From: Escherichia phage EJP2
Length of the DNA: 64,000 nt
Reading direction: 5' to 3' (one strand)
Sequence record: OQ411014.1
Shown: in pieces, positions 1 to 64,000 of the stretch
How the letters are laid out: the number at the start of each line of letters is the position of its first letter
Position numbering within the stretch: position 1 is the first letter of the stretch
Made by a program: the position numbers and the translations under genes
Notes under the pieces: generated by a model
Seen by the model: only the letters and a program-made list of their open reading frames with translations
Told to the model about the DNA's origin: nothing
Databases searched by the model: none

Positions 1-57
1 GCACAGTACTGAAAAAGGCGTATAATGTTTTACATCGAGAGGGGGAATACTTCTCCC
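1..57 (+). promoter_or_regulatory. early promoter (5'-truncated by window; -10 TATAAT 21-26) plus leader hairpin 41-57
   Basis: Same cassette as 13 later copies; stem GGGGGAA/TTCTCCC with one G-U pair. Confidence 0.5.
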
Positions 58-78
58 TGGTACATTAAGGAATAAAAA

Positions 79-225
79 ATGAAAGCATCAAAAAAACGTA
101 ATACCAAGAAATCATCTTCAACGTTCGCAGGTGTATTCCCTTTGCGTTTTGTGGATGAAGTAGTTTCCTACCCGCCGGGTCTTACTCCTGAGATTGTAGA
201 AAGTTTGCGTAAATCTCAAAAATAG
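79..225 (+). CDS. small basic early protein (48 aa)
   Basis: ATG 79 after RBS AAGGAA; TAG 223-225; not in ORF track (<60 aa); read directly. Confidence 0.45.
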   Translation: MKASKKRNTKKSSSTFAGVFPLRFVDEVVSYPPGLTPEIVESLRKSQK

Positions 226-228
226 TAC

Positions 229-288
229 TTGCATAGTACTGAAAAAAGCGTATACTGTTTTACATAGGGGGAGAAACAACTTCCCCCA
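229..288 (+). promoter_or_regulatory. early promoter + leader hairpin
   Basis: -35 TTGCAT 229-234, 16-nt spacer, -10 TATACT 251-256; hairpin GGGGGAG..CTTCCCCC ~266-288. Confidence 0.6.
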
Positions 289-309
289 CTAATTAAGAGA
301 GAAATAAAA

Positions 310-603
310 ATGGCTAAGTATTGCAGAGAGTGCGGCGGTTTGTGTGTAGTTGATGTTTTCGGTATTTCTAACCACATTTACGAAAACGGCGAAATCCATT
401 ACGTGTTAGACGGTGATCATGTAGCTATTCCTGAGCATGAAGAAGTGTTGACAAATGAGGAAGTTTATGATTTTTGTTATGATTATTACACTGATCACGG
501 AGAGTACCCTATGGAGTGCGAATTGTCAAACGGTTATGTACTTTCTTTCGATGAAATCATGAAAGAACTAACCGAAGACCAAAAGAAAGAAATCGAAAAA
601 TAG
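310..603 (+). CDS. hypothetical early protein, Cys-containing (97 aa)
   Basis: ORF track; RBS AAGAGAGA upstream; promoter cassette upstream. Confidence 0.65.
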   Translation: MAKYCRECGGLCVVDVFGISNHIYENGEIHYVLDGDHVAIPEHEEVLTNEEVYDFCYDYYTDHGEYPMECELSNGYVLSFDEIMKELTEDQKKEIEK

Positions 604-606
604 TAC

Positions 607-669
607 TTGCATAGTACTGAAAAAAGCGTATACTGTTTTACATAGGGCGGGGGAATAGTTCTCCCGCCT
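607..669 (+). promoter_or_regulatory. early promoter + leader hairpin
   Basis: -35 TTGCAT 607-612, -10 TATACT 629-634; hairpin GGCGGGGGAA..TTCTCCCGCC. Confidence 0.6.
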
Positions 670-689
670 GGTTAAGAGGAAGTAAAAAA

Positions 690-947
690 ATGGAACAACA
701 TACTCAATATCGTTTTAATGAATACGCGTTCTCTTATGTTGAAGATCATAAAGAACTGCCTGTTAATACTCCTACCCGTGGTAAAGTATATCGCGGTTAT
801 TCCTGGAATCATAGCAAAGATGGTTACACTCATCAAGTAACCGCAATGTACATAGGGGATGGCAACTGGATCAATCCTGATAATCCTGAGTCAATCCAGG
901 ACGTGGAAGCAATGCAATGGTGCGATTATATTGAATGCGTACACTAA
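690..947 (+). CDS. hypothetical early protein (85 aa)
   Basis: ORF track; RBS AAGAGGAAG; promoter cassette upstream. Confidence 0.65.
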   Translation: MEQHTQYRFNEYAFSYVEDHKELPVNTPTRGKVYRGYSWNHSKDGYTHQVTAMYIGDGNWINPDNPESIQDVEAMQWCDYIECVH

Positions 948-956
948 AAAATTAGT

Positions 957-1017
957 TTGACAGTACTGAATAATAGCGTATAATGTTTTACATAGAGAGC
1001 GGGAATAGTTCCCGCCT
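957..1017 (+). promoter_or_regulatory. early promoter + leader hairpin
   Basis: -35 TTGACA 957-962, -10 TATAAT 979-984; hairpin GAGCGGGAA..TTCCCGCCTC. Confidence 0.6.
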
Positions 1018-1037
1018 CATATTAAGGAATTAAAAAA

Positions 1038-1295
1038 ATGAAAGTACAAATTAATGCAACCTCCTGGGTATTACGTCGTGATTCCGAACTGGTACAAGAT
1101 ACTCCTACTACCCGCCGCTTTTTCGATGATCATGGTGTTGTGTATGAGCAAAATAAAGATCAATTAGAATATCATGAATCTATGGCAGTGGTTGATATTC
1201 CTTGCGAGACTGTACAGGATATTCAACAGTACTGCAAGAAGTACAACGCAAAAATTGAAATCCAAAATGAAACGGCATTGATTAGTTTTTTCTAA
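1038..1295 (+). CDS. hypothetical early protein (85 aa)
   Basis: ORF track; RBS TAAGGAAT; promoter upstream. Confidence 0.65.
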   Translation: MKVQINATSWVLRRDSELVQDTPTTRRFFDDHGVVYEQNKDQLEYHESMAVVDIPCETVQDIQQYCKKYNAKIEIQNETALISFF

Positions 1296-1305
1296 TAAAA
1301 AGTAC

Positions 1306-1367
1306 TTGCAATTAGTTTCCAATAGCGTATAATGTTTTATATCGAGAGCGGGAATGGTTCCCGCCTC
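1306..1367 (+). promoter_or_regulatory. early promoter + leader hairpin
   Basis: -35 TTGCAA 1306-1311, -10 TATAAT 1328-1333; hairpin GAGCGGGAA..TTCCCGCCTC. Confidence 0.6.
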
Positions 1368-1386
1368 ATATTAAGGAATTAAAATC

Positions 1387-1743
1387 ATGACTATCTCTAT
1401 CGCTCAATCCAACTTTGAAAACGAAATCATCTCTACCGCCCTGCGTATGGATGACGGCATTGCTCGTATCAATTATGGTTTCAATTCAGGCGGTAATGAA
1501 GCGTATCAGTACTTTACAACTGCTGATGGCGGTGTCCTGGGTATCAATACCGTAATCGTTAATATTCAAAACATCAACTTCAATGATCCAGATGATAGCC
1601 AGTACTACATCACTGGCGTAGAAGTGAACTATGAAGATGATTCATTAACTGATGATCACACTGGCGAGACGTTAGAGAGTGCATACGCAGAAGAAGAAGA
1701 CGACGACCGCCAGGACTACTTCCCGAACGGTTTACAAGATTAA
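1387..1743 (+). CDS. hypothetical early protein, acidic C-terminus (118 aa)
   Basis: ORF track; RBS TAAGGAAT; promoter upstream. Confidence 0.65.
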   Translation: MTISIAQSNFENEIISTALRMDDGIARINYGFNSGGNEAYQYFTTADGGVLGINTVIVNIQNINFNDPDDSQYYITGVEVNYEDDSLTDDHTGETLESAYAEEEDDDRQDYFPNGLQD

Positions 1744-1748
1744 CATAG

Positions 1749-1774
1749 TGGGGGCAATAGCTCCCATTTTTTTA
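1749..1774 (+). terminator. rho-independent terminator
   Basis: Hairpin TGGGGGC..GCTCCCA followed by T7 tract. Confidence 0.55.
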
Positions 1775-1918
1775 TTCTCGTAGTACTGAATTATAGATAC
1801 AATCCCGCACCCTATGGGTTAGAGACTTTCTCGTCTTGATGTAGTAATTATACAGTACTGTAATACTATGTCAAGCGTTTAAAGTACATTTATTTTAAAA
1901 AGTATTTGTAGAAAGTAC

Positions 1919-1946
1919 TTGCACAGTACTGATAAAAGCGTATAAT
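1919..1946 (+). promoter_or_regulatory. early promoter
   Basis: -35 TTGCAC 1919-1924, -10 TATAAT 1941-1946; unusually long (~85 nt) leader before ATG 2050. Confidence 0.55.
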
Positions 1947-2049
1947 GTATTACATCAAGACGGGGAAGACAAGTAGACATCCTGTAAGTCGTACGAAAAC
2001 CAGGACACGGATTGATAAACCTAACTACTTTAATATAAGGAATACTATC

Positions 2050-2646
2050 ATGGCTAAAAATATTGTTACTCTGAAATCTGCTTTAGAATCTCATAACATC
2101 GAATCACTCGCGGCAAAACTCGCTGATATGGCTGACCGTGACGGGATCAAAAAGATGGGCTTAACGTTTTCCCTGGCTGTTAAACGTGCTCAAGATATTA
2201 GTAAGGAGCGTGCAGTACTGCAAGCCAAATTGAAAGAAGAAGCAGCAGAACGCCGCCGTCAATCTCTTATCAGTACTGTAGCAGCACGAAACGAAGCTCG
2301 CACCGCTGAGATGGAAAAGGAACTGCAAGCCCGTAAAGAAGAAGCTGAGGCGATGATCCAGAATATGATTGAGACTATGGGCTTTGATCTTGAAGTCGCC
2401 CAGGAGATGGTAAACGTCGCTATGCAGAAGAAATATAATGACAACAGCAAATCATTTACTTTCAACCGTACAGCAGTTCACTTCAACGGCAAAACATATA
2501 ACATGGGCGTAACTGGTAACATGCCGGACGTTCTCAAAGAAGCCGTAGCGAATTCTGGCCTGTCACGTGCAGACTTTATCAGAGAGTACGCCATTGATAA
2601 AGACGATGCGGAGCGTATCATTGCCCTTAAAAATGGTGTGAACTGA
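2050..2646 (+). CDS. hypothetical protein, predicted coiled-coil (198 aa)
   Basis: Internal ATG 2050 with RBS AAGGAAT preferred; listed ORF start 1945 lies inside the -10 box. Confidence 0.6.
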   Translation: MAKNIVTLKSALESHNIESLAAKLADMADRDGIKKMGLTFSLAVKRAQDISKERAVLQAKLKEEAAERRRQSLISTVAARNEARTAEMEKELQARKEEAEAMIQNMIETMGFDLEVAQEMVNVAMQKKYNDNSKSFTFNRTAVHFNGKTYNMGVTGNMPDVLKEAVANSGLSRADFIREYAIDKDDAERIIALKNGVN

Positions 2647-2846
2647 TGCAAGTCCTAAGCTCAATCATCGCCCCAGGTAGTGCAAAGCGTATCACTACCA
2701 ACAAGGGATTGCATACAGTGATTCAAACCGATTGGATAGCTGTAATGATTGATTCTATCAGTACTGAATTGTATATGTATCACAGTACTGAGGGGAATAG
2801 ATTTGTAATACACAAAGGTAAAAATTATTTGGTTGATGTACTATAA
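2646..2846 (+). CDS. hypothetical protein (66 aa)
   Basis: ORF track; ATGA start/stop overlap with upstream gene. Confidence 0.45.
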   Translation: MQVLSSIIAPGSAKRITTNKGLHTVIQTDWIAVMIDSISTELYMYHSTEGNRFVIHKGKNYLVDVL

Positions 2847-2851
2847 ACTAC

Positions 2852-2911
2852 TTGCCAGTACTAAAGAATAGTGTATAATGTTTTACATAGAGCGGGGGAA
2901 CAGTTCTCCCG
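2852..2911 (+). promoter_or_regulatory. early promoter + leader hairpin
   Basis: -35 TTGCCA 2852-2857, -10 TATAAT 2874-2879; hairpin GCGGGGGAA..TTCTCCCGC. Confidence 0.55.
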
Positions 2912-2931
2912 CAGTTTAAAGGAAACAAAAC

Positions 2932-3120
2932 ATGTTACAACTGTCCGAAGTACTGGTTAAAGATCAATGGGGCAATCCTGGTAGTAATATCATTGTACGC
3001 GATAATAAAGCAACGTTTATCACTAATGAAGGGGCGTTGACACGTAGCATAAAGAATAAAGCCGTTACTATCAACAACGTTCGCTATCGTCTCGATTCTC
3101 ACCTTGTAACAGTACTGTAA
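2932..3120 (+). CDS. hypothetical early protein (62 aa)
   Basis: ORF track; RBS AAAGGAAAC. Confidence 0.6.
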   Translation: MLQLSEVLVKDQWGNPGSNIIVRDNKATFITNEGALTRSIKNKAVTINNVRYRLDSHLVTVL

Positions 3121-3131
3121 GGAGTATTACA

Positions 3132-3308
3132 ATGATTCACGTAGAATTAAGCACTATTAAAGAACTATTCTATAAACTCGGTCAGGCGGGGGAGTACCCT
3201 ACTAATGACACCGCCCGTTTGTTTAACTCCTTAGACAACTGGCAAAAAGGCGAACTATCTGAAGCCTGGAGACAAGGAAAGGAAGATCAAAAAGCACTTG
3301 CAAAGTAA
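3132..3308 (+). CDS. hypothetical small protein (58 aa)
   Basis: ATG 3132 after RBS AAGGAG; TAA 3306-3308; not in ORF track; read directly. Confidence 0.4.
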   Translation: MIHVELSTIKELFYKLGQAGEYPTNDTARLFNSLDNWQKGELSEAWRQGKEDQKALAK

Positions 3309-3362
3309 TCTGATTAATGTATAATGTTTTGCATAGGGGGAAACAACTTCCCCCACTAATTA
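3299..3362 (+). promoter_or_regulatory. early promoter + leader hairpin
   Basis: -35 TTGCAA 3299-3304, -10 TATAAT 3320-3325; hairpin GGGGGAAAC..TTCCCCC; overlaps 3' end of upstream small ORF. Confidence 0.55.
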
Positions 3363-3373
3363 AGGAATAAAAA

Positions 3374-3661
3374 ATGAAAGCTCAAGCCAAATACTTTGAA
3401 AACGTTTTTGATGGTCGTGATGCAGAATGTACCCGCCTGATCGCTGGTGGACTGGTTAAAGGTGCGGTAGTACTGGCAACGGACTTAAACAAAGTAAACA
3501 AGAATAATCCATTCCGTGAATTGTGTAAAGAGATGGAAACGATCACAGTACTGGAATCTCCTTTCAACGATAAGCGTACTGGTATTCCGTCAATGGTCGT
3601 GTACCATAAAGAAACTAATCAACAACGTTTGGTTAGTGCCAGGAACTGGATTGCAATGTAA
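3374..3661 (+). CDS. hypothetical early protein (95 aa)
   Basis: ORF track; RBS TAAGGAAT. Confidence 0.65.
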   Translation: MKAQAKYFENVFDGRDAECTRLIAGGLVKGAVVLATDLNKVNKNNPFRELCKEMETITVLESPFNDKRTGIPSMVVYHKETNQQRLVSARNWIAM

Positions 3662-3668
3662 AAAAGTA

Positions 3669-3730
3669 CTTGCATTGTAATCTGATTAATGTATAATGTT
3701 TTGCATAGGGGGAAACATCTTCCCCCACTA
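3669..3730 (+). promoter_or_regulatory. early promoter + leader hairpin
   Basis: -35 TTGCAT 3669-3674, -10 TATAAT 3691-3696; hairpin GGGGGAAAC..TTCCCCC. Confidence 0.6.
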
Positions 3731-3745
3731 ATTAAGGAAAGTAAA

Positions 3746-3904
3746 ATGAATAATTCAGCACAGTATCAACCAACGGAAAACATCGTAATCGGTAACGGCC
3801 TGGGTATGCATCGATTCAGTACTAACCAATCATACACTGAAAGAGCATTACGGGCTATGTGTATCAGTGCAAAACAGATTGCAATGTACTTCAAAAAGAA
3901 ATAA
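3746..3904 (+). CDS. hypothetical small protein (52 aa)
   Basis: Internal ATG 3746 after RBS TAAGGAAAG; listed ORF start 3689 lies inside the promoter. Confidence 0.5.
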   Translation: MNNSAQYQPTENIVIGNGLGMHRFSTNQSYTERALRAMCISAKQIAMYFKKK

Positions 3905-3950
3905 GAAAATAGGGGTTGACTTAGGTTAGCCCCTTTGGTATTATGTATTC

Positions 3951-4045
3951 ATTGAAACAACATAGCCCACAGGGTGCAGAGAAGTAAGTGTTTAATAATT
4001 AATTTCCGTGAGTAACTATCTGTCCAGCCAGGGGTGAACTATTTT
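3951..4045 (+). ncRNA. candidate small RNA, copy 1 of a paralogous pair (promoter -35 TTGACT 3916-3921, -10 TATTAT 3939-3944)
   Basis: No ORF; 33-nt block GAAACAACATAGCCCACAGGGTGCAGAGAAGTA and CGTGAGTAACTATCTG shared with copy at 7482-7590. Confidence 0.35.
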
Positions 4046-4125
4046 ATAATTACTATTGACATAATCAAATCAGTACTGTAATCTATACATATATTAACGC
4101 AATACCTAACCTAAAGGGCAAGACC

Positions 4126-4269
4126 ATGAACAATGAGAACGTATACAACAAAGTGCAATCTAAAATCAATTCTGAGCTAACCATCGCCCAACTTGACTTG
4201 ATTGACGAAATGTTATTCTCAAACCGTTCTTTGAAAGATATCATCAAAGCAGTAAAGGCGGCAGCATGA
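4126..4269 (+). CDS. hypothetical small protein (47 aa)
   Basis: ATG 4126, TGA 4267-4269, ATGA overlap with next gene; read directly. Confidence 0.4.
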   Translation: MNNENVYNKVQSKINSELTIAQLDLIDEMLFSNRSLKDIIKAVKAAA

Positions 4270-4583
4270 AAAAGTTATTACTGTCTTTATTACTGGTTAG
4301 TACTTCCTCGATGGCTGAGAATAACATTACTAAAGCTCTCAAGGAAGATCCCTGGCCTGTTTACAAGTGCACTCTGTTAGTAAATGATAAGGAAGTACTG
4401 ACCACTACTAACAAGGAAGAATATAAATCCTATTCAATGCACCCGCGAAACATGCACGTTTATACTTATCCCATCAGTGAAGCGGCGGCCTTTCGCCTGG
4501 TGGTGTCAGATAATCAAGCCACTGGCATCATGTATCACAACAACGAGATAGTAAGCACATATAGCGGAACGTGCACTAAGTAA
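4266..4583 (+). CDS. putative secreted protein with N-terminal signal peptide (105 aa)
   Basis: N-terminus MKKLLLSLLLVSTSSMA is signal-peptide-like; ORF track. Confidence 0.6.
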   Translation: MKKLLLSLLLVSTSSMAENNITKALKEDPWPVYKCTLLVNDKEVLTTTNKEEYKSYSMHPRNMHVYTYPISEAAAFRLVVSDNQATGIMYHNNEIVSTYSGTCTK

Positions 4584-4588
4584 ATGTA

Positions 4589-4614
4589 AAGCCTCCAATG
4601 TTGGGGGCTTTTTT
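4589..4614 (+). terminator. rho-independent terminator
   Basis: Hairpin AAGCCTCCAA..TTGGGGGCTT followed by TTTTTT. Confidence 0.65.
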
Positions 4615-4666
4615 GTATGTATATCAGTACTATAAAAGTATTTTTAAAATACTTTGCAAAAAGTAC

Positions 4667-4730
4667 TTGCACTGTACTGATAAAAGCGTATAATGTTTTA
4701 CATCGAGAGGGGGAAACGGTTCAACCTCAG
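4667..4730 (+). promoter_or_regulatory. early promoter + leader hairpin
   Basis: -35 TTGCAC 4667-4672, -10 TATAAT 4689-4694; imperfect leader hairpin. Confidence 0.55.
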
Positions 4731-4747
4731 AAATTAAGGAAAACAAC

Positions 4748-4858
4748 ATGAAAGCTCAAGCGACCCTGAATAGTACTATCAAAGCTAACAAAATCAATCG
4801 TCTTTACCTTGGTCTGGCTGTTGTCCTGGTAATCGCATTAAGCCTGAATATCGGTTAA
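4748..4858 (+). CDS. small hydrophobic peptide, predicted single TM helix (36 aa)
   Basis: ATG 4748 after RBS TAAGGAAA; TAA 4856-4858; read directly. Confidence 0.35.
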   Translation: MKAQATLNSTIKANKINRLYLGLAVVLVIALSLNIG

Positions 4859-4879
4859 TAAAAAACTTTCGCAGTACTG

Positions 4880-4907
4880 TTGACAACCTCTCCAGTACTG
4901 CTATAAT
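4880..4907 (+). promoter_or_regulatory. sigma70-like promoter
   Basis: -35 TTGACA 4880-4885, 16-nt spacer, -10 TATAAT 4902-4907. Confidence 0.55.
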
Positions 4908-4943
4908 AAATGTACTTTCAAAACATATTAAGGAATTAAAATC

Positions 4944-5276
4944 ATGACTACTTCTAACATCGAAATCATCAACACCGTAGCAATCGAAACTGTTCTGTCC
5001 TTTGATGTTCAAGCAAAACGCTGGACCGATACTTATGGCAATACTTACTTCTCTGTTGTAGTATCGGCAGAACAAGAAAAAGAATATGTAGAACTTGGTG
5101 CGGTTAGTTTCGCGTACGGTTACGATGAAGCATACGCCTACAAAGCAGTTGAAATCATCAAGGAAACCGTAACAGGTATTACATCAGAAGAGTCATCCCT
5201 GTGGCGTTTAATGGATGACCTTAAGTTATCTTGTAACACTAAAGCGACTAATGTCAAGCGTAAAAAAGATTTGTAA
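4944..5276 (+). CDS. hypothetical protein (110 aa)
   Basis: ORF track; RBS TAAGGAAT. Confidence 0.65.
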   Translation: MTTSNIEIINTVAIETVLSFDVQAKRWTDTYGNTYFSVVVSAEQEKEYVELGAVSFAYGYDEAYAYKAVEIIKETVTGITSEESSLWRLMDDLKLSCNTKATNVKRKKDL

Positions 5277-5357
5277 TTGACTTGATTTATTGTGCTGGTG
5301 GTCCTATACTATCAGCACGCATTAAAACTAATTAAACAAACCGAAGGATATACCCAG

Positions 5358-5654
5358 ATGATCAAATATTTCAATACTCGTACCGAAGCCCGTGCTTTTG
5401 CTGCTGCTAACAACACCAAGGTAATTGATAACACCACCGCAGCGGAAAAGGGTAAACGCTGGGAAGTCCAAGTGATGGACGCGATGGACAAGGTAAACGA
5501 AGTACTAGAAATGGTTCAAGAAGAAGTCCCAGACCTCAAACCATTACCAGTACTGAAAGCTCCTGCGGTCATCGTACGCAACCATAAAGAGTACAAGAAA
5601 GATCGCAAAGGTAACACCGTCACAGTATACAGCAAACGTAAACAAGTACTATAA
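5358..5654 (+). CDS. hypothetical protein (98 aa)
   Basis: Internal ATG 5358 with RBS GAAGGA preferred over listed start 5292. Confidence 0.5.
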   Translation: MIKYFNTRTEARAFAAANNTKVIDNTTAAEKGKRWEVQVMDAMDKVNEVLEMVQEEVPDLKPLPVLKAPAVIVRNHKEYKKDRKGNTVTVYSKRKQVL

Positions 5655-5700
5655 CGAAAACTGGGGGGAGGATATCCCCCACTATTAAAGGAATGTAATC

Positions 5701-5940
5701 ATGGCAGCTAAAAAACCATTAGTGTATCATTCAGTTATTATTAATAACAAACGTTACAAAATGTCCGAAGGTCTAGCACAGGTAACTAATGTTCAATTGA
5801 TCTTGGACAAGTTAACCCCAGAAGAGGCCCAGATGACGGTAATACAAGCTAAGAAGATGCGTCCAGGGTATTCAAATCATCCAGTTATATCCATGCTGTT
5901 AAACCTTATCATAGTTGGAGCAAGTAAGAAGATATGCTAA
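5701..5940 (+). CDS. hypothetical protein (79 aa)
   Basis: ORF track; RBS AAAGGAAT; hairpin GGGGGGAGGATATCCCCCC upstream. Confidence 0.55.
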   Translation: MAAKKPLVYHSVIINNKRYKMSEGLAQVTNVQLILDKLTPEEAQMTVIQAKKMRPGYSNHPVISMLLNLIIVGASKKIC

Positions 5941-6104
5941 ACGTCTACCAGGAAACAGTAAAGACATTAAAGGGGTTGAATGCATCACGTGATGTTATCT
6001 ATTTTGTTTCACAAAACGCCTTTGAGTTGCAATCTATGCACGACACAGGAAAGACATTAGAGGAAATAGTACAGTACTGCGTAGATGAGGCTAACAAGCA
6101 TTAA
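5934..6104 (+). CDS. hypothetical small protein (56 aa)
   Basis: ATG 5934 overlapping upstream stop; TAA 6102-6104; read directly. Confidence 0.35.
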   Translation: MLNVYQETVKTLKGLNASRDVIYFVSQNAFELQSMHDTGKTLEEIVQYCVDEANKH

Positions 6105-6202
6105 AACGCTGCTGGTGGTGTGGTAGTACTATAAAGTGAATAACCTCGTTAGAGAGCGTTACAGGACGTTTTAGAGTACTATAAAAATATATCAAAAAGA
6201 TG

Positions 6203-6265
6203 TAGACATTAGAACTTAATAGCGTATAATGTTTTACATCGAGAGGGGGAATACTTCTTCCTCAG
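6203..6265 (+). promoter_or_regulatory. early promoter + leader hairpin
   Basis: -35 TAGACA 6203-6208, -10 TATAAT 6225-6230; hairpin AGGGGGAATACTTCTTCCTC. Confidence 0.5.
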
Positions 6266-6284
6266 TATTAAAAAGGTTTATAAC

Positions 6285-6512
6285 ATGACTACTCTTAACG
6301 CACTTCAAATCAGTACTGCCGCTAAAACTCTGGGCGAAATCATGCAAGCTCAATATGTTGTTACTCGTTTTAGTACTAAAGAATGCATTATGATGGTTTC
6401 TAAAGATAGCACCGCGAAACTGGTAATCGAGAATGGTATTGCGAAAGTATATTCTACGCGTGACAATACTGTGCAAAATACTGTTCAAGTACTTGTTGAC
6501 ATCGAAGCATAA
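6285..6512 (+). CDS. hypothetical early protein (75 aa)
   Basis: ORF track; promoter cassette upstream. Confidence 0.6.
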   Translation: MTTLNALQISTAAKTLGEIMQAQYVVTRFSTKECIMMVSKDSTAKLVIENGIAKVYSTRDNTVQNTVQVLVDIEA

Positions 6513-6560
6513 CAGTACTATAATCTCTTTTATCAACTACACGGAATAGGAAACATCATC

Positions 6561-7154
6561 ATGCGTTTTTACAATAAATTTTTACGTTCTCTGGATGGCC
6601 TGACTAATGACCAAATGATCCAGGCGTGCAAAGATGCAGGCTTAGAGATGGTAGGGCGTGGTTCTTCGCGTGTAGTGTATGCTATCAATGACAAGCTCGT
6701 TATTAAGATCGCATTAAACAGTGTAGGCATTACTCAGAACAAAAATGAAACAAAGATCCATTTTTGTATTAAAAACGAATTCATCGGCCTGTCAAAGTAC
6801 TTTGCACGTGTTTACCCTAACCTGGCTGACCGCAAAGATATTACATTAGTAATGGAACGAGTAGAAACCAAGTTTAAAGGCCGTATTAAGTATTCTACCG
6901 CGTTAACTGTCGTTCGCTTTTCTCCTGCCAGGGCGAAAGTATGTGATATTCATAAGGCCGCTTTAAAGCACTTACAGGCGGTTAGTACTCTGGACGAGTA
7001 TATGAATACTTGCAACGCTACCGACCTGCACGCAAAGAATATAGGCATTAACGACAAAGGACAAGTAAAGATCCTCGATTATGGTTTTAGTCCTGTACTG
7101 CGTAACAAGTATTTTCACGGTCGCATAAAAAATAAAAAAGAAGTACTTGCATAG
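6561..7154 (+). CDS. putative protein kinase-like protein (197 aa)
   Basis: Gly-rich loop GRGSSRVVY, VIKI lysine strand, catalytic-loop-like DLHAKNIGIN and DFG-like KILDYGF; by eye only. Confidence 0.5.
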   Translation: MRFYNKFLRSLDGLTNDQMIQACKDAGLEMVGRGSSRVVYAINDKLVIKIALNSVGITQNKNETKIHFCIKNEFIGLSKYFARVYPNLADRKDITLVMERVETKFKGRIKYSTALTVVRFSPARAKVCDIHKAALKHLQAVSTLDEYMNTCNATDLHAKNIGINDKGQVKILDYGFSPVLRNKYFHGRIKNKKEVLA

Positions 7155-7210
7155 TACTGAGATTCGCGTATAATGTTTTATATCGAGAGGGGGAATACTT
7201 CTCCCTCAGT
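7147..7210 (+). promoter_or_regulatory. early promoter + leader hairpin
   Basis: -35 TTGCAT 7147-7152, -10 TATAAT 7169-7174; hairpin GAGGGGGAATACTTCTCCCTC. Confidence 0.6.
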
Positions 7211-7226
7211 TAAGGAGTAAAACATT

Positions 7227-7427
7227 ATGTCTATTGCTATCGCACTGGTTGAAGTACTGAAAGAAGCTAAAGCCAACCTTATCGATGTACAGATTAAGGA
7301 ATTGCAAAATGGCTTAATCGGCTGCACTTGTAGTACTGGTTGCGGTTCTGATTATAGAGAATTCGAATCATTAGAATCATTGGTTCGTTATCTTACAATC
7401 ATAGTGGACGATTGGAAACTAATCTAA
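7227..7427 (+). CDS. hypothetical Cys-rich small protein (66 aa)
   Basis: ORF track; RBS TAAGGAGT; motif GCTCSTGCG. Confidence 0.6.
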   Translation: MSIAIALVEVLKEAKANLIDVQIKELQNGLIGCTCSTGCGSDYREFESLESLVRYLTIIVDDWKLI

Positions 7428-7481
7428 AAAAATATTAAAAAAGGAGTTGACTTCGGTTAGCTCCTTTAGTACTATATACGC

Positions 7482-7590
7482 ATCGAAACAATATAGCCCA
7501 CAGGGTGCAGAGAAGTATCTATAAGATAGTTAATAACGGTGAGTAACTATCTGCTGGTGGAAGTACTACCTGTACGCCAGGGAGTGAAAT
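7482..7590 (+). ncRNA. candidate small RNA, copy 2 of paralogous pair (promoter -35 TTGACT 7446-7451, -10 TACTAT 7470-7475)
   Basis: No ORF; shares conserved blocks with 3951-4045 (one mismatch in 33 nt). Confidence 0.35.
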
Positions 7591-7652
7591 ATATTTGCAA
7601 AACAATATCAGTACTGATATACTGCAAGCCTTAACTAATGAGGAATACTATC

Positions 7653-7925
7653 ATGGCTTATAACGATATGATGAAGGCACAACACTACAACTTAAAGCGT
7701 ACAGACAAAGCACCGAAACCACGTTGGACAATGAAAAAGAAAGCTCAGACTATCTTTGAAGAGGAAACAGTACTGCAAGCTATTGAACAAATCAAAGTAA
7801 ACAAAAAGTTAGTTCAAAAAGTATCTAATGTTATTTGTTCTACTCTCTTCAAGGACTACTCCAAGGAGTACCAGGAGAAGATCAAGAGTATTGCACAAGA
7901 AATAAGAATACAAAAACTTTATTAA
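7653..7925 (+). CDS. hypothetical basic protein (90 aa)
   Basis: ATG 7653 with RBS GAGGAA preferred over listed 7638. Confidence 0.6.
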   Translation: MAYNDMMKAQHYNLKRTDKAPKPRWTMKKKAQTIFEEETVLQAIEQIKVNKKLVQKVSNVICSTLFKDYSKEYQEKIKSIAQEIRIQKLY

Positions 7926-7930
7926 AGTAC

Positions 7931-7995
7931 TTGCATAGTACTGAAAAAAGCGTATACTGTTTTACATAGAGCGGGGGAATAGTTCTCCCGCATAG
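7931..7995 (+). promoter_or_regulatory. early promoter + leader hairpin
   Basis: -35 TTGCAT 7931-7936, -10 TATACT 7953-7958; hairpin GCGGGGGAA..TTCTCCCGC. Confidence 0.6.
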
Positions 7996-8011
7996 TTTAA
8001 GGAGTTCCACC

Positions 8012-8344
8012 ATGTCTACATCAATCGCTATCGTTAATGCTTCCATTCGTACCAATCATTCATCTGTATGTATTGGTGGCCTCGACCGTAAAGTGGAATA
8101 CTCTTTCATCATTGCCGAGACTATCAACGGTGCACGCTATATCTTAAATGATAGTGAAGCAAATCATTACTACGTTGCGAAAGATACTGGCTTTAAACGT
8201 ATCCCTGCCGATGTAGTATACGCAAAGATGAATAAGCTGGTAGACCGTATCAACGCGAAAGGTACTATAGATTTACTGTACTGGACTGAAACTACTCCGG
8301 CTTATGGTTCTCATCGTTACCTGAATCCAGGTATTAAAATGTAA
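8012..8344 (+). CDS. hypothetical early protein (110 aa)
   Basis: ORF track; RBS TAAGGAGT. Confidence 0.65.
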   Translation: MSTSIAIVNASIRTNHSSVCIGGLDRKVEYSFIIAETINGARYILNDSEANHYYVAKDTGFKRIPADVVYAKMNKLVDRINAKGTIDLLYWTETTPAYGSHRYLNPGIKM

Positions 8345-8351
8345 AAAGTAC

Positions 8352-8415
8352 TTGCATAGTACTGCGATTCAGGTATAATGTTTTACATAGAGCGGGGGAA
8401 TGGTTCTCCCGCCTA
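8352..8415 (+). promoter_or_regulatory. early promoter + leader hairpin
   Basis: -35 TTGCAT 8352-8357, -10 TATAAT 8374-8379; hairpin GCGGGGGAA..TTCTCCCGCC. Confidence 0.6.
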
Positions 8416-8433
8416 CTTTAAGGAGTACTGATT

Positions 8434-8832
8434 ATGTTCACTATCAATTCTTATGCTGATGTTCTGGTCCTGGCTAAAACTTTCGGCAACGCTGCCCTGG
8501 ATTATGCTTTACAAAATGGTACTATCCAACCGGAACAATGCCGCCTCATTGGTAGCTGTAAACGTTGGGCGGTGTCCAATACTATTGCACTGGAAAACTT
8601 CAACGATGGCAACAATGAATATTCTGTTGATGCAGTATTCGAAGCCGTTGATCTCGGCGGTATCTATAACACTAACCTGAATGATGTGCGTATCGTTCGC
8701 ACTGGGTTCGGTGCTTATGATTTATCTATCCGTGAAGCTATGGACACCGGATACATTAGCAAAGATGTACTGGCTCACATCATGCAGTTGTGTGTGGAAC
8801 GTAACGAAGCACGTACTATCTTAGGGCTGTAA
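8434..8832 (+). CDS. hypothetical early protein (132 aa)
   Basis: ORF track; RBS AAGGAGT. Confidence 0.65.
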   Translation: MFTINSYADVLVLAKTFGNAALDYALQNGTIQPEQCRLIGSCKRWAVSNTIALENFNDGNNEYSVDAVFEAVDLGGIYNTNLNDVRIVRTGFGAYDLSIREAMDTGYISKDVLAHIMQLCVERNEARTILGL

Positions 8833-8856
8833 GCACAACACATCACCAAACATCAT

Positions 8857-8876
8857 AGGCCGCTCTCTAGCGGCCT
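8857..8876 (+). terminator. GC hairpin, possible terminator or processing site
   Basis: AGGCCGCT-CTCT-AGCGGCCT perfect stem; no U-tract. Confidence 0.3.
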
Positions 8877-8895
8877 TAACTATAAGGGTAATACA

Positions 8896-9108
8896 ATGAC
8901 AGCGTATAGAGTAGAGGGTTGCTTAGGCGTGACTGTAGGGCGTGTCAGTACTGTACAGGATGCAACTGATGTAGTACTGAAGCAGATCCCTATTAGTCCT
9001 AAGACAGTAAAGTTATTAGCTGGTAGACTTGAACGGGCCAGGGTAGGGGCTAGGGTACACGTGGACTATGGGGGAACGGGCTGTACAGTTTACGTAGAAG
9101 AGGAATAG
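8896..9108 (+). CDS. hypothetical protein, GC-rich relative to neighbours (70 aa)
   Basis: ORF track; RBS TAAGGGTAA; Gly/Arg/Val-rich. Confidence 0.5.
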   Translation: MTAYRVEGCLGVTVGRVSTVQDATDVVLKQIPISPKTVKLLAGRLERARVGARVHVDYGGTGCTVYVEEE

Positions 9109-9298
9109 TTACGGGTGTAAATTATACCAAGCTCAGATTATAAGTACTGTAATAATAAAATGCAGTACTTTTAATTTGTACAGGTAATCCCTTAACATTT
9201 TCAAATAAAAAAATCAAGACCTATGCAAAATATTTTGTTGCACTAAAGGGTAGTAACCCTTAGCGGCTTTGAATACTCCCTATAAGAAAAAAAGGTAT

Positions 9299-9326
9299 TT
9301 GACTTTTTATCTGAATCGGATATAAT
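9299..9326 (+). promoter_or_regulatory. sigma70-like promoter heading the paralog array
   Basis: -35 TTGACT 9299-9304, 16-nt spacer, -10 TATAAT 9321-9326. Confidence 0.55.
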
Positions 9327-9372
9327 CTGTTCTATATTATATTTCACTTGTATTTTATCTCATGGAGTCCCT

Positions 9373-9858
9373 ATGAATAATGATTTGTCGTATATAGAAA
9401 CCTTAAACTTAGCCAATGACTTACTCTTAATTCTTAGGGCATTTGATGCGGGTAAGCTGGATGGTTATAAGGATATCACTAAGCAGCTTATAGGTGATAC
9501 TACAACGGAATACTTTCTTGCAGGTGAACGTGTATGTTACGTCACTAATAAAGCATCCAATATATGGTCAAACGTAAGTCTCACTTCTGGTCGGATTCGA
9601 TACAATCAATTATATCCTCACTACCCTATAAAGAACAACGGCGAGATTACTAAGTGCGTCCCTGGGGATAAAATCTTTGAAGTGTCCGAAGAACAATTTT
9701 TCTATAACACACTCACACTCGATACTAGCTTACCAACGAGTGCACTTATCTTTGGAGTACTGTCTGGACACAAGTTTGAACACAACGCTGTGGGATTATA
9801 CTTCGACCTAGAGTATGTGGATATACTGGTTCTGTATGCTAAAGAGGTGTTGGCATGA
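9373..9858 (+). CDS. FQ-motif paralog family protein
   Basis: Motif VSEEQFFYNTL; RBS GGAG. Confidence 0.7.
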   Translation: MNNDLSYIETLNLANDLLLILRAFDAGKLDGYKDITKQLIGDTTTEYFLAGERVCYVTNKASNIWSNVSLTSGRIRYNQLYPHYPIKNNGEITKCVPGDKIFEVSEEQFFYNTLTLDTSLPTSALIFGVLSGHKFEHNAVGLYFDLEYVDILVLYAKEVLA

Positions 9859-10358
9859 GACTACGAGTAGAAGATTACTCTTATGATGAAGTTCTAAAGT
9901 TAGCCCACGATATACGTTTGATGATGAGTGCCTTTGATACTGGTCGGCTAGATGGTTATAAAGATATTCGCAGAGAAGACGTTGATGAAAAGACTGTGGA
10001 GTACTATATTGGGAACGATAGGGTCGCACATCTAAACAGATATGAATCAACTCTATGGAGTATGCTTATGCAGAAACATGGAACTATCAAACATAACTCT
10101 TTCGCTGCACACACTATGTTTGTTATCGACGCTGTGGTTCATGAACGTAAGCTAGATGATCCCATGTTTACTGTTTCGGAAGAACAATTCTTTTACAACA
10201 CTTTACAATATCCCAACAACACTGTTCCCGCTAGAGGTATTATTTTTGGTGTACTGAATGAACATACGTTTGATTACAATGAAATTACATTGAAATTCAA
10301 ATTACACCTAGATAAGATGTTAGCTTACTCACAAGAGGTTATGCATAATGCAATGTAA
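9855..10358 (+). CDS. FQ-motif paralog family protein
   Basis: Motif TVSEEQFFYNTL; ATGA overlap with upstream stop. Confidence 0.7.
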   Translation: MRLRVEDYSYDEVLKLAHDIRLMMSAFDTGRLDGYKDIRREDVDEKTVEYYIGNDRVAHLNRYESTLWSMLMQKHGTIKHNSFAAHTMFVIDAVVHERKLDDPMFTVSEEQFFYNTLQYPNNTVPARGIIFGVLNEHTFDYNEITLKFKLHLDKMLAYSQEVMHNAM

Positions 10359-10680
10359 CGTTATTATAAACACGTATTGTGAATCATATACACATCTTGG
10401 TGTTATGCGTTTTTCTGAACCAATGACGAATTATCTTATTCGCTATAACCACCGCAAAAATGAATGGGAACTTCGATACTATAATCCAAAAACATTGGAT
10501 GTGGAACAGATTGATGATACTATTGCTGTACTGTTGGACATGACTGAAGAAGAACTGTTCCAACATTCGTGCATTACTGATTTCGATGTCTACATGGTTC
10601 ACGCTGGTATGCAAGAGTTGAAACATAACACTCCCACAAGCTATAATTCCGTAATAACTAAGAAAACATTGGAGTACTAA
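10348..10680 (+). CDS. FQ-motif paralog family protein (short, divergent)
   Basis: Motif TEEELFQHS; 11-nt overlap ATGCAATGTAA. Confidence 0.55.
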   Translation: MQCNVIINTYCESYTHLGVMRFSEPMTNYLIRYNHRKNEWELRYYNPKTLDVEQIDDTIAVLLDMTEEELFQHSCITDFDVYMVHAGMQELKHNTPTSYNSVITKKTLEY

Positions 10681-11180
10681 TGAACACATTTGAAGAAGAT
10701 TTACAATTTGCTAACAAGGTGTTACGAATCCGAAATGCTATGATTACTGGTGAATTAAAAACTCTTCCAGGAGTGCATGAGCAGACCAATCCATTTCTTA
10801 ATGAACTGGATTTTTTATTCTTTGGAAATGTTGATTTAAGATCAGCACCGCTTGGATGTTTGACTTTTGAAAAAGGCGTTTCACGTTCTATAATTTCTCA
10901 AAGACATATATCATATAACACCAACGATGATAAGATTGCAGTTTTCAATGATGACCTTGAGAAATACGTTGACGTTGATATTGTTGATTACGATGAAAGC
11001 CTTTACTTTCAACACAGCCTGTTGTATACTCCTTGTGACTTACGTTACTTGGTTACTGCTTCTGTACTGAAGGCAAATGAAATTCCAGATAGACCAAACA
11101 TCCATCGATTCAAGTTTCAGTTGGTGCACATTCCAACAATTCATAAACTCTTGAGGTATAGAGACTATGGCATCATTTGA
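10680..11180 (+). CDS. FQ-motif paralog family protein
   Basis: Motif DESLYFQHSLLY; TAATG overlap. Confidence 0.65.
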   Translation: MNTFEEDLQFANKVLRIRNAMITGELKTLPGVHEQTNPFLNELDFLFFGNVDLRSAPLGCLTFEKGVSRSIISQRHISYNTNDDKIAVFNDDLEKYVDVDIVDYDESLYFQHSLLYTPCDLRYLVTASVLKANEIPDRPNIHRFKFQLVHIPTIHKLLRYRDYGII

Positions 11181-11646
11181 AGAAGATTACGCAGAAGCAA
11201 AAGATATCTGTACTGTTATGAAAGCCTTAGACACCAATCTGTTTGACAACCATAAAGAGATTATGACATTTCATAATGAATTCGAAACGATATATCAATG
11301 TTGGAATACAAGGTTCGCAGCAGTAAGTAAACATACTATTGGATATAAAAATAGCATTGACATTACAGGTAAACTGATTGACTATAGACCACATTCAGAT
11401 TCGTTTCAATATTTCAATTATGAAGATATGAAAGGGTATCTACTAAAAAAACACGACGCTGTATTCACCCCGACTGAAGAACAATATTTTCAAAATTCTA
11501 TTCTGTACGATCCAATCAATGTGAGAAGGTTTCTCATTTACGGAATACTAAATCAAGAAACTTTTGAGAACGAATTTATTCACTTGGACTACAACGTACT
11601 GAATCGTCTTGTACATCTTGCTAACGAGGCTAGAAATGCAACGTAA
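11167..11646 (+). CDS. FQ-motif paralog family protein
   Basis: Motif TEEQYFQNSILYD. Confidence 0.7.
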   Translation: MASFEEDYAEAKDICTVMKALDTNLFDNHKEIMTFHNEFETIYQCWNTRFAAVSKHTIGYKNSIDITGKLIDYRPHSDSFQYFNYEDMKGYLLKKHDAVFTPTEEQYFQNSILYDPINVRRFLIYGILNQETFENEFIHLDYNVLNRLVHLANEARNAT

Positions 11647-12223
11647 TGAATACACTGAATATACTGAATATACCGAAGTAGATGATGCTATTGATGTACC
11701 AGAGTACTGTTATAGTGATGATTTAAAGTACTGCTATGATATACTCAAGATAAAACACAACATGGAAATCCAGAGTCTACTCAAATTAGATGCATTTGAA
11801 CTATCAAGAATACAACAAAAGTCTATACAGTACGTTATGAAAACAGCCTTCTATGAAGAGTCAGGTCATAAGATCGGTATTGGCTCAGTACATAAGAATC
11901 TAAGAGTAGAAATGAGTTCACATCTAAGTATAACTTACTGTGTATTCGATAGTAGAAGTACAGTCTTCTCAGTACGTGACTATAAAGGACGTTATCCTAT
12001 ATCAGATACAGTACTATCAGAAGAACAGTACTTTCAACTTAGTCTTATTCATGATCCTTATCTTCTAAGAGCAATGTTACTTTATTCTGTACTTAAAGCT
12101 AATTCTAATCTAGAATCATCATGTGAGTACTCTCAAATCAATTTAGCTTATAATAGTTCAGTACTGAAATATATTGATACCCTAGATACCCTAGATACTC
12201 TTGGGGCAGAAGAAACATTATAA
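11636..12223 (+). CDS. FQ-motif paralog family protein
   Basis: Motif SEEQYFQLSLIHD; ATG 11636 (11-nt overlap) preferred over listed 11609. Confidence 0.6.
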   Translation: MQRNEYTEYTEYTEVDDAIDVPEYCYSDDLKYCYDILKIKHNMEIQSLLKLDAFELSRIQQKSIQYVMKTAFYEESGHKIGIGSVHKNLRVEMSSHLSITYCVFDSRSTVFSVRDYKGRYPISDTVLSEEQYFQLSLIHDPYLLRAMLLYSVLKANSNLESSCEYSQINLAYNSSVLKYIDTLDTLDTLGAEETL

Positions 12224-12247
12224 TAACATTTATAACAATCATATAAC

Positions 12248-12814
12248 ATGGTGAGAAGTATGGTCATATCTACAGTAGATGCAAACAGATACAAGTTGGA
12301 GTCACTATTATTCGATGAAGTGAGTTACTCAAAGCACAAACGATTTTGTACTGCCATGTGTACAGTACTGAAGGTTATTGCTACAGGAGAGATAGAGAAG
12401 TACAAGGGTATTACTAAGACTAGGCATTTAGGAATGGGGTGTACATACTACTATAACGATTTTAACTTCTGTAGTGTTGATATGTTAACACCAGATGAAG
12501 AGGATTATTCTGTTGTGATGTTAGGTTCATGTAGGGTAGTACTGTTCAATGATTACAAGGATTTAATATCTGTAGATAACGATTATAAAGAGATTATCAT
12601 TCCTAGTACATCTAATTTACTGATACCTACAGAAGAGCAGTACTTCCAGAATTCATTACTCTATGACAGAGCGTATCATCTGTGTAAATTCTTATTATAT
12701 GGATCTATCTTGCAATTGAACTTACAGTACTGTAGTATAGACTTCAGATACAACCAAGTGTTTGAGCTTGAGGAACTAATACTCAAAGGTGATTATAGTG
12801 AACAATATCAATGA
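12248..12814 (+). CDS. FQ-motif paralog family protein
   Basis: Motif TEEQYFQNSLLYD. Confidence 0.7.
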   Translation: MVRSMVISTVDANRYKLESLLFDEVSYSKHKRFCTAMCTVLKVIATGEIEKYKGITKTRHLGMGCTYYYNDFNFCSVDMLTPDEEDYSVVMLGSCRVVLFNDYKDLISVDNDYKEIIIPSTSNLLIPTEEQYFQNSLLYDRAYHLCKFLLYGSILQLNLQYCSIDFRYNQVFELEELILKGDYSEQYQ

Positions 12815-13349
12815 TAATGAATCATATACTGAAGCTACACAATTAGTACAAGATGTGTTATTAGTAGTACAGTATCTTATGAATTCAGAGTTCAAGGATA
12901 GTGCATTGAAACACACTATCAATGAAAGGAGTTTCTCATCAAGAATGACATCATTTGTATTTGATGTGAATAGAGGATTGGGTCGTACTGTTTACGAGAA
13001 GACTGTTGCTACGTTAAGGTCAGCAGTAGGGGGGACCAATGAGTTGAGGATTACTGCTAACGCTATTCAGTACTGTACAAGTTCTAATACTGTATGTGTA
13101 TATAAAGATGAAGATTCAAGATATCAAAAGTACAGTCCTATTGATTTTGATGATTATTCAGAAGAGAGATATTTTCAGACCTTATTGATGTACGATGAAG
13201 TTTATGCTAAGAACATGCTTGTAGCTTCTGCGATACAGAAGTACATTCCAGAGATCATGCGTTCACGTAATTATAAGGAGTTAACACTTACTGTGTTCCT
13301 TGATGATTTGCTTGAATTAGCTAATATTATAAAGGAAACACAACAATGA
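12789..13349 (+). CDS. FQ-motif paralog family protein
   Basis: Motif SEERYFQTLLMYD; GTG start, exact start uncertain. Confidence 0.55.
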   Translation: MIIVNNINDNESYTEATQLVQDVLLVVQYLMNSEFKDSALKHTINERSFSSRMTSFVFDVNRGLGRTVYEKTVATLRSAVGGTNELRITANAIQYCTSSNTVCVYKDEDSRYQKYSPIDFDDYSEERYFQTLLMYDEVYAKNMLVASAIQKYIPEIMRSRNYKELTLTVFLDDLLELANIIKETQQ

Positions 13350-13936
13350 CGTATCGCTCATTAGCAGCTAAAGCCGAGCATGAATTATATCTAATGCAAA
13401 AGATGAAGAATCTCTTATACAAGTACGAAAACAACGAAGACATTTCTTCTTATCATTCAGTACAGCTTAGTAAGCATTTTAGTATTTTATATTTCAAGGA
13501 CGATGTTGGTATTTTGTCATTGTGTCACCTTCCTAGTGGTTCATTTAATACGGACACAACAACGCTTATACAAGTTTATTCACATTACAGTGATATAGAA
13601 AATATTAGCTCACCGAGAATCCTTGAGTCCTATTACAATCAATCATCGAGTAATATGGTCAGGAATGTGTATAATGATTTCTTGCGGTTTAGACCTTCAA
13701 TTGATGATGATGAGTTACGGGTTATCATTCCTACAGTACAGCAAATGGATTTGAGTACAGAAGAGGGGGAGTTTCAGTTCATTACGGCGAACGACGATTC
13801 AGTACTTGACGTTATGAAATATTTGCAGTACATTACAAGGAATAAGTTCGATAGAACATTCACAACGAGCTTTAGTGATTTAGTACCTGAAGCGATTGCA
13901 GCATGGGATGAGTATTATGAGCGATTTCAGTCCTGA
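13346..13936 (+). CDS. FQ-motif paralog family protein
   Basis: Motif LSTEEGEFQF; ATGA overlap. Confidence 0.65.
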   Translation: MTYRSLAAKAEHELYLMQKMKNLLYKYENNEDISSYHSVQLSKHFSILYFKDDVGILSLCHLPSGSFNTDTTTLIQVYSHYSDIENISSPRILESYYNQSSSNMVRNVYNDFLRFRPSIDDDELRVIIPTVQQMDLSTEEGEFQFITANDDSVLDVMKYLQYITRNKFDRTFTTSFSDLVPEAIAAWDEYYERFQS

Positions 13937-13968
13937 GATTATTCAAGCAGCTAAGGATATTGAGAGTT

Positions 13969-14535
13969 ATGAGCGACGATTTAGTACAGAAGATTAGTTC
14001 CACAGTTCATGTATTGAAGTTTATGCATAATTTACAAACACAGCTAATACAGGACAATATCATTCCTGGTATTTTTTCATTAGAATTGAATAAAGAATTC
14101 AAGATAACATATGTAGATTATGATAAGTCATGTACATTGAAATTAATGTACGCACCATCAGTGCATTCTGCGTTTGCTAATCAGCAACTTGATGTTGTTG
14201 TGTTAACAATATCGAAATCAGACACATCCCCAGAGTCATCTTATTCACCGCAGCATTACCTCATTTCGAATAAAGATACACAAAGAATCAAGACCACAGC
14301 ATACAAGAATGCACAGGAATGGATACCAATTATTCCTAAGAGCGAGCTTGATTTGAGTACAGAAGAGGCAGATTTTCAGTACAGGATGATTTACGACGAT
14401 GTAGTACTTGATATGTTGAAATTCGTTCAGGCAGTTCAAGATGAAGTGTACGTAGATTTTTGTACATTTTTATCTCCAGTAATATACAGAGCACATGAGG
14501 CAATTGTACGATATGAAAATAAAATTAGAATTTGA
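13969..14535 (+). CDS. FQ-motif paralog family protein
   Basis: Motif LSTEEADFQY; ATG 13969 preferred over TTG 13960. Confidence 0.6.
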   Translation: MSDDLVQKISSTVHVLKFMHNLQTQLIQDNIIPGIFSLELNKEFKITYVDYDKSCTLKLMYAPSVHSAFANQQLDVVVLTISKSDTSPESSYSPQHYLISNKDTQRIKTTAYKNAQEWIPIIPKSELDLSTEEADFQYRMIYDDVVLDMLKFVQAVQDEVYVDFCTFLSPVIYRAHEAIVRYENKIRI

Positions 14536-15139
14536 ATTCCTTCGTGAATTACAGTACAAGATACAGTGCATTGCTAATTTTCTTGACATGTATTCCGAGC
14601 AGAAAAAGAGTGTCCTAGTAGCTGAACGTCATTTTGATGCACAGCTTTTGTATACCATATACGGGATACAGTTAGTTGCTCATAGTCCTATTCGGTATCG
14701 TTTTCCTGCGGATTATCTAAACCTTGAAGCTAGCGTAAAAGGGACCGAAGACGCAACACGTTATTACCCACATTATAATGATTTTAGATTTCATCCAGAC
14801 ACGACCCATTTTGTAGTACTTGGTGAAATGAATGAACAAAAAACATATAGACCCTCCGAGATTGGAGTACAGCATAAGTTGCCAATTCGAAATATAGATT
14901 TAACACAAATACAAGAAGACGAATTTGATGCATATGCTTTCCAGTACAGCACATTTATGTCAGATGAAGAAGTGGCAATGTACATCCTAACGTGCAGTCT
15001 AGGGTGCAAGAACGGGTTATCCAATGGTATATCATTATGTGTATATAATATTGATAATATGTTGGAACATTTGAATACAGCTAAAGCATACACACAAGTA
15101 GAATATGATGCATACAGATACGGCAGTTACGACAGATAA
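14513..15139 (+). CDS. FQ-motif paralog family protein
   Basis: Motif FDAYAFQYSTF; start 14495 or 14513. Confidence 0.55.
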   Translation: MKIKLEFEFLRELQYKIQCIANFLDMYSEQKKSVLVAERHFDAQLLYTIYGIQLVAHSPIRYRFPADYLNLEASVKGTEDATRYYPHYNDFRFHPDTTHFVVLGEMNEQKTYRPSEIGVQHKLPIRNIDLTQIQEDEFDAYAFQYSTFMSDEEVAMYILTCSLGCKNGLSNGISLCVYNIDNMLEHLNTAKAYTQVEYDAYRYGSYDR

Positions 15140-15866
15140 AGCAAAAGTAATCCAGTACAGTCATGTTCACGCAGTGAAGTTGGCATTTGTATTGGCTGTT
15201 ACGGAGTACATATATCAGTACGGGGATTTTTCGTCAGATAGTGCATATAATGTTACGAAATATGATTATCCAGGAGCCAAAGGTGATGCATTACGATTCA
15301 GGGATGCATTTATCACATACGATTCATTGAATAATAAATCCGTATATGGTTTCAAGGCATTCATTGGAAATGACCTAAATGTCAAGAACAAGATGATAAT
15401 GTTCAAGGCGTACGTTCACAGTCCTGAAGATCCAAATGTACCAATGCGTAGTACAGCATTCAATGCACATCCAGATTGCGATTCAGTCCTGTACACACAG
15501 GATTCGATAGTATACAATTCATTATGTAATGAAATGCAAGTCCAGGGTGAAGAAATCAGTGTTCCAGTACGATTCAGTACGAAAGTTCTTGACGAGGCGA
15601 AATATTTCCAGTACAGTACATGTATGACGGATACACAAATTTACAGTGCATACATCAAGTCCTATCTTGATAAGTACGATTTGTGTAGTTTCACATGCAG
15701 ACACGAAGTACAGGATAAGTTATTTGATGTATATTTCGAGGACAATTTTGAGTTCGAGGATTACCCGTCGAAGGATGCCAGTACTGAGCAGATTGAAATG
15801 TACAATAAAGTCCTAGTGCTTTTAGATGAAGTTATTGCTTTAGGAGTTGACATACACAGGATGTGA
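15105..15866 (+). CDS. FQ-motif paralog family protein
   Basis: Motif EAKYFQYSTCM. Confidence 0.6.
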   Translation: MMHTDTAVTTDKAKVIQYSHVHAVKLAFVLAVTEYIYQYGDFSSDSAYNVTKYDYPGAKGDALRFRDAFITYDSLNNKSVYGFKAFIGNDLNVKNKMIMFKAYVHSPEDPNVPMRSTAFNAHPDCDSVLYTQDSIVYNSLCNEMQVQGEEISVPVRFSTKVLDEAKYFQYSTCMTDTQIYSAYIKSYLDKYDLCSFTCRHEVQDKLFDVYFEDNFEFEDYPSKDASTEQIEMYNKVLVLLDEVIALGVDIHRM

Positions 15867-15913
15867 TGTTATAATGCAAAAATATACCCCACGATATAAA
15901 GAGAGAATATATA

Positions 15914-16654
15914 ATGCTAAACATGCGTTCACGTAAGATTCAAAAGCACGTTCAGGTATTGATTCAGGCCCAGAACATTGCTAACATTTCAGATTTCATG
16001 CACAATACAGTACAGAAGGATGGACCAGAGGCGTTGGCTTCATATTTCGATCACAACCGAAATCAAGATCCAAGTTCATATGTACACACGAACAATGAGT
16101 CCTATTTGGATTGTACCTTTGCGTACAACCCGAATCCATCAGACACGTCAGAAGAGATCAAAGCTGATGGTGTAGAGGACGCAGTACCACAAGGTGTAGT
16201 ACCGATGGGATACACACGAGTAACCATTTTCCGCACACCAGAAGATGCGAAGTACATGCGTGATACGAATTACATTTGCATGGGTGGTAAGTTCAGTAAT
16301 CTTGTATTCAATCCGTACAATACGCAATATGAGTTCATAAATTTTCCGAAGAGCGGTAAGACACAGCAGATTCAAATGAAAGTACCGGATTTTGTTCAGT
16401 ACAGTACAGAGAAGCATTTGAACGAGCAGAGTTGGTTATTCCGTTCAATGAAAATTGATGTGCAGTTGATGATTTCGTATTTGAAGGTAGTGCAATGCAA
16501 GGGTATTGACATTGACCCGAATGATGTACAGTATTTCTTGGATTTATTTGGATTAGAATCTTGTACAGAAGAAGAAGTCCTAGCTAAAGTACAGAAGATT
16601 CGAGACGAATATGTCCCACCATCAGTACCAAAAGATTCCTCGGAATTGCCATAA
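15914..16654 (+). CDS. FQ-motif paralog family protein (divergent)
   Basis: Motif VPDFVQYSTE; RBS AAGAGAG. Confidence 0.6.
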   Translation: MLNMRSRKIQKHVQVLIQAQNIANISDFMHNTVQKDGPEALASYFDHNRNQDPSSYVHTNNESYLDCTFAYNPNPSDTSEEIKADGVEDAVPQGVVPMGYTRVTIFRTPEDAKYMRDTNYICMGGKFSNLVFNPYNTQYEFINFPKSGKTQQIQMKVPDFVQYSTEKHLNEQSWLFRSMKIDVQLMISYLKVVQCKGIDIDPNDVQYFLDLFGLESCTEEEVLAKVQKIRDEYVPPSVPKDSSELP

Positions 16655-16810
16655 TGTAATGTTATAATATAACATATATTGGCTTTTATTATGTAGTCCT
16701 GAGATCGGGGGATAGGGGTCAAAAAATTTTCCGCTCCGCAAAGTATATTAATAAGGTATAATACGCGGGGCGGCGGTGGCGGCGGCGAGATTGCGATTAG
16801 GGTGGATTTT

Positions 16811-17179
16811 ATGTTAGATCATGATTTTCGGTTGCACACACATATAGTCCAGGGTGTATATCATTTTTATTGTAACGTACATAAAGGTGATACCAGTCAT
16901 AGAAGGCACGTATATATTTCTTATCTTAATGGTGCGTTTTCGTTCATTAGTTATGAGAATTATAAGTACGGTTCTCGGACAGATCATCCTATGCAGGATT
17001 ATACAGTACTGGATGAGGGTGGGAGATTTCAGGCAGAATTAGTGCTTGATGCAAATTCTGTTCTTACATTAGATGAGATTATTTTCATTCAGAATCTAAT
17101 GAAAGAGTTCTCGGTGCGTGCACAAAATTCTGAAGAATTTGAACACGATTACTATTTCAATATAGGAATTCCATCATGA
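16811..17179 (+). CDS. FQ-motif paralog, 120-aa subfamily copy 1
   Basis: Motif EGGRFQAELV; ATG 16811 preferred over GTG 16802; GC-rich leader upstream. Confidence 0.6.
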   Translation: MLDHDFRLHTHIVQGVYHFYCNVHKGDTSHRRHVYISYLNGAFSFISYENYKYGSRTDHPMQDYTVLDEGGRFQAELVLDANSVLTLDEIIFIQNLMKEFSVRAQNSEEFEHDYYFNIGIPS

Positions 17180-17535
17180 CATATGATTTTTTCTTACATG
17201 CTTACAAAGGAAAAGGTATCTATCAGTACTATTGCAATGTCAATAAAAATGACATAAAATATAATCTGAACGAATTCATCTTTTACGTACAAGGTGTGTT
17301 TAAGTTTGTGGACTACAGTAAGGATATTCAACATGATAGAAGTGATATGTTAGATTATTCAGTACTGAATGAAGCTGAACTCTTCCAAGCAGAAGTAGCT
17401 TATAATTTGGAGTACATTCTTCCATTGCACGAAATTGCTGCTATCCAGAGAACAATAAAAGAGTTTGCCAGTACTGTAAATGTATCAGATGACACTAAAA
17501 AAGAGTACTATTTCAATATAGGAATTCCATCATGA
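17176..17535 (+). CDS. FQ-motif paralog, 120-aa subfamily copy 2
   Basis: Motif EAELFQAEVAYN; N-terminus MTYDFFLHA; ATGA overlap. Confidence 0.7.
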   Translation: MTYDFFLHAYKGKGIYQYYCNVNKNDIKYNLNEFIFYVQGVFKFVDYSKDIQHDRSDMLDYSVLNEAELFQAEVAYNLEYILPLHEIAAIQRTIKEFASTVNVSDDTKKEYYFNIGIPS

Positions 17536-17888
17536 CATATGATTTTTTCTTACACGCTCATAAACACAAAGGTTTTTATCAGTACTATTGTAATGTTCAT
17601 AAAAATGATACCATGCACAGTATGGACCATTATATCAATTACTCAGAAGGGAAGTTTCAATTTCTGGACTACGGTATTGTATCTAAACCATATCGTGATA
17701 TGATAGATTATTCAGTACTGACAGAGGCTGAACTATTCCAAGCAGAAGTAGCTTATAACAGTGAGTACATTCTTACGTTGGATGAAGTTGTTGCTATCCA
17801 GACTATAATGAAAGAATATGTCCAGAATGTACCTGATCCAGCGGAAACAAATGATCAGTACTTTTTCAATATAGGGAATCCAGAATGA
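17532..17888 (+). CDS. FQ-motif paralog, 120-aa subfamily copy 3
   Basis: Motif EAELFQAEVAYN; junction DNA identical to previous copy. Confidence 0.7.
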   Translation: MTYDFFLHAHKHKGFYQYYCNVHKNDTMHSMDHYINYSEGKFQFLDYGIVSKPYRDMIDYSVLTEAELFQAEVAYNSEYILTLDEVVAIQTIMKEYVQNVPDPAETNDQYFFNIGNPE

Positions 17889-18253
17889 CAGAGAATAGTT
17901 TTGATTTTTCATTGTTCGTATCAGTGTATGAAGAAATATATTGCAATCTCATCAAAGGTGATATTGAGCATAACAAGTCAACATTCATCAAGTACAAAAA
18001 ATCTACATCTACATCTGCATTTACATTTAGATTTGTAGATTACGATAATAATCAAAGAATGCAACCTATACAGGATTATACAGTACTGAATGAGGCTGAA
18101 AGATTTCAGGCAGCGTTGGTATATGAAGAAAAGTATCTCGTTACTATGGATGAAATGATTGCTATCCAACAAGAAATAAAAAATCACGTAAAAGAGTACG
18201 GTATGAGTTCAGTACTGGGTAAGAGATTACATTTCAATATAGATAAGGAATAA
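17885..18253 (+). CDS. FQ-motif paralog, 120-aa subfamily copy 4
   Basis: Motif EAERFQAALVY. Confidence 0.7.
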   Translation: MTENSFDFSLFVSVYEEIYCNLIKGDIEHNKSTFIKYKKSTSTSAFTFRFVDYDNNQRMQPIQDYTVLNEAERFQAALVYEEKYLVTMDEMIAIQQEIKNHVKEYGMSSVLGKRLHFNIDKE

Positions 18254-18256
18254 TAT

Positions 18257-18904
18257 ATGAAACAATTCAGTGCAGAAGAAGTAGGAGAAAGTGTAGCGTT
18301 CTTACTTTATGTTTTGCGTAATTTTGGGTTTCATAAGTTATTTGAATTTATTCCTGATGTTGTTGAACATGTTACATCTAAAATTCGAATTGTATATGAT
18401 TTTTCAGATACCTCTTGTATTGCAGTTAAATCAGCAGATTATAATTCTATCTTGGATGTGAATCGGATTGCATTACAAAATGGTGTAGTAGTACAGAGTG
18501 GTGATTATGTGAATGTATACTCAAGTTTTGGATACTTGTATAACATTTCTGGTGCAGGGCAGGATACGAATTGCAGAGTTAACGAACGTCAAGCTGCAAG
18601 ATATGCTCGGAATTTTGATTTGGATATTTCTTCCGAAGAAGATATGTTCCATTTAACTGTTGGCAATAGTAGCAATGAAACTATTAGGGGTGTAGAGATT
18701 TATCGCACCATAATGAACTCAAAGTTCAGTACTGATATGATTCGTGCTATGAGTGCTGATGATGTTAGTCGTATGCCTAAATCCAAAGAGTTAGCTGGTT
18801 CGTACTTCAGATTATATCATAGGAATTTCGAGACGTTTCTTAGTACTGATAACCATTACAACCTTATACTAAAGGGGATGACTTCAGATGAATTCAAAAT
18901 TTGA
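18257..18904 (+). CDS. FQ-motif paralog family protein (divergent)
   Basis: Motif SEEDMFHLTV. Confidence 0.6.
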   Translation: MKQFSAEEVGESVAFLLYVLRNFGFHKLFEFIPDVVEHVTSKIRIVYDFSDTSCIAVKSADYNSILDVNRIALQNGVVVQSGDYVNVYSSFGYLYNISGAGQDTNCRVNERQAARYARNFDLDISSEEDMFHLTVGNSSNETIRGVEIYRTIMNSKFSTDMIRAMSADDVSRMPKSKELAGSYFRLYHRNFETFLSTDNHYNLILKGMTSDEFKI

Positions 18905-19487
18905 TTCTTTCGGAGAAACTATAATTGATGCATTAGATACTGCTAGTCTTATTAATGCGTTATTCATTGATAAAGATGCAGTATCTGAAATTATAAAAAG
19001 TAATCCCAATTATAAAGTTTGCTGGAATAGTTCAATCCTGAATGAAGACAAAAGTGAAGGGGATACTATTTCATTGCGTCATTCTATGCGTCATTCAGAA
19101 TCCTTTGTGAGTGGGCGTGATTTATACCTCAATCCTTTTTATGATACGTTGATTGATTACTCTGGATTTGGTCAAGTAGGTGAATTTCCCATCCCTGAAG
19201 TACATACACTTACACCTGAACTATTCTTCCAGTACAGTACAATTTATACAGATATAAACATCAAAGCATTGACATATGCTTCAGTACTGCGAGAGATTGC
19301 AGCAGTGGACGTACCTGAAAGATATTGGTTACAAGGGGTATTGAACTGTACCGTAAGATTTGATAAACTACATAACTTATTGGTGTATCTTCGTAATGAG
19401 AAGCACAGAGAAGTCAGACATATGAGAGGATTATTGTTATGCCCAGAGACAATACAGAAGATTGTATCTATAGCTCATTTAAACTAA
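18888..19487 (+). CDS. FQ-motif paralog family protein
   Basis: Motif TPELFFQYSTIY. Confidence 0.65.
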   Translation: MNSKFDSFGETIIDALDTASLINALFIDKDAVSEIIKSNPNYKVCWNSSILNEDKSEGDTISLRHSMRHSESFVSGRDLYLNPFYDTLIDYSGFGQVGEFPIPEVHTLTPELFFQYSTIYTDINIKALTYASVLREIAAVDVPERYWLQGVLNCTVRFDKLHNLLVYLRNEKHREVRHMRGLLLCPETIQKIVSIAHLN

Positions 19488-20032
19488 ATGAGAACGACAA
19501 GTACACTTTTGTACAGTATAGTACTGCTCTAATCAATGCAGTACTGAAGAATCGCAAACAAGAGTACTATCTAGATCCTTTGTGTTTGATTGAAGGTCGT
19601 GGGCCTAGACATGATAACTTAGGTTTCATGAACGCTGATAGTAATTATATTATCTACTTCGGTGATGAAGAAGAGTCCAGTACTTGCAATCACATTTCGG
19701 AGGAAAGAATCTTCAACATTTCGTACGACTTCTATGATGATGAGTACGAGTACAGTTCGAACATGGGTCGTGATAATCCAGAAGAACTTGCGTCATTGCA
19801 GTGTTACACATTTGACCGTACGAATTGTAGTGATGAATATATTTTTCAACAAAGTACTTTACATTGTACTCCGTTTATTGATACAATGCGTATTATGCGT
19901 GATTATGTTCCTACGGACATTATCAATAACAAATACGGGTGTGCTAGGATTTACATGAAGAACTTCGATAAGTTCGTGCATGAACATATACAGCACATGG
20001 ATGAATTAGTACAGAAACAGTACAAGGTGTAA
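19439..20032 (+). CDS. FQ-motif paralog family protein
   Basis: Motif SDEYIFQQSTL; start uncertain (49-nt overlap). Confidence 0.55.
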   Translation: MPRDNTEDCIYSSFKLNENDKYTFVQYSTALINAVLKNRKQEYYLDPLCLIEGRGPRHDNLGFMNADSNYIIYFGDEEESSTCNHISEERIFNISYDFYDDEYEYSSNMGRDNPEELASLQCYTFDRTNCSDEYIFQQSTLHCTPFIDTMRIMRDYVPTDIINNKYGCARIYMKNFDKFVHEHIQHMDELVQKQYKV

Positions 20033-20033
20033 T

Positions 20034-21248
20034 ATGAGTGAATCAACAGCTAATGAAAATATTCAGGAATTATTGAGTAATATCCCTCGACTAAAAGAAG
20101 AGATTCAACTCATTAAGGACTGTATTGTTCTTTATTCGACCGTGCTTACAGAGCATGAAAACTTGCTGTGCTTACCATTTGATACTCCTTACATTACTCT
20201 AAATGAGTACATTCTGGAATTAGGGTTTAGTAATTCATTCTTACGTATAAAGGAATGTGACTTCTCCCCGACTAATGCTGCGTATTGCAGTTCTGAAATG
20301 GGTAAAGGTGAAGAAACATACATTATGTTGTGTGACGAAAGTGCATGTACTGAAAAAGTACTCTACACTACTCACCAATCAAGTTCACTCACAGCTACAC
20401 ATGAATTATCTCGATACGATTTCAGTACTGAAGCATCTCTAGAACACGCTGTATTCGATTCTATGCTACGTTTTGAATCACCCATAACAGTGTATACTAA
20501 CTTAGTTTATGCTGCTGTACGTGACGTTCTGGAGCATTCTAACCTATTTGCAGTGATTACTTCGGACGTTGGTTCGTTGTTCAGTACTGATAACTTACCG
20601 GAAATGCAGTTAGTCCAGGGTGAGATTGAAAAGATATCCAGACAAGTCAAAGCAGAGAATGTAACGTTCACAAGGGCGTGCAAGAATCGTGAAAAGTTAT
20701 ATCCGTTGATTGATAAAATTAGTCATCTCTATCATAATGAAGACGAAGAGACTGAACTCGAAACTATCAGAACTGAGTTGTACTTGGGTCATAAATTGCA
20801 TACACATTTCAAAGTAAAAGATAATCTTCTTACCTTGAATATTTCTGTTGATGATACTGAAGTACTGAAATATGTACTAGAAGAGCGACCTTCTCTTACT
20901 ACTAATGGTAGTACTAACAAATTGATTTGTACTGATGGTGAGAATTTTAGTGTTCACTCGGAACGTTCTATGAGTAGGAATGTATTTGATTTTTCTTATA
21001 CACACGATGATAAAACGTTCAGTACTAAAAAGTACAATTTAGAACATTTCGATGAAGAGCATTACAGTACTTTAGAAGATGTACCAGAAATGGATCAGGT
21101 ATTGCGTGTTCAGAATGAGTTCAGTAAGAGACTCTTCATGAAGCGTGGATACATTATGGACTTGTGTTTCTATGAAGTTCCTGCTGATATTGGTCAGAAT
21201 ACATTCCGAGAGATTTGTATGCGACTACGAGATTCTTTGACAATTTAG
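20034..21248 (+). CDS. hypothetical protein, enlarged possible family member (404 aa)
   Basis: ORF track; divergent HAVFDSMLRF...LVYAAV segment. Confidence 0.6.
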   Translation: MSESTANENIQELLSNIPRLKEEIQLIKDCIVLYSTVLTEHENLLCLPFDTPYITLNEYILELGFSNSFLRIKECDFSPTNAAYCSSEMGKGEETYIMLCDESACTEKVLYTTHQSSSLTATHELSRYDFSTEASLEHAVFDSMLRFESPITVYTNLVYAAVRDVLEHSNLFAVITSDVGSLFSTDNLPEMQLVQGEIEKISRQVKAENVTFTRACKNREKLYPLIDKISHLYHNEDEETELETIRTELYLGHKLHTHFKVKDNLLTLNISVDDTEVLKYVLEERPSLTTNGSTNKLICTDGENFSVHSERSMSRNVFDFSYTHDDKTFSTKKYNLEHFDEEHYSTLEDVPEMDQVLRVQNEFSKRLFMKRGYIMDLCFYEVPADIGQNTFREICMRLRDSLTI

Positions 21249-21258
21249 TAAAATACTA

Positions 21259-21287
21259 TTGACGGGTGTTGTGCTTTCGGGTACAAT
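21259..21287 (+). promoter_or_regulatory. sigma70-like promoter with palindromic spacer (operator-like)
   Basis: -35 TTGACG, 17 nt, -10 TACAAT; inverted repeat CGGGTGTTGT..ACAATACCCG spans -35 to -10. Confidence 0.5.
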
Positions 21288-21320
21288 ACCCGTTATTCGT
21301 TTATAGAGAGGAATAAAATC

Positions 21321-21944
21321 GTGAGCAATAAAAACATCAAGGCGTTATTGAATCTGTTACACTTCGCTAAGAAATTAAACACACAAGGTAATGAAGGTGA
21401 TGTAGTAAAAGTTGATACTGATGGTTTAGTTTTGACGTTCCGTAATTCCAATGTTGGTCATGTTACACTATCACTGTTTAGTATTGGGCGGGATATTTCG
21501 TTTTCTAGTACTGTATTCAAGATGTCAGTACTGCAAGGTGCTATGATATATCGTTCCGATGCTATGTTTTCTGATACGGTTGCGTGGGTCACAATCGCTG
21601 ATGACCCTGTAACTAAAATCGGTCTAGATAATCACATTGCATCAGTTCCGGTTCCTACTATCCGTGATATCAATTCAGAAGATGATTTGGAAGTACTGAA
21701 GTTCAATCTGGACTTGACTAATGATAATGCCATTGACCCGGACTTGGTAGCACTCGTTGCTGCGATGAATTCGAATGAAAACTTCTATTCAGTTGGGTAT
21801 ACACTGTATTATCCTTTCAGTGAAAATATGAAGTACGAACAGTACTGGGATTGTGTAGTCAAACACGTCCAACAATACAGCGATGATTCATTAGCTAAAC
21901 GTATTCTAAATGAAGTACTAGGGAGTTATCCAAATGTTATGTAA
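21321..21944 (+). CDS. hypothetical protein (207 aa)
   Basis: GTG start after RBS AGAGGAAT; ORF track. Confidence 0.6.
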   Translation: MSNKNIKALLNLLHFAKKLNTQGNEGDVVKVDTDGLVLTFRNSNVGHVTLSLFSIGRDISFSSTVFKMSVLQGAMIYRSDAMFSDTVAWVTIADDPVTKIGLDNHIASVPVPTIRDINSEDDLEVLKFNLDLTNDNAIDPDLVALVAAMNSNENFYSVGYTLYYPFSENMKYEQYWDCVVKHVQQYSDDSLAKRILNEVLGSYPNVM

Positions 21945-22521
21945 TAAGTTAGGGGTATTGATTGATATCCTACATCGTTCAATACTGAAGTCTAAGGGGT
22001 ATATAATCTTAGGACACTCTAAAGTACTGGATAAACGAATTGCTTTTCGTTATAGTAAAGTTCTAAATGACATAACTGTAGTGGCTGAAGATGTTGATCC
22101 AGATGATAGTTCTCTGGTACTGTCTAGGATTAAACTCATTGGTATTCCTATTGACAACAACACTGCTAGTTATCGTGGGATATATGCAACCGACCGCTTC
22201 ATCTCGTGGAGATCTCAAGAACAAAGTTGTGATGAATTCTACCACAGGAGTACTGATGAGTTCATGACTATGTATCCCAAGAGTGAAGTACTGAAGATTA
22301 TGACTGACACAGATTATGCGGAGTGTCATAAGTTCAGTGCTTTGTTGCAGATGGATGAACTCCTTTATATACAGCGTGTAGTACTGTCATGGTTAGGGTC
22401 TAAAGATAGAAACGAAGGATACGTCATCGCTGACAATTCCATTCTCAACGAAGATGTAGTTCAAGAGATAATTGGTCTATTTGATAAAGAACTGGAGAAG
22501 TACGATGAATATAACAAATGA
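21934..22521 (+). CDS. hypothetical protein (195 aa)
   Basis: ORF track; 11-nt overlap ATGTTATGTAA. Confidence 0.6.
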   Translation: MLCNKLGVLIDILHRSILKSKGYIILGHSKVLDKRIAFRYSKVLNDITVVAEDVDPDDSSLVLSRIKLIGIPIDNNTASYRGIYATDRFISWRSQEQSCDEFYHRSTDEFMTMYPKSEVLKIMTDTDYAECHKFSALLQMDELLYIQRVVLSWLGSKDRNEGYVIADNSILNEDVVQEIIGLFDKELEKYDEYNK

Positions 22522-23059
22522 AATCAAAGTACTGAAATTATTGGAGAAAGTACTGAAAAGTTCCAAGAGTACTGAAATTGAGTTCTGTACTTTTTCCAGG
22601 TCTTTTGTATGTCATGAACTCCCTGGTATGGAACTCCTGGTTACTAAAGGTTTAGTTCGTGTAGTACAAGATAAGATTACTGCGGTAGCTTGTATTGTGG
22701 AGAGTTCTTATTCCCCTCCTAGTACGATTGGTGATAACGGTACTTTTATTATTAGTTCAGCATACGAGAATGTACGAGATAATTCATTGAAGGATGTAGT
22801 TCTTCCCGCTTCTCTTGAAAATTTAGATTTCAATGCCGAAGAAGAACTACAAGGCGTATTCTTTCAGTACTGTACAGTAGTAGATGAAGTTACGGCACTG
22901 GGTGTTGTTGTACATAATTACTTCAAGCAGTATCATGTGTACAATCCTGATGAGTGTAATTGCTGTACTTATTCACGTTGGGTCACAAGAAATGATGGCT
23001 TTAGTGATGAGTTTGTGTTAGCATTACAGAAAATACAGGAGGAATTCTATGTTTGTTAG
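22505..23059 (+). CDS. FQ-motif paralog family protein
   Basis: Motif GVFFQYCTVVD; ATG 22505 preferred over 22472. Confidence 0.55.
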   Translation: MNITNEIKVLKLLEKVLKSSKSTEIEFCTFSRSFVCHELPGMELLVTKGLVRVVQDKITAVACIVESSYSPPSTIGDNGTFIISSAYENVRDNSLKDVVLPASLENLDFNAEEELQGVFFQYCTVVDEVTALGVVVHNYFKQYHVYNPDECNCCTYSRWVTRNDGFSDEFVLALQKIQEEFYVC

Positions 23060-23663
23060 AGATAATAGTCACAACATAGAAGAGGTTGAATTGCTGGATT
23101 TATTCGTAATGCTGGAAGCACTCTTCCAGTTCTGTGTAGATACATTACCATATAAACAGTCTTTGTCTCGACCAGTGATTTTTCCTTTAGGGCATTCTTA
23201 TAGTACTGAACTTGTGGTACAGGAGGAATTACTACGTCTTAGAGTAAGTGCTGGTTATGATGAAAGTGCTCTTACTATTATCATTACTCCTGATTACAGT
23301 GATAATGAAAGTCGTTGTGAGTTCGATTTCAATACTTCCAGATTTCGAATTCAGATGAGTGACAAGCACAGAACAGATTTGGCAGTACTAAGTATTGTTG
23401 ACCACACAGGAACTCGAAAAATTAGTAGGAATGTTGGTCTAACATGGGGTGAAGAAGAGTACTTTCAGAATATGCTTACACATGATTTCTTACATCCTCT
23501 TGATGTGATACAAGAAACCAATGCAGTATATAAGAACTTCAGTTCGCTTCCAAAAGGTCAGTCCTGTAAGGTTACTTTCATTGCTGGGGAACTATTTTCG
23601 AATCCTAAACTCTACAATGAACTACTTCGCAAACTACGTATCAGTATTGAACTATTCAAATAA
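23049..23663 (+). CDS. FQ-motif paralog family protein
   Basis: Motif GEEEYFQNMLTHD. Confidence 0.65.
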   Translation: MFVRDNSHNIEEVELLDLFVMLEALFQFCVDTLPYKQSLSRPVIFPLGHSYSTELVVQEELLRLRVSAGYDESALTIIITPDYSDNESRCEFDFNTSRFRIQMSDKHRTDLAVLSIVDHTGTRKISRNVGLTWGEEEYFQNMLTHDFLHPLDVIQETNAVYKNFSSLPKGQSCKVTFIAGELFSNPKLYNELLRKLRISIELFK

Positions 23664-23672
23664 GGGTATATA

Positions 23673-24299
23673 ATGTCTTATAGTAAGAATGTAGTATTTC
23701 AACGTTATGATATCATTAAAGAGATTTGTGATATCGCAGTGTACGTTCATGAGACGTACGTAAAGAGTTCTACTGTTTGTGGGTTGACACATATTCGTTT
23801 ACCATTGAATTCAATGAAAATTTTGTTCAGTGGTGGTCAAGGAAATGAAGATTACACCTTCCACATGGAGATTATCAGTACTGACAGTAATGAAAGTGTA
23901 AATCTTTCATTTGACAATATTGATTTGAGGGATGATAATACTCTTCCTATGTTTATGGAAATAGACACGACGAGTAACTCATTTAGTTTAGACTGTCGTG
24001 GTACTGCACAGATTATTCGTGTTCCAGTGCTGAAAGGTAATGACGATTATGATGTGATTGATATCCCTTATGCGATGGATGATATCAATACACTGGAGAG
24101 TGTTTTATTCCAGTACAGTACTTTGTATTCTAATGTCCCAGAAAGTACTGATTTCCTTCGGGCGTACACTTGTATGAAAGATATGGTACTCCAGAATAAC
24201 ATGCAATTTGGTAATATAACTAATACTACGAATGACAATAAGTATTTCAACGTAGAAAAACTGAAGAGTGCATATGAAGAACTACGAGCTATCCGCTAA
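23673..24299 (+). CDS. FQ-motif paralog family protein
   Basis: Motif LESVLFQYSTLY. Confidence 0.65.
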   Translation: MSYSKNVVFQRYDIIKEICDIAVYVHETYVKSSTVCGLTHIRLPLNSMKILFSGGQGNEDYTFHMEIISTDSNESVNLSFDNIDLRDDNTLPMFMEIDTTSNSFSLDCRGTAQIIRVPVLKGNDDYDVIDIPYAMDDINTLESVLFQYSTLYSNVPESTDFLRAYTCMKDMVLQNNMQFGNITNTTNDNKYFNVEKLKSAYEELRAIR

Positions 24300-24738
24300 G
24301 AAGTTTGCGAAGAAACTGTACGACATTTATGAAAGTACTAAGAACGTGCGAGAAGTAAAGTACGTACGTTCGTATTGTTTCCGGTATTACAAGGACGGTA
24401 CTATACTTGTGTATCGTAAAAATAGAAATGAAGTGTACGATCCAGTACTGCATTTTGTTCTTAGTGATCATACTAAGTACTTTCATTACTTCAAAAAGAA
24501 TGATGTAGTATATACTTTTGACAATCGTTTGGAGTTGGATTGTGACTTCTTTGATAATTTCACAGAAGAGAAGAAGTTTCAAATGTCTCTAATGTATACT
24601 GAACATGAAATGTTTTTGAAGTTCTTGGCTTATGAAATTCAAAATATCTTCAAAGATGCAGTAAAAGTTGTACGTATAAACTCAAGTGATATTAGATGTT
24701 ACACTCCAGTACTGAAAGCTGCTAAGGATATAAAATGA
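24268..24738 (+). CDS. FQ-motif paralog family protein
   Basis: Motif TEEKKFQMSLMY; start 24268 or 24274. Confidence 0.55.
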   Translation: MHMKNYELSAKKFAKKLYDIYESTKNVREVKYVRSYCFRYYKDGTILVYRKNRNEVYDPVLHFVLSDHTKYFHYFKKNDVVYTFDNRLELDCDFFDNFTEEKKFQMSLMYTEHEMFLKFLAYEIQNIFKDAVKVVRINSSDIRCYTPVLKAAKDIK

Positions 24739-25307
24739 AACGCTCAGGGTTATTCGAATTCATTCTAGATACTAAAAAGTACTTATCACTGTACAATCTA
24801 ATGGAGAGGATGAACAGGTACAATCTTGAATACACGTCATCACTCTTTGGTGAAATGCACGACACAGTACATAACATAAACTTCAGTACTAATGCTGTTT
24901 CTTTTACACTAGAAGAGTACGATACTAAGTTCATGTCTTATACACTAGATCGTACCAGTACTAAAGAATATCCATTTACTGGTAGGATTCATCCTTCGTA
25001 TATTAGTATGTACAAGTACATGAATTTCATTGACTGTACTCCGTGCTGGAACAACCCAGAAACGACTGAAGAAAAGAAAGCCCTTGACGAAGCATTCATC
25101 CAATTACCTGGTTTTAACTACGGTGATATCAGTGCTGAACTATTTCAGATAGCTATGCAACATGAAATTCTTTCTGAAAAAGAGTTGCAAGAGGTAGTGA
25201 ATCGTGTGTATAATCTACCTTATATGGGTAATACGATTTTGCACTTAACGAATAACATAAGTCAAATCGAACACACTGATTTAGACAAATTCCTACGAGG
25301 CTACTAA
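24735..25307 (+). CDS. FQ-motif paralog family protein
   Basis: Motif SAELFQIAMQHE; ATGA overlap. Confidence 0.65.
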   Translation: MKRSGLFEFILDTKKYLSLYNLMERMNRYNLEYTSSLFGEMHDTVHNINFSTNAVSFTLEEYDTKFMSYTLDRTSTKEYPFTGRIHPSYISMYKYMNFIDCTPCWNNPETTEEKKALDEAFIQLPGFNYGDISAELFQIAMQHEILSEKELQEVVNRVYNLPYMGNTILHLTNNISQIEHTDLDKFLRGY

Positions 25308-25958
25308 ATGTCATCTAAAGAAACAGTACCAGCTAAACTAAAAGACTTCTATGCAGTACTGAAGGCTATTCAGGATTACAGTACTGCAATGAATAAGTTC
25401 ATTGATAAAAACAAATCCAAATTCGAAATCTGTTTACCCAAGACTAAGGGTAAAATTTTGTTCGATTGTAATAATATCATGTTCAGGAATAAAGATAACT
25501 TCATGATCTTTCGTGTTTCTGATATGGTTGAGTTGGCTGGTGCATGGGGGACTTTGCAATTCGATTTGACTGGTGATTTCGAAGCATGTAGAGCTTGGGA
25601 TGAATACGTGATTTATCTCGACGAAGAGTGTTCTGTTGTTACTGACTACGATAGCAGTACTAAACTCTTACAGCTAAGTGCGTCCAACTCATATGGTGAT
25701 TCTCCTGACATTTCTTTGGAATGTGTAATCGAGTCCATTGAGGATGTTGAGAAATTCATCTTCCAACTGGAATTAGTATACGATGGTGAATTGTTACCAG
25801 TGCAGGACGTATATGCCGCCATCAAGGACGTACATGATTTCAAGAAATCAAAACTACCTAAGAATAGTGTATTACAGATTTATTCACAGTTAGATATGTC
25901 TTACATTCATGAAGCTATTGAGGTCTTAGAATGCATAAAACCAAACACCAAGCGGTAG
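25308..25958 (+). CDS. FQ-motif paralog family protein
   Basis: Motif VEKFIFQLELVYD. Confidence 0.65.
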   Translation: MSSKETVPAKLKDFYAVLKAIQDYSTAMNKFIDKNKSKFEICLPKTKGKILFDCNNIMFRNKDNFMIFRVSDMVELAGAWGTLQFDLTGDFEACRAWDEYVIYLDEECSVVTDYDSSTKLLQLSASNSYGDSPDISLECVIESIEDVEKFIFQLELVYDGELLPVQDVYAAIKDVHDFKKSKLPKNSVLQIYSQLDMSYIHEAIEVLECIKPNTKR

Positions 25959-26527
25959 ATTATACTCAAGTACTGAAAGAATACATCCCTAAGATGGTAG
26001 TACTGTATGAGCGTTTTGGTGCTAAGTATCCTCAAGGTACAAGCCTTGAAACACCCACTTCCGTTCACAATCCAAATGGTGAAAGAGTACGTTTACGTAT
26101 TCATACTGATGGTGTTAGTCTTATTACTGAATGTGATTCATACGGTATTATGTTGAAGGTTGGGGACAAGAAAGTACTGGATTATGATTATAATTCCAGA
26201 ATCTCCAAGAAGTTTATGTTCATTACTCCTATGAGTGAAACATGTGTACTCGACATTTGTGATTGGTCTTCTATTGGTTTTGTCATGGCTGGTGAGGGTT
26301 ACTACACACCAGAACGTCAGTACAGTGATTTTGATAGTTGTTACTTTCAAGAATCTTTATTGCACGACTGTTATGATTATGATACAGTACTGAAACAAGT
26401 TCAAACAGTGAAAGAATTGCACGCTGTGGTTGTGGGTACACAATATGAAATTGATGTTAGTTCGACTAATCTCAGTACTGAAAAATTACTCAAAGCCATG
26501 AAGATGGTTGATAAACTATTGGAGTGA
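25931..26527 (+). CDS. FQ-motif paralog family protein
   Basis: Motif DSCYFQESLLHD. Confidence 0.6.
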   Translation: MHKTKHQAVDYTQVLKEYIPKMVVLYERFGAKYPQGTSLETPTSVHNPNGERVRLRIHTDGVSLITECDSYGIMLKVGDKKVLDYDYNSRISKKFMFITPMSETCVLDICDWSSIGFVMAGEGYYTPERQYSDFDSCYFQESLLHDCYDYDTVLKQVQTVKELHAVVVGTQYEIDVSSTNLSTEKLLKAMKMVDKLLE

Positions 26528-26531
26528 AAGA

Positions 26532-27062
26532 ATGATTACCAAAGATACAGCATGGATGATTCGTGACATTTATCGTTACGCTAAACATATATTACAGACA
26601 CAAAATACCCCAAGCTGTTGTGATGGTATTGGAATTGATGGTGAATATCATAATGTATTTCGTTTACTCACATCCAAACATTTAGTTGATACGTATGAAA
26701 TAGCTATTCATGTTGGGTCTGTAAACCATTCTGGATTTATGGAGTTCGTTGATTATCGTACAACAACAAGACCAGATATGGTATTATGTAGTTATAATGA
26801 TGATTGGAAGAACATTCAGAAGCTATCTAACCCTCTAAAGGATTTGGATTTCTGTGCAGATTGGGAAGCGGCGAGTTTCCAGGCTGAATGTGTATGTGCT
26901 GATATGAACGAAACAGTACTGGACGCATTGATTATACATAGTTTTATCAAAGATTTATCAGAAGAGACTTATCGCTTTATTCTGGACACGACCGCTCTCT
27001 GTACTGACGGACGATTGGATGAAGCAAAAGTGAAGATAGTTCATTCATCTTTCTTTGATTAG
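26532..27062 (+). CDS. FQ-motif paralog family protein
   Basis: Motif EAASFQAECVC; ATG 26532 with RBS GGAG preferred over TTG 26508. Confidence 0.6.
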   Translation: MITKDTAWMIRDIYRYAKHILQTQNTPSCCDGIGIDGEYHNVFRLLTSKHLVDTYEIAIHVGSVNHSGFMEFVDYRTTTRPDMVLCSYNDDWKNIQKLSNPLKDLDFCADWEAASFQAECVCADMNETVLDALIIHSFIKDLSEETYRFILDTTALCTDGRLDEAKVKIVHSSFFD

Positions 27063-27065
27063 TAA

Positions 27066-27094
27066 TTGACAAGCATTGTATCTTCGGGTACAAT
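27066..27094 (+). promoter_or_regulatory. sigma70-like promoter with palindromic spacer (operator-like)
   Basis: -35 TTGACA, 17 nt, -10 TACAAT; perfect inverted repeat AAGCATTGTA..TACAATGCTT. Confidence 0.55.
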
Positions 27095-27117
27095 GCTTTT
27101 TTTATAGGAGAAATACT

Positions 27118-27756
27118 ATGATTTCGTATGAGTTTTTTGTAGGTGTTTCGAAGATTACTACTGAACTTCTAAATGTATATCGATACATGTTCGATAATAA
27201 TGATACGTTATTGTTTCAGGATTTTGACGCTGAGGATCATGATTCAGGATTTGTATTGGAGTTCTATCCACGACGCATATGCTTCTCGGATATTGTTGAA
27301 AGTTATAATACCTTACTGTCTATAACTCCATCAGAAAGTGCCCACGCGATATACAAAGGAACTATGTCCGATGAAAGGTCCATAATTACAGTTTCTGATG
27401 CAAGGTCGTGTGATTTTATACATTTATCCCACTACAGTGCTCTTACAAAAATCAATAAGAATACGCCTATTCCTTCTTTCAGTACTCCAAGTACAGCAGA
27501 AGAATTTGAGCAGACAGCGTTTCAGTTGATGATGTTATACGAAGAAGATGTAGTTGATTTATTTTTACTGAACAGTTATGTTGGGCCATTACTTGAAGGT
27601 ACTTCTATGAAATTCTTCAGTGCTACTAAGTTGTACTACCTTAGTCCAGTGGACTTGAATAACATGCTAGTGTTACTCCAAGAGCAATTCAAGAAAATAC
27701 TCCAATATAAAGAGGCGAAGAATGATTACTTACGACAAGTGCAAAGCTATCAGTGA
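27118..27756 (+). CDS. FQ-motif paralog, MISYEKC subfamily copy 1
   Basis: Motif EQTAFQLMMLYEED; ATG 27118 preferred over TTG 27076 which lies in the promoter. Confidence 0.65.
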   Translation: MISYEFFVGVSKITTELLNVYRYMFDNNDTLLFQDFDAEDHDSGFVLEFYPRRICFSDIVESYNTLLSITPSESAHAIYKGTMSDERSIITVSDARSCDFIHLSHYSALTKINKNTPIPSFSTPSTAEEFEQTAFQLMMLYEEDVVDLFLLNSYVGPLLEGTSMKFFSATKLYYLSPVDLNNMLVLLQEQFKKILQYKEAKNDYLRQVQSYQ

Positions 27757-28330
27757 ATTGTTTACAGTACTACTGGATGTGAAGAAGTACTTATTACAAA
27801 ATAACATATACATACTTCGGTCTAAGTATGATATTGAACATAAAGATTTCAGGATTGAATTCTTTTCATCTGGAAACTGTGAACTATTTCGAACATACCC
27901 AGTGTATACTAGACTTTGTACTATTGGAATGTGCACATCACTGCGGAGTGTTTTTAAAGAACCCAAAGAAAAAGAAGGGTATTTGTGTACATTTTCCGAT
28001 CATAGTGTGTTTATGCACAAAGATGAATTCGTTACAAGAACAGGTTATGATAATGTTTTTCAACCTTTATGGGTAAATGATTGCAAACACAATCAAGATG
28101 AAGTAGAGAGTGCTTTGTTCCAGATCAGTACTGTGTACAATGAAGAAGATGCGGATTTAGTAATATTGTATAACTTCATTCGCAATGCATTAGAAGGTTC
28201 TCGTTTGCGTTTATCGTTTACAGATCTTTTACTTGAGTGTACGATTTGTGAGGTTCATGTGTTGACTGAACTAACTAAAAGTCGATTTCAGAAAATCCAA
28301 GAAGATTATCCAGTAGGTGAATGTAAATGA
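27722..28330 (+). CDS. FQ-motif paralog, MISYEKC subfamily copy 2
   Basis: N-terminus MITYDKCKAIS; motif ESALFQISTVYNEED. Confidence 0.65.
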   Translation: MITYDKCKAISELFTVLLDVKKYLLQNNIYILRSKYDIEHKDFRIEFFSSGNCELFRTYPVYTRLCTIGMCTSLRSVFKEPKEKEGYLCTFSDHSVFMHKDEFVTRTGYDNVFQPLWVNDCKHNQDEVESALFQISTVYNEEDADLVILYNFIRNALEGSRLRLSFTDLLLECTICEVHVLTELTKSRFQKIQEDYPVGECK

Positions 28331-28926
28331 TTTCATATGAAAAATGTCAAGCTATTTCGAATTTAGTAGTTGAACTTGTAGCTACTAAGGATGCAATAAT
28401 GAATCGTAAATTTACAACTTCTCGTTACAGAGCATCTTTTGAGATTTTCAATGATGATATTAGAATTGAATTTTCTATAGCGGGGAATTGCGATATATAT
28501 CAAACATCCCAATCAACAGATCGATTGTGTTCAATAATGTCAGATCAATGCATGTTTAGTTTGTTCGAGAGAGAGTCCGTGTTAGTAGGTTCGAATACTT
28601 ATCAATTTTATGATCATAAAAATGCAGTGCATGACTATTACTGTAAATCATTCTCACTCAATCACATCAAACATCCAATATGGATAGGTGAGTGCACTGC
28701 TGATAATTATGATAGTGTTGTTTTTCAATTGAGTACTGTGTATAATGAAGATATGGCTGGTCTTATGTTATTGAATAATTTCATTCGACCAATTCTTGAG
28801 GGTACTGGTTTTAAATTTACCGCACATAGTTTGTTATTGCAGTTACCTGTTGAAACCATCGAGTGTGCTACTTTGTTATTACAGAAACAACATCAAAAAA
28901 TCTCCAGACAAGGTGAATGTAAATGA
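28327..28926 (+). CDS. FQ-motif paralog, MISYEKC subfamily copy 3
   Basis: N-terminus MISYEKCQAIS; motif DSVVFQLSTVYNED; ATGA overlap. Confidence 0.7.
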   Translation: MISYEKCQAISNLVVELVATKDAIMNRKFTTSRYRASFEIFNDDIRIEFSIAGNCDIYQTSQSTDRLCSIMSDQCMFSLFERESVLVGSNTYQFYDHKNAVHDYYCKSFSLNHIKHPIWIGECTADNYDSVVFQLSTVYNEDMAGLMLLNNFIRPILEGTGFKFTAHSLLLQLPVETIECATLLLQKQHQKISRQGECK

Positions 28927-29528
28927 TTTCATATGAGAAATGTTTAGTACTGAAAGAGTTAGCAACTACACTAATTGAGACATACCATTACATAGCCAAT
29001 AACCCACGTATCTCAGTTGGAATACTGGACGGCGAATACGACACTATGCGTAATGGATACATGGCGGTATTTTATCCGAAAGGAAACTGTTATATATATG
29101 ACAGTACTGATATATATCAGAAACCACTAATGAGTGTTCGTAAATGGCAATTGGGTATGTACACTCTATGTAAGACATTACATGACGGTTACATTACGTG
29201 TAATTTCTCAGATAATTTACTCGCTGAAGTTGATAATTATTTTACAAACACTCACGGTGCAAAAGTTACACACAATTTACCATCGATTTTGAAGTACTGT
29301 AACGCTAGTGAAGACGCTTTCAATAGTACTGTTTTTCAATTGAGTACTCTTTACGACGATGAAGACATTGAAACACTTTTGATATACTCTTTCTTGCGAG
29401 ACATGTTAGAAGGTTCTGGTATGTCCATCACAATATCATCTACAACACTAGAAGATTCAGTAGAGAAAATTATTGATGGCCTTGAATTGTTGAAATGTCA
29501 ATTAGAAAAAATGAAAAAATCAATTTGA
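28923..29528 (+). CDS. FQ-motif paralog, MISYEKC subfamily copy 4
   Basis: N-terminus MISYEKCLVLK; motif NSTVFQLSTLYDDED. Confidence 0.7.
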   Translation: MISYEKCLVLKELATTLIETYHYIANNPRISVGILDGEYDTMRNGYMAVFYPKGNCYIYDSTDIYQKPLMSVRKWQLGMYTLCKTLHDGYITCNFSDNLLAEVDNYFTNTHGAKVTHNLPSILKYCNASEDAFNSTVFQLSTLYDDEDIETLLIYSFLRDMLEGSGMSITISSTTLEDSVEKIIDGLELLKCQLEKMKKSI

Positions 29529-29529
29529 T

Positions 29530-29558
29530 TTGACAAGTGTTGTATCTTAGGGTACAAT
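29530..29558 (+). promoter_or_regulatory. sigma70-like promoter with palindromic spacer (operator-like)
   Basis: -35 TTGACA, 17 nt, -10 TACAAT; near-identical to 27066 promoter. Confidence 0.55.
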
Positions 29559-29592
29559 GCTTTTAATTAATAATTAACGAGGATTTCTTATA

Positions 29593-29985
29593 ATGATTTT
29601 GTATCATGCCAGTACTGTTAGGATTGAAAAGTTCTATATCCCATTTGGTGGCTTACACTTAGGTGGTCTGTACTCGTCCTTAGAAGCAGCCTTACGCAAG
29701 CTCAGGAGCGATTCTAACACTAATAACGATGAAACTGTGTACTTGCATAGGTGTGAAGTTGACCTCGGTAGAATCGTTTCTATGGATGATTTGGGTAGTG
29801 ATGACGAATGGCGAGCGGTTTTCAGTACTGACTATGATTCAGTTAAGTACGTAAATAAGTTCGAGCCGGATGTGCAAGCATCTTATATGCTATGGGATGC
29901 ATCTAGAGTACAAATTATTGATGTTGATCCTATTCATATGGATGACGCAGAGGATATGATAAATGAGTTTTTGGAAGAGCAATGA
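29593..29985 (+). CDS. hypothetical protein (130 aa)
   Basis: ORF track; RBS GAGGA. Confidence 0.6.
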   Translation: MILYHASTVRIEKFYIPFGGLHLGGLYSSLEAALRKLRSDSNTNNDETVYLHRCEVDLGRIVSMDDLGSDDEWRAVFSTDYDSVKYVNKFEPDVQASYMLWDASRVQIIDVDPIHMDDAEDMINEFLEEQ

Positions 29986-30535
29986 GCAACGACTTGAAGT
30001 AGTTAATACTTTCATTGATATTCTGCCAGTACTACACAAGTTCGTGGCTCGCGGGTGTGGTGAGAATAGCGTGTATAAATCTAATGTCGATGAGATATTT
30101 CTCCAAATCAATGCATATCAATCACACGTGATGTATTGTACATCAGAAAAAGTACTGAACTTGATTACCTTTGATCATGACCAAGAATATAAGTCCAATG
30201 GGGCGTTCTTTGATAGTGCAAGTTTCATTTCTGATCATTACTTGAACGCAATGAATATTCATCAGCGTAGAGATTACGTTGATGGCTTACGTGAAAGTAT
30301 TGATGCTATGAACAACACTTTCAGTACTGGGTATCTTTCAGAAGAAGAGCATTTCCAGTACAGTACTTTATTCGAAATGCCAGCATATGAAGATTTAAGT
30401 TCAATCCATGAAACTATGAATCGGTGTATTGGTGATTTTTGTTTTCAGATTCGGTTCACTAAGTTTGAAGACGTACTTATGCCACCAGAACAATTTATGG
30501 CAAAGCTAAAAGAAGGAACAGAGAAATTATGTTAG
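29963..30535 (+). CDS. FQ-motif paralog family protein
   Basis: Motif SEEEHFQYSTLFE. Confidence 0.65.
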   Translation: MSFWKSNEQRLEVVNTFIDILPVLHKFVARGCGENSVYKSNVDEIFLQINAYQSHVMYCTSEKVLNLITFDHDQEYKSNGAFFDSASFISDHYLNAMNIHQRRDYVDGLRESIDAMNNTFSTGYLSEEEHFQYSTLFEMPAYEDLSSIHETMNRCIGDFCFQIRFTKFEDVLMPPEQFMAKLKEGTEKLC

Positions 30536-30990
30536 ACGTATTAGGTAACATTGATGTAGTAAATGATATCGTTCAGGAAGGCATTCAGGGCGTTCTAGGA
30601 CGTTCTATTAGTGTAAGGAGTGGTTTGTACCAGGGTGATGGATATGCTGTTGACAGTACTAGTAAGGGGTCTGCTAGTATGACTTTTCGTGTACGCACGC
30701 AGAACTTACAGACTTTATGTACAATTTCATTGAGTCGTAAAGATATCATCATTCGTTACAATCATAAGTTCTGGTTCAAGGTGAATTTAAAAGATGGCTT
30801 AGTCAGTACTTCATTGTTCGATGAGCCGTTTATGCTACAGGAAATCAAGACAGCATTTGAGATTCAAAGCAACATTGGTTTGGGTTTACCATTGAAAGTT
30901 GAATTCGATTGTGATAAGCTGATTCAAACTATTCTTTTATGTGGGAGTTTACATGGTTCCTTTATATCGTATATTTCGATGCTTGAATAA
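30529..30990 (+). CDS. hypothetical protein (153 aa)
   Basis: ORF track; 7-nt overlap. Confidence 0.55.
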   Translation: MLDVLGNIDVVNDIVQEGIQGVLGRSISVRSGLYQGDGYAVDSTSKGSASMTFRVRTQNLQTLCTISLSRKDIIIRYNHKFWFKVNLKDGLVSTSLFDEPFMLQEIKTAFEIQSNIGLGLPLKVEFDCDKLIQTILLCGSLHGSFISYISMLE

Positions 30991-31486
30991 GAAAAAGAAA
31001 ACTACACTCAACGATGTACTACGTATCATTAGTTGTTCTAAAATGCTCAGTTCTGTGTGCTTATACAGTGGTCCAACTGTTTCACGTGCAGAACATAAAG
31101 ACGGTACTATCTATCGAATCGATGAGTCATACAAGACTGGTATTTCTTACAAGAACTTCAGAATACAGTTCGAAGAAACTCGTAGCCATTCTGGGTTTAC
31201 TATCAAGACTGCGAATTTATCTGAAGCAGCTAACAATCCGAACTTAGTGTATAACTTCCGAATCTCTAAGGATTTGAATACACTAGAAGTACTGAACATT
31301 GACAGAGGTCAACAGACTGACTTACCTGCATTTGATATCAGTAAAGAAATTACTGAAGATGTTGTATTTCAGTTCGAGTTAGTGTATCCTGAATTAGCTG
31401 TCAGTACTGATGTGCTGTTTGCATTCGTAAAGAAATTCCAACTACAAAACAAAGGTATATCAGAAGATGAGCATTTCCAGTATTGA
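30953..31486 (+). CDS. FQ-motif paralog family protein
   Basis: Motif TEDVVFQFELVYPE; second motif EDEHFQY at the stop; ATG 30953 with RBS GGGAG. Confidence 0.55.
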   Translation: MVPLYRIFRCLNKKKKTTLNDVLRIISCSKMLSSVCLYSGPTVSRAEHKDGTIYRIDESYKTGISYKNFRIQFEETRSHSGFTIKTANLSEAANNPNLVYNFRISKDLNTLEVLNIDRGQQTDLPAFDISKEITEDVVFQFELVYPELAVSTDVLFAFVKKFQLQNKGISEDEHFQY

Positions 31487-31928
31487 TGGAATATTTGATG
31501 ATTTGATGCTAGTAATCGCAGAGGAAGGTATCAACAGGACTGTAAATGAAAGGGGTTACTTCCTTCATAACACAGAAGACGGTATGATTTTTCTTCGGGA
31601 TAATTTATCTATATTAGTAGCAACTCATAACGCATCGAATTTGCAGTTAGTATTCAGTACGAAGCCCGATGACGTGTACGTTCGTGTAATGCGTTATGGC
31701 AACAAAGAAGTTCAGCAGGACTATCGTTATGAAGGTATGTTTATTTCACAGTTTGATGTATTCCAGACTATGACAGCTAATGACATTGATTTGGGATTTG
31801 TCGAAGATTGTGCACGTAAATATCTGAAACTACTATGTATTATTCAGGACAAGTGCGATGATAGTTTACGTTATGAGAATACTATCAGTACTGTTCAGAA
31901 GTACGTACAAATGTACAATACACAATAA
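31467..31928 (+). CDS. hypothetical protein (153 aa)
   Basis: ORF track; 20-nt overlap with upstream ORF. Confidence 0.5.
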   Translation: MSISSIDGIFDDLMLVIAEEGINRTVNERGYFLHNTEDGMIFLRDNLSILVATHNASNLQLVFSTKPDDVYVRVMRYGNKEVQQDYRYEGMFISQFDVFQTMTANDIDLGFVEDCARKYLKLLCIIQDKCDDSLRYENTISTVQKYVQMYNTQ

Positions 31929-31970
31929 AAAACAACACATGGATGTGTTATCAGTTCAAGGAGTGATACT

Positions 31971-32447
31971 ATGAACGTAATTACAACTGAAAGCGGAGAC
32001 GTACAGGATGTACTAACTCGTGACGCTTTCAAAATTCACAATATGATGTTCAATATAAAAGAAGTCGTACAGTGCTTATTTTATTGTTCAAAGACTATGC
32101 ATGACTTCTTTCATTCGGACATGTGTGATATGTTTGTGTGCACTGTAAATCGGGATGAGTCCTTTATTATGGGTATGCCAATGTCCGTGAATGCAGAGTA
32201 CAATGAGTGCGTACTTCGTAATAACCCAGGTTCCTCACCACAACGCGATTTGCACGTGAAGAAGAATACGTACTGCATCAAGGGTGATGATATCGTTATA
32301 ATGTTCTTGACAAAAGGTTTCATTCTTGATAACTTTACTGTCAAAGAGAGTTATCATGATTTCAGAGTTCAAGAAGATAATCCAACCGTTATGATCTATG
32401 CATCTGATATAGAGAGTTTAGCGATGGATAATCCAGGAGTGATGTAG
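31971..32447 (+). CDS. hypothetical protein (158 aa)
   Basis: ORF track; RBS AAGGAGTG. Confidence 0.65.
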   Translation: MNVITTESGDVQDVLTRDAFKIHNMMFNIKEVVQCLFYCSKTMHDFFHSDMCDMFVCTVNRDESFIMGMPMSVNAEYNECVLRNNPGSSPQRDLHVKKNTYCIKGDDIVIMFLTKGFILDNFTVKESYHDFRVQEDNPTVMIYASDIESLAMDNPGVM

Positions 32448-32593
32448 TGAAAAAGAAAAGCCAAACTAATGTACCGGATGTTCGTAACTTCGTACACAAA
32501 CATATGGAAACATTCAGTAAAGCACAGACATTCGTTGACCGTAAAAAAGACCAACGCAATGGCAAAAGAAAACATAAAGGGCAAGACTGGTAA
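32447..32593 (+). CDS. possible small basic protein (48 aa)
   Basis: GTG start overlapping upstream stop; Lys/Arg-rich; stop sits in terminator-like hairpin; speculative. Confidence 0.25.
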   Translation: MKKKSQTNVPDVRNFVHKHMETFSKAQTFVDRKKDQRNGKRKHKGQDW

Positions 32594-32608
32594 GTCTGCC
32601 CTCTTTAA
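32578..32608 (+). terminator. putative terminator hairpin
   Basis: AGGGCAAGACT-GGTA-AGTCTGCCCT with weak U-tract. Confidence 0.4.
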
Positions 32609-32627
32609 TTAACAACGTGAGGTTATC

Positions 32628-33524
32628 ATGTTTCTGAATTTCAAAGAGTACAGCCTTAAAGAATACATTGAAATGTTCAGGGCGTTCTTTAAAGACCAAA
32701 GTACAGTACTGCCCTTTGAATACTCAATTGATCGGGATTATGCCAGGACTCTTGGGTATATTATCATGCACGTAGGTGGCATGACGTTCTTGACTATTAA
32801 AGATAATGGTCAGTTCTACGTTACTGAAGATGATAATATAACTTATAGTTACAATCCGAGTAAAAATTCTGAAAAAATCGTTACTCCACGTATAGACGTC
32901 AATAAGTTCATTTGTCCTAAGACTCTAAAATCAGAAATCACTCACAAAGTTATAGTACTGAAGAATCGTACGCACGCTAATACCGGAAACTCTATAACTG
33001 TAATGGTCAAAGACAAATACGATTATACACGTTCAGCATATAAAAATAGTCCAATAAGTAATAAGTACAGTAGTGGAGTACATAAAACATTATGTATTGC
33101 ATCTAGAATGACTATTTCTGAATACTACGATGAAAGCGAAAGTACATGCATCCAAAGTTCTATTAATATTTGGAGTGATACTCTAGCGAATTGTTATAGT
33201 ATAACATTACATGAAAATCAAGGAAAATCTGTTGGTAAGATCGGTATGAGTACTTTGCATCCAAAAAACACCAGTCGCTTTACTATTGCAGATGATATTG
33301 TACAGTCTTTGCCTGATTTATCTTTGAGTCATCTCTTTAGTAATGAAGAAATTTATTTCAAATTACTATTGACACTAGAGCCTGAAGCGTGTAGACTATT
33401 CGAATTGATTCATACTGAAAGTATTGCACTTCTGAATGAAACAATAAATGACTGTACTCCATCGGAACGGAGTCCAGTACTGAGAGATGTAATAAGAAAC
33501 TTATCTATCAAGGAAGAGGGATAA
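32628..33524 (+). CDS. hypothetical protein (298 aa)
   Basis: ORF track; RBS GTGAGGT. Confidence 0.65.
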   Translation: MFLNFKEYSLKEYIEMFRAFFKDQSTVLPFEYSIDRDYARTLGYIIMHVGGMTFLTIKDNGQFYVTEDDNITYSYNPSKNSEKIVTPRIDVNKFICPKTLKSEITHKVIVLKNRTHANTGNSITVMVKDKYDYTRSAYKNSPISNKYSSGVHKTLCIASRMTISEYYDESESTCIQSSINIWSDTLANCYSITLHENQGKSVGKIGMSTLHPKNTSRFTIADDIVQSLPDLSLSHLFSNEEIYFKLLLTLEPEACRLFELIHTESIALLNETINDCTPSERSPVLRDVIRNLSIKEEG

Positions 33525-33525
33525 T

Positions 33526-33828
33526 ATGTATAAACTTGCGTTCAAGGATGGAATTGCAAAATACGCAACAATGGGCAATCGTCGAGTTCCAAGGAATGCT
33601 GAAACGATAACTCACCCAGATGGGACTACTATCTACATTGTTACTGCTACTAATGAACGAATGGCTACTGAACAGATAGTACTCCAAAGTAAGTTCGACC
33701 AGTCCAAAGTAAGTGCTCCGTACTTGCATTATGCGTACACACAGGAGATACTGGATATGGAGAACCCTGATATGTTCATGTTAGTACTGTTTGAATATGA
33801 CGAATGGCATAAACAAATTTTGTATTAA
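33526..33828 (+). CDS. hypothetical protein (100 aa)
   Basis: ORF track. Confidence 0.55.
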   Translation: MYKLAFKDGIAKYATMGNRRVPRNAETITHPDGTTIYIVTATNERMATEQIVLQSKFDQSKVSAPYLHYAYTQEILDMENPDMFMLVLFEYDEWHKQILY

Positions 33829-33845
33829 CAATCCAAAAGATTTAC

Positions 33846-33874
33846 TTGACATTGTATCTGCACTTTGATATAAT
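33846..33874 (+). promoter_or_regulatory. sigma70-like promoter
   Basis: -35 TTGACA 33846-33851, 17 nt, -10 TATAAT 33869-33874. Confidence 0.55.
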
Positions 33875-33905
33875 AGATGCACTTTACTAATAAGAGGTTT
33901 TATAA

Positions 33906-34286
33906 ATGAGTACACCTTCCGCTATTCTAAAATCAATCACTGGCGTTCTACTAATTGAGAAGAACGGTGAAGACAAGTTAGTGTGTATTGAGGACTTACG
34001 TTCTTCCAAGCACTTCAGCATCGGTCAACTATTCAATGCCATTCGCGTACTAAACAACAAGACTGTTCAACAGTACGGTGCAAAGTGGCCTCGTTCTGAT
34101 GTAGGTACTGAATGTAGTAATGATTGGCTCGCACTGAAAGCAGCGTACAAGAATTCCAATTCAGATTATGAGTTCTTGATTGAAGTATGTAATCAACTAC
34201 AAGAAACAGTACCTGAAGTTGTTGAACGTGAAAAAGTACTGAAACAATTAGAGAAGTTTCGTCACGGTACTCTAGTACTAGAATAA
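33906..34286 (+). CDS. hypothetical protein (126 aa)
   Basis: ORF track; RBS AAGAGG. Confidence 0.65.
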   Translation: MSTPSAILKSITGVLLIEKNGEDKLVCIEDLRSSKHFSIGQLFNAIRVLNNKTVQQYGAKWPRSDVGTECSNDWLALKAAYKNSNSDYEFLIEVCNQLQETVPEVVEREKVLKQLEKFRHGTLVLE

Positions 34287-34356
34287 TATAAAATCTTTTG
34301 TTATAAACTAATCAATTCAAATCAAAAAAAATTATACGGATATAAGGAATACTAAA

Positions 34357-34683
34357 ATGGAAAATACTAAATTTGATATGTTTGCATCCCTAGAAGAACG
34401 CGAATTCGAAGTAGAAGAAGTACAAACTCTAGATGAGTCTGATATTGAACTACTAACCGCATCTGAAGATGAAGCAGAAGAAGTTGAAAAGAAACGTCCT
34501 GGTATGAACCGCATTTCTCGCAGTACTGAAGAGTACAATGAAATGATTGAAAGTTCACACTACGAAACTCTAACTCATCCTGTAAGTGGTGTTGAGTACT
34601 CTGTGAAAGTAACTGTCTTCAAACCTGAAGTGAACCCACAAGAGAATATGCGTCCTGCATACGCTTACAGTACTAACCACTAA
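34357..34683 (+). CDS. hypothetical acidic protein (108 aa)
   Basis: ORF track; RBS AAGGAAT; Glu/Asp-rich. Confidence 0.65.
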   Translation: MENTKFDMFASLEEREFEVEEVQTLDESDIELLTASEDEAEEVEKKRPGMNRISRSTEEYNEMIESSHYETLTHPVSGVEYSVKVTVFKPEVNPQENMRPAYAYSTNH

Positions 34684-34692
34684 GGGTATAAA

Positions 34693-35010
34693 ATGATTTA
34701 TGAAAGTGAAATAATTTATTTCGGAATTGGGATTCTTATTGCAGTAGTAGTGTACATTATGGTTATAGTTGCAGTGTTTCGATATGCATTTGCATTGAGT
34801 ACACGCAATAATGTTGATATCGATAACTATAATGTTGCACCTGGGCTACCGTTACTAGGGTCAGAAGACTTTCCGTGGATACTGACAGCGTTACTAAGTT
34901 TAGGTGGGTATTTTTTAGGACTTCAGTTAGTCATTATCGCATGGCCTCTAATGATATTCGTAATAATTCAGGTAATTATTTCATATTCTAGAAAGAAAAA
35001 CTTTTCATAA
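34693..35010 (+). CDS. predicted integral membrane protein (105 aa)
   Basis: Hydrophobic segments ILIAVVVYIMVIVAVF and LVIIAWPLMIFVIIQVII. Confidence 0.6.
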   Translation: MIYESEIIYFGIGILIAVVVYIMVIVAVFRYAFALSTRNNVDIDNYNVAPGLPLLGSEDFPWILTALLSLGGYFLGLQLVIIAWPLMIFVIIQVIISYSRKKNFS

Positions 35011-35016
35011 TCAAAT

Positions 35017-35048
35017 TAGCACGGTACAATGTATCGTGCTATTTTTTT
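35017..35048 (+). terminator. rho-independent terminator
   Basis: Stem TAGCACG..CGTGCTA followed by T7 tract. Confidence 0.6.
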
Positions 35049-35068
35049 AACTAAACGAAGGAGAAGCA

Positions 35069-35866
35069 ATGAGAATCAAAGATATCAAAGATTACTCTCA
35101 TGCGACGAGAGCAGAAATCATCAGTATAGCCAAAAGCATACATCCACAATTACTGAACATCATCCAGTACCGAAGCCTTCAGGACGAATCCCTGTGTGAT
35201 AATCGTCTTACTGATATGTTCAATGAACAATTGCGTTCTAAAATCGATGCATATAAAATGCAGATGAAAGCAATGCGTACTCAGTACTTAGTAGAGTTCT
35301 TCGAGGATTATCTTCTTCTCGATGAAGGTTCTCCGTACGAGCACGACATGTACTATGGAATCGATTTGAACACAGGTAAGAAGCTCTCTAAGGCTTCGGA
35401 CTTCACTAACCCTACGTACGATGTGATTTATGTTCCAGAGGTTCAGAACGTCGTTGAGTGCGTTAATGCTATGCATACGTCTCATACTGACATTCGTCCG
35501 TTCTGGAATAAGAATTCATACACGATGTACAGTACTACAGAGCAGCATCACATCTATCCGTGCAAGAACGCAGAAGAGTTCATCAAGAGTGCACGTAAAC
35601 AATTCAGTACTTTACCTCATGAAAATGCTATCATGGATTTAGTTAGTACTGCTGCTAAGGTTCGGGACTTTGATTACCCACTACACTTCGCTGCGTTATC
35701 GTCTGGTGATGAGCGTTCGGTATATAGCAGTACTGTAATGAAATCCATTCAACGTCATCAAATCTTACGTGACTTCTTAGAAAGTGTTTACAGTCCTGAT
35801 GAAGTGTACTATACTAGTTCAGTTACAGAAGATGGGACATACAAGTTCTTTCCAAGCAATTACTAA
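35069..35866 (+). CDS. hypothetical protein (265 aa)
   Basis: ORF track; RBS AAGGAGAAG. Confidence 0.65.
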   Translation: MRIKDIKDYSHATRAEIISIAKSIHPQLLNIIQYRSLQDESLCDNRLTDMFNEQLRSKIDAYKMQMKAMRTQYLVEFFEDYLLLDEGSPYEHDMYYGIDLNTGKKLSKASDFTNPTYDVIYVPEVQNVVECVNAMHTSHTDIRPFWNKNSYTMYSTTEQHHIYPCKNAEEFIKSARKQFSTLPHENAIMDLVSTAAKVRDFDYPLHFAALSSGDERSVYSSTVMKSIQRHQILRDFLESVYSPDEVYYTSSVTEDGTYKFFPSNY

Positions 35867-35878
35867 CGAGGATATATA

Positions 35879-36736
35879 ATGCGTTTGAGATTGGTTATTT
35901 CCAGTGCAGATGATCAGTTGTGGGTTAGGCCAGCGGACAGTACTAGACGTGTTCGTCTACCATCAGTTCATGGTCATACCTTTATTGTTGAGAACAAACA
36001 ATCAACATTAGAAGAAGCCTTTCGTCTATTCATTGGTGATTATGAATGTAAGCCATTCAATGACTATCATTGCACTTATGAAGTTGTTGATATTCCTGAT
36101 GAGTACATGTTCCAGTTGGCACTATTAGGCGTTCATGAGATGGACTTCCTTGTGTACAATAACGTCACTAAGAAAATGGCAATTTGTTCAGCAGTACATT
36201 TGGCTGTTGAATATACAATGGCAACTAATTCCAAGGTAGGTTATAACCAATCTTCTTATCGTAATAGTACTGCTACTACTAACGATGTTGTATTCCAGTG
36301 GGAGTACAAAAGTGACGAGTGGAAGACTAAGAACGATGATGTTACTGTTCATACAGTACTGGATAGTACTTATGATAATATCTATCAGTACATTGAGCCT
36401 AACCTAATGGAATGGGCTTGTAGGATGTACAGTAACATTGCTGATACTTTACGTCCTAGAGTTTATGGGTTCAAGAACTGGAAAAGTAAGATTGATACAT
36501 CTGATGAACCAGTAGCGTATGAAAAGTCCTACCCGTACTATAACTTCAGTGATTTATATTTCCTGTTCAATCAGTACTGCAACGATGAAGCGATGTTTTT
36601 GTACGCACAGGATGTAATCTCCGATTCAGCAATTGAGATATTGCGTGAACTGTACTGTCATTGTCAGTTTATCAGTACTAACATTCAGGTCGGCAAGGAT
36701 TACATAAAATTCTGTGATGAAAGAAGATCACGATAA
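35879..36736 (+). CDS. FQ-motif-like hypothetical protein (285 aa)
   Basis: Motif DEYMFQLALLGVHE; RBS GAGGAT. Confidence 0.6.
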   Translation: MRLRLVISSADDQLWVRPADSTRRVRLPSVHGHTFIVENKQSTLEEAFRLFIGDYECKPFNDYHCTYEVVDIPDEYMFQLALLGVHEMDFLVYNNVTKKMAICSAVHLAVEYTMATNSKVGYNQSSYRNSTATTNDVVFQWEYKSDEWKTKNDDVTVHTVLDSTYDNIYQYIEPNLMEWACRMYSNIADTLRPRVYGFKNWKSKIDTSDEPVAYEKSYPYYNFSDLYFLFNQYCNDEAMFLYAQDVISDSAIEILRELYCHCQFISTNIQVGKDYIKFCDERRSR

Positions 36737-37476
36737 TTTGAGCATTCATAAAAAAATGTGATATAATTAGTACTACGGATGGTTAGCTATCCGTATTTTA
36801 AATTTGAATGACCAGTACTACATACTGGTACGTTTTAACCCTGATTCACTCGAAAATGTAGAGGACAGTTGAGTACGCATTCAAGTACGTTCAGCAGAAG
36901 AAACCCGTTAGGTGTAGGCATAGTTTGTACCTCCCACGGCAATGTGGCTGATTAAACCATGAAGAGTAATACGATGACTCATGGCTTGCTTATGGCATGA
37001 TAGACATATAAGGATCGCTCCTTACCAAAATGTATAAGGGAATCTTATAAATTTTTGTAGGACTGATTAGAGGCTTACCCTTGATCCGTCCAAAATTTGA
37101 AGATACAGTACAGTACTGTTTATGTGGTAATGTATTGATGCGTGCTAAGACCACGACCGTTGCATAGAAACGCGATAGGAAGAAACAGGGCAACCCGCTT
37201 CCGTTCTTAATAGAAATTCGTAACATAAAATGATGACACATACCAGCGTCAAACTTTGTTCTTCCCTCCCTGTGGGGGGATGAAAATGAATCTACAAAAC
37301 CTCGTCAAATAATAATAAGAAAGTACTAAATCAATTAGAACGAACGCTAGTGAGTGATAATTGATTTAGTAACAGTAACGCTTCGCTAGAAGTGTTACTC
37401 GTTGTTTAAGAATAAAATAACTTAGTGAGTTTTGGTTCTTTTGTTGTTCACTAAGTCCCTATAGAGAGAATATTAG

Positions 37477-37998
37477 ATGCCAGTGAAATATAAATCCCTT
37501 GATGGTGTTGTGAAGTACAAAGATCAAATGACTGAACAGGAATTACAAGAGTTCAGTGGGTACAAAATCGAGGGCAGTGCGGCACGTATTTCATACATTG
37601 AAGAGTACAAAGACGGAGATTTACTAGGGAAAATTATCCTTAGAATGACAAAAGCCCCAATCATATTTCGGGTAGTATACAAGGGATATAATGAAATTCG
37701 GTACAATACTGGAAGTGTTTCATCTAGATATTGCAGTAATGGTGATGTTTTTTGTGGTGAAATGCTGAGATATGATATGAATGGGAAGCTACAGGTTCGG
37801 GACTTTTTGAATCTAGGCAAGAACGTAACTGATGATATTGTTACTGAATTTGGTATCTCTGATATACTACAGCATGAATTTACAGAAGAAGAGTTATTCC
37901 GACTCTATATGAAATACGATTCAGGATTTAGATTCGTATCGGAATATAATAGAACTCCTGAACACTTCGATTCAGTACTGAAGGCGTGTTTGGAATAA
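37477..37998 (+). CDS. FQ-motif-like hypothetical protein (173 aa)
   Basis: Motif TEEELFRLYMKYD; RBS AGAGAGAAT. Confidence 0.6.
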   Translation: MPVKYKSLDGVVKYKDQMTEQELQEFSGYKIEGSAARISYIEEYKDGDLLGKIILRMTKAPIIFRVVYKGYNEIRYNTGSVSSRYCSNGDVFCGEMLRYDMNGKLQVRDFLNLGKNVTDDIVTEFGISDILQHEFTEEELFRLYMKYDSGFRFVSEYNRTPEHFDSVLKACLE

Positions 37999-38013
37999 TA
38001 GGATATACAATTC

Positions 38014-38532
38014 ATGGATGATAAAAAATCAAAGATGGATATACACTTTTCATCTAAAGCTCAAACTTGGAATACTCCAAGAGATTTATGGAATAAAATA
38101 AATGCAGTATGGAAGTTCACTCTAGATGCTGCGTGTTTAGAAAATAGTGCCTTGTGCGAAAAGTACTTCACTCCTGAAGACGATTCATTAGAACAGGACT
38201 GGGGTGATAACATAGTATGGCTTAACCCACCCTATAACGACCTCAAGACTTGGCTATCGAAGGCAGTACAGGAATATAAGAAAGGCTCTACAGTTGTCAT
38301 TCTGGTCCCTTCTAGGACGGATACAAAGGCATTCCAGGACTATGCTTCTAAAGAATGTTCGTGTATTTGTTTTATTAAGGGAAGACTCAAGTTCTTTGAT
38401 CCAGCTAGACCACCTGATGCGAGGGCAGACCCAGCACCATTCCCTAGCTGTTTGATAGTACTGGATGATGATCTTACACAAGAGAAAATCGATTTTCTAA
38501 AAACTCTAGGTCAGGTAATGAAGAATGTCTAA
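38014..38532 (+). CDS. dam: DNA N6-adenine methyltransferase, small phage Dam family
   Basis: Catalytic NPPY in WLNPPYNDL; N-terminal HFSS..WNTP and C-terminal PFPS motifs typical of the ~170-aa phage Dam family. Confidence 0.8.
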   Translation: MDDKKSKMDIHFSSKAQTWNTPRDLWNKINAVWKFTLDAACLENSALCEKYFTPEDDSLEQDWGDNIVWLNPPYNDLKTWLSKAVQEYKKGSTVVILVPSRTDTKAFQDYASKECSCICFIKGRLKFFDPARPPDARADPAPFPSCLIVLDDDLTQEKIDFLKTLGQVMKNV

Positions 38533-39064
38533 ACGCTGTGTCTTTATGTTCGGCAGAATGAACCCGTGCCACCTCGGACACGGGAAAGTATTTGAAAAAG
38601 CACTACAACTAAAGGATAATGAAACTGATGTGAAGTTGTTCCTTAGTGCTTCGTTTGATCCTAAAAAGAATCCACTACCAAGAGAAGTTCGTCAGTACTA
38701 CATATCTGAGTTCTTCCCTGAAATAAAAGATTCTATACAAGATACAAACATAAACAATTTATTTGATATAATGAAATCACTTGATACTTATTATAGTGAT
38801 GTAATATTCGTAGGTGGTTCAGACAGGGCGAGTTCCTTCCAAGAACTACTACTGAAGTACAATAACAAACAGTACTCATTCGATTCTATCAGTACTGTAC
38901 TAGCTGGAACATCAAGAGAAGAATCTATGTTCAGTTCTACTCTAATGCGTAATGCAGTACAGAAGGACGATTTCAGTACTTTCAAGATATGTCTCCCTGG
39001 GGATAATGAATACTTGAAGTACGATATGTTCGCTGGTGTAAAGAAGTACATGAAAAATATTTGA
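38525..39064 (+). CDS. nucleotidyltransferase with HxGH motif (cytidylyltransferase-like superfamily)
   Basis: N-terminal FGRMNPCHLGHGKVF (HxGH signature); substrate not assignable. Confidence 0.55.
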   Translation: MSKRCVFMFGRMNPCHLGHGKVFEKALQLKDNETDVKLFLSASFDPKKNPLPREVRQYYISEFFPEIKDSIQDTNINNLFDIMKSLDTYYSDVIFVGGSDRASSFQELLLKYNNKQYSFDSISTVLAGTSREESMFSSTLMRNAVQKDDFSTFKICLPGDNEYLKYDMFAGVKKYMKNI

Positions 39065-39123
39065 CACCTATCTATAGCCATGATACTATATGTACATGGC
39101 TATTTCTATATGAAGGTACTATA

Positions 39124-39678
39124 ATGAAAGCAAAAGATCTGTTTGATATGGTTCACTCCAATCGTAAGCACCAATTGAATATTAATAGATCATTCAAGTT
39201 TGGTCACATGGATGTTACATATATAAAGTCATTTGGTTCTGATTTATTCTTGGTTGAGCTTGCTCAAGCTGGTAAATCTAAACGAGTATGTGAAATAATC
39301 TATTGTCCTCTCGAAGAAGAAAATGATACTTATGTTCCAGTTAAAGTATTTGATACTAAAGTCAAATTATCCAAGACTGAAATTGAGTTTGGTTTTCCGG
39401 TGGATGAAAAATTGAAGGATACAATTCGGTTTGTTCCGACTGATTTCAAAACTCCAGCATTTGATATAGACTTCAGTACTGAAGAATCGGCTTCACAAGC
39501 TATGTTCATTCATGATTTCGACCCCAAGAACTGTGAGTACCTAATGGCGGCTACACGTGCATTACAAGAAGTGTACCACCAGCCTGGATATGGGTACATG
39601 ATTATTTCGAGTACTTCTCCGGCATTACTGTGTGATGTACTAGGGATTGAAGTCCAAGTAGGAGTATACAATGCGTGA
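39124..39678 (+). CDS. FQ-motif paralog, VHDFD subfamily
   Basis: Motif SASQAMFIHDFD; ATG 39124 preferred over TTG 39061. Confidence 0.55.
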   Translation: MKAKDLFDMVHSNRKHQLNINRSFKFGHMDVTYIKSFGSDLFLVELAQAGKSKRVCEIIYCPLEEENDTYVPVKVFDTKVKLSKTEIEFGFPVDEKLKDTIRFVPTDFKTPAFDIDFSTEESASQAMFIHDFDPKNCEYLMAATRALQEVYHQPGYGYMIISSTSPALLCDVLGIEVQVGVYNA

Positions 39679-40222
39679 TAAAGTTCAACACATATTGAAT
39701 TGTATGCAGAAGAAAGTTCACGTTCAGAATGATGTACTTGATATGCAAGTATATACAATTCTATCTTCAGAAGATGGCGTGTTTAGTTCAACTATTCGAT
39801 GCCGCAATAAAAATAGCGGTTCCTTTACTATTATGCTAAGGAAGAAGACTGAAATGATTACTGCTCCTAGTTCAGTACTGGGACAAAACGACACATACAA
39901 TACAGTTTACACTTCTCTTGCAATGAAGATGGCAATCTTCTGTACGCATGGTAATCCCCTACACATTGTTCGTGGGGATAGTACAATAGGTGATGATGTC
40001 GTTCAGGATTTGAGTGACGAAGGTTTCTTTCGCTTGTTATTGGCAGTTGACCCGAAGTATAATATCGATATAGATGGGTACAAGCAGGTTCTTGAAATGA
40101 TTTATGCATTCGAAGAAGTAGTACCTGAAGATTGGACTATTGTTATTAGCTCACCATTAGATAATTTACATTCAATAGATGTTGATTCTATCTATTCAGT
40201 ACTGAAGGATGTCGTAGTATGA
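39671..40222 (+). CDS. FQ-motif paralog, VHDFD subfamily
   Basis: Motif DEGFFRLLLAVD. Confidence 0.6.
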   Translation: MRDKVQHILNCMQKKVHVQNDVLDMQVYTILSSEDGVFSSTIRCRNKNSGSFTIMLRKKTEMITAPSSVLGQNDTYNTVYTSLAMKMAIFCTHGNPLHIVRGDSTIGDDVVQDLSDEGFFRLLLAVDPKYNIDIDGYKQVLEMIYAFEEVVPEDWTIVISSPLDNLHSIDVDSIYSVLKDVVV

Positions 40223-40788
40223 ATGCCGCAGAGTTTGTTAGAGCACTTGTTGGTTTAGCTAAAGTGAAAACTTATAGAGGAAATATCACTAAATCAAATT
40301 CGCATTTTGTTCCACGTAATGGTCGTGAACATCTATTCGTTGATTCATTACTCATCAAGGGTATCGATGCATATGAAGAAATATACATTTCTATAGATAT
40401 GTGTGATGGATTCTTGAATTCCATTGCAGTTCATACAAGAAATAGATATACTCATTTCTCTATGTACAGAAAAACGGCATACACAGAGTATGATAAGTAC
40501 GCAATGGAAGAAACCTCCCCAGGGCGTTTCCTTATGCTTTTTCACAATGAAATTACCGAGCGTGATTTAATCATGAATCACAAGGGTGAATTTATTGTGC
40601 ACATGGACAATGAAAGTGAAGTGTTCAGTACTTTATTAGTACATAACTTCGATATAGAAAAGTACAGAGAAATTCATGAAACCTATAAGTGCATTGATGA
40701 ACTTAAAACTGACCTCTCATTCAGTACATATGATACTAATTGTGGTCTGAATTTCGCAGCACTATATCAAATTATATGGAAGGCATAA
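40219..40788 (+). CDS. FQ-motif paralog, VHDFD subfamily
   Basis: Motif ESEVFSTLLVHNFD; ATGA overlap. Confidence 0.65.
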   Translation: MNAAEFVRALVGLAKVKTYRGNITKSNSHFVPRNGREHLFVDSLLIKGIDAYEEIYISIDMCDGFLNSIAVHTRNRYTHFSMYRKTAYTEYDKYAMEETSPGRFLMLFHNEITERDLIMNHKGEFIVHMDNESEVFSTLLVHNFDIEKYREIHETYKCIDELKTDLSFSTYDTNCGLNFAALYQIIWKA

Positions 40789-41309
40789 TGACTGCACTAA
40801 ATGATTTCATGACTCTCAGTACTGAAATAGTATCTTCTACAAAGGGAGAAATCACAATCCCCCGTGATGATGTATATATTATACTAACACCAGGAATAGC
40901 AGAGTCCATAAAAGTATACGAAAATAATGATTCTTTACAAGTACTGTACATGCCACAAGATTATCTTTTTGTAAATTCTGATTTTACTTTACATCAATTT
41001 CCTACGTATAGTAATTTTCAACAACGTTTCCCAAGTGATAAAACAAAAGAAATAAAATACGTACAGTACGATAATAGTTTTAAAAGTCGTACTCATTTTA
41101 TCGCTTTAGAAACTGAAGAAGATATATTCAATGCTATGATAGTACATTCATTTGATATAAACGCAGCACTAGAATTGATGAGTGTATTGACTGAAGTACC
41201 GGAAGATGTAACAGGTATTATTACTATAAGAACTAAGTACAATGAAGAATTGTTACTAAAGTGCAACAGTATGATGCGAGATTATATTAGTAATAAGGAA
41301 AACACATGA
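40788..41309 (+). CDS. FQ-motif paralog, VHDFD subfamily
   Basis: Motif EEDIFNAMIVHSFD; ATG 40788 (TAATG overlap) preferred over TTG 40740. Confidence 0.6.
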   Translation: MTALNDFMTLSTEIVSSTKGEITIPRDDVYIILTPGIAESIKVYENNDSLQVLYMPQDYLFVNSDFTLHQFPTYSNFQQRFPSDKTKEIKYVQYDNSFKSRTHFIALETEEDIFNAMIVHSFDINAALELMSVLTEVPEDVTGIITIRTKYNEELLLKCNSMMRDYISNKENT

Positions 41310-41836
41310 CAGTACTGAATGATTTTCTTAGAGATAGTAAGTACATTATTGATAATATTGCTGAAGAAATATCTATACCATCAATGGATGAGTTGATGAT
41401 GATATCAATGGACCCTGATGGTGGGTTGGTAAAAGTATATTACGATTTTGAACTGCACGTAATGTTCATGAAAAATCATTATGAACACGCTTCTGATATG
41501 TTGACACTTTATGATTTTGGGACGCATAAAAATTACCAACAACGTTTACCAGCAAACAAATCAAAGGATATGAAACTAAGTGTTTACAATTCTGCTGGTG
41601 TTACTATTCCGACTAAGATTTCTCTTGGTTCTGAAGAGGGAATCTTTTCTGCGGAATTAGTACATGATTCCAGTACTGAAGAAGCACTTGAAGTTATGCA
41701 AGTAATTTCTGAAGTACCTGACAGTACCAAAGGAATACTTACTATAAGAAATAAGTACAACGAACGATTACTTATAAAATGTAATGTGTTATTAGAACAA
41801 TATATACATGGAGTACTGAATGCAAATATGGTATAA
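41306..41836 (+). CDS. FQ-motif paralog, VHDFD subfamily
   Basis: Motif EEGIFSAELVHDS; ATGA overlap. Confidence 0.65.
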   Translation: MTVLNDFLRDSKYIIDNIAEEISIPSMDELMMISMDPDGGLVKVYYDFELHVMFMKNHYEHASDMLTLYDFGTHKNYQQRLPANKSKDMKLSVYNSAGVTIPTKISLGSEEGIFSAELVHDSSTEEALEVMQVISEVPDSTKGILTIRNKYNERLLIKCNVLLEQYIHGVLNANMV

Positions 41837-42113
41837 TGTAGTACAGAAGGATTGGGATGATAATGAAAAGACAGGGATGCGTTTCATTTCTGTTATCATT
41901 TCGAATGAAACTCGTTATGTTCTACGAGCGGATAAGAATGATGGCGTATGGGAATCATCTTTGTATCCAATGGGTTACAAATATTCTTTAGATGATGTTG
42001 CAAGTCTAGCTGATTCTATGATAGACTCAGTAAAGATTATGAAGTTCCTTGAACGTCCAGAGCTAACAACGGCTGATGATGTACAGGAATTTTTGGCGAC
42101 TTTACAAGGGTAA
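41820..42113 (+). CDS. hypothetical protein (97 aa)
   Basis: ORF track; 17-nt overlap. Confidence 0.5.
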   Translation: MQIWYNVVQKDWDDNEKTGMRFISVIISNETRYVLRADKNDGVWESSLYPMGYKYSLDDVASLADSMIDSVKIMKFLERPELTTADDVQEFLATLQG

Positions 42114-42115
42114 TT

Positions 42116-42634
42116 ATGAAACTTTCTGACTTCATTGCACGCAAAGATTCGTTCAAAAATGGCGTTTTTCATCAAGTAGAAGGTACTGACTTTACATATA
42201 TCAGTACTAGTATTGGATTGGGAGAAGCATCGAGTATCGTATCTTTTTATACAAAAGAAACACTTGCTATATGTGATTTTGTATTTTCAACTAAACATTA
42301 TAATACCACAGACAATGCAATTATGTTCGATGCAAACTCAGTGAATGATGCTTGGTGTGTATATTTTTCTTATCCAAATACAAATGAAAATATAGTATTA
42401 TTCTTGGATGATTCAGAAGATAACGAGCCACCAGTACTGGTAGATATCTCATCAGAAGCGGATATCTTCACTAAAGCAGTAGCATTCGATATAAATTGTG
42501 ATGGTATTGAAGAGTACATTTCGATTTCCAAAGCAATCGAAAAAATTGCCAAGGATTTGGGATTACCGGAATTTACTCTAGAACTTCGTCACAATAAACT
42601 GAAGGAATTTCTTGAGATATTTGAACTATGCTAA
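42116..42634 (+). CDS. FQ-motif paralog family protein
   Basis: Motif EADIFTKAVAFD. Confidence 0.6.
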   Translation: MKLSDFIARKDSFKNGVFHQVEGTDFTYISTSIGLGEASSIVSFYTKETLAICDFVFSTKHYNTTDNAIMFDANSVNDAWCVYFSYPNTNENIVLFLDDSEDNEPPVLVDISSEADIFTKAVAFDINCDGIEEYISISKAIEKIAKDLGLPEFTLELRHNKLKEFLEIFELC

Positions 42635-42873
42635 TAATTGACAATTTAGACATACCTGGTGAATTCGAAGTACTCGAAGGGATTAGTATGAGTACGTTCG
42701 TAATAAAAAGTACTGAAGCGTGGGTGAAAAAACACTTGACTGAATTAGGGTTATCCGATACACTACACTTCTTTAGTTACAGTACTGGAGATTTAGTTTT
42801 AGAATCGACAAGAGCGAGGATTACGAGTTTAAGTTCTAAGCGATTTTATGTTGAATTTATGGAAGGAGAATGA
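42628..42873 (+). CDS. hypothetical protein (81 aa)
   Basis: ORF track; 7-nt overlap. Confidence 0.5.
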   Translation: MLIIDNLDIPGEFEVLEGISMSTFVIKSTEAWVKKHLTELGLSDTLHFFSYSTGDLVLESTRARITSLSSKRFYVEFMEGE

Positions 42874-43442
42874 CAATGATCAATAGTAATACTTATATGC
42901 GTTACCTACGTATGGGCGTTTCTTTAGTTCCAGTTCGTGGAAAAGATTCAGTAGACCAAGAGTTCGCATATGCGATGCCTATTGATGGTGTACAGTACGT
43001 ACTGAACGATGGTGGTATGTACGAAGATACAAATGAGTCCGAAGACATGTCTGATATGCTTCAGAACTTATTAGCAGTAGTCAATAGTGACCGTCATGAT
43101 AAAGTAAAACGCGTTACTACGTTCCTGGAAAAGAATCTACACAAAACTGTTTGGTGTGAGATTGCTTCTGGACCACAACTGGGTTTGCTATTCGGGAACG
43201 CAGATGGTACAATTTGTCAATTAGCGATGGATTTCCGTTCTCCAGAGCAGTTCCAAGAGTACCGTGCATCTATCATCGAACACTTTGCAGCACTCGGTCT
43301 TGACGAATCTAAGATTCCAGAAATTAGTCCAATGGATACATTTGTACTGATTCCTGAGAGTCCAGCATTCGAAGCACTATTCAGTACTTTCCAGTGCTTA
43401 GGGATTGAAGTAAGTCCAGCAGATGTAGATGATGAAGAATAA
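42870..43442 (+). CDS. hypothetical protein (190 aa)
   Basis: ORF track; ATGA overlap. Confidence 0.6.
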   Translation: MTMINSNTYMRYLRMGVSLVPVRGKDSVDQEFAYAMPIDGVQYVLNDGGMYEDTNESEDMSDMLQNLLAVVNSDRHDKVKRVTTFLEKNLHKTVWCEIASGPQLGLLFGNADGTICQLAMDFRSPEQFQEYRASIIEHFAALGLDESKIPEISPMDTFVLIPESPAFEALFSTFQCLGIEVSPADVDDEE

Positions 43443-43520
43443 TTAGTACTGTATATGTATACACCTTTACGATAAAGTCTTAAATATCTGAAGGTGTATA
43501 TTGTCATAGGAGGAAAAGTT

Positions 43521-43724
43521 ATGAAATATTCATTGATTCGTTTAGGATTATTTGTTACAGTAGTCTTAATGGTTGTGATTGGTTCAGTACTGACACAGTT
43601 ATACCCTGCGTTTATTTTACTCGCTGGGATTTTTGGTTCAGTACTGATTGGGCTGGTGGGTTGGGCTTTGCAGCTTACCATCGATGCGGAATTAGAAAAG
43701 AGGATTAAAGATAAAGATGAATGA
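43521..43724 (+). CDS. small membrane protein, two predicted TM helices (67 aa)
   Basis: ATG 43521 after RBS AGGAGGAAAAG; listed ORF begins at GTG 43494. Confidence 0.55.
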   Translation: MKYSLIRLGLFVTVVLMVVIGSVLTQLYPAFILLAGIFGSVLIGLVGWALQLTIDAELEKRIKDKDE

Positions 43725-43890
43725 TAAAGGTGAAGAGGAAGTCTTCTGTACTGCGTGCAATCTGTACGTACAACCTGAATACAGTTCGTACTCATGTATT
43801 TCACAGTACGGTTCATCAGTGTTCTGTAAAGAACTCTGTCCTATTTGTTATAAACAATTTCGGGAATTTTTAGTCGATGCAGACATTTGA
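43717..43890 (+). CDS. small Cys-rich zinc-ribbon-like protein (57 aa)
   Basis: ATG 43717 overlapping upstream stop; CxxC...CxxC (CTAC, CPIC); read directly. Confidence 0.4.
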   Translation: MNDKGEEEVFCTACNLYVQPEYSSYSCISQYGSSVFCKELCPICYKQFREFLVDADI

Positions 43891-44566
43891 TAATTCAATC
43901 AACATCAGTACTGAACTATTAAAAGTACTAAAAGTGATTTATAGTTTCAGTACTGAAGAGTTGTTGAAAGTACTACCAGAGAGTGTATCTAAACGAGAAA
44001 ACGAATATAAGTGCGTTTTTGATATACAACAAGATGTACAATTTCAAGTTCAAATTAACTACAAAGACGATTTGAATTATCGCAGTACTAATATTTCCAT
44101 TCTTGATGTGCGTCGCGGCGTAACAATGAATGGGACAATTCCATGTATCTTAGCTTTAGGTACATACGCAGCGAATAAATCAGAACCATCTATCATTTGT
44201 AACTACTCCCAAAGTAAAGAATTTATGGTTCGATATCATTCATTGACCGAAAATCCTGCTTATACAAATGTCAGTACTGATGGCAATTCACTTAGAATGA
44301 ATCGAATCAAGTACTACGAGATTGATGATATTTTTGATGAAGGTGCAGTATTCCAACATTCAATTATGCATGAGTTCGACCCTAATAGTATTCTGTTATT
44401 ACAGAAGATGGTCACTGTTGGGGATTACATCAGTACTAAATGTAATTCCAATAAAATCCTTGTCTCGGCTGATGAAGATAAGTTAGATGGTCTGTTGGAT
44501 TCACTTCTAAAGATTGATGTTGTTAGTAAATTCATTTCCTTATATGAAGGTACAGAATGGTCATAG
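43877..44566 (+). CDS. FQ-motif paralog family protein
   Basis: Motif DEGAVFQHSIMHEFD. Confidence 0.65.
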   Translation: MQTFDNSINISTELLKVLKVIYSFSTEELLKVLPESVSKRENEYKCVFDIQQDVQFQVQINYKDDLNYRSTNISILDVRRGVTMNGTIPCILALGTYAANKSEPSIICNYSQSKEFMVRYHSLTENPAYTNVSTDGNSLRMNRIKYYEIDDIFDEGAVFQHSIMHEFDPNSILLLQKMVTVGDYISTKCNSNKILVSADEDKLDGLLDSLLKIDVVSKFISLYEGTEWS

Positions 44567-45180
44567 CCAATAAAGGTTTAGAAATCATTGAAATTGCACC
44601 GGATGAAGTTCAAATGGAAGTTGAAGTAATGTATCCGTGCAACATTGAACAGTACTGCAAACAGGGATTACAGTACTTAGAAGAAATGCAAGTACTACTT
44701 GATTCTCCTGATTGTATCGATAATTATACCAAATACACAACTGTAACCAGAACTACACCAGAATTGGAATTGATTGGTATTCGATATTGCAACACACGTC
44801 TCCCATCAATTATTACTACAGTTAAATTTACTGAAGTAATGTTGCTGGAAACATTTAGATGGCCTAAAACGTTACAAAGTCATTTCAATTCAATACGTTT
44901 TGGTGAAGATGAATACATTATCATGTGTGAAGATCCTAAGTCCTACAAATATGTAGTGATGGTCGAGCAAGATGAAGTATGCACAATTGAAGATATCAGA
45001 GACGAAAGTTCTTTATTTCAGGCTTCATTAGTTTCTGAATTAGATCCGTGTATACAGGAGTATCTCATCAAACATCACGAACTGTACTTGCGTGCAATTA
45101 GTAATGAGAACAAAGAGATTACTACTCTATGTACTACTCTGGCAGGTGGTGATTACTACGCAGAGAGGCAGTACTTATGA
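44557..45180 (+). CDS. FQ-motif paralog family protein
   Basis: Motif DESSLFQASLVSELD. Confidence 0.65.
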   Translation: MVIANKGLEIIEIAPDEVQMEVEVMYPCNIEQYCKQGLQYLEEMQVLLDSPDCIDNYTKYTTVTRTTPELELIGIRYCNTRLPSIITTVKFTEVMLLETFRWPKTLQSHFNSIRFGEDEYIIMCEDPKSYKYVVMVEQDEVCTIEDIRDESSLFQASLVSELDPCIQEYLIKHHELYLRAISNENKEITTLCTTLAGGDYYAERQYL

Positions 45181-45716
45181 ATGCCTTAGAACATATTGTA
45201 AAATACTTCAGTACTGCACAACCTAATGGGTATGCGTTGTTTCATGCAATGTTTCATTATGAACGAGAACCACTAGCAATTGAGCGTTATTATCAAAACG
45301 AGAAAACGCACTTCTTGATTCATGTTCGGGTCGGTTCAAAGATTGAAACTCTAAAAATGTACTATAATCACAAAGAATATCCGAAGAAAATTATAATGAT
45401 TCAATCGTCACCTACAAATAGTTTTATACATTTGATGAGTAATTATAAGACACAATTTTTAGATGATGCCAATAGTAATGTGTGTATTATGGGCGTTGAG
45501 GGAAAGGAATATAACTTCAATGCATTTGATGAATGTGCATTATTCCAGGCCAGTACTGTATGTGATATTGATGTGGATTTCATTTCAAAATCTATGTTGA
45601 CATTACAGAATATTTCGGATAGTATTAGTAGTGTTGTTACCTTACAAGGAACCAAAGGTGTAATCGATGAACTTTGTAATCTCAGGATTGATTCGATTAT
45701 GCGATTAGCTTCATAG
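45177..45716 (+). CDS. FQ-motif paralog family protein
   Basis: Motif DECALFQASTVCDID; ATGA overlap. Confidence 0.65.
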   Translation: MNALEHIVKYFSTAQPNGYALFHAMFHYEREPLAIERYYQNEKTHFLIHVRVGSKIETLKMYYNHKEYPKKIIMIQSSPTNSFIHLMSNYKTQFLDDANSNVCIMGVEGKEYNFNAFDECALFQASTVCDIDVDFISKSMLTLQNISDSISSVVTLQGTKGVIDELCNLRIDSIMRLAS

Positions 45717-45771
45717 TAATAGATTCAAAAAAATTTATAAAAGTGCAAATAATCACAAGGAGTGTGAATAT

Positions 45772-46506
45772 ATGTTAGATCGTATAAAATTTGCCCAGGA
45801 GATGGCGAATGAGCTAAACAAATCAAATTTCCAAACTGTATCACCTATTATGGCTGAGTATGCTACTGCATATGCAACAGATGGAGTTCAGTGTGGACAG
45901 GCGAATATGTTAGCGGACGTGTACAGTACTGTGCAGAGTAAGCAATTCTCTGTTAAGACGTACAAAGATAAATTCGTATCTTCATTCATGAAGGGTGAGA
46001 TTGCAGAAGATCGTGAGTTCACAGATCCTATCATTGAGCGTAGGATTTCTGGGGTGGCGAATCCGAATGCTGATCCATCGTTAGTCTTTGAGGAAGTACT
46101 GAATGATATTCGAGACAATGAACGCAGAAGTCTAAACCACTACGGTATTAATTCCACTGGAACAGTACTGTTAGGATTCAGCGAAGATGATGATTATTTT
46201 TACTTTCGTCTAACTGAATATGATTATGTGTATGATGCTCCCGCTTCAGTACAAGAGAAGACCTTCACAGAACGTAGTAAAAACTACCTAAAACATACAG
46301 GAAATCGTTGCGGAATCGAATGCTACAACACTGAAGGTGTTATGGTGTACGAATGGGTTCACCCGAACAATCAGGCTTATACACGCTGTCTGAAGAAGCG
46401 GTACGACCTACGTGATGCTGATTCTATGTATTTCAAAATCAAGAAGCAGAAGTACACCAGACCTGATGATAATGCATTGTTGGATATGGTTAGTATTCAC
46501 TTCTAA
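45772..46506 (+). CDS. hypothetical protein (244 aa)
   Basis: ORF track; RBS AAGGAGTG. Confidence 0.65.
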   Translation: MLDRIKFAQEMANELNKSNFQTVSPIMAEYATAYATDGVQCGQANMLADVYSTVQSKQFSVKTYKDKFVSSFMKGEIAEDREFTDPIIERRISGVANPNADPSLVFEEVLNDIRDNERRSLNHYGINSTGTVLLGFSEDDDYFYFRLTEYDYVYDAPASVQEKTFTERSKNYLKHTGNRCGIECYNTEGVMVYEWVHPNNQAYTRCLKKRYDLRDADSMYFKIKKQKYTRPDDNALLDMVSIHF

Positions 46507-46515
46507 ATCAATTAT

Positions 46516-46545
46516 GCAGTACTGCGATTGTAGTACTGCTTTTTT
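46516..46545 (+). terminator. rho-independent terminator
   Basis: Stem GCAGTACT..AGTACTGC followed by TTTTTT; stem built from the AGTACT palindrome. Confidence 0.6.
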
Positions 46546-46556
46546 CTGGAGATGCT

Positions 46557-47111
46557 ATGAATAATCTTGAGTTCGTTAAACACTTGGCTAATAAAGTTGA
46601 TACAATCGCACAGAAACATATTGACACTCAAAGTTCAATACCTATAAAATTAGCGATTCCTCATGATAATATGGAACTGTTCGATAGATTCTTTTCTGTT
46701 CGAGGCCGCCACGATAAAGATAGATATCTTTTACTCGACACTGACCGGAATGCTTTTCAGTACTCAACACCTACGTTTCCTGGAATTTTCATGAAAGTGT
46801 CTGATGGATTGTACCTTACGTACTCACCACCAGATATATCACAGACTATGATTGGATTGGATTCTAGGGTATTACTATTTCAGCCACGCAATCCAAGTGA
46901 TGTATATGATCCGTATGAATTCTTGACTGAAGAAATGCACTTCCAGGCATCTACAGTACTGGATATTCCGAGCATAGAAACTCTAAGAGAAATGCTTGAT
47001 ATTGTTGAGTTTTTGATTGAAAGTGAATTCAAATTTAGATGTTCAATGGACTACGATGATTACCAGAGTATTCAGATTGGTCGTTTTTATAATTACGCAA
47101 TGCAGGAATAA
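46557..47111 (+). CDS. FQ-motif paralog family protein
   Basis: Motif TEEMHFQASTVLD; RBS GGAGATG. Confidence 0.65.
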   Translation: MNNLEFVKHLANKVDTIAQKHIDTQSSIPIKLAIPHDNMELFDRFFSVRGRHDKDRYLLLDTDRNAFQYSTPTFPGIFMKVSDGLYLTYSPPDISQTMIGLDSRVLLFQPRNPSDVYDPYEFLTEEMHFQASTVLDIPSIETLREMLDIVEFLIESEFKFRCSMDYDDYQSIQIGRFYNYAMQE

Positions 47112-47115
47112 CCAA

Positions 47116-47727
47116 ATGAAGAATCTAGATAAATTTGAAGACCTTATCAGTACTGCAAAAGCGTTCGGGTATTATAATTTCATCCAACGCTTTGGCCTCA
47201 AAGAAGAAAGTAACCGTTTCTGTAAAGTATATCGTGGTATCTGTACTGAAGATTCGGAGTATCAGTTCTTGATTGGAACTATGCGTTCTAGTGGTGGGAT
47301 TACATACATCGTTGAAGATAATAAAACAGGTGAGTACTTGAACATGTTCGCTCTTCGGGCAGAAGGTGAATCTGAACTTACTGCGATGTTTAAAGACTGG
47401 ACACGACTATCATACAAATACGATAAGTTCAACATCTACAACTACGAAACCAAGAAGATGGAAGTTGTACCGAACATTGACATGTCTGAAGATGAACATT
47501 TTCAGTTCATGCTATTGCATGATATTCCAGATTATGATACAGTACAGTCAGTACTGAAATATCATAAAGAAGTTTCACCAATGCTCAAAGAACATAAGCT
47601 ATTCAATATCATCACGTACACGATGCCTGATTTTGATTTCACAAAGATGAAAATCAAACCTGAAGTAATTGACACGTGTATGGATTTGATACCTGAATCA
47701 TCTTTATACAAACACAAGGATATATAA
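47116..47727 (+). CDS. FQ-motif paralog family protein
   Basis: Motif SEDEHFQFMLLHD; ATG 47116 with RBS AGGAAT preferred over listed 47017. Confidence 0.6.
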   Translation: MKNLDKFEDLISTAKAFGYYNFIQRFGLKEESNRFCKVYRGICTEDSEYQFLIGTMRSSGGITYIVEDNKTGEYLNMFALRAEGESELTAMFKDWTRLSYKYDKFNIYNYETKKMEVVPNIDMSEDEHFQFMLLHDIPDYDTVQSVLKYHKEVSPMLKEHKLFNIITYTMPDFDFTKMKIKPEVIDTCMDLIPESSLYKHKDI

Positions 47728-48866
47728 TGACTACAATGCGTGAACTATATGACGATTTGAATGCATTAGTATCTGATGCTTTCTATCACAAAGATTTCGT
47801 TAGTAAAGGCTCTGGTACGTACCGGATTTTCTCGTACCGTCTAGCGAGTGCTGCTGACTTCGAAGAACGTAATGCCCTTGAGTCACGTGGTATTATGTTC
47901 GAGATTGATGCAGATACTAAAGAGCCAATTCGTATTGCTTCTCGGACTATGAAGAAGTTTTTCAATGCAGGGGAAACCCAAGAATTACAGTTCAAGAAGG
48001 ACGTACCATTCAGTACTATCAAGTGCGTAATGCCTAAGTTGGATGGTTCTGTTATTGCAACCTTCATGGACAATGATGGAATTATTCGTACTAAATCAAA
48101 CTCTTCGTTGGAGTCTGAGCACGCGTATTACAGTACTGAAATGATTCACGCCAATGATAAGTTACACGATGCAATCATTTGTGCTGAAGCTGCTGGTTAT
48201 ACTGTAATTATGGAATTTACTTCACCTGAGTACCGGATTATTCTTCCTTACCAGAAAGATGAACTAACTGTATTGCGTATCATTCATCGTGAAAGTGGTG
48301 AAAGCATTATGGGTTCTGACTTGAAGGAGAAGTTCCCAGTACTGTATGAGTTTTCGGTATTTGGTGATAAAGACATTCATGAATCATTCCCTGTTCGCAG
48401 TACTTTAGTACAGAGTATTGCTGCTGTTCGTGAAATGGAAGAGATTGAGGGATATGTTGTAGTACTACAAGATGGCACTACATTCAAGCTCAAGACGGAT
48501 TGGTATTGCAATTTACATTTTACCAAAGATAGTATTATCATTGATTCTCGACTATTCAAGGCAGTACTGGATGGTAGTTCAGATGATTTACGTCAATTGT
48601 TTGAAAATGATGAATATGCACTAAAAAAAGTCGAAAAAATGGAAAATTTGATTTTTTTGTGCTATAATAAGTTAGAAGAGGATGTGACTACTTTTTACGA
48701 AAAGTACAAGCACCTTGATCAAAAAACGTATGCTATGAAGGTGTTGGGTGAATTATCGAAAGATATGAACCGACAAGGACTTGCATTCAACTTGTACAAT
48801 GGTAAACCTGTTGATTACAAAGAAGTACTACTAAAGTACATGAAGAACGTGTTAGAAGGATTCTGA
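47727..48866 (+). CDS. rnlA: RNA ligase 1 (T4 RnlA-like)
   Basis: Nucleotidyltransferase motif I KxDG in MPKLDGS; N-terminal YRIFSY, RGIMFE, RIASRTMKKFFN recalled as matching T4 Rnl1; 379 aa. Confidence 0.85.
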   Translation: MTTMRELYDDLNALVSDAFYHKDFVSKGSGTYRIFSYRLASAADFEERNALESRGIMFEIDADTKEPIRIASRTMKKFFNAGETQELQFKKDVPFSTIKCVMPKLDGSVIATFMDNDGIIRTKSNSSLESEHAYYSTEMIHANDKLHDAIICAEAAGYTVIMEFTSPEYRIILPYQKDELTVLRIIHRESGESIMGSDLKEKFPVLYEFSVFGDKDIHESFPVRSTLVQSIAAVREMEEIEGYVVVLQDGTTFKLKTDWYCNLHFTKDSIIIDSRLFKAVLDGSSDDLRQLFENDEYALKKVEKMENLIFLCYNKLEEDVTTFYEKYKHLDQKTYAMKVLGELSKDMNRQGLAFNLYNGKPVDYKEVLLKYMKNVLEGF

Positions 48867-48895
48867 CATAGTAATAGCTGAACAGGGAGTAGTTC

Positions 48896-49135
48896 ATGGC
48901 TAACAAACCGAAGTACCAATTGAAGAAGGGTGAAGTACGTACACCGGAAGAGCAGAGAAGGATTTTAGAAGAAATCGATTCTTTACAGCATGAACGCTCC
49001 CGCAAAGGAGTTAAGAAAAGTGCTAAGAGGATTGCAAACACATTTGGAGTCTCAAGTACTGCATATAAAAAGGAACGTAAGCCCAAAAAGAAAAGAGACA
49101 GAATATACGATATAGGAAGATATGCTCGTGAATGA
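48896..49135 (+). CDS. hypothetical basic protein (79 aa)
   Basis: ORF track; RBS CAGGGAG; Lys/Arg-rich. Confidence 0.6.
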   Translation: MANKPKYQLKKGEVRTPEEQRRILEEIDSLQHERSRKGVKKSAKRIANTFGVSSTAYKKERKPKKKRDRIYDIGRYARE

Positions 49136-49343
49136 TACAGTTATTCTTGAAACAGTAATGTATAAAGATAAAACTTATTATGCGGTGACTAACATATCCA
49201 GTGCTCAACGCACTAAGTACGTTCAACAACTAAAGGCAGTAGGTGATACTGTCTTTGTTATTGACAATTTGTTATTCATTGATGAAATGGGTTTATTCAA
49301 TATTAGTTTATTCGACACAGAAACAGCATTTTCAATTCGCTAA
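49122..49343 (+). CDS. hypothetical protein (73 aa)
   Basis: ORF track. Confidence 0.5.
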   Translation: MLVNDTVILETVMYKDKTYYAVTNISSAQRTKYVQQLKAVGDTVFVIDNLLFIDEMGLFNISLFDTETAFSIR

Positions 49344-49360
49344 CAACTAGGAGATATATC

Positions 49361-49582
49361 ATGAAAGTTCAAATTATGCATAGTGTTGTCCAGGACATGT
49401 CTGTGGTGAAGTTTAGTACTCTAAGTGATTATTTCCGTTGTATCGAATTTATGGATACTAACGGTATACTGTGGGAACCAGTGAAGTACAGTTCCAGAAA
49501 CGATACCGCTAGTATTCGCGTTGATGAGGTAGCGTTGAATAAAATTTGTAAACGATATGGAGTTCAGAAATGCCTAAACTAG
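49361..49582 (+). CDS. hypothetical protein (73 aa)
   Basis: ORF track; RBS AGGAGAT. Confidence 0.6.
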   Translation: MKVQIMHSVVQDMSVVKFSTLSDYFRCIEFMDTNGILWEPVKYSSRNDTASIRVDEVALNKICKRYGVQKCLN

Positions 49583-50499
49583 TACTGACAGTTGGATTGC
49601 CTGGGTGCGGGAAAAGTACTTGGGCTACAGAAGAAGTAAAGAAATCCAAACGCAAAACTGTCATTCTAAATCGTGATGATATTCGTGAAACGATGTTCGG
49701 TGGTAACTGGGAATATCGTTATAGTAACGAGAACGAAAAATACGTCCAGAATACTCTCGCTTTTCAAGCCCAAGAAGCAGTGAAAAATGGCTGGGATATT
49801 ATCGTTGCAAATACTAATCTCAACCCAAAAGAACAAAACATGTGGAGTACTTTTGCAAAGGAGAATTCATATACCTTAGTACATCAGGACTTCTTCAAGG
49901 AGTTCAAGAAAGGTAAATCCTTTGTGCATGATTACTTCGCAATCAATGCTTTCGTGAAACATTGTAAAGAACGTAACCTAAAACGTTTGAAGTCTGTTCA
50001 AGAAAGTGTAATTGACCAAATGGCAACTTCGTACTATTACAGTACTGTTACGCCTCCACCAGTGATTGAAGGTGATGGTCTAAAATATTACATCGTAGAT
50101 ATTGACGGAACTCTAGCACATATGTTAGATTATCGTTCACCCTATGATGAAACAAAAGTTCATCTTGATGTACCTGATGAGTTCGTAATTTCAGTACTGC
50201 ACGCTCTTGTAAAAGACCCGTCAGTACGTATTATCCTCATGAGTGGTCGTCACGTCACCTGTAAAGAGCTAACACAAGAATGGTTAGCGAAGCATTCAGT
50301 ACCGTATCATGAGCTTCATATGCGTGCTGCGGACGATGTACGAGGGGACGATGTGGTGAAATATGAGTTGTATATGCAAGAAGTATACAACAAAAACAAA
50401 CGAGTCCAAGTTGTGTTCGATGACCGTCAAAAAGTTGTGAACACATGGCGTGAGTTGCTTGGCCTCAAAACCTTCCAGGTACAGCCTGGAAATTTCTAG
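49570..50499 (+). CDS. pseT: polynucleotide 5'-kinase/3'-phosphatase (T4 Pnk-like)
   Basis: Walker A GLPGCGKST at N-terminus; HAD phosphatase motif DIDGT; length and C-terminus like T4 Pnk. Confidence 0.9.
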   Translation: MPKLVLTVGLPGCGKSTWATEEVKKSKRKTVILNRDDIRETMFGGNWEYRYSNENEKYVQNTLAFQAQEAVKNGWDIIVANTNLNPKEQNMWSTFAKENSYTLVHQDFFKEFKKGKSFVHDYFAINAFVKHCKERNLKRLKSVQESVIDQMATSYYYSTVTPPPVIEGDGLKYYIVDIDGTLAHMLDYRSPYDETKVHLDVPDEFVISVLHALVKDPSVRIILMSGRHVTCKELTQEWLAKHSVPYHELHMRAADDVRGDDVVKYELYMQEVYNKNKRVQVVFDDRQKVVNTWRELLGLKTFQVQPGNF

Positions 50500-50508
50500 G
50501 AGTGATAT

Positions 50509-50895
50509 ATGCTCGTAATTCGAATCGGCAACGAAGAACGTGAAATCCGACTTGTGGAAACAATTGATAGTACTCAATATTTCGTACTCAAGAATGAAGT
50601 TAGTTCTGTTTCTCTAGTTGAAGCAGTTGACGACCTTTGCATTTCTCTGTATAGTGGTGGTATTGACACACTTGAAGAAGCAATCTGGATTGAAGCTGCA
50701 TACCTATCAGAAACATATGGCGTGTGGACATTTGATGAAGTTGATACAACTAAAGAAGCTACACGCTTGACGGAGTTCATGAACGATCTGATTGATGGTG
50801 TAGAGGAAGATGATCCTTTATATCAGCACGCACATTATACGGTTCAAGAAATCCAAGAAATAATCTCAACAAATCTAAAATATAAGGAAGAATAA
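50509..50895 (+). CDS. hypothetical acidic protein (128 aa)
   Basis: ORF track; RBS AGGAGTG. Confidence 0.65.
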   Translation: MLVIRIGNEEREIRLVETIDSTQYFVLKNEVSSVSLVEAVDDLCISLYSGGIDTLEEAIWIEAAYLSETYGVWTFDEVDTTKEATRLTEFMNDLIDGVEEDDPLYQHAHYTVQEIQEIISTNLKYKEE

Positions 50896-50896
50896 T

Positions 50897-51253
50897 ATGA
50901 GCATTACAGTACTATTTGGTCTAGACAACGTTGACATTTTCGATGCAGTTGCAAAAGCACAAGACGTTGATGTTGCTGGGATGGTGGTTTCTTATGGTAA
51001 CGTCCAAGGTGAAACTATCGAGATTTATGGTGAACAAACAGTACTGAAAGTTGCTAGATTAGCAGAATTCAACGGTACTGCATTGACTGTCTATACTGAC
51101 GGTACTAAAGAGTTCATCGATGTTGCTAAGTTCATTCCTGTGTGTGAGCCTGTTGCAGCAGATAAGATTGGTGAACTAGTATTTGATCAAACTGAACTAC
51201 CATTTGCTGTAGCATTAGTTCGTGGTGTTCATCGTTTAGTTCACGTAATCTAA
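50897..51253 (+). CDS. hypothetical protein (118 aa)
   Basis: ORF track; RBS AAGGAAG. Confidence 0.65.
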   Translation: MSITVLFGLDNVDIFDAVAKAQDVDVAGMVVSYGNVQGETIEIYGEQTVLKVARLAEFNGTALTVYTDGTKEFIDVAKFIPVCEPVAADKIGELVFDQTELPFAVALVRGVHRLVHVI

Positions 51254-51263
51254 TTTCAAATAC

Positions 51264-51293
51264 AGTACTGCTATTGTGGCAGTACTTTTTTTG
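51264..51293 (+). terminator. rho-independent terminator
   Basis: Stem AGTACTGC..GCAGTACT followed by T7 tract. Confidence 0.65.
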
Positions 51294-51301
51294 AGGTATA
51301 T

Positions 51302-51544
51302 ATGAGTAGTATTCAAAAGTTCCAAATGCTTGAAGGTACTCTAAAGAGCTTCACTGAAGTTGCTAATGATATGCGTACTGCATTACTCGGAACTAAAATT
51401 CAGTTACACGATGATACTCGTGTATATGAAGTACAAAGTATTTCATGGGATTATTCTGGTTCATTGACTATTGCAATTGAAGAATTACCGCGTGCATATT
51501 CAGTGAAGCGTGTTAGTCTAAATGAAATCTCTCGTGTTCTATAA
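51302..51544 (+). CDS. hypothetical protein (80 aa)
   Basis: ORF track; RBS GAGGTAT. Confidence 0.6.
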   Translation: MSSIQKFQMLEGTLKSFTEVANDMRTALLGTKIQLHDDTRVYEVQSISWDYSGSLTIAIEELPRAYSVKRVSLNEISRVL

Positions 51545-51555
51545 AGGATAATCAA

Positions 51556-51723
51556 ATGTTTACAGCAATTCTAGGTTTTGTATTCTGGTTGGCAATGGTT
51601 GGTGCAGTAGTGTTTCAGGCACAAACACAAAATCGTAAAATCGCATTTTGGGTAGTGTGTGCACTAATTGTAACTCCAGTAATCCCAGCGAGTATACTCT
51701 ACTTCTTAGGTCGAAGGAAGTGA
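51556..51723 (+). CDS. small membrane protein (55 aa)
   Basis: ATG 51556 after RBS AAGGAT; two hydrophobic helices; not in ORF track; read directly. Confidence 0.45.
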   Translation: MFTAILGFVFWLAMVGAVVFQAQTQNRKIAFWVVCALIVTPVIPASILYFLGRRK

Positions 51724-51737
51724 CACTACTATTACTG

Positions 51738-51917
51738 ATGTATATATGTGGATTCACTTCATCAGTACTAATATCTGAGTTTGAATATCATTTATACAAT
51801 GTTGAATGTACCAGAGTGGATTATTGTTATATAATAGTGTATTCACTCCTTGGTTGGTACGTTATGATACCTTGGATTGTCATTGACAATCTTTGGAAAT
51901 ATAAAAGAAAGGGTTAA
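51738..51917 (+). CDS. small hydrophobic protein (59 aa)
   Basis: Internal ATG of listed ORF 51648-51917. Confidence 0.35.
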   Translation: MYICGFTSSVLISEFEYHLYNVECTRVDYCYIIVYSLLGWYVMIPWIVIDNLWKYKRKG

Positions 51918-51947
51918 TACCCTTTATTAATTACATAAGGAATTATC

Positions 51948-52298
51948 ATGAACAATGCACAAGCCCAGTCTGCATTAGGTAGTATTGAGACGTTCATAGA
52001 GTCATTGGTTCAAATAAAACAACGTGAACTTGACCGCATAACTGAGAAAGTATCTAACTTGGAAGTACAAGTAACTCCAGAAATTATGTTAGAACTTGCG
52101 TGTGTCTTTTATCACAAAGACTATGATCTTACTGATTGTAAAGTTACTAGTGTTAAAGTACATCAAGTCTTGTACACTGAAGAAGAATGTATTGGTTTTA
52201 TCTTAGTAGTACTGGTAGAAATGCCGGACGAAACTATTGACAAATATTATTTGTGTCCAGATGATATTCATAAATTGAAGTTTATTGATGAGGAATAA
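51948..52298 (+). CDS. hypothetical protein (116 aa)
   Basis: ORF track; RBS AAGGAAT. Confidence 0.65.
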   Translation: MNNAQAQSALGSIETFIESLVQIKQRELDRITEKVSNLEVQVTPEIMLELACVFYHKDYDLTDCKVTSVKVHQVLYTEEECIGFILVVLVEMPDETIDKYYLCPDDIHKLKFIDEE

Positions 52299-52300
52299 AA

Positions 52301-52729
52301 ATGAAGCTATATTGCTTAGTGAACGTAAAATGTTGTGCAATACAAGCAGGTATTCAGGCATTACACAGTACTGCAAGAATGATGCACAAGTATCACATGA
52401 ATGGTCAAGCATGGGCTAATCTTATGATTGACACTTGGATGACTCACAACGAAACTGTAGTACTCTTACAGGGTGGTGTGCACAAAACTCTACGTGATAA
52501 AGTCAATCTCCTAAATGGACAAGAAGTTATGCCATTTGATTTCTTCACTGAAGAAGATATCAATGATGCATATACTAGTATCTCCATCCTTTGCAGTACT
52601 GAAATGGTTGAGGATATGAAACGTCTTCGTGAAGAAGAAGTTACTAAAGAAGACTTAGCACAAAAATACAGTTCGTGGTCTGCTGCTGAGATTTTGGAAT
52701 TTATGGCATTTGCGAGGACAATCTCCTAA
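52301..52729 (+). CDS. hypothetical protein (142 aa)
   Basis: ORF track; RBS GAGGAAT. Confidence 0.65.
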   Translation: MKLYCLVNVKCCAIQAGIQALHSTARMMHKYHMNGQAWANLMIDTWMTHNETVVLLQGGVHKTLRDKVNLLNGQEVMPFDFFTEEDINDAYTSISILCSTEMVEDMKRLREEEVTKEDLAQKYSSWSAAEILEFMAFARTIS

Positions 52730-53955
52730 TGAAATTACCTACAGAGTGGTATGTTGCTCGAAGCATGAACAGTACTGAAGAGATTTTAGGCTTTTTGGTT
52801 GATGCATCGAGTAAAACATCAAAAACGTTTGAAAGTAAGAAAGAAAAGGCTGATTACTGGGCGAGAAACCGTACTAGTAATGGTAAGCTAGAAGGGATTT
52901 ATGTTAGTAATGAACCCCAAGAAGGTTTTCAGATTGTAACCAACGTTGGTCGTTATCGTACCAAGAACGTTCTATGGCGTGTATGGCATCCAGAAGGTTT
53001 TGAGTTCGAAATCACTTCTGACAACTTCTGTGATTTACTCCAGACTAACACTATCATTGATGGTGAAATTCAGGGTAAATTATTCTTGACTTCAGATAAG
53101 AAGTTAGTGAATGAGAAAACCAAACTCTTTGCAGATCGTATTGCTAAAGAAGAAAAAGCCAATAATATCAATGCTTCAGTAAAAGAATTGAAAATTGGTC
53201 AAGGCATTCGTATTGAAACTGTATCCAAAAGTACATCACCTGATTTTATCTATATGGGTAAAGTGCACTGTATCAGTACTCATGCTAATTACAAATACCG
53301 TATCAAAGATAAGAGTTCCTTAGTACACGTACTGAAACGTGTAATTGATGGTGCGTACTTCTTGACTGCAAAGATTACTCACGACTTTATTCGTGTTGAT
53401 CAGTACGATGTAAAAATCACACCAGCAGAAGTGTGCAAAGAAGTGAATGCATATTTCAAAGATGTATTTGACTATAACAATGCAGCTATGACACATCTAT
53501 GTCCGGTGTATACCTATGTTACTCCGTTGTGTGTGAGTCCAAAGCCATTCAAGAAAGATGACATGCACATTGAATTCACACAAGTTCCTGGTAATAGTAT
53601 TACCCGTTTCGATGGTTCTACACAGATTCGTTATGAACAAGACGGTGAACAGTACTGGGTATTTGGATATCTACGTCCATCCAAAAACACTTCATACGAT
53701 TCACACGTTTATAATATTGTGTTGACAACTAGTACTGGTGCAACTAAAATCTTCATGCGTAAATGCACAGTGAACGAACATGGTGTACTCAACCCCAATG
53801 CTGAATTGGGTAACATGTATAACTTCACGTACTGCACCGAATTTTATTCACCATGCAGTCGGCATATGCCAACATCTGAACTCGATGGCAAGAAGTGTTT
53901 AGTTCGGATTGATATTCCAGAATTTCTTGAAGTTGGACATTACACACTAAAATAA
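52729..53955 (+). CDS. hypothetical protein (408 aa)
   Basis: ORF track; TAATG overlap; no motif recognised. Confidence 0.65.
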   Translation: MKLPTEWYVARSMNSTEEILGFLVDASSKTSKTFESKKEKADYWARNRTSNGKLEGIYVSNEPQEGFQIVTNVGRYRTKNVLWRVWHPEGFEFEITSDNFCDLLQTNTIIDGEIQGKLFLTSDKKLVNEKTKLFADRIAKEEKANNINASVKELKIGQGIRIETVSKSTSPDFIYMGKVHCISTHANYKYRIKDKSSLVHVLKRVIDGAYFLTAKITHDFIRVDQYDVKITPAEVCKEVNAYFKDVFDYNNAAMTHLCPVYTYVTPLCVSPKPFKKDDMHIEFTQVPGNSITRFDGSTQIRYEQDGEQYWVFGYLRPSKNTSYDSHVYNIVLTTSTGATKIFMRKCTVNEHGVLNPNAELGNMYNFTYCTEFYSPCSRHMPTSELDGKKCLVRIDIPEFLEVGHYTLK

Positions 53956-53965
53956 GGATATTACT

Positions 53966-55381
53966 ATGAGCGTACTTTCTATTTTGACTGAACTAAAAGA
54001 CAATGCATCTATTCTGGTCAAAAAAGACATTCTCAATAAAAACAAGGACGATGCAGTACTGCAACGTGTTCTCAAACTAGCTTTAGACCCAGGAATTGTA
54101 AGTGGTTATAAGAAGCTACCGAATCCCTTCGTTAGTGAAACTAAGTACACACTCAACGAAGCACTAAATCAGCTTGATGATATCTACACTCGTAAGTACA
54201 CTGGTCATGCTGGACGTGACCACATTGCACAAATCCTAGGTTCAGTCACTGAAGATGACCGTGAAGTTATCCGTCGAGTACTGACTAAGGACTTAGAGTG
54301 TGGTGCTAGTGATAAGATTGTGAACGATGTATTTGGTAAAGGTTTTGTCAAAGATGAACCGTATATGCGTTGTTCATTGATTGATCATAAAACTGCAAAA
54401 AACATCAACTTCGATGGTTATGGTTATGCTGTCTCTGAAGTAAAAATGGACGGCACTTACCTGAACCACGTAGTCATCAACAATGCACTAACATCCTCAT
54501 CCAGAAATGGTAAACTATATGATTTTCTTGGTTGTCGTGACTTAGAAATGAGTGGGGTTGCTGGAATCATTCAGAAAAATGATCCACGTTTCAGTTCTGG
54601 TGTAGTTTTCATGGGAGAAGGTTTAGTACTAGACACTGATGGCACTATTCTTCCACGAACAACTGGTAATGGGATCATCCAAAAAGCGGGTAAAGATTCC
54701 ATAACATCGTTCGAAGCTATGCGGGTAGTCTTTGTATTATGGGACGTTGTTCCATATGATGCATTCTGTAATGGTTTTTGGGATGTGAAACGCAAAGAGC
54801 GTCGTGAAATACTTGAAAGTGCAATCAACGAATTCGATAGTGAATTTGTACGTATGGTTGAGTACCGTAAAGTAAAAAATCTAAAAGAAGCATTTGATTA
54901 TAACACTGAACTCATGAACAAGGGTGAAGAAGGTTCAGTACTGAAATGTGAAGATGGTGTTTGGAAATCACACACTTCTCCTAAGCAATTGAAAATGAAA
55001 CTGAAAATGCAAATTGATTTACGCATTGTAGGATTCAATGAAGGGGATAAGAAACGTAAAGGCTGTTTGGGTTCTTTACAACTTGAAAGTGATTGTGGTA
55101 CATTGAAAGTGAATGTAGGTACTGGTATCAAAGAGAAAGATGCCGAATGGACATTCAAAAGTATCTGGGAAAAACGTTTTGAACTATTGAATAAGATTGT
55201 CACTGTTGAGGCAAATGAAATCGTAGTTGATAAACGTACTGGAGAACCATCACTATTTTTGCCAGTGTTTGTTGAATTTAGATTTGACAAGGACACATGT
55301 GACACGTATACTCGTATCTTAGAAATTCGAGAAAGTGCTGTTGAGGTATTTGCAAACAGTATTGTTAGTTCTTTATTGTAA
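53966..55381 (+). CDS. ATP-dependent DNA ligase (T4 gp30-like)
   Basis: Adenylation motif KxDG in SEVKMDGTY; LTKDLECGAS and C-terminal LKVNVGTGIKEKD / LFLPVFVEFRFDKD recalled as matching T4 DNA ligase; 471 aa. Confidence 0.9.
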   Translation: MSVLSILTELKDNASILVKKDILNKNKDDAVLQRVLKLALDPGIVSGYKKLPNPFVSETKYTLNEALNQLDDIYTRKYTGHAGRDHIAQILGSVTEDDREVIRRVLTKDLECGASDKIVNDVFGKGFVKDEPYMRCSLIDHKTAKNINFDGYGYAVSEVKMDGTYLNHVVINNALTSSSRNGKLYDFLGCRDLEMSGVAGIIQKNDPRFSSGVVFMGEGLVLDTDGTILPRTTGNGIIQKAGKDSITSFEAMRVVFVLWDVVPYDAFCNGFWDVKRKERREILESAINEFDSEFVRMVEYRKVKNLKEAFDYNTELMNKGEEGSVLKCEDGVWKSHTSPKQLKMKLKMQIDLRIVGFNEGDKKRKGCLGSLQLESDCGTLKVNVGTGIKEKDAEWTFKSIWEKRFELLNKIVTVEANEIVVDKRTGEPSLFLPVFVEFRFDKDTCDTYTRILEIRESAVEVFANSIVSSLL

Positions 55382-55451
55382 GATAACATTCGTTCCAGTA
55401 CTGAATACGTTATAAAATTTCTAAAATGTTTACCTAATATTAGAAGGGCAA

Positions 55452-55856
55452 ATGAAACCAATATCTAAGGCGACGTTGATGATGTACAAGGATGTACTGT
55501 ACATCACAGCCAAATCAACAAGCATTCAATCTCCAGGGATGGGTCTGTTCTCGGTGCAACGAAGATCAATTTTGTATTATGATTTTTTTGCAGAATTTGA
55601 TTTTGTTGATGCGTCGCTGACGATACATAAAACACGACACGGTTCAGTAAACGATACATTTGATAATTGTCTTGACAACTGCCAGATTGATGGTGTAAAG
55701 TATGTCCTATCAAACGGACTAAGAGCACCATCTCTTGCAGATTTCAGATGTTCTCAAGTTTTCTATGCAGAAGTGCTTGACGAGAACAATAAGTTGAATT
55801 ACAATACTCTTCTTGGTGCACTTCTGGTTGAACAGAATCGCTGGAAAGATATCTAA
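55452..55856 (+). CDS. hypothetical protein (134 aa)
   Basis: ORF track; RBS AGAAGGG. Confidence 0.6.
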   Translation: MKPISKATLMMYKDVLYITAKSTSIQSPGMGLFSVQRRSILYYDFFAEFDFVDASLTIHKTRHGSVNDTFDNCLDNCQIDGVKYVLSNGLRAPSLADFRCSQVFYAEVLDENNKLNYNTLLGALLVEQNRWKDI

Positions 55857-55863
55857 AAAATGC

Positions 55864-55891
55864 TTGACAATCTAGAATAATGTGGTATAAT
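55864..55891 (+). promoter_or_regulatory. sigma70-like promoter
   Basis: -35 TTGACA 55864-55869, 16 nt, -10 TATAAT 55886-55891. Confidence 0.55.
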
Positions 55892-55941
55892 AGTTGCACT
55901 TAGTACGAAATTCTAATTGATAATCGAAAAGGAAATAAAAT

Positions 55942-56634
55942 ATGTTTCATAACTCTATCAAAGCCAATGCATACGAAGAACCAACCAACATGACTATTCC
56001 AATCGTTGTTGAACAGACTCATAATGGTGAGCGTTCTTATGATTTACCATCTCGTTTGATGAACTCTCGTATCATCATGGTTGATACTGATTTCAACGAC
56101 CAGATGGCATATGTAATCAAAATGCAGTTGCTGTGGCTTGATAGTCAAAGTGCAGACCCAATCACTATGTACATCAACTCCCCTGGTGGTTCAGTACATG
56201 CTGGTTTAGGTATTGCTGATGTAGTTGCGAACCTTCGCTCTCCAGTACGCACTATCGTTATGGGTATGGCTGCATCGATGGGTTGTTACATGCAAAGTAC
56301 TATGGGTACTCCTGGTCTGCGTCTAGCAGGTAAACGTGCACAAATCATGGCACACCAAGTATCTTCTGGTACACAAGGTCTGATTCTAGACCAAGAGATT
56401 TCTCTGAATCATAGTAAGCGTTTGAACAAACTCTTGACTGAAGAGATTGCTGAAGCAGTAGGTATGCCGATTGAACAATTCCTTATTGACTGTAACCGCG
56501 ATTTGTGGTTAAATGCTGAAGAAGCATTGAACTACGGCACTAAAGGTTTCATCGATGGTATCTATCTGGGTAAACAAAACGAACAAGGCCAACTACTTGT
56601 CCAACGTCGTGGTGGTGTTGAGGAATGGGTGTAA
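55942..56634 (+). CDS. clpP: ClpP-like serine protease
   Basis: ClpP signatures INSPGGSVHAGLGI and active-site Ser context GMAASMG; His in MAHQ. Confidence 0.8.
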   Translation: MFHNSIKANAYEEPTNMTIPIVVEQTHNGERSYDLPSRLMNSRIIMVDTDFNDQMAYVIKMQLLWLDSQSADPITMYINSPGGSVHAGLGIADVVANLRSPVRTIVMGMAASMGCYMQSTMGTPGLRLAGKRAQIMAHQVSSGTQGLILDQEISLNHSKRLNKLLTEEIAEAVGMPIEQFLIDCNRDLWLNAEEALNYGTKGFIDGIYLGKQNEQGQLLVQRRGGVEEWV

Positions 56635-56921
56635 TGAGTAAAGTTCTAGTAAGGGGTGGCAACGCCCCTGATAATGCAGAAGTGCTGGATGATGCAGAAT
56701 TCATTCGTCTATGTTACAGTACTATCAAAGATAAGACTGTAGAGCTAGAGAACAGTACTGAAAGTTCTCAAGTCCTAGATGCATTATCAGATATTCTCGA
56801 ATTGAGTATGTCTATCATTCAAAAAGAAAACATTACTGCACAGAATTTATTTGCACACGCAATGAATCGTCGTAATGTTGAAGGTAGTTTTCTGGATAAA
56901 AAAGCAATCACTAAGGAGTAA
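56625..56921 (+). CDS. hypothetical protein (98 aa)
   Basis: ORF track; overlaps upstream stop. Confidence 0.55.
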   Translation: MGVMSKVLVRGGNAPDNAEVLDDAEFIRLCYSTIKDKTVELENSTESSQVLDALSDILELSMSIIQKENITAQNLFAHAMNRRNVEGSFLDKKAITKE

Positions 56922-56927
56922 TTTACT

Positions 56928-57371
56928 ATGAACGAACAACAACAGCGACAACAAGGTTACGATTTCTACTTCACCAACCAGTCCCTAACTGTAGAACAAC
57001 TAAAGCAACAGAGTACGTTCTTCCGTTTAGGTTATCGTGCAGCACAAGCTGATGTAGCGAAGAAAGCTAACAAAGCATTCCCAACTACCCTATATGATGT
57101 TCCACAGCGTGCAGAGCGTTTCAACGCTACATGGAACGACATTCTAGCAGCTACACGTAAACCACGTATGCGTAAGCTCCACGCTGACCATATGGCTCCA
57201 GTACTGTATACTCTAATCAAACACGTAGAGCTACAGAAAGATGAAATCTATCGCTATGCTGATGTTGTACGTCTAGTCGAAGAAGGTTTCGATAAGATTC
57301 TTCAAATCGGTGTTGATGAAGGTATCTTGACAGCACACGATTGTAAGCAGTATAATTACGTTCCTAAGTGA
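56928..57371 (+). CDS. hypothetical protein (147 aa)
   Basis: ORF track; RBS AAGGAGTAA. Confidence 0.65.
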   Translation: MNEQQQRQQGYDFYFTNQSLTVEQLKQQSTFFRLGYRAAQADVAKKANKAFPTTLYDVPQRAERFNATWNDILAATRKPRMRKLHADHMAPVLYTLIKHVELQKDEIYRYADVVRLVEEGFDKILQIGVDEGILTAHDCKQYNYVPK

Positions 57372-57378
57372 ATACCAC

Positions 57379-57403
57379 AGGCCACTTAATTGTGGCCTTT
57401 TTA
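57379..57403 (+). terminator. rho-independent terminator
   Basis: Stem AGGCCAC..GTGGCCT followed by TTTTT. Confidence 0.65.
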
Positions 57404-57420
57404 ATATAAGGAGAATCAAT

Positions 57421-58212
57421 ATGAAATTTATGATTATGTCCGACACACACGGTTCCAACGATTTCATTCCAGAGGGTGATTACAGCGATGTAGTACTGAT
57501 TATTCCTGGTGACTTCGATGAAGCTAAACGACCACGTTTCCGTACTAAGATTGAATCTCTGTGTAAGCAGTTTAAGGAAGTAGTACTGGTTCCTGGCAAT
57601 CATGAGTACTACGGTTCTAATATTCACAAAGTACATAAGATTTTGAAAGAAATGAATTTTGAGATTCCCAATTTCTCATTCCTGCAAAACGACTACATTT
57701 ACATTGGTGATGTATTGATTGTCGGTGCTACACTGTGGACTGATTACGACAGAAGTAATGCCCTAGTGAAGTTCGATGCAAAGATGAAGATGAATGATTA
57801 CAAACACATTCGTCATGGTACTGAAGCTGAACCGTGGAAGACTAAACTCACAGTAGAAGATGTAGAGTACATGCATCACATTTCGAAGAAATATATCAAG
57901 ATGCTGATTGACACAGAGCGTGAACTCGTACATAATGATATCAAGGTTGTGGTAGTAACACATCACGCACCAAGTTATCAGAGTGTTTCTCCACGTTACA
58001 AGAATGATTCACTGAATGGTTGTTACTGTTCTGATATGGATCAGTACGTAGCTGATACAAAAGCGGACTTCTGGATTCATGGACACGTACATGATAACTT
58101 CGATTATTATATCGATAAGACTCGTGTTCTGTGCAACCCAAGAGGCTATGCGTCATCTATTGGAGTTCATGAAAATAAAAACTTCAATGCAAACTATATT
58201 TTTGAGGTATAA
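57421..58212 (+). CDS. calcineurin-like metallophosphoesterase
   Basis: Motifs MIMSDTHGS, PGDFDE, GNHEYY, HHAP and GHVH typical of the metallophosphatase fold. Confidence 0.75.
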   Translation: MKFMIMSDTHGSNDFIPEGDYSDVVLIIPGDFDEAKRPRFRTKIESLCKQFKEVVLVPGNHEYYGSNIHKVHKILKEMNFEIPNFSFLQNDYIYIGDVLIVGATLWTDYDRSNALVKFDAKMKMNDYKHIRHGTEAEPWKTKLTVEDVEYMHHISKKYIKMLIDTERELVHNDIKVVVVTHHAPSYQSVSPRYKNDSLNGCYCSDMDQYVADTKADFWIHGHVHDNFDYYIDKTRVLCNPRGYASSIGVHENKNFNANYIFEV

Positions 58213-58214
58213 TA

Positions 58215-58808
58215 ATGAAGATTCGTGAGTTCACAGAACAAGAACAAGCTGCAATGCGTTTTGTGTTGCAGGATCGAGTACTGATCTGTAAAGGCATCTT
58301 TGATAAGATGGAAGAACGTCTACGTGAAGCATATGCTAACTACGTTCGTGATTTCAAATATTCATTCTGGAATCCATTCACTTTCAAACCAGTGAAAGAA
58401 TATAATTTCAGGCGAATGCTGATGGGTGATCTGTACTACAAATGGGCTAACCATCGTTATAGTATAGAGGATACTCTTATGGAGTACTTCCCGAAAGGTA
58501 CAGTACTGAATATTATGTACACTGATTCGTTTACACCGCCACATAATTTTGTACTGGATGTAGATAATCGTCTACGTAAAGTTGTGGAATGGGCTTACTG
58601 GTATGTAATTCGTTCTCCAGAAGATTTGGACTTCGGGCGTTTAGTACTGTCCTATGCGAAAGAGCCGTATGAGTTCTCACCAGAAGATGTACTGCGTTAT
58701 CGCAATCTGGAACGTTCGTACAAAGCTATCAGTAAAGAATGGGAAGAAATTCAGGGCATTTACGAGGGTTTCAAAGATGCAGTACACACTGTCGATTCAG
58801 AAAAGTAA
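58215..58808 (+). CDS. hypothetical protein (197 aa)
   Basis: ORF track; RBS GAGGTAT. Confidence 0.65.
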   Translation: MKIREFTEQEQAAMRFVLQDRVLICKGIFDKMEERLREAYANYVRDFKYSFWNPFTFKPVKEYNFRRMLMGDLYYKWANHRYSIEDTLMEYFPKGTVLNIMYTDSFTPPHNFVLDVDNRLRKVVEWAYWYVIRSPEDLDFGRLVLSYAKEPYEFSPEDVLRYRNLERSYKAISKEWEEIQGIYEGFKDAVHTVDSEK

Positions 58809-59310
58809 AGAAGTACTTTATGATTTCCAGAACTTTATGATTCTGGCTGCTAAAGTACATACTCTTGCTATTCGCCGTTTGGATGATATGTACAACAAGT
58901 ACTTGAAGAGTGGGTACAATCATTGGTTCCGTGACAAGTACACATATGAAGAGTTCTTGAATGCGATTACGTTCAATACTACAATTGAAGTATTTGAACA
59001 CACAATGCATAATTTACCATTCAAACATATCAAACCAAAGAATTGGTCGTACTTTCTAAAAACCAGAACTATCAAGAAACTCACAAAGATGAGTGATGAG
59101 TCAATCGTGGAAGGTGTTTATGTAGTGACTAATGCGTGTGCAATCATGCAATACATGACACTAATCACTGACGTTACTGGTTTCTTGCGTAGGATTGAGT
59201 TGTATTCTAATTCAATGCCATATACAATTGACGACAACGATGTTCGACTGTACAATAAAGTTGTTGCAATGAACTGCAAGATGGCTACTGTTGTGGGGAA
59301 ATATAAATGA
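58777..59310 (+). CDS. hypothetical protein (177 aa)
   Basis: Internal ATG 58777 preferred; listed ORF 58654 overlaps upstream gene by 155 nt. Confidence 0.5.
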   Translation: MQYTLSIQKSKEVLYDFQNFMILAAKVHTLAIRRLDDMYNKYLKSGYNHWFRDKYTYEEFLNAITFNTTIEVFEHTMHNLPFKHIKPKNWSYFLKTRTIKKLTKMSDESIVEGVYVVTNACAIMQYMTLITDVTGFLRRIELYSNSMPYTIDDNDVRLYNKVVAMNCKMATVVGKYK

Positions 59311-59819
59311 AACTAAAAGAACTCGACGTTGCCAGTACTCTAATTTGGATTTCAAATTTAGATAAGGTAGCTAAGGTATATAACTTAGCACTTGCTTATC
59401 ATAAAGAAATCACAGATAAAGCTGAACGTGAATTCGAAGAACATTATAGTAGTAAGTGGTTTTATCGTACCTTCACCAATGCGAATGATTATAAGAACGC
59501 ATGGTATGAAGATGATGGTAAGCACTATACTTTTGGGTGGATATTGGGTATCTTTGAATTGAGCAAGATGACAGTACTACCAGATGAGTTTCCAGAGTTA
59601 GCTAATCAATTGGCTGCTGATTGGGCTACTGGTTATCCAACTAAGTTGGAGCGTACAATCACTGCTTGGTCTAAATATGCAAAGCGACCCTTTGAAATTA
59701 CTACAGAAGATTTGACTTTGTATTTTGAATTCAAAGCGTGGCACTCTCTACTAAAAGAACTAACTACAGCTTTGGGGATTTATGATGAAGCACTCGACTT
59801 GGATGAAGATTGCATGTGA
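59307..59819 (+). CDS. hypothetical protein (170 aa)
   Basis: ORF track; ATGA overlap. Confidence 0.6.
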   Translation: MKLKELDVASTLIWISNLDKVAKVYNLALAYHKEITDKAEREFEEHYSSKWFYRTFTNANDYKNAWYEDDGKHYTFGWILGIFELSKMTVLPDEFPELANQLAADWATGYPTKLERTITAWSKYAKRPFEITTEDLTLYFEFKAWHSLLKELTTALGIYDEALDLDEDCM

Positions 59820-60258
59820 CGTAGCAGATGAGAGTAAGTGTATCTCTCATCACGTTGGTGCAGTTATAGTAAACAATGACAGGATTGTCAGTACTGGATA
59901 CAATGGCACACCACCTAAGCAGCCTAATTGCTGTGATGTGAATGCTCATCTGGTACACGACAAGACCTTACAACAATGGGTATCTGATGATGCTAAGGTA
60001 GAGCATCATCACTGGAGTCAATTACATGAGATTCATGCTGAGATGAATGCGTTATTGTATTCTTCTCCGAAGGATCGTATTGGGGCAACTCTTTACAGTA
60101 CTCTACAGCCGTGCTATACTTGCTCTTTATTGATTGCTGCTAGTGGTATCACTAAAGTGATTTATGAGAAGGGATATCCACGAACTCCACCTGAAGCTAC
60201 TTCAGTACTGGAACAGGCGGGTATTGAAATTATCAAGTTTTCTGACTTAGGGGAATAA
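59782..60258 (+). CDS. cd: dCMP deaminase (T4 Cd-like)
   Basis: Zinc-binding HAEMNA and PCYTCS motifs; N-terminus MKHSTWMKIA..ESKC recalled as matching T4 Cd; start 59782/59785/59803 uncertain. Confidence 0.85.
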   Translation: MMKHSTWMKIACDVADESKCISHHVGAVIVNNDRIVSTGYNGTPPKQPNCCDVNAHLVHDKTLQQWVSDDAKVEHHHWSQLHEIHAEMNALLYSSPKDRIGATLYSTLQPCYTCSLLIAASGITKVIYEKGYPRTPPEATSVLEQAGIEIIKFSDLGE

Positions 60259-60260
60259 GT

Positions 60261-60527
60261 ATGATTTACATTATCCTTGGTGTCATCACTATGGCTATCA
60301 CAATTCTTCTTCTTATTGTTGGTGATAAGGTTGGTGTAGTAGAAGAGCCTCCTGGATTGGTTCGGAATTATGAAGTGCGATTTGAACCATCCAATAACAA
60401 GTACTATCTTGTGAATGTACTACCTAAGAAAGAAGTACCTGTAACGAATTGGTACGGGAAGAGAATCATGTATAAGGATATGATCCTAGCGGATTATGTT
60501 CGTGAAAAAATGAATTCTGTGAAATGA
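60261..60527 (+). CDS. small membrane protein with N-terminal TM helix (88 aa)
   Basis: N-terminus MIYIILGVITMAITILLLIV; RBS GGGGAAT. Confidence 0.6.
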   Translation: MIYIILGVITMAITILLLIVGDKVGVVEEPPGLVRNYEVRFEPSNNKYYLVNVLPKKEVPVTNWYGKRIMYKDMILADYVREKMNSVK

Positions 60528-60530
60528 AAA

Positions 60531-60557
60531 AAGGAGCCATATGGCTCCTTTTCTTTT
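60531..60557 (+). terminator. rho-independent terminator
   Basis: Perfect palindrome AAGGAGCCAT/ATGGCTCCTT followed by T-rich tract. Confidence 0.65.
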
Positions 60558-60661
60558 AGAAAACAATTTAATATCTGGATAATCATTTCAGTCCTTTAAC
60601 ATAATCCCACTGCGGCGGGATATTGGTTTGACATATCAAATTATCCCTAAATGTATTAATT

Positions 60662-61081
60662 TTATTCGTCATCTTTGTTGACAAAATCCAAATCTAGTAC
60701 ACTAGGTGGTGGTACATTACAAAAATATAAATCCCACGGTTTGTAGATTGATTCACCTGAACTTAACTTAATTTTGTGCGTTTGAAATGAAGTAACAAAT
60801 GCTTGATCTATTCGCATAAAAAATGTATTCTTACCAAGCAATGTAGACAGTACTGAATCAGATGCACTTGTGTCCAAGTACTGACCATCTTTATCAGTAT
60901 ATGTCAATCTGATAAAGCTGAAAATATTACCATCAGTGTCAACTAAATCAAAGGTGTTATCAGAGCGTTGTCTGAAAATATTGATGTTGTTTTTGATTAC
61001 ACCATTAATGTTTGCAACTGGGACACAGAATCCACCAATACTAAAAGGTAGTTCACCTCTACCTGCAATCACTTTTGCCAT
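60662..61081 (-). CDS. hypothetical protein, paralog of N-terminal domain of 61920-62576 (139 aa)
   Basis: Minus-strand ORF with RBS AAGGAT; shared N-terminal pattern RG-LPF-I-G...QRS..FDL. Confidence 0.6.
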   Translation of the reverse strand: MAKVIAGRGELPFSIGGFCVPVANINGVIKNNINIFRQRSDNTFDLVDTDGNIFSFIRLTYTDKDGQYLDTSASDSVLSTLLGKNTFFMRIDQAFVTSFQTHKIKLSSGESIYKPWDLYFCNVPPPSVLDLDFVNKDDE

Positions 61082-61238
61082 ACTATATCCTTTTATAAAA
61101 AACTGGTCATAAAATGACCTACATAATATTTATGTTACTTGTTCATTTTTTGTACAGCTAATGCTAAATAAATTTATATTGACACTGATAAGCAAACATG
61201 CTAGAGTAATCATCTTACACATTCATTGTAGAGGGTAT

Positions 61239-61853
61239 ATGAAAAAAATTCCATTAGAATTGTTACAGATATTTCTTATCTGGTTGCTATGTACTGTTCC
61301 CAGTTCAGCAGAAAGTTTGTCCAGTACTATCTTTAGAGATAAAGAGAATATTGTTCATTTTGGTGCTCCAGTTTCATTCGAGGCATATAGCAAATTACTG
61401 AAAATGTATAAGATAAAACCATTTTCTGAAATTAGACTCACCAGTAATGGTGGAGAATATGATGCTGGTATGAAGATTGCTCACTTAGTTTACACCAATG
61501 ACATATCAGTCTTTGTTCCAAAGTACTGTGCAAGTGCATGTACATTTATATTTTTTGGAGCTAGGGTTGAGCACCGTGACATTGCACCAACGGCAATGTT
61601 GGGATTACATAATGTGTCGTTTGGTATGAACAACTCAACGGGTGAAGACGCGAATAACTCGTCGATAACAGTCAAGGAGGCACTTGATTTTGCACAAGAA
61701 GCAGTTGTAAGATCAGGAATGATGATTTCATTCTATTCTGCGAATGGGATACCAAGTGATGTACTACTTCAAGTATCACAAACATATGGTCAAGGTATCA
61801 TAAATGTGCAACGGGCTGACTTAGTTCGTTGGGGTGCAATACAAGCGAAATAA
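61239..61853 (+). CDS. putative secreted ClpP/S49-like peptidase-fold protein
   Basis: Signal-peptide-like N-terminus MKKIPLELLQIFLIWLLCTVPSSAES; TSNGGEYDAGMKIA and CASACTF loosely resemble ClpP motifs; ATG 61239 with RBS GAGGGT. Confidence 0.45.
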   Translation: MKKIPLELLQIFLIWLLCTVPSSAESLSSTIFRDKENIVHFGAPVSFEAYSKLLKMYKIKPFSEIRLTSNGGEYDAGMKIAHLVYTNDISVFVPKYCASACTFIFFGARVEHRDIAPTAMLGLHNVSFGMNNSTGEDANNSSITVKEALDFAQEAVVRSGMMISFYSANGIPSDVLLQVSQTYGQGIINVQRADLVRWGAIQAK

Positions 61854-61879
61854 AAAAGGAGCCTAAAGGCTCCTTTTTG
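61853..61879. terminator. bidirectional terminator between convergent genes
   Basis: Stem GGAGCC..GGCTCC flanked by A-tract and T-tract. Confidence 0.6.
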
Positions 61880-61919
61880 AATGTTTAATATCAAACCACA
61901 ATAAAAAAGTGGTTAACTT

Positions 61920-62576
61920 TTACGCCCCCAAAATAGTAACATTACATTGTGCAGTAAAATTACCATCAACACTAGTTGCTGTTATAATAGCATTCCCAGC
62001 CAACAAACCAGTGACCAGACCAGAATCAGAAACTGAAGCTACTGTTGGTTCGGAAGATTCCCACAGTACTGATTGGTTTGTAGCATCCTCTGGTGTGAAA
62101 ATTGGCGTGAGTTGGTCAGTTTCACCTGTCTGAATAGAAGATGTTACTTTATTCAATGCAAGACCAGTAACATACACTGAACGATCACGTTGACTTGCAT
62201 AAGAATTAAGATAAAATGATGAACCATCGCCTAGGATGATTTTATTTAAGAATAGTTTTATTGCAAAACCGACCAGTTCATCTTTTTCTGGATCATATAC
62301 CTTAATACAAAATTTACCAGGGTCAAGTTTAGCAGCAAGTTCTTCATCGGTATCACTTAGCAATAACGGTTGTTTGTTCTTATCCAAAGCTGTTATTTGA
62401 AGAAATTCATATAGTGAATCACCAGTTTTGGATTGCAAGTCAAACATGATAGTACTTCTCTGTTTTGATATATTAATAGTAGTTAGTTCTGTACCATCTT
62501 TCAATACGGCAGCGTTGACATTTATACCCGAAATATCGAACGGAAATTGGTCGCGGCGAGCAATTGGTTTACCCAT
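61920..62576 (-). CDS. hypothetical protein with C-terminal bacterial Ig-like (Big_2-like) domain (218 aa)
   Basis: Strong RBS AAGGAGG; C-terminal TGLALN...VLWESSEP..ATSVDGNF pattern typical of Ig-like group 2 domains. Confidence 0.65.
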   Translation of the reverse strand: MGKPIARRDQFPFDISGINVNAAVLKDGTELTTINISKQRSTIMFDLQSKTGDSLYEFLQITALDKNKQPLLLSDTDEELAAKLDPGKFCIKVYDPEKDELVGFAIKLFLNKIILGDGSSFYLNSYASQRDRSVYVTGLALNKVTSSIQTGETDQLTPIFTPEDATNQSVLWESSEPTVASVSDSGLVTGLLAGNAIITATSVDGNFTAQCNVTILGA

Positions 62577-62633
62577 TGTAACCTCCTTATAGTTTACAAT
62601 TTTAAATATTTATCCATAATGTGCTAAAAAAAC

Positions 62634-62663
62634 TTGCACATTCCAAGATAATACTGATATAAT
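62634..62663 (+). promoter_or_regulatory. sigma70-like promoter
   Basis: -35 TTGCAC 62634-62639, 18 nt, -10 TATAAT 62658-62663. Confidence 0.45.
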
Positions 62664-62716
62664 AGACTCATCCAACGCGAAGTTGGTGTAAACAAACTAC
62701 TAAGAGGACTTAGACA

Positions 62717-63790
62717 ATGAAAAACGAAAACGTATATGTATACATCGGACGCTTCCAGCCAGCACATAAAGGCCACGAAGCAGTACTTGAAAATGCAATC
62801 AAAAAAGCTGACCGTGTTGTTATTCTAGTGGGTAGTGCTGAACAAGCTCGTTCCCCTAAGAACCCGTTCACCTTTGAAGAACGCCAAAAAGTACTGGACG
62901 GTATCACAACTCGTCTTGCACAAGATGAATGGGCGAAAGGTCGCCGTGTGATGATCGACATCCTACCTGTACATGACTTCGTATACAACAACCAGAAATG
63001 GCTCATGGAAGTTCAAGAACAAGTTCGTTCCTGCACTAAAAGTGAAAACATTACTCTAACTGGTTGTCGTAAACATGGCGATGATAGTACTTTCTATCTT
63101 GAGTTCTTCCCTCAGTGGAATCAAGATTTCATTACAGAAACTACACAAGAAGATGTTGGTATCAATGCCACTCAACTACGTAACCAATTCTTCAGTACTA
63201 AACAAGTACCTGAACAAAATGTACTTACTCCTGAAACTGTAGAGTTCCTTGAGAAGTTCAGCGTAGAAAAGAAAGATGTACTAGATTACCTAGTGAAAGA
63301 ACATGCTTTTACTACAAAATATAAAGCAGACATGAAGAAACAACTACCATTTGACACAATCCCATTCCTGACTGGTGATAGTCTGATTGTCTGTGCAGGT
63401 CATGTTCTTGTAGGTATTCGTCGCTCTGAACCAGGCAAAGGTCAGTACTGTCTACCTGGTGGGTTCTTCGATGCATGGAAAGATAAAGATCAAGTTGATA
63501 CTGCTTTACGTGAACTCAAAGAAGAAACCAAAATTGATGTACCAATGAATAAACTACGCGGTTCTATTGAACGTGTAGAAGAGTTTGGTGACTTTGACCG
63601 TGACCCACGCTGGCGTGTAATCACTAAGTGCATCTACATCAAACTTGACGGTACTAAACTACCTAAAGTAAAAGGCTCAGATGATCTCAAAGGTTGCTTC
63701 TGGATGCCTATGACTGAAATTGCTAAAAATCGTGCTAACTTCTTTGTTGATCACGTTTCCATCATTGACACGTTCTTAGGAATCCTGTAA
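62717..63790 (+). CDS. natV: bifunctional NMN adenylyltransferase / Nudix hydrolase (NadM-Nudix type)
   Basis: N-terminal HxGH motif in IGRFQPAHKGHEAV; C-terminal Nudix-box-like GGFFDAW..ALRELKEETKI; 357 aa; symbol by analogy with vibriophage KVP40 NatV. Confidence 0.8.
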   Translation: MKNENVYVYIGRFQPAHKGHEAVLENAIKKADRVVILVGSAEQARSPKNPFTFEERQKVLDGITTRLAQDEWAKGRRVMIDILPVHDFVYNNQKWLMEVQEQVRSCTKSENITLTGCRKHGDDSTFYLEFFPQWNQDFITETTQEDVGINATQLRNQFFSTKQVPEQNVLTPETVEFLEKFSVEKKDVLDYLVKEHAFTTKYKADMKKQLPFDTIPFLTGDSLIVCAGHVLVGIRRSEPGKGQYCLPGGFFDAWKDKDQVDTALRELKEETKIDVPMNKLRGSIERVEEFGDFDRDPRWRVITKCIYIKLDGTKLPKVKGSDDLKGCFWMPMTEIAKNRANFFVDHVSIIDTFLGIL

Positions 63791-63791
63791 T

Positions 63792-64000
63792 ATGAATGTA
63801 ATTTCTCTGACTCCAGGTTTGAAAGCAGACTTGGATGCAGTAAAGGAAAGTAAGTACAATAAGATAACTAGCTGTACTGAACTAATCTTGAGTACTGATG
63901 GTTATTCTGAATGTAATCAATTGTTCGTTGATGCACTTCAACACATTGATAAAAAACTGTATCTAACCGATTTTCTTTATCTTATTCAGAGAACGTGGAT
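63792..64000 (+). CDS. hypothetical protein, 3'-truncated by window end
   Basis: ATG 63792 immediately after upstream stop; open to end of window. Confidence 0.45.
   Translation, partial: MNVISLTPGLKADLDAVKESKYNKITSCTELILSTDGYSECNQLFVDALQHIDKKLYLTDFLYLIQRTW

Follow-up and report, generated by a model that had tools for sequence, protein, structure and literature searches.

The inverted repeat that precedes one of the predicted early promoters of this phage raises the question of what, if anything, reads its symmetry. The promoter, termed here the 4667 promoter after the first base of its -35 hexamer, lies near the start of the window, by which we mean the whole 64-kb stretch of DNA that was analysed. 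An A+T-rich dyad at such a position might be part of an UP element contacted by RNA polymerase, a spacer made symmetric by mutation, an operator for a dimeric protein, or an element acting through DNA or RNA structure.

Position and form of the inverted repeat

The inverted repeat occupies 4635-4655 and reads AAAGTATTTTTAAAATACTTT, a perfect repeat of the form 10+1+10 (Table 1). It is located between the terminator hairpin at 4588-4611 and the sigma-70 promoter, within a non-coding stretch of 164 bp. A first-pass annotation of this DNA had described a perfect palindrome, given as the 20-mer AAAGTATTTTAAAATACTTT, lying immediately 5' of the -35 hexamer. The inverted repeat itself is present, but it does not have that exact form: it is a 10+1+10 repeat rather than a perfect even 20-mer, and the 20-mer contains four T's where the actual sequence has five, one T having been dropped. 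The term "immediately" also has to be abandoned, as 11 bases (GCAAAAAGTAC, 4656-4666) intervene before TTGCAC at 4667-4672.

Table 1. Features at and around the inverted repeat, with the paralogous cassette at 1919 and the natural alleles of the repeat
Feature	Position or contigs	Strand	Remarks
Stop codon of upstream 105-codon ORF	4583		
Intrinsic terminator of upstream operon	4588-4617	+	Stem-loop AAAGCCTCCAATGTTGGGGGCTTT (4588-4611), then T run; left end of the non-coding stretch
AGTACT copy	4626-4631	.	Context TCAGTACTA; directly left of the palindrome; hexamer over-represented genome-wide
Palindrome, left arm	4635-4644	.	AAAGTATTTT
Palindrome, centre	4645	.	Single unpaired T
Palindrome, right arm	4646-4655	.	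AAAATACTTT; coincides with the distal UP subsite
Distal UP subsite (predicted)	4644-4656	+	TTAAAATACTTTG against NNAWWWWWTTTTN, 9/10 specified positions
Proximal UP subsite (predicted)	4657-4665	+	CAAAAAGTA against AAAAAARNR, 7/8 specified positions; family-wide (tAAAAAGTAC before the -35 hexamer)
-35 hexamer	4667-4672	+	TTGCAC; family form TTGCAn; flanked by AGTACT (4662-4667) and TGTACT (4673-4678)
-10 hexamer	4689-4694	+	TATAAT; 16-bp spacer, which contains TGTACTG
Conserved 5' leader and stem-loop	4699-4728	+	TACATCGAGAG; stem partly degenerate in the 4667 copy
Shine-Dalgarno sequence	4736-4740	+	AAGGA
36-codon ORF	ATG 4748-4750, end 4858	+	Small peptide with hydrophobic tail; gene of the 4667 promoter
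Paralogous cassette	1875-1946	+	A+T-rich upstream region 1875-1918, without perfect dyad; -35 TTGCAC 1919-1924; -10 TATAAT 1941-1946
Allele A (identical to window)	L010, L011, L012, L016, L018		10+1+10
Allele B	L013, L014, L015, L017, L025		AAAGTATTT-AA-AAATACTTT; 9+2+9
Allele C	L023 (neighbouring protein 88% identical)		AAAGTATTT-GA-AAATACTTT; 9+2+9

Perfect inverted repeats with arms of at least 10 nt and a loop of at most 3 nt are rare in this DNA. Only three distinct ones were found in the 64-kb window, compared with a mean of 0.25 in 100 dinucleotide shuffles, and the other two (60530 and 61855) are G+C-rich hairpins of the terminator type. In mononucleotide shuffles of the local stretch 4612-4666, which is 80% A+T, the probability of arms of at least 10 nt was 0.0017. 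The 10+1+10 dyad is thus moderately beyond chance, even against the local composition (P about 0.002). No second copy of the 21-mer was present in the 64-kb window at up to 3 mismatches. The exact 21-mer gave four matches in IMG/VR, all of them in unrelated contexts that contain neither this promoter nor the AGTACT excess, indicating that they are not homologues.

The promoter, its leader and its gene

The hexamer TTGCAC matches TTGACA at only three of six positions, and the promoter call therefore rests on the consensus of the cassette family, described below, and on the perfect -10 hexamer. A transcription start at about 4700-4702 is predicted from the usual 7-nt distance. With the start placed near 4701, the palindrome would extend from about -66 to -46, which corresponds to -68 to -48 in the rrnB P1 numbering.

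Downstream of the -10 hexamer follow, in this order, the leader GTTTTACATCGAGAGGGGGAAACGGTTCAACCTC, AAGGA, and the ATG at 4748. In the cassette family, the leader stem-loop exhibited compensatory changes (covariation) at six of its seven pairs across 23 cassettes. The 36-codon ORF was also called as a gene in metagenome contigs, and its product had no Pfam match. A Pfam search of ten neighbouring early ORFs revealed no DNA-binding domain, the only informative match being a weak one to protein kinases at 6561-7154. On the upstream side, the terminator folds as DNA at -7.7 kcal/mol (z -4.5). A divergent minus-strand promoter sharing the A+T-rich region, as is seen at 1874/1919, was considered for this locus and rejected, there being no credible -35/-10 pair to the left of 4635.

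A promoter cassette shared by jumbo phages

A megablast search with 4000-5500 against 50,697 phage records returned only matches of ~80 bp, at 4634-4715, with an identity of about 90%. The cassette thus matched was found in 36 jumbo phages of the Asteriusvirus (PBECO4/121Q) type and their relatives, in several copies per genome, and a more sensitive search located it at 477 places in 50 records, with about 10 copies per terminal repeat. The core promoter and the leader were also found in the Vequintavirinae. A pattern search identified nine cassettes at 1-9 kb of the window (957, 1306, 1919, 2852, 3298, 3670, 4667, 7147, and 8352) and 17 in the Asteriusvirus vB_Ec-M-J, the latter inside an annotated direct terminal repeat of 21.5 kb. 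A degenerate promoter pattern was also tried on IMG/VR and was given up, since it matched one contig of 348,532 bp only.

The family context of the 4667 promoter is directly established by these matches. In addition, the proteins encoded at 1-9.1 kb of the window are homologous to those of Asteriusvirus terminal-repeat genes (33-88% identity, in shuffled order), and the rest of the window exhibits merely patchy nucleotide similarity to Rak2-like phages (Hallingskeid, Munch, and GAP32). No close sequenced relative of the window phage was found in the phage collection searched. The cassette matches, the homology to terminal-repeat proteins, and the patchy Rak2-like similarity together indicate, as judged by homology, that the start of the window is the early/terminal-repeat region of a Rak2/121Q-type jumbo phage.

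The consensus of 36 cassettes from four phages is tAAAAAGTAC, followed directly by TTGCAa...GTATAATGTTTTaCAT.GaGaGgG, and the 30 bp before the -35 hexamer have an A+T content of 67-81% in these cassettes. The GTAC that abuts the -35 hexamer is kept in 29 of the 36. The idea that GTAC motifs form a conserved array in the upstream regions was rejected, because only the abutting GTAC is conserved and nothing is fixed further upstream.

The cassette at 1919 is back to back with a minus-strand promoter (1874-1847) that has a 12/12 consensus. A related A+T-rich repeat had been noted before the 1919 promoter in the first-pass annotation. The relationship stands, since this is a paralogous cassette with the upstream sequence TATTTTAAAAAGTATTTGTAGAAAGTAC, but the palindrome does not: pairing by hand revealed no perfect dyad beyond a T4/A4 core, and the longest dyad in this upstream region is the unrelated TACAGTACTGTA, with arms of 6.

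Genome-wide excess of AGTACT

The hexamer AGTACT occurs 301 times in the window, where 21 occurrences are expected, and is thus 14-fold over-represented; CAGTACTG occurs 107 times (0.7 expected), an over-representation of about 150-fold. The AGTACT motif is distributed evenly across all 64 kb and is found in each of the three codon phases; its density is 4.4 per kb where the DNA is coding and 7.3 per kb where it is not. The same excess was observed in vB_Ec-M-J, Hallingskeid, and fENko-Kae01. A literature search on an excess of AGTACT or CAGTACTG in these phages found no paper describing it. This excess is the most striking feature of the window; it is more interesting than the palindrome and is worth a study of its own.

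Match of the right half to the UP-element consensus

The subsite consensus of UP elements consists of a distal part, NNAWWWWWTTTTN, and a proximal part, AAAAAARNR (PMC4132738). All cassettes were scored in the register of rrnB P1, where a single nucleotide separates the end of the element from the -35 hexamer. In the 4667 promoter, the segment 4644-4665 likewise ends 1 nt before the hexamer at 4667-4672, as the UP element does in rrnB P1, and its subsite score is 16/18. Both the register and the match were read directly from the DNA. Among the ~64,000 positions of the window, this score is reached at six plus-strand positions and one minus-strand position, and a predicted -35 hexamer likewise begins at two of the other five plus-strand positions that score 16 or above, namely 7447 and 19858.

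The full UP consensus attributed to Estrem et al. in 1998 reportedly reads nnAAAWWTWTTTTnnAAAAnnn and spans -59 to -38, in the rrnB P1 register. The segment 4644-4665 scores 12/15 against it, a value reached by 45 of the ~64,000 window positions, and the Asteriusvirus cassettes located in non-coding DNA carry GAAAACTATTTTTAAAAAGTA, which scores 14/15. In a comparison of 26 cassettes, those with an ORF-free upstream 23 bp had a mean score of 12.4/15 and those in which this segment overlaps an ORF had a mean of 9.0/15 (Mann-Whitney p = 1e-4). Selection for the UP match wherever coding constraint permits would be expected to produce such a gap.

The right arm (4646-4655) lies exactly at the distal subsite, and AAAAAGTA (4658-4665) lies at the proximal subsite. 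This placement indicates that the element that matters would be the right half together with the A-tract beyond the palindrome, and not the palindrome itself. The left arm, at about -68 to -59 in the rrnB P1 numbering, is outside the canonical UP window of -59 to -38, and half of the palindrome is therefore not explained by a classical UP element. As far as the sequence goes, the in-register 16/18 match and the scores of the family support the earlier suggestion that the A+T-rich region could be an UP element.

Conservation of the dyad among cassettes and natural alleles

None of the 35 other cassettes, taken from the window and three other phages, contains a palindrome with arms longer than 6 nt, and the longest palindromes that they do contain are occurrences of CAGTACTG, a self-complementary motif. 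In the 1919 paralogue and the nearest Asteriusvirus homologues, the sequence is TATTTT(A)AAAAGTATTTGTAGAAAGTAC, in which the T/A tract is kept and GTAT stands where the window has ATAC. The dyad is thus, by direct observation, not conserved in the family.

Natural alleles were sampled from 16 metagenome contigs encoding either the 105-aa protein next to the repeat or a close homologue of it; the sequence was recovered for 12 of these contigs. No relatives of this protein were found in IMG/VR. Three alleles were distinguished (Table 1), with TTA (window), AA (allele B), and GA (allele C) as the centres between 9-nt arms. Alleles B and C have 20 bp instead of the 21 in allele A, and their half-site spacing is 1 bp shorter. 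The right arm, the A5 tract, and the -35 hexamer stay in register in all three alleles, each of which scores 16/18.

The 9-nt arms are identical in the three alleles, including allele C, in which about 9% of the intergenic positions differ. The invariance in allele C is not significant when taken alone, since about 1.6 changes are expected in 18 nt and the probability of zero changes is about 0.2. The arms being invariant, no compensatory arm changes were seen among the three alleles.

Origin of the symmetry

The lineage specificity of the dyad is consistent with a palindrome that has no function of its own, namely a neutral A+T-rich spacer that became symmetric through a single mutation, either an inverted duplication or a quasi-palindrome template switch; the promoter would then be equally good without it. 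Sequence comparisons suggest two alternative histories of this kind. Removal of the 11 nt TAAAATACTTT (4645-4655) gives the 20-mer AAAGTATTTTGCAAAAAGTA, which is found verbatim upstream of the homologous cassette at 7537 in vB_Ec-M-J and in the IMG/VR contig of 348,532 bp, and the 11 extra nt consist of a T and the reverse complement of the preceding 10 nt. When compared with the cassettes of the PBECO4/1919 type, the right arm differs mainly by a change of GTA to TAC, which is itself an inversion. MAFFT favours the alignment without the 11-nt indel, leaving the mutational history ambiguous. Either history would be an inversion-type templated change, which at a single stroke would yield a perfect repeat and lengthen the DNA by about one helical turn.

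We nevertheless consider it unlikely that the spacer is neutral. The right arm is exactly in register with an UP element, and very few window positions reach its 16/18 match; all of the alleles keep this register, and in the promoter family, upstream DNA that is non-coding converges on the UP consensus. Moreover, an origin of this kind is compatible with a UP function and does not exclude it.

Protein binding and nucleic-acid structure

A perfect and statistically unusual dyad, with 9-nt arms that are invariant across three natural alleles, could also be an operator, in which a dimeric protein of the host (Fis or another nucleoid protein) or of the phage would read AAAGTAT / ATACTTT and activate or modulate this one promoter from about -57. 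Fis sites have a 15-bp core that begins with G (-7) and ends with C (+7), is rich in A/T in the middle, and has Y at -4 and R at +4. The core of the palindrome, GTATTTTTAAAATAC (4638-4652), fits a relaxed form of this pattern: it has G-N13-C, nothing but A/T in the centre, and the expected Y and R at -4 and +4. However, the stricter Fis consensus is non-specific, with 1034 window matches at up to 2 mismatches, and the palindrome core itself has 2 mismatches. In alleles B and C the pattern becomes G-N12-C, and this shortening by 1 bp breaks the 15-bp Fis core and would misphase a dimer. A scan of 4600-4700 revealed no match to the consensus of IHF, CRP, or H-NS, and a Lrp-like match has 3 mismatches.

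The distribution of the dyad also argues against an operator. The lack of a second copy in the 64 kb at up to 3 mismatches, the absence of the dyad from 35 of 35 other cassettes, including the closest Asteriusvirus homologues, which have the T/A tract only, and the lack of compensatory changes in the arms all count against it, and the genome has no excess of the half-site hexamers AGTATT and AATACT. (The possibility that the half-sites are degenerate copies of AGTACT was rejected separately, AGTATT occurring 40 times with 38 expected and AATACT 49 times with 35 expected.) Such an operator is therefore improbable, and the first-pass alternative of a binding site for a nucleoid or regulatory protein finds no support in a dyad that does not recur, is not conserved in the family, and varies in half-site spacing between close relatives.

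A form of the operator hypothesis that accommodates the alleles is that the 9-nt arms AAAGTATTT / AAATACTTT are a true operator for a dimeric host or phage protein that tolerates a variable centre and tunes only the promoter of the gene for the 36-residue hydrophobic peptide; in a wider version of this idea, whichever protein recognises (C)AGTACT(G), the motif that saturates the genome, would read the upstream region as AAAGTA / TACTTT half-modules in a phased array. We regard this as quite improbable. A tandem or direct-repeat origin from an ~11-bp AAAGTAYTTT module was examined and rejected, because TRF and a direct-repeat finder found nothing at 4560-4740, and the phased module array is therefore unsupported beyond the 7-mer AAAAGTA at 4634 and 4659.

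That the palindrome affects transcription as a cruciform under supercoiling, or as a hairpin in read-through or minus-strand RNA, is hardly credible: 4630-4660 folds as single-stranded DNA at -5.4 kcal/mol (z -4.0) and the 71 nt of 4615-4685 fold at -12 kcal/mol (z -4.4) via an outer CAGTACT/TGTACTG stem, but the outer stem simply follows from the self-complementarity of the ubiquitous CAGTACTG motif. Cruciform extrusion would be marginal for the stem of the palindrome, which is predicted to fold with 9 pairs and consists of A-T pairs nearly throughout, with one G-C pair. With the terminator on its upstream side and the predicted start on its downstream side, the element should be poorly transcribed, and there is no convincing minus-strand promoter or gene nearby. 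The one Rfam match, of Phe_leader (RF01859) to the minus strand of 4582-4704 (E = 0.015), would favour a structured RNA; at 34 bits it is far below the gathering score of 55 and was taken as chance. An intrinsic terminator or other structured RNA was likewise rejected for the palindrome, as the stem is nearly all A/T instead of G+C-rich and its location, between the terminator and the predicted start, should be poorly transcribed.

Proposed mechanism

Judging from its register, its consensus match, and its promoter family, we consider it probable that the palindrome belongs to an A+T-rich UP element, that this element serves a strong early promoter for the host RNA polymerase (sigma-70), and that the dyad symmetry is incidental. 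The right arm AAAATACTTT (about -57 to -48) would serve as the distal docking site for the alpha-CTD of the E. coli RNA polymerase, and the adjacent AAAAAGTA (about -45 to -38) as the proximal docking site for a second alpha-CTD; docking on 4644-4665 would raise the recruitment of the polymerase. We infer both the binding of the alpha-CTD and the stimulation of transcription from the sequence. The left arm would extend the A/T-tract DNA by one helical turn upstream, where it might provide an extra weak alpha-CTD contact or an intrinsic bend.

The dyad would have arisen in this lineage only, as a side effect of having AAAGTA / TACTTT half-modules on either side of a T-tract/A-tract core. Its symmetry may have been perfected by a templated (quasi-palindrome) mutation, an origin that we likewise infer from alignments. 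The perfect dyad symmetry itself is probably read by nothing.

If this mechanism applies, the 4667 promoter would be one more case of a phage early promoter that uses a near-consensus UP element to out-compete host promoters for the E. coli RNA polymerase, and the UP element of the cassette family would evolve by indels of ~one helical turn and by inversion-type changes, with the register kept. It would also illustrate that dyad symmetry beside a promoter need not signal an operator. The cassette of promoter, UP element, and leader hairpin, which is common to several jumbo-phage genera and the Vequintavirinae, could be a compact module for strong expression.

Comparison with known systems

Mutation studies in E. 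coli and phage T4 have described quasi-palindrome template switches, single events that "correct" an imperfect inverted repeat to a perfect one. The changes proposed here resemble these, in that a perfect repeat is made at once either by an 11-nt insert, which is a T followed by the reverse complement of the bases to its left, or by an inversion of GTA to TAC. This likeness comes from alignments of paralogous cassettes alone, and the two alignments are about equally good.

The early promoters of phage T4 have an A-rich upstream region that is contacted by the alpha-CTD, and ADP-ribosylation of alpha R265 by Alt/ModA modulates this contact. Both T4 and, by prediction, the present phage have strong sigma-70 early promoters with extended A/T-rich upstream regions in a large lytic myovirus, and, as in T4, dependence on the UP element would offer a route to later shut-off. 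Two features set the cassette family of the 4667 promoter apart from T4: its -35 form, TTGCAn with flanking AGTACT, and its conserved leader hairpin.

The rrnB P1 promoter carries the UP element AGAAAATTATTTTAAATTTCCT, which the Asteriusvirus copies GAAAACTATTTTTAAAAAGTA resemble. Like rrnB P1, the 4667 promoter has an A/T tract directly upstream of a sigma-70 -35 hexamer, a 16-bp spacer, and the same register. It differs in being a phage early promoter and not an rRNA promoter, and its UP element is a predicted one. In addition, its A/T tract reaches about -68, one more turn upstream, and has perfect dyad symmetry in the 4667 copy, and its proximal subsite is fused to the AGTACT motif that is ubiquitous in this phage. 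The E. coli UP consensus obtained by SELEX (Estrem et al., 1998, 1999; subsites in PMC4132738) is matched by the 4667 promoter at 16/18 positions of the distal and proximal subsites.

The Rak2-like jumbo phage vB_PcaM_CBB belongs to the same phage supergroup as the phage of the 4667 promoter. The paper on CBB (PMC5259590) gives a MEME consensus only and describes no palindrome or dyad. The RpoD-like promoters of CBB were described there as "preceded by an UP-like element", and they cluster among short hypothetical early genes and in a terminal repeat of roughly 20 kb (PMC5259590).

AGTACT is in excess genome-wide and flanks the -35 hexamer of the early promoters

The most frequent hexamer in the window was AGTACT, with 301 copies in positions 1-64000 against approximately 21 expected; CAGTACTG occurred 107 times in the same interval against approximately 0.7 expected, and the longer form of the motif is ttCAGTACTGaa. 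The copies were distributed evenly over the window and represented all three codon phases, with a density of 7.3 per kb in non-coding DNA, compared to 4.4 per kb in coding DNA. AGTACT was likewise in excess in Asteriusvirus vB_Ec-M-J (5.2 per kb), Erwinia phage Hallingskeid (6.9 per kb), and Klebsiella phage fENko-Kae01 (4.5 per kb), the counts covering window 1-64000 and the comparison sequences L009, L019, and L021, and no enrichment of its one-mismatch variants was seen. The excess is a genome-wide signal at the DNA level, for which our literature search found no paper, and AGTACT possibly serves as a binding, modification, or self-marking site.

In contrast to this surplus, certain 6-bp palindromes were strongly under-represented in the whole window, as seen for GGTACC (absent, with 7 expected) and AGATCT (3 copies, with 21 expected), suggesting restriction avoidance.

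At seven sites within the first 9 kb of the window, a -35 hexamer belonging to the early promoter family lies between a pair of AGTACT copies separated by exactly 11 bp (AGTACTTGCAnAGTACT). A protein that recognizes AGTACT would sit on either side of the -35 hexamer of these promoters or block access to it.

Positions of the features in the window, unless a comparison sequence is named
Feature	Position	Strand	Details
AGTACT/-35/AGTACT arrangement	224, 602, 1914, 4662, 7142, 7926, 8347		
Leader and stem-loop	4699-4728 (copy of P4667, the cassette with its -35 at 4667); matching sites of the other cassettes; L009, L019, L021, L022		
Consensus promoter	1847-1874	minus	12/12; TTGACA, 16 bp, TATAAT
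UP subsite score of at least 16/18, besides the P4667 element	7447, 7609, 19858, 57656	plus	
Early ORF	6561-7154		197 aa; weak match to a protein-kinase domain (PF00069 in Pfam, 26 bits, under the cut-off)
G+C-rich perfect palindromes	60530-60551, 61855-61876		two, near-identical; AAAGGAGCC..GGCTCCTTT
AAAGTATTTTTAAAATACTTT in IMGVR_UViG_3300020201_000037	L005 1425-1445, L005 4382-4402, L006 8425-8445		

Promoter leaders and additional promoters

Every cassette, consisting of an early promoter and its leader, carries a conserved transcribed leader, in which a G-rich stem-loop has TACAT(C/A)GAGAG on its 5' side and AAGGA on its 3' side. Among the 23 copies compared, compensatory changes were observed at six of the seven predicted stem pairs, and the stem is partly degenerate in the 4667 copy. 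The hairpin is likely a 5' stabilizing or regulatory element.

The leftward consensus promoter lies back to back with P1919, the cassette with its -35 at 1919, and the two share an AT-rich upstream region. Its leader (TACATCAAGACG) is similar to that of the cassettes, no ORF was found downstream of it, and the transcript of this promoter may be a small or antisense RNA. Two of the additional positions scoring highly against the UP-element subsite consensus, 7447 and 19858, coincide with the starts of predicted -35 hexamers, and therefore the score may be useful for mapping real promoters in EJP2.

Repeated palindromes

The G+C-rich palindromes, 1.3 kb apart, are probably a repeated bidirectional terminator. 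The 21-mer AAAGTATTTTTAAAATACTTT, the palindrome upstream of P4667, was found in three identical copies in an unrelated 44.8-kb viral contig (IMGVR_UViG_3300020201_000037), each adjoining the same ~50-bp repeat (…ttgttacaaaggtac…tttgaaacctgcaaacatttagc). These copies are a separate repeated intergenic element of another virus.

Relation of the early region to other phages

The start of the window probably lies within or close to the terminal repeat or early region of EJP2 itself. A number of Logan contigs from this phage break at GTTTTACAT, inside the repeated cassette. At the protein level, window 1-9100 and the 21.5-kb direct terminal repeat of vB_Ec-M-J are homologous, with a shuffled gene order. 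The fENko-Kae01 homologue of the early ORF product is annotated as a putative protein kinase, and the Vequintavirinae phage UPEC06 carries the same promoter and leader module.

Follow-up and report, generated by a model that had tools for sequence, protein, structure and literature searches.

A GGN-repeat tract in the non-coding spacer ahead of a tandem paralog array in Escherichia phage EJP2

The spacer and its tract

Escherichia phage EJP2 belongs to the Rak2-like jumbo myoviruses (PMC10213699), and its DNA ligase shares 76% identity with the ligase of the PBECO4/121Q-type Asteriusviruses. We analysed a 64,000-nt stretch of its genome (record OQ411014.1), referred to below as the window, in which nearly all genes lie on the + strand. 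The spacer under study separates a 246-aa gene from an array of four small tandem paralogs, the first of which is 100% identical to EJP02_039. The main features of this region are the following.

15847-15875, + strand: sigma-70 consensus promoter, TTGACA-17 nt-TG-n-TATAAT, 12 of 12 matches with the TG; precedes the 246-aa gene
15914-16654, + strand: 246-aa gene, member of a large paralog family with a QYST motif (ORF list and homology searches)
16655-16810, + strand: non-coding spacer of 156 nt; no start codon opens the paralog frame, and it contains a 1-nt indel polymorphism
16765-16787, + strand: G-rich simple-sequence tract GCGGGGCGGCGGTGGCGGCGGCG (composition, TRF, pattern counts and folding)
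16799-16813, + strand: Shine-Dalgarno-like AGGGTGG, then the ATG of the first paralog; the start is confirmed by the paralog alignment
16811-18253, + strand: four tandem paralogs of ~120 aa, phrog_15629, with ATGA-type overlaps (ORFs and paralog alignment)

The 246-aa gene has its sole phage-record homolog in Erwinia phage Hallingskeid, and the family search assigned it to no family. Scanning for promoters and terminators gave no terminator-like + strand site anywhere in 15800-17400. As no + strand terminator separates the strong promoter at 15847 from the spacer, transcripts are expected to read through into the spacer, and this promoter is their likely source. The tract is expected to be transcribed within the leader whichever promoter is used.

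The string quoted in an earlier note on this DNA, TAAGGTATAATACGCGGGGCGGCGGTGGCGGCGGCGAG, occupies 16752-16789, 22 nt 5' of the ATG at 16811. The tract proper is 23 nt long, and a further 23 nt separate its 3' end from this ATG. We observed that it is the most GC-rich site of the window (25 G+C in 30 nt, compared to 21 for the runner-up 30-mer and a mean of ~11, or 37% GC). When up to three mismatches were allowed, GGCGGCGGTGGCGGCGG had a single site in the window, the tract itself, with a shuffle expectation of 0.00; the (GGN)3GG pattern, GGNGGNGGNGG, likewise occurred only in the tract, in three overlapping registers, where 0.09 occurrences were expected. TRF described 16765-16787 as a period-3 repeat of 8 copies with 80% matches. 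The tract is thus real and far beyond chance, and the description of a GC-rich GGC-repeat leader in an AT-rich genome is borne out: this is the only (GGN)n run of the window. As its period-3 units stand in tandem and its length varies between isolates, it qualifies as a trinucleotide microsatellite, the variation being the loss of 1 nt and not of a whole 3-nt unit. The further claim that it has no counterpart elsewhere in the window holds for the tract as a sequence, but not for the kind of element around it, as GC-rich stem-loops beside promoter boxes are common there (14 cassettes at 1-8450 and a hairpin at 21260-21295, both discussed below).

The frame of the first paralog is open back to 16703, with no stop after 16702, and in this frame the tract reads R-G-G-G-G-G-G-E. 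It could accordingly be imagined to extend the first paralog by a glycine-rich N-terminus. However, that frame holds no ATG, GTG or TTG before 16802, the alignments of the paralogs and of their Asteriusvirus homologs begin at the ATG at 16811, and a 1-nt deletion carried by five natural variants would break the frame. We consider the chance of a coding tract to be negligible; the tract is non-coding. A 13-codon upstream ORF with a GUG start (16776-16817), overlapping the main ATG, was also discarded, having neither a clear ribosome-binding site nor conservation.

Predicted RNA structure and promoter candidates

Within the spacer, folding and motif analyses placed the following elements.

16659-16675, no strand assigned: 17-nt palindrome ATGTTATAATATAACAT, an inverted repeat of 8 + 8 nt, 100% complementary, folding as a hairpin and containing the extended -10-like TGTTATAAT at 16660-16668 (candidate promoter P1)
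16679-16722, + strand: G-U-rich hairpin using the G runs GGGGGATAGGGG (predicted fold)
16721-16730, + strand: A6T4 tract, UP-element-like if the TATAAT is a promoter (from sequence; lies inside a conserved core)
16731-16739, + strand: 5' arm of the GC stem, CCGCTCCGC (RNA CCGCUCCGC), from folding, with an unpaired probability of ~0.00-0.02
16757-16762, + strand: TATAAT box, candidate promoter P2, inside the GC stem; best -35 TCCGCA at 16 nt, 3 of 6 matches
16775-16785, + strand: predicted two-layer RNA G-quadruplex GGTGGCGGCGG with 1-nt loops (ViennaRNA with the gquad option)

Both the MFE and the centroid folds of the spacer consisted of three hairpins, at 16659-16675, at 16679-16722 and at a GC-clamped stem. 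In the last of these, CCGCUCCGC at 16731-16739 is predicted to pair with GCGGGGCGG at 16765-16773, which is the first 9 nt of the tract. The tract is thereby divided into the 3' arm of the GC stem (16765-16773) and a 14-nt surplus (16774-16787). The predicted interior of the stem contains a UAUAUU/GGUAUA helix and encloses the TATAAT box. The GC-stem bases had an unpaired probability of at most 0.02, and the hairpin 16726-16790 was assigned -23.6 kcal/mol. The resulting 9-bp stem of G/C runs over a -10 box had a modest z of -1.77, 13 of 200 shuffles folding equally well, and showed no covariation; for the whole spacer z was -2.05. From these models, the GC stem appears to be the dominant structure of the spacer. 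It would presumably also form in vivo, where it may influence transcription or translation.

A closing helix AAUUUU/GAGAUU, taken from the Asteriusvirus consensus fold, was tried and rejected for EJP2: it was neutral in energy (-20.1 versus -20.5 kcal/mol), and forcing it cost 6.7 kcal/mol in the full context. The GC stem does not have the form of an intrinsic terminator, since it is followed by CGGUGG and not by a U run, in line with the silent terminator scan. Rfam 15 returned nothing at the gathering score in the whole window, nor at E <= 10 within 16550-16900; a search of the window with ARAGORN was likewise negative for tRNA and tmRNA.

Pairing probabilities predict that most of the AGGGTGG and ATG region is taken up in pairs with the leader and the opening codons. 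One predicted option for the surplus at 16774-16787 is to join the leader in pairing with these codons, which would hide the Shine-Dalgarno sequence and the AUG; the other, if quadruplex energies are allowed, is the two-layer quadruplex. We therefore weighed the reading that the tract acts as a 5'-leader RNA G-quadruplex controlling the translation or stability of the first-paralog mRNA. It contains six GG runs with single-base separators, and ViennaRNA put the two-layer quadruplex at 16775-16785 in all transcript models tested. Two of the four top G4Hunter windows of the stretch lie in the spacer, namely 16701-16725 (score 1.44, second highest) and the tract (1.32, fourth highest), and a natural deletion of C16774 creates a second GGGG run. 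However, both scores are below the usual G4Hunter cut-off of 1.5, and the canonical motif of four G3+ runs with 1-7-nt loops is absent: the tract offers one GGGG and five GG runs, which allow two layers only, for which the model energy is crude. Moreover, the sole GGGG run is taken by the competing 9-bp GC stem, and what the relatives have near the equivalent position is a C-rich, not a G-rich, tract. Taken together, we regard this role as improbable. The earlier suggestion of a G-rich RNA structure is upheld at the level of prediction, by a GC stem that uses nine nucleotides of the tract and by the two-layer quadruplex; these predictions are modest, with a z of only about -1.8 and no canonical three-layer quadruplex possible within the tract.

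The other element singled out in the earlier note was a -10-like box. The TATAAT at 16757-16762 is indeed present, but it carries little weight, as the + strand of the window has 68 such hexamers, where ~62 are expected; as evidence for a promoter it is weak. The promoter scan did not call it. In fact, the spacer has no strong sigma-70 promoter with both boxes: the -35 of the TATAAT matches at 3 of 6 positions, and the alternative, TTGCCA-18-TAACAT, at 9 of 12. The latter is the -35 assignment available to P1 and is itself weak, and the extended -10 TGTTATAAT at the start of the spacer is a candidate as good as the TATAAT. We also considered the palindrome ATGTTATAATATAACAT as a repeated operator and rejected this, since it has a single further near-match, which is intragenic and consistent with chance. 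For the Rak2-like phage CBB, TGAAACG-type promoters and a late ATAAATA type were described (PMC5259590); we found neither near the spacer, and the late motif is absent from the whole window.

Could the TATAAT nevertheless be an active host sigma-70 promoter, helped by the UP-like A6T4 and giving an mRNA that begins GGGCGGCGGUGG...? The tract would then be a GC-rich discriminator and initially transcribed region, making the promoter sensitive to open-complex stability and giving the mRNA a G-rich 5' end. In this respect it presumably resembles the GC-rich discriminator of stringently controlled promoters. The -10 hexamer is perfect, the A6T4 lies ~39-48 nt 5' of the expected start, and CBB was reported to have RpoD-like early promoters after UP-like elements (PMC5259590). 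These points are offset by the poor -35, the missing scan call and the chance-level frequency of the hexamer, whereas the other promoters of the window have clear TTGAC or TTGCA -35 boxes. In the Asteriusviruses, the equivalent of the TATAAT is TATATG, placed 5 nt closer to the A/T tract, and no + strand sigma-70 site was found in their homologous spacers. We therefore consider an active promoter at this box doubtful. The literature searched yielded no transcript map of EJP2, of phAPEC6 or of any other Asteriusvirus.

Homologous spacers and the origin of the tract

Comparison with other genomes and with metagenomic copies added two features.

16715-16760, + strand: core common to the EJP2 and Asteriusvirus spacers, GGGGTCAAAAAATTTTCCGCT ... 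TAAGGTATAATA (local alignment)
16774, + strand: polymorphic C, missing from 5 of the 20 EJP2-like metagenomic copies

When the EJP2 spacer was aligned locally with those of A4, PBECO4, 121Q, CMSTMSU and WPEC3, 46 nt at 76-78% identity were recovered, with Smith-Waterman scores of 57-60 compared to 24-27 (sd 4) for shuffles; the 121Q locus contains ggggggtcaaaaaaatttccgctgaaaaacatgctaaggtatatg. The shared core is made up of G runs, the A6T4 (conserved in 17/17 Asteriusvirus copies), CCGCT and TAAGGTATA, and its 21-mer is unique within the window. The homology ends at TAAGGTATAATA, exactly where the G tract starts, and the tract is therefore specific to the EJP2 lineage. In A4 and PBECO4, the spacer also lies directly 5' of the first phrog_15629 gene (homolog E = 2e-29 and 7e-15, respectively), and the genes on its other side differ among EJP2, A4 and the other Asteriusviruses. 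Since the upstream genes differ while the downstream family is constant, the spacer belongs with the downstream genes, like a 5' regulatory module.

Across the 33 records of the Asteriusvirus set, the whole spacer is 91-95% identical, and it contains two GC tracts. The first, a poly-G run, has 4-10 G and immediately precedes the shared core. The second, ~110 nt downstream, is C-rich, its variants including CCCCGCCACCG, CCCCGCCGCG, CCCCGCCCCGC and CCCCCCGCCGCCG. Seventeen genomes carried 16 distinct combinations of G run and C tract. In a 16-genome alignment, the number of haplotypes per 16-column window was 11-13 at the poly-G and 8-9 at the C tract, compared to 1-3 over most of the remaining spacer. 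In single-sequence folds, the G run paired with the C tract in 8/8 genomes. However, within-genome partners paired no better than partners drawn from separate genomes (mean -17.1 versus -18.3 kcal/mol, permutation p = 0.99), and the Asteriusvirus consensus fold and alignment contained 0 compensatory pairs. We concluded that slippage-prone, GC-rich simple tracts recur in this spacer family, and the hypervariability of the Asteriusvirus tracts fits a local origin of the tract in EJP2. In some Asteriusvirus records the spacer carries no annotation, and in others a small hypothetical ORF, such as gene 364 of 121Q. Since other isolates retain just six codons of this ORF, it is probably spurious.

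Among metagenomes, 19 loci (L007-L025) were 97-100% identical to the window, and all had the tract, which is kept in 20/20 EJP2-like copies. On the point raised earlier, whether it is absent from other isolates, the outcome is divided: every EJP2-like copy has it, but in the closest genus outside the EJP2 group the homologous spacer does not. The C16774 deletion, by which the variant gains its second GGGG run, was the sole indel among these copies over 15900-17179. Variable sites made up 1.3% of the spacer, compared to 1.1-1.6% of the genes on either side; as the spacer varies as much as its neighbors, these copies say nothing on its constraint. A metagenome scan with the core pattern yielded three Asteriusvirus-like matches and no relative intermediate between EJP2 and the Asteriusviruses. 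About 25 further matches belonged to an unrelated repeat family on ORF-poor, probably eukaryotic contigs, one (L058) adjoined a reverse-transcriptase gene and one (L081) is apparently coding; all of these were judged to be chance matches of a low-complexity pattern.

It had also been proposed that the tract is a remnant of horizontal acquisition, which would mean DNA from a GC-rich source. What speaks for this is composition alone, 25 of 30 G+C in a genome of 37% GC. Neither the tract nor the spacer had a match in 5,426 E. coli genomes or in 50,697 phage records, a search limited by low-complexity masking and by a collection apparently without EJP2. Exact tract matches in viral contigs were four in number, all of them unrelated poly-glycine coding repeats from phages of 42-72% GC. 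Protein-guided searches of viral contigs for the locus gave nothing, or 121Q only, and the search with the first paralog recovered its own cluster only. Furthermore, the tract is a 23-nt period-3 repeat between native AT-rich flanks, the 5' part of which is vertically conserved, and local slippage, to which the GC tracts of the relatives point, is the simpler account. The proposal found no support in these comparisons, and we consider it very improbable.

Slippage could, on the other hand, be the whole story: a neutral microsatellite that expanded out of the GC-rich 3' arm of a stem already in place, tolerated within a spacer and having no role of its own. The period-3 structure, the location of the sole inter-strain indel inside the tract, its absence from the homologous spacer of the sister genus, and the free variation of the relatives' GC tracts without co-adaptation are all consistent with this. 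The retention in every EJP2-like copy argues weakly against it, as these copies are only 1-2% diverged. The presence of GC tracts at both spacer ends in two AT-rich genera also hints at selective maintenance of pairing partners. A purely neutral tract is therefore a possible reading, although on balance an unlikely one.

Interpretation and comparison with known systems

The reading that we tentatively prefer, at somewhat less than an even chance, is that the tract is a lineage-specific, slippage-made GGN repeat in the structured, untranslated leader of the paralog array, with nine nucleotides serving as an arm of the GC clamp and the rest being surplus. On this account, the spacer would be a regulatory module travelling with the phrog_15629 genes, with a core common to the Asteriusvirus phages. 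The first nine bases of the tract, GCGGGGCGG, would pair with CCGCUCCGC in the conserved core and thus build a GC-clamped stem-loop round the TATAAT. The stem-loop may then structure or attenuate read-through transcripts from the promoter at 15847, and it possibly masks a weak internal promoter; such attenuation or masking would determine how strongly the array is expressed. Most likely, the 14 bases left over at 16774-16787 are a by-product of slippage; they may contribute a weak two-layer RNA quadruplex or base-pair with the region around the translation start.

If the stem-loop and the surplus do modulate expression, the locus would be a compact case of how jumbo phages insulate and tune tandem families inside very long early operons. 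The promoter/stem-loop cassette idea would then reach the Rak2-like group from the T4-type phages, and the hypervariable Asteriusvirus tracts would be possible natural expression variants. If the tract is a slippage product only, it is a mutation-prone site and a strain marker, and likely a trouble spot for sequencing and assembly in EJP2-like genomes.

A bolder extension is that the GC tracts of the whole spacer family, (GGN)n in EJP2 and poly-G and CCCCGCC... in the Asteriusviruses, form a slippage-driven expression switch for the early paralog array. Changes in tract length would alter the GC clamp or the quadruplex, and the dosage of host-takeover genes would vary within phage populations, as at a contingency locus in a lytic phage. 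We hold this to be a long shot. Contingency tracts are known as homopolymeric G or C runs in the promoters and leaders of Neisseria and Haemophilus. The EJP2 tract is like these in being a short GC-rich repeat in a regulatory region with natural length polymorphism, and differs in that a single 1-nt variant was seen. To our knowledge, no such mechanism is known in a lytic phage.

Two-quartet RNA G-quadruplexes occur in bacterial mRNA leaders. The tract has in common with them a (GGN)n sequence, 1-nt loops and a location in the 5' UTR near the ribosome-binding site. However, the quadruplex of EJP2 is a prediction, competes with a strong hairpin and is not conserved in the relatives.

The Asteriusvirus spacer of 121Q, PBECO4, A4, phAPEC6 and others is a close counterpart. 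It shares with EJP2 a core of the form G-run - TCAAAAAA(A)TTTYCGCT - TAAGGTATA, precedes the same gene family, and has GC-rich simple tracts that are mutation hot spots. Unlike the 156-nt spacer of EJP2, it is ~200-240 nt long and has a long AT-rich inner hairpin, UAAGGUA/UACCUUA. Its 3' GC tract is C-rich (CCCCGCC...), the predicted partner being the 5' poly-G run, whereas the EJP2 spacer is without the inner ~100 nt and has instead a G-rich tract, whose predicted partner is a C-rich arm lying upstream.

A further close parallel is offered by the promoter-early stem-loop cassettes (PeSLs) described in T4-type phages (Arbiol et al. 2010, PMC2839356; Comeau et al. 2014, PMC4122927). These are stem-loops of G and C runs that lie between, over or after promoter boxes, and act as promoters, attenuators and recombination linkers (PMC2839356; PMC4122927); those overlapping the -10 are among the commonest subtypes (PMC2839356). 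The window of EJP2 contains 14 copies of a ~100-nt cassette at 1-8450, all of which were found by an nhmmer profile at E <= 4e-18. Each is laid out as an A-rich stretch, GTACTTGCA, 17 nt, GCGTATAAT, a G-run/C-run hairpin and TTAAGGAG, then ATG, and the hairpins show compensatory differences between copies. At 21260-21295, a promoter TTGACG-17-TACAAT lies wholly inside a 16-bp hairpin of -23.8 kcal/mol (z = -6.7). The 14 cassettes and this hairpin match the PeSLs of T4-type phages.

The cassette profile had no match in 16655-16810, even at E <= 10, and the 21-mer of the core has no second copy in the window, so that the spacer is not a member of a dispersed repeat family. Nor does its sequence resemble the 14-copy cassette family, which excludes a role as a dispersed recombination repeat. 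It further differs from PeSLs in lacking a convincing -35, in having the C-rich arm first and the G-rich arm second, in carrying the 14-nt GGN surplus outside the stem, and in its length of 156 nt versus ~100 bp. For want of a convincing -35 and of dispersed-repeat membership, we file it as PeSL-type in its working and not as a family member.

The likenesses to PeSLs are several. The spacer lies between genes without assigned function, in a hyperplastic region of small genes, and has an AT-rich stretch upstream (A6T4, 16721-16730, conserved in the relatives). Its -10 would be overlapped by the predicted G/C-run stem-loop with G-U pairs, and a Shine-Dalgarno sequence and start codon stand at its 3' end. 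It also moves with the downstream gene across upstream contexts in A4, the other Asteriusviruses and EJP2. By analogy, the spacer would work like a PeSL-type promoter/leader stem-loop that stands outside the PeSL family itself.

GC tracts and core-like matches

The Asteriusvirus spacer upstream of the phrog_15629 genes (relatives of the ~120-aa EJP2 paralogs) was observed to carry a poly-G run (4–10 G) and a C-rich tract, at the following positions.

L001 (compared locus) 1856-1871: poly-G run
L001 about 1975-1990: C-rich tract
L027-L044: both, at equivalent positions

Taken together, the two tracts were different in 16 of the 17 Asteriusvirus genomes, and the spacer outside them was almost invariant across the 17. 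Gene 364 of phage 121Q is annotated over this spacer; several isolates retain only six codons of its reading frame, and it is probably not a real gene.

We also observed the exact 23-mer GGGGTCAAAAAATTTTCCGCTCC, located at 16715-16737 of EJP2 in the spacer core shared with Asteriusvirus, at 4028-4050 of an unrelated metagenomic contig of 32% GC (L058, Ga0265294_10038050). There the 23-mer lies ~50 nt upstream of a gene on the opposite strand, whose 459-aa reverse-transcriptase-like product contains a YSDD motif. This match is probably a coincidence: in the set of 70 metagenome matches, ~0.3 of this extended kind would be expected.

A metagenome repeat family, in which GGTCAAAAAAWTTTTCGCTCGCTCCGCTCGCGAA stands between G-run/C-run inverted repeats, has a superficial likeness to the phage core; this overlap was put down to chance, the pattern being of low complexity. 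The contigs having this repeat are ORF-poor and probably eukaryotic.

Contigs with the repeat family
L051, L054, L057, L061, L062, L065, L066, L068, L074, L076-L078
L080, L082, L083, L085, L087, L090, L095, L100, L105, L106

Junction repeat and AGTACT palindromes

An almost identical stretch of ~50 nt (tatttcaatataggaattccatcatgacatatgattttttcttaca) is common to two junctions of the paralog array.

17147-17200: paralogs 1/2
17503-17556: paralogs 2/3

Three Logan contigs with EJP2-like copies (L010, L011 and L013) stop precisely at the first-paralog stop, 17179, within this repeat. Assemblies are likely to break at this repeat, where unequal recombination inside the array is also likely.

In the whole window, 301 copies of the palindrome AGTACT and 107 of CAGTACTG were counted, where about 21 and 0.7, respectively, would be expected. 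Among the other loci examined (L001, L006 and L027-L029), the motif was also frequent in those of Asteriusvirus and of Erwinia phage Hallingskeid (13–27 per 6.4–8.2 kb). The conserved QYST protein motif may be the source of part, though not all, of this excess, for which the literature searched gave no explanation.

Structured promoters, non-coding stretches and cassettes

The promoter TTGACG-17-TACAAT at 21259-21295, in a 72-nt spacer upstream of the gene at 21321, is contained entirely in a hairpin of 16 bp (−23.8 kcal/mol; z = −6.7, with none of the shuffles folding equally well), the −35 box on one arm and the −10 box on the other. A longer non-coding element is present in two copies, both with a −35 box within a stem (GGGGTTGACTTAGGTTAGCCCC / GGAGTTGACTTCGGTTAGCTCC).

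3905-4070: first copy
7428-7600: second copy

After the stem, both have the conserved gaaacaa(c/t)atagcccacagggtgcagagaagta. Rfam gave no match to this element at the gathering score; it may encode a small RNA or be a leader. On a crude gene map, the 740-nt stretch 36737-37476, preceded by a TGTGATATAAT-type box, has no plus-strand ORF of at least 50 aa, and its sole ORF is on the minus strand (83 aa, 36990-37241). This stretch may hold a non-coding RNA or small genes.

Small genes in 1-8450 are preceded by a promoter/stem-loop cassette of ~100 nt, present in 14 copies.

Cassette copies (approximate positions)
1-5: 1-80, 219-316, 597-689, 946-1040, 1295-1395
6-10: 1908-2012, 2842-2942, 3287-3382, 3659-3756, 4655-4750
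11-14: 6192-6294, 7137-7237, 7923-8022, 8341-8441

Each copy carries AAAAAGTACTTGCA, 17 nt, GCGTATAAT and GTTTTACAT; every copy has a G-run/C-run hairpin, with compensatory differences from copy to copy, and TTAAGGAG followed by ATG. No earlier report of PeSL (promoter-early stem-loop) type cassettes in Rak2-like phages was found in the literature searched. The 14 cassettes bear a close resemblance to the PeSL cassettes known from T4-type phages.

Follow-up and report, generated by a model that had tools for sequence, protein, structure and literature searches.

Among large eukaryotic DNA viruses, the ASFV families MGF110/360/505 and the poxvirus accordions (e.g., K3L) consist of tandem host-interaction paralogs in which copy number changes through unequal homologous recombination, followed by divergence of the copies. 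Poxvirus accordions represent rapid amplification of near-identical copies under acute selection. In the gene-conversion families of rDNA and globin genes, paralogs exceed orthologs in identity over short tracts, and chimeras arise from unequal crossover.

In T4-type phages, PeSLs combine a sigma-70-like promoter with a terminator stem-loop; they are intergenic and flank unrelated ORFans (Arbiol et al. 2010, PMC2839356; Comeau et al. 2014, PMC4122927). Placed as direct repeats between small non-essential genes of a large myovirus, they provide the homology by which recombination deletes, inserts or replaces the intervening gene, and close relatives differ by exactly this kind of cassette (PMC2839356; PMC4122927). 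For jumbo phages, gene arrays in Asteriusvirus and Rak2-like members have been attributed to tandem duplication (Hua et al., cited for phAPEC6 in PMC7247149). That statement, in the form in which it is cited, is general and concerns other genes; for phrog_15629 it describes neither junction homogenization nor copy-number polymorphism or chimeras.

Here, we analyzed a 64-kb window of Escherichia phage EJP2 (the window being the whole stretch of 64,000 nucleotides that was studied), in which four paralogous genes, W1 to W4, follow one another and an identical block recurs at two of their junctions. The W array is similar to the ASFV MGF families and poxvirus accordions in that tandem paralogs change copy number by recombination. 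However, its proteins and hosts are unrelated to theirs, its copies are old (dS 0.5-1.6), and the change involves one copy only. Instead of the several near-identical copies of an accordion, we found amino acid identities of 34-57%, and three versus four copies among EJP2-like genomes. Unlike in rDNA and globin families, the homogenized tract is only about 49 nt long and lies at the gene junction, while the remaining unit evolves independently. The W array shares with PeSLs the short conserved direct repeats between small genes, and the three-gene relative presented below (L018) represents a PeSL-type cassette event. It differs in that the W block is coding sequence and the W cassettes are paralogs of one another. 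In addition, a promoter scan found none inside the block, and its fold was not above shuffles. Separately, PeSL-like elements are found elsewhere in the window, at 1-8400. The W array is ordinary multigene-family behavior caught unusually cleanly, and no new kind of mechanism. In the reading that we consider probable, this is an old array of slow turnover, in which the blocks are identical through stacked constraint plus exchange, and their homology enables loss, gain or swap of the W2 cassette.

The original prediction described four tandem paralogs of about 120 aa. This description was accurate, as the genes lie head to tail on the + strand at 16811-18253, encode 118-122 aa each and align end to end. 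The features of the locus are as follows.

16655-16810, + strand: leader upstream of the array, intergenic
16811-17179, + strand: W1, paralog 1, 122 aa, from the ORF list; alternative GTG start at 16802
17150-17198, + strand: junction block j1, exact repeat, with the YYFNIGIPS codons (last 9 of W1)
17176-17535, + strand: W2, paralog 2, 119 aa; 356-bp cassette between j1 and j2
17506-17554, + strand: junction block j2, identical to j1 in the window
17532-17888, + strand: W3, paralog 3, 118 aa, from the ORF list
17859-17907, + strand: junction j3, diverged version of the block (TACTTTTTCAATATAGGGAATCCAGAATGACAGAG...), with ATGA overlap
17885-18253, + strand: W4, paralog 4, 122 aa, C-terminus ...FNIDKE

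Internal regions have diverged, as predicted: nucleotide identity between copies is 52-73%, with 58% for W1-W2 and 73% for W2-W3. The termini are shared less widely than had been claimed for all four ORFs. YYFNIGIPS ends W1 and W2 only (W3 ends in YFFNIGNPE and W4 in LHFNIDKE), and the N-terminus MTYDFFLHA is found in W2 and W3 only. W4 has an STSTSAFT-type insertion not found in its ortholog in L004, a relative 92% identical to the window. At each of the three internal junctions stop and start codons overlap as ATGA (at 17176, 17532 and 17885), and AGGA or AGGG, read as Shine-Dalgarno elements from the sequence, stands 8 nt upstream of each internal ATG. W1-W4 are probably translationally coupled. 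An AAGGA Shine-Dalgarno at the end of W4 precedes the next, unrelated gene at 18257.

The leader is nearly invariant among eight relatives. It contains a TATAAT hexamer (16757-16762) without a good -35 element, a G+C-rich (GGC)n-like tract (16769-16787) that is unique within the window, and the Shine-Dalgarno-like AGGGTGGA directly before the W1 ATG. A scan of 16655-16810 found no consensus sigma-70 promoter, and the RNA fold of the leader was no better than shuffles (z 0.05).

An exact repeat had been predicted at about 17150 and 17506. It is indeed present, slightly longer than quoted: the 49-nt block TACTATTTCAATATAGGAATTCCATCATGACATATGATTTTTTCTTACA is exact at 17150-17198 and 17506-17554, and it is the second-longest exact repeat within the 64-kb window. 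In the ungapped +356 register around the block identity is 68%, and a 49-nt run was obtained in 0 of 100,000 column permutations (p<1e-5). Block j1 contains the AGGA Shine-Dalgarno (17164-17167) located 8 nt before the W2 ATG and the GGAATTCC palindrome (17165-17172), and spans the ATGA overlap (17176-17179), followed by 7 W2 codons (MTYDFFL) and the CA of His codon 8. The core 18-mer of j3 has 2 mismatches versus the block, and j3 is unchanged between the window and L004. The 18-mer TTCAATATAGGAATTCCA is identical at the junction of genes 368 and 369 of phage 121Q, and near-identical copies occur in L005 and phAPEC6. The pattern is not confined to the W array: at 28315 and 28911, successive junctions of another array in the window share an exact block of 26 nt.

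One explanation of such a block would be a dedicated cis element, i.e., a protein-binding site at the GGAATTCC palindrome, an RNA structure or a recombination signal, and not a by-product of coding constraint. The perfect 8-nt palindrome, the small ATCAT/ATGAT hairpin around the start codon and the recurrence of the block core at array junctions only are what such an element would display. However, junction RNA folds did not exceed shuffled sequence in stability (z -0.03 and -0.87), and an Rfam search of 16400-18500 returned no family. Within 64 kb the core motif is present at 3 sites only, each a gene end of this family, and codons, Shine-Dalgarno site or overlap already account for every base of the block. 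We therefore regard a dedicated element as very unlikely.

The array had also been predicted to result from recent duplication, in which case the junctions would be a leftover of original identity and the interiors would have diverged fast since then. The existence of a 49-nt exact block is in line with this idea, as is the presence of several long identical runs in the closest pair, W2 and W3 (e.g., 23 nt at 17383 and 17736). This possibility was refuted by the age of the copies. A recent duplication should show low dS over the whole unit, but the NG86 dS values are 0.51 in the case of W2-W3 and 0.9-1.6 in all other pairs of copies; by comparison, orthologs differ from those of L004 by dS 0.18-0.26, with the exception of W2 (0.023). 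Nor are extra copies missing from close relatives. One-to-one positional orthologs of all four copies are found in eight independent assemblies, among them seven four-copy contigs that cover the full array (L003, L004, L006, L007, L008, L011 and L020). The relatives with positional orthologs of each copy are 92-99.7% identical to the window, and copies do not cluster by genome across their arrays. Arrays of this type (phrog_15629, see below) are shared with Asteriusvirus phages as well, whose DNA identity is only about 69%. Finally, the blocks have diverged by 6.1% between the window and L004, as fast as W1 (5.8%), and therefore they are not merely too young to change. On these sequence comparisons W1-W4 are old, diverged copies, and it is hardly conceivable that they were recently duplicated.

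Copy number was compared between assemblies, and it does vary. Four copies are present in 8 of the 9 EJP2-like assemblies that span the array and three in the remaining one, L018. In this 125-kb contig W1, a single exact 49-nt block, W3 and W4 follow one another and W2 is absent; the left flank is W1 at 120/120 nt, and the right one resembles W3, from which it differs by 2 mismatches in 100 nt. L018 is 3.6% diverged from the window in the segment from W3 to downstream (about 96% identical). It appears that a W2 cassette event happened in at least one wild relative, as judged from one short-read de Bruijn contig. L020, which carries W2, is 7.5% away from both the window and L018, making loss in L018 the simpler reading; the event was probably a loss and not a gain of W2. 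As 8 of 9 sampled EJP2-like arrays have four copies, turnover is not fast. The suggestion of unequal crossing-over that changes copy number is therefore supported in kind, by L018, by the concerted change in L004 and by a chimera in Asteriusvirus (both described below), whereas frequent change is contradicted, on the sampled scale, by the prevalence of four-copy arrays. L006 initially resembled a rearrangement, with genes of 175, 62 and 112 aa, but this was rejected, as it contains the same four genes; the gene-call difference corresponds to an ATG-to-AGG change plus an indel, and the coverage of the contig is about 3x.

Repeats of this kind raise the concern of assembly or consensus artefacts, in which either the j1/j2 identity or the three-copy variant would derive from a collapsed or copied repeat. 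Short-read assemblers mis-handle repeats longer than k, and three Logan contigs in which W2 is present (L009, L010 and L019) end precisely at the block. The same breaks argue against L018 being an assembly skip, since the pipeline that interrupts W2-carrying contigs at this point continues in L018 for 125 kb through the single block. In addition, the four-gene layout and a block identity of 47-49/49 are found in the independent L003, L006, L007, L008 and L011. An artefact is accordingly a most improbable source of either observation. More generally, blocks of this kind interrupt assemblies or may cause skips, and short-read copy numbers of such arrays need checking.

It is clear that selection constrains the blocks, at the level of the peptide, the ribosome-binding site and the overlap. 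The residues encoded by the block correspond to the β-strands predicted at residues 5-12 and 108-112 of an AF2 model (pLDDT 84, pTM 0.81). The block thus encodes the β-strand that ends the upstream protein (YYFNI) and the one that begins the downstream protein (YDFFLH), with the downstream AGGA ribosome-binding site placed within upstream Ile-Gly codons and followed by the ATGA overlap. These stacked constraints (β-strands, AGGA and ATGA overlap) are the reason for the slow change of the block. Could purifying selection on peptide, ribosome-binding site and overlap be sufficient, with no recombination between blocks? Conservation of the TTCAATATAGGAATTCCA 18-mer across genera (121Q), the AGGA placed 8 nt before the ATG together with the ATGA overlap, the terminal location of the encoded β-strands and the invariance of j3 between the window and L004 all agree with it. 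Selection alone might account for much of the identity. Identical codons make up 82% of the W2/W3 positions having the same amino acid, and therefore it is unsurprising by itself that the W2/W3 half of the block is exactly identical. If all parts of the unit had the age of W2-W3, a rough estimate for zero synonymous block changes gives p~0.04, which is marginal and not decisive.

The blocks differ between genomes and yet stay alike within them. Between the window and L004, j1 and j2 have 3 differences each, and 2 of the changes are common to both L004 blocks; the chance of two such shared derived changes is about 8.5e-4, an argument based on two sites in a single lineage, to which both L004 and L020 belong. 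Within a genome, j1 and j2 have no differences in the window, 1 in L007, L008 and L011, and 2 in L003, L004 and L006; compared with the window, the blocks of L003, L006 and L007 have 1-2 substitutions. Position 17527 is A in five close relatives versus C in the window (Pro to Thr), so that their j2 matches j1 at 48/49. A tract where within-genome paralogs exceed between-genome orthologs in likeness is thus present at j1/j2, on few sites. Among polymorphic sites, the 3' tract of W1/W2 is an outlier, flagged by a GENECONV-like permutation test (10 consecutive concordant polymorphic sites, p=0.0028). The end points of the L018 deletion lie inside the block. Selection cannot account either for the W2 dS of 0.023 next to neighbors at 0.18-0.26. 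It is thus unlikely that purifying selection acted without exchange between blocks, and it appears that exact j1/j2 identity is maintained by recombination rather than by selection alone.

In the preferred reading of constraint plus exchange, short tracts would pass between direct-orientation blocks 356 bp apart, through non-allelic recombination or gene conversion. This exchange would keep j1 and j2 alike in any one genome while the blocks of different genomes drift apart, and the block homology would permit loss, gain or swap of W2 as a precise in-frame 356-bp cassette. The W2 interior is unusually alike between lineages, with 1.3% nucleotide divergence from L004. Its low dS shows that W2 has moved laterally, so its presence in some four-copy genomes may reflect a gain. 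Between lineages, variability within the array is highest in the 5' half of W3, and 5 of the 6 substitutions private to the window fall in 17527-17598. Gene conversion from W2 was rejected as their origin because only 2 of 5 match W2; 3 of 5 match L018, which makes an inter-lineage patch more likely. Likewise, the hyper-divergent 5' half of L004 W3 was not copied from W2 (65% vs 63% identity).

A further-reaching proposal is that the blocks are selected recombination linkers, a coding counterpart of PeSLs that shuffles in-frame cassettes within and between co-infecting genomes. We view selection for such a role as rather improbable. Recent movement of W2 between lineages, hypervariability of the W3 5' half, the clean L018 deletion and the second array at 28315/28911 fit it. 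If true, it would provide Rak2-like jumbo phages with combinatorial repertoires of a host-targeting protein family.

All four W proteins match phrog_15629 (E 4e-24 to 2e-29, over profile positions of about 1-120/121), which PHROGs annotates as of unknown function. W1 matches with E 5.5e-28 and is 100% identical to EJP02_039 of Escherichia phage EJP2. The family was found in EJP2-like (Rak2-like) and Asteriusvirus jumbo phages only. It is present in 36 phage records, all of Escherichia or Salmonella phages, with 1-4 matched places each, and the genus is Asteriusvirus in every checked record among the 36. By HMM count, individual loci contain anything from a single copy up to 4 full-length copies and 1 truncated one (arrays of 1-5). 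An exhaustive profile search of 1.84 billion proteins returned 14 representatives only. One of these, P0011, a 3,493-aa repeat protein, was judged spurious, its score seemingly being the sum of 15 weak matches to DYT-containing repeats. A JGI metagenome scan found no relative, and in IMG/VR the 18-mer core was detected in 121Q and one other contig only.

The Asteriusvirus branch contains its own case of turnover. P0010 (L015) is a chimera with a 365-type N-terminus and a 368-type C-terminus, and a 364-nt unit is deleted relative to ph0011. The truncated extra copy is found in 121Q and phAPEC6 and is flanked by 32-nt exact repeats.

The AF2 model predicts phrog_15629 to be a small alpha/beta protein. 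Functional assignment by homology gave little: Pfam yielded sub-threshold DUF402 and CadC_C1 matches only, NCBIfam profiles and a PADLOC defense-system search had no match for the W proteins, a PDB profile search gave 0 matches at E<=1, and a BFVD fold search retrieved uncharacterized Rak2-like phage proteins only. Our best guess, which has about an even chance of being right, is that the W proteins are non-virion, host-interacting or counter-defense proteins diversifying in surface loops. An iterative HMM search from the W family gathers 29 ORFs, including neighboring paralogs of 160-250 aa. When aligned with these by hhalign, the W family shares a 23-column motif only, at 24% probability, and the AF2 model of a neighboring paralog is poor (pLDDT 60).

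The W array is a base-resolved example of turnover in the "dark" accessory regions of jumbo phages: old paralogs persist as a probably coupled array, and the conserved junctions between them also supply the homology by which cassettes can be precisely lost, gained or exchanged laterally. Heterogeneity at this array may exist in EJP2, which is a candidate for phage therapy. The phrog_15629 proteins, possibly together with some 30 motif-sharing neighbors, form a diversifying family whose members are candidates for host-interaction or anti-defense roles.

Four tandem paralogs, as originally predicted, occupy 16811-18253.

Genes of the array (positions in the window)
16811-17179, + strand, W1 ORF, array paralog 1
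17176-17535, + strand, W2 ORF, array paralog 2
17532-17888, + strand, W3 ORF, array paralog 3
17885-18253, + strand, W4 ORF, array paralog 4

Their products are 118-122 aa each and 34-57% identical in end-to-end alignment, and adjoining genes overlap at ATGA. The junction repeat that had been reported at about 17150 and 17506 was confirmed as an exact 49-nt block, TACTATTTCAATATAGGAATTCCATCATGACATATGATTTTTTCTTACA, at 17150-17198 (j1) and 17506-17554 (j2). The ungapped register around it is 68% identical, and a run of 49 was reached in none of 100,000 column permutations. The third junction (17859-17907) carries a diverged form. The block runs from the final nine codons of the upstream gene, through the ATGA overlap, into the downstream gene, where it takes in the first seven codons and two bases of the eighth; an AGGA Shine-Dalgarno within it sits 8 nt ahead of the ATG. 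The termini said to be common to the array are shared in part: the quoted C-terminus is found in W1 and W2 and the quoted N-terminus in W2 and W3, but not in all four. The neighboring ORF 15914-16654 is preceded at 15847-15875 by a perfect match to the sigma-70 promoter consensus (TTGACA, 17-nt spacer with TG, TATAAT), from which the array may be transcribed as well. At 16769-16787, with a TATAAT hexamer before it and the start of W1 after it, is a unique (GGC)n-like tract, GGCGGCGGTGGCGGCGGCG, which is rich in G+C in a genome of 37% G+C. Relatives retain it with minor alterations: L003 and L006 lack 1 nt of the tract, and L018 has substitutions in it. Its fold showed nothing unusual.

W1 matches EJP02_039 of Escherichia phage EJP2 at 100% identity; the paper describing EJP2, a Rak2-like jumbo phage of 349 kb, does not discuss these four genes (PMC10213699). 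All four match phrog_15629, which has no functional annotation (E 1e-24 to 1e-29), and nothing significant was found for them in Pfam, NCBIfam, PADLOC or a PDB profile search. When 1.84 billion representatives were searched exhaustively with a profile, 14 proteins were returned, one of which was judged spurious. By tblastn, 36 phage records contain the family; all of them are Escherichia or Salmonella phages, and each record checked is assigned to Asteriusvirus. A 103-aa member appears in the databases as a partial hypothetical protein from Actinomadura adrarensis; it lies on a 563-bp contig, and phage DNA has probably contaminated that assembly. Within 10000-30000, the sole megablast match in a phage collection that returned no EJP2 was 19587-20001, 80% identical to Erwinia phage Hallingskeid.

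The duplication that gave rise to the array is old. Recent duplication, as originally proposed, is refuted by three observations. By NG86, dS among the copies is 0.9-1.6, falling to 0.51 for W2-W3, the closest pair. The same four genes occur in the same order in independent assemblies of related phages, five of them 97.3-99.7% identical to the window (L003, L006, L007, L008, L011) and two about 91-92% (L004, L020), and each copy is nearest its positional ortholog rather than its neighbors. Finally, arrays of the same family occur across Asteriusvirus. An apparent rearrangement in L006 was rejected, its odd gene sizes being explained by an altered start codon and an indel, in a contig covered about 3x.

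Copies in Asteriusvirus arrays
121Q, 4 full and 1 truncated
ph0011, 4
L005, 3
Turkey5, 2
A4, 1

Why, then, is the block identical? Agreement among independent assemblies makes an artefact in the window unlikely. The block is under multiple constraints. Its encoded residues form the first and last β-strands in the predicted model, and the 18-mer TTCAATATAGGAATTCCA recurs without change where genes 368 and 369 of 121Q meet and almost unchanged in L005 and phAPEC6, phages whose DNA is only about 69% identical to the window. Where W2 and W3 share an amino acid, the codon is identical at 82% of positions, so that half of the block, the W2/W3 half, is unremarkable alone. A structured RNA or dedicated cis element at the junction is not supported: fold z-scores were -0.03 and -0.87, Rfam gave no match there, and the motif is confined to gene ends of this family.

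Selection explains the identity only in part. When the window is compared with L004, the block diverges by 6.1%, W1 by 5.8% and the W2 interior by 1.3%; inside each genome j1 and j2 differ by just 0-2 nt. Two derived changes (CCAT to CCAG, ATGACA to ATGAGA) are present in j1 and j2 of L004 alike (chance expectation about 8.5e-4). A GENECONV-style permutation on sites polymorphic among the four paralogs flagged a W1/W2 3' tract (p=0.0028), the sole pair surviving correction. W2 differs very little between the window and L004 (dS 0.023, against 0.18-0.26 for its neighbors), and of the six private substitutions that separate the window from its nearest relatives, five are clustered in the 72 nt of 17527-17598 (p=5.5e-5), three of these five being common to the more distant L018. 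The low dS and this cluster point to recombination near the blocks.

The original prediction also held that junction recombination changes copy number, and here it finds support in L018, a 125-kb contig (Logan sample SRR22213601) with the same flanking genes and, over the W3-to-downstream segment, 3.6% divergence from the window. The array in L018 consists of W1, a lone exact 49-nt block, W3 and W4; the 120 nt left of the block match W1 perfectly and the 100 nt to its right are W3 with 2 mismatches. This is the product that would be expected from j1 x j2 recombination. Contigs bearing W2 from the same pipeline break exactly at the block (L009 and L010 end, and L019 starts, there), which argues, at the contig level, against an assembler skip in L018. 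Since L020 has W2 and is 7.5% from both the window and L018, and since W2-W3 dS is far above the lineage split, loss of W2 in L018 seems the simpler reading. W2 may instead have been gained in the other lineages, as it shows signs of lateral movement. Whether gain or loss, the event maps to the block. Among Asteriusvirus sequences, L015 has a chimeric gene (365-type N-terminus, 368-type C-terminus) with its crossover within the conserved core and lacks one 364-nt unit compared to ph0011, and the truncated extra copy in 121Q and phAPEC6 is bounded by 32-nt exact repeats. The original interpretation was thus half right: the array is not recent, and the junction does mediate recombination and copy-number change.

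In mechanism, the closest case described is the PeSL-mediated modular shuffling of T4-type phages, where short repeated cassettes mediate deletion, insertion or replacement of the intervening small gene (PMC2839356). The EJP2 block likewise acts as recombination homology; however, it fails the PeSL definition because it is coding sequence and has neither promoter nor terminator. Elsewhere in the window, elements that look like such promoter-early stem-loop cassettes occur in 1-8400, with at least 12 + strand intergenic copies (for example at 18, 248, 626, 976, 1325, 1938, 2871, 4686, 6222, 7166, 7950 and 8371). Their layout is about TTGCAT-N17-TATAAT/TATACT-GTTTTACATAGAG, a G-rich hairpin GGCGGGGGAA...TTCTCCCGCC, then a Shine-Dalgarno and ATG. 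Pairs share 28-52 nt exactly, and none would be expected by chance.

Identical junction blocks are not unique to W1-W4, as in a second tandem array (27722-28330, 28327-28926, 28923-29528) two successive junctions share a 26-nt block, AGGTGAATGTAAATGATTTCATATGA, exactly (28315-28340 and 28911-28936). Much of 9373-47727 consists of + strand tandem paralogs, in BLASTP families of 8, 4, 4, 2 and 2 members. Iterative HMM search from the W1-W4 family recruits 29 of 111 ORFs through a common motif (DY(S/T)VL.E.E.FQ..LVYD vs SEEQYFQ.SL.YD). A common origin with the neighbor paralogs is possible; profile-profile support is limited to a 23-column motif and the neighbor structure model is poor. In Escherichia phage Turkey5 (L013, 1681-3291) a family member alternates with a gene of ~150 aa, and this two-gene unit is repeated twice with similar junctions, …CTAGAGGATA.GTAATGAGTTTAGAAAG, which suggests duplication units larger than one gene in the wider group.

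The W1-W4 proteins are small, have no detectable relatives beyond this phage group, and are encoded in a long one-strand run of small, putatively coupled genes. The lineages differ most in the sheet region toward the N-terminus (W3 residues 9-55), and dN/dS is 0.3-0.75, elevated but not above 1, with dS between paralogs saturated. The phAPEC6 homologs gp443-445 are unmentioned in the text of its virion-proteome paper, weak evidence that they are non-structural. We consider it an even chance that the W1-W4 proteins are non-structural host-interaction proteins diversifying in patches. The overall behavior of the array is that of a standard tandem multigene family, with birth-and-death and local gene conversion, and it has been proposed before that tandem duplication is one way in which jumbo-phage genomes grow (PMC7247149).
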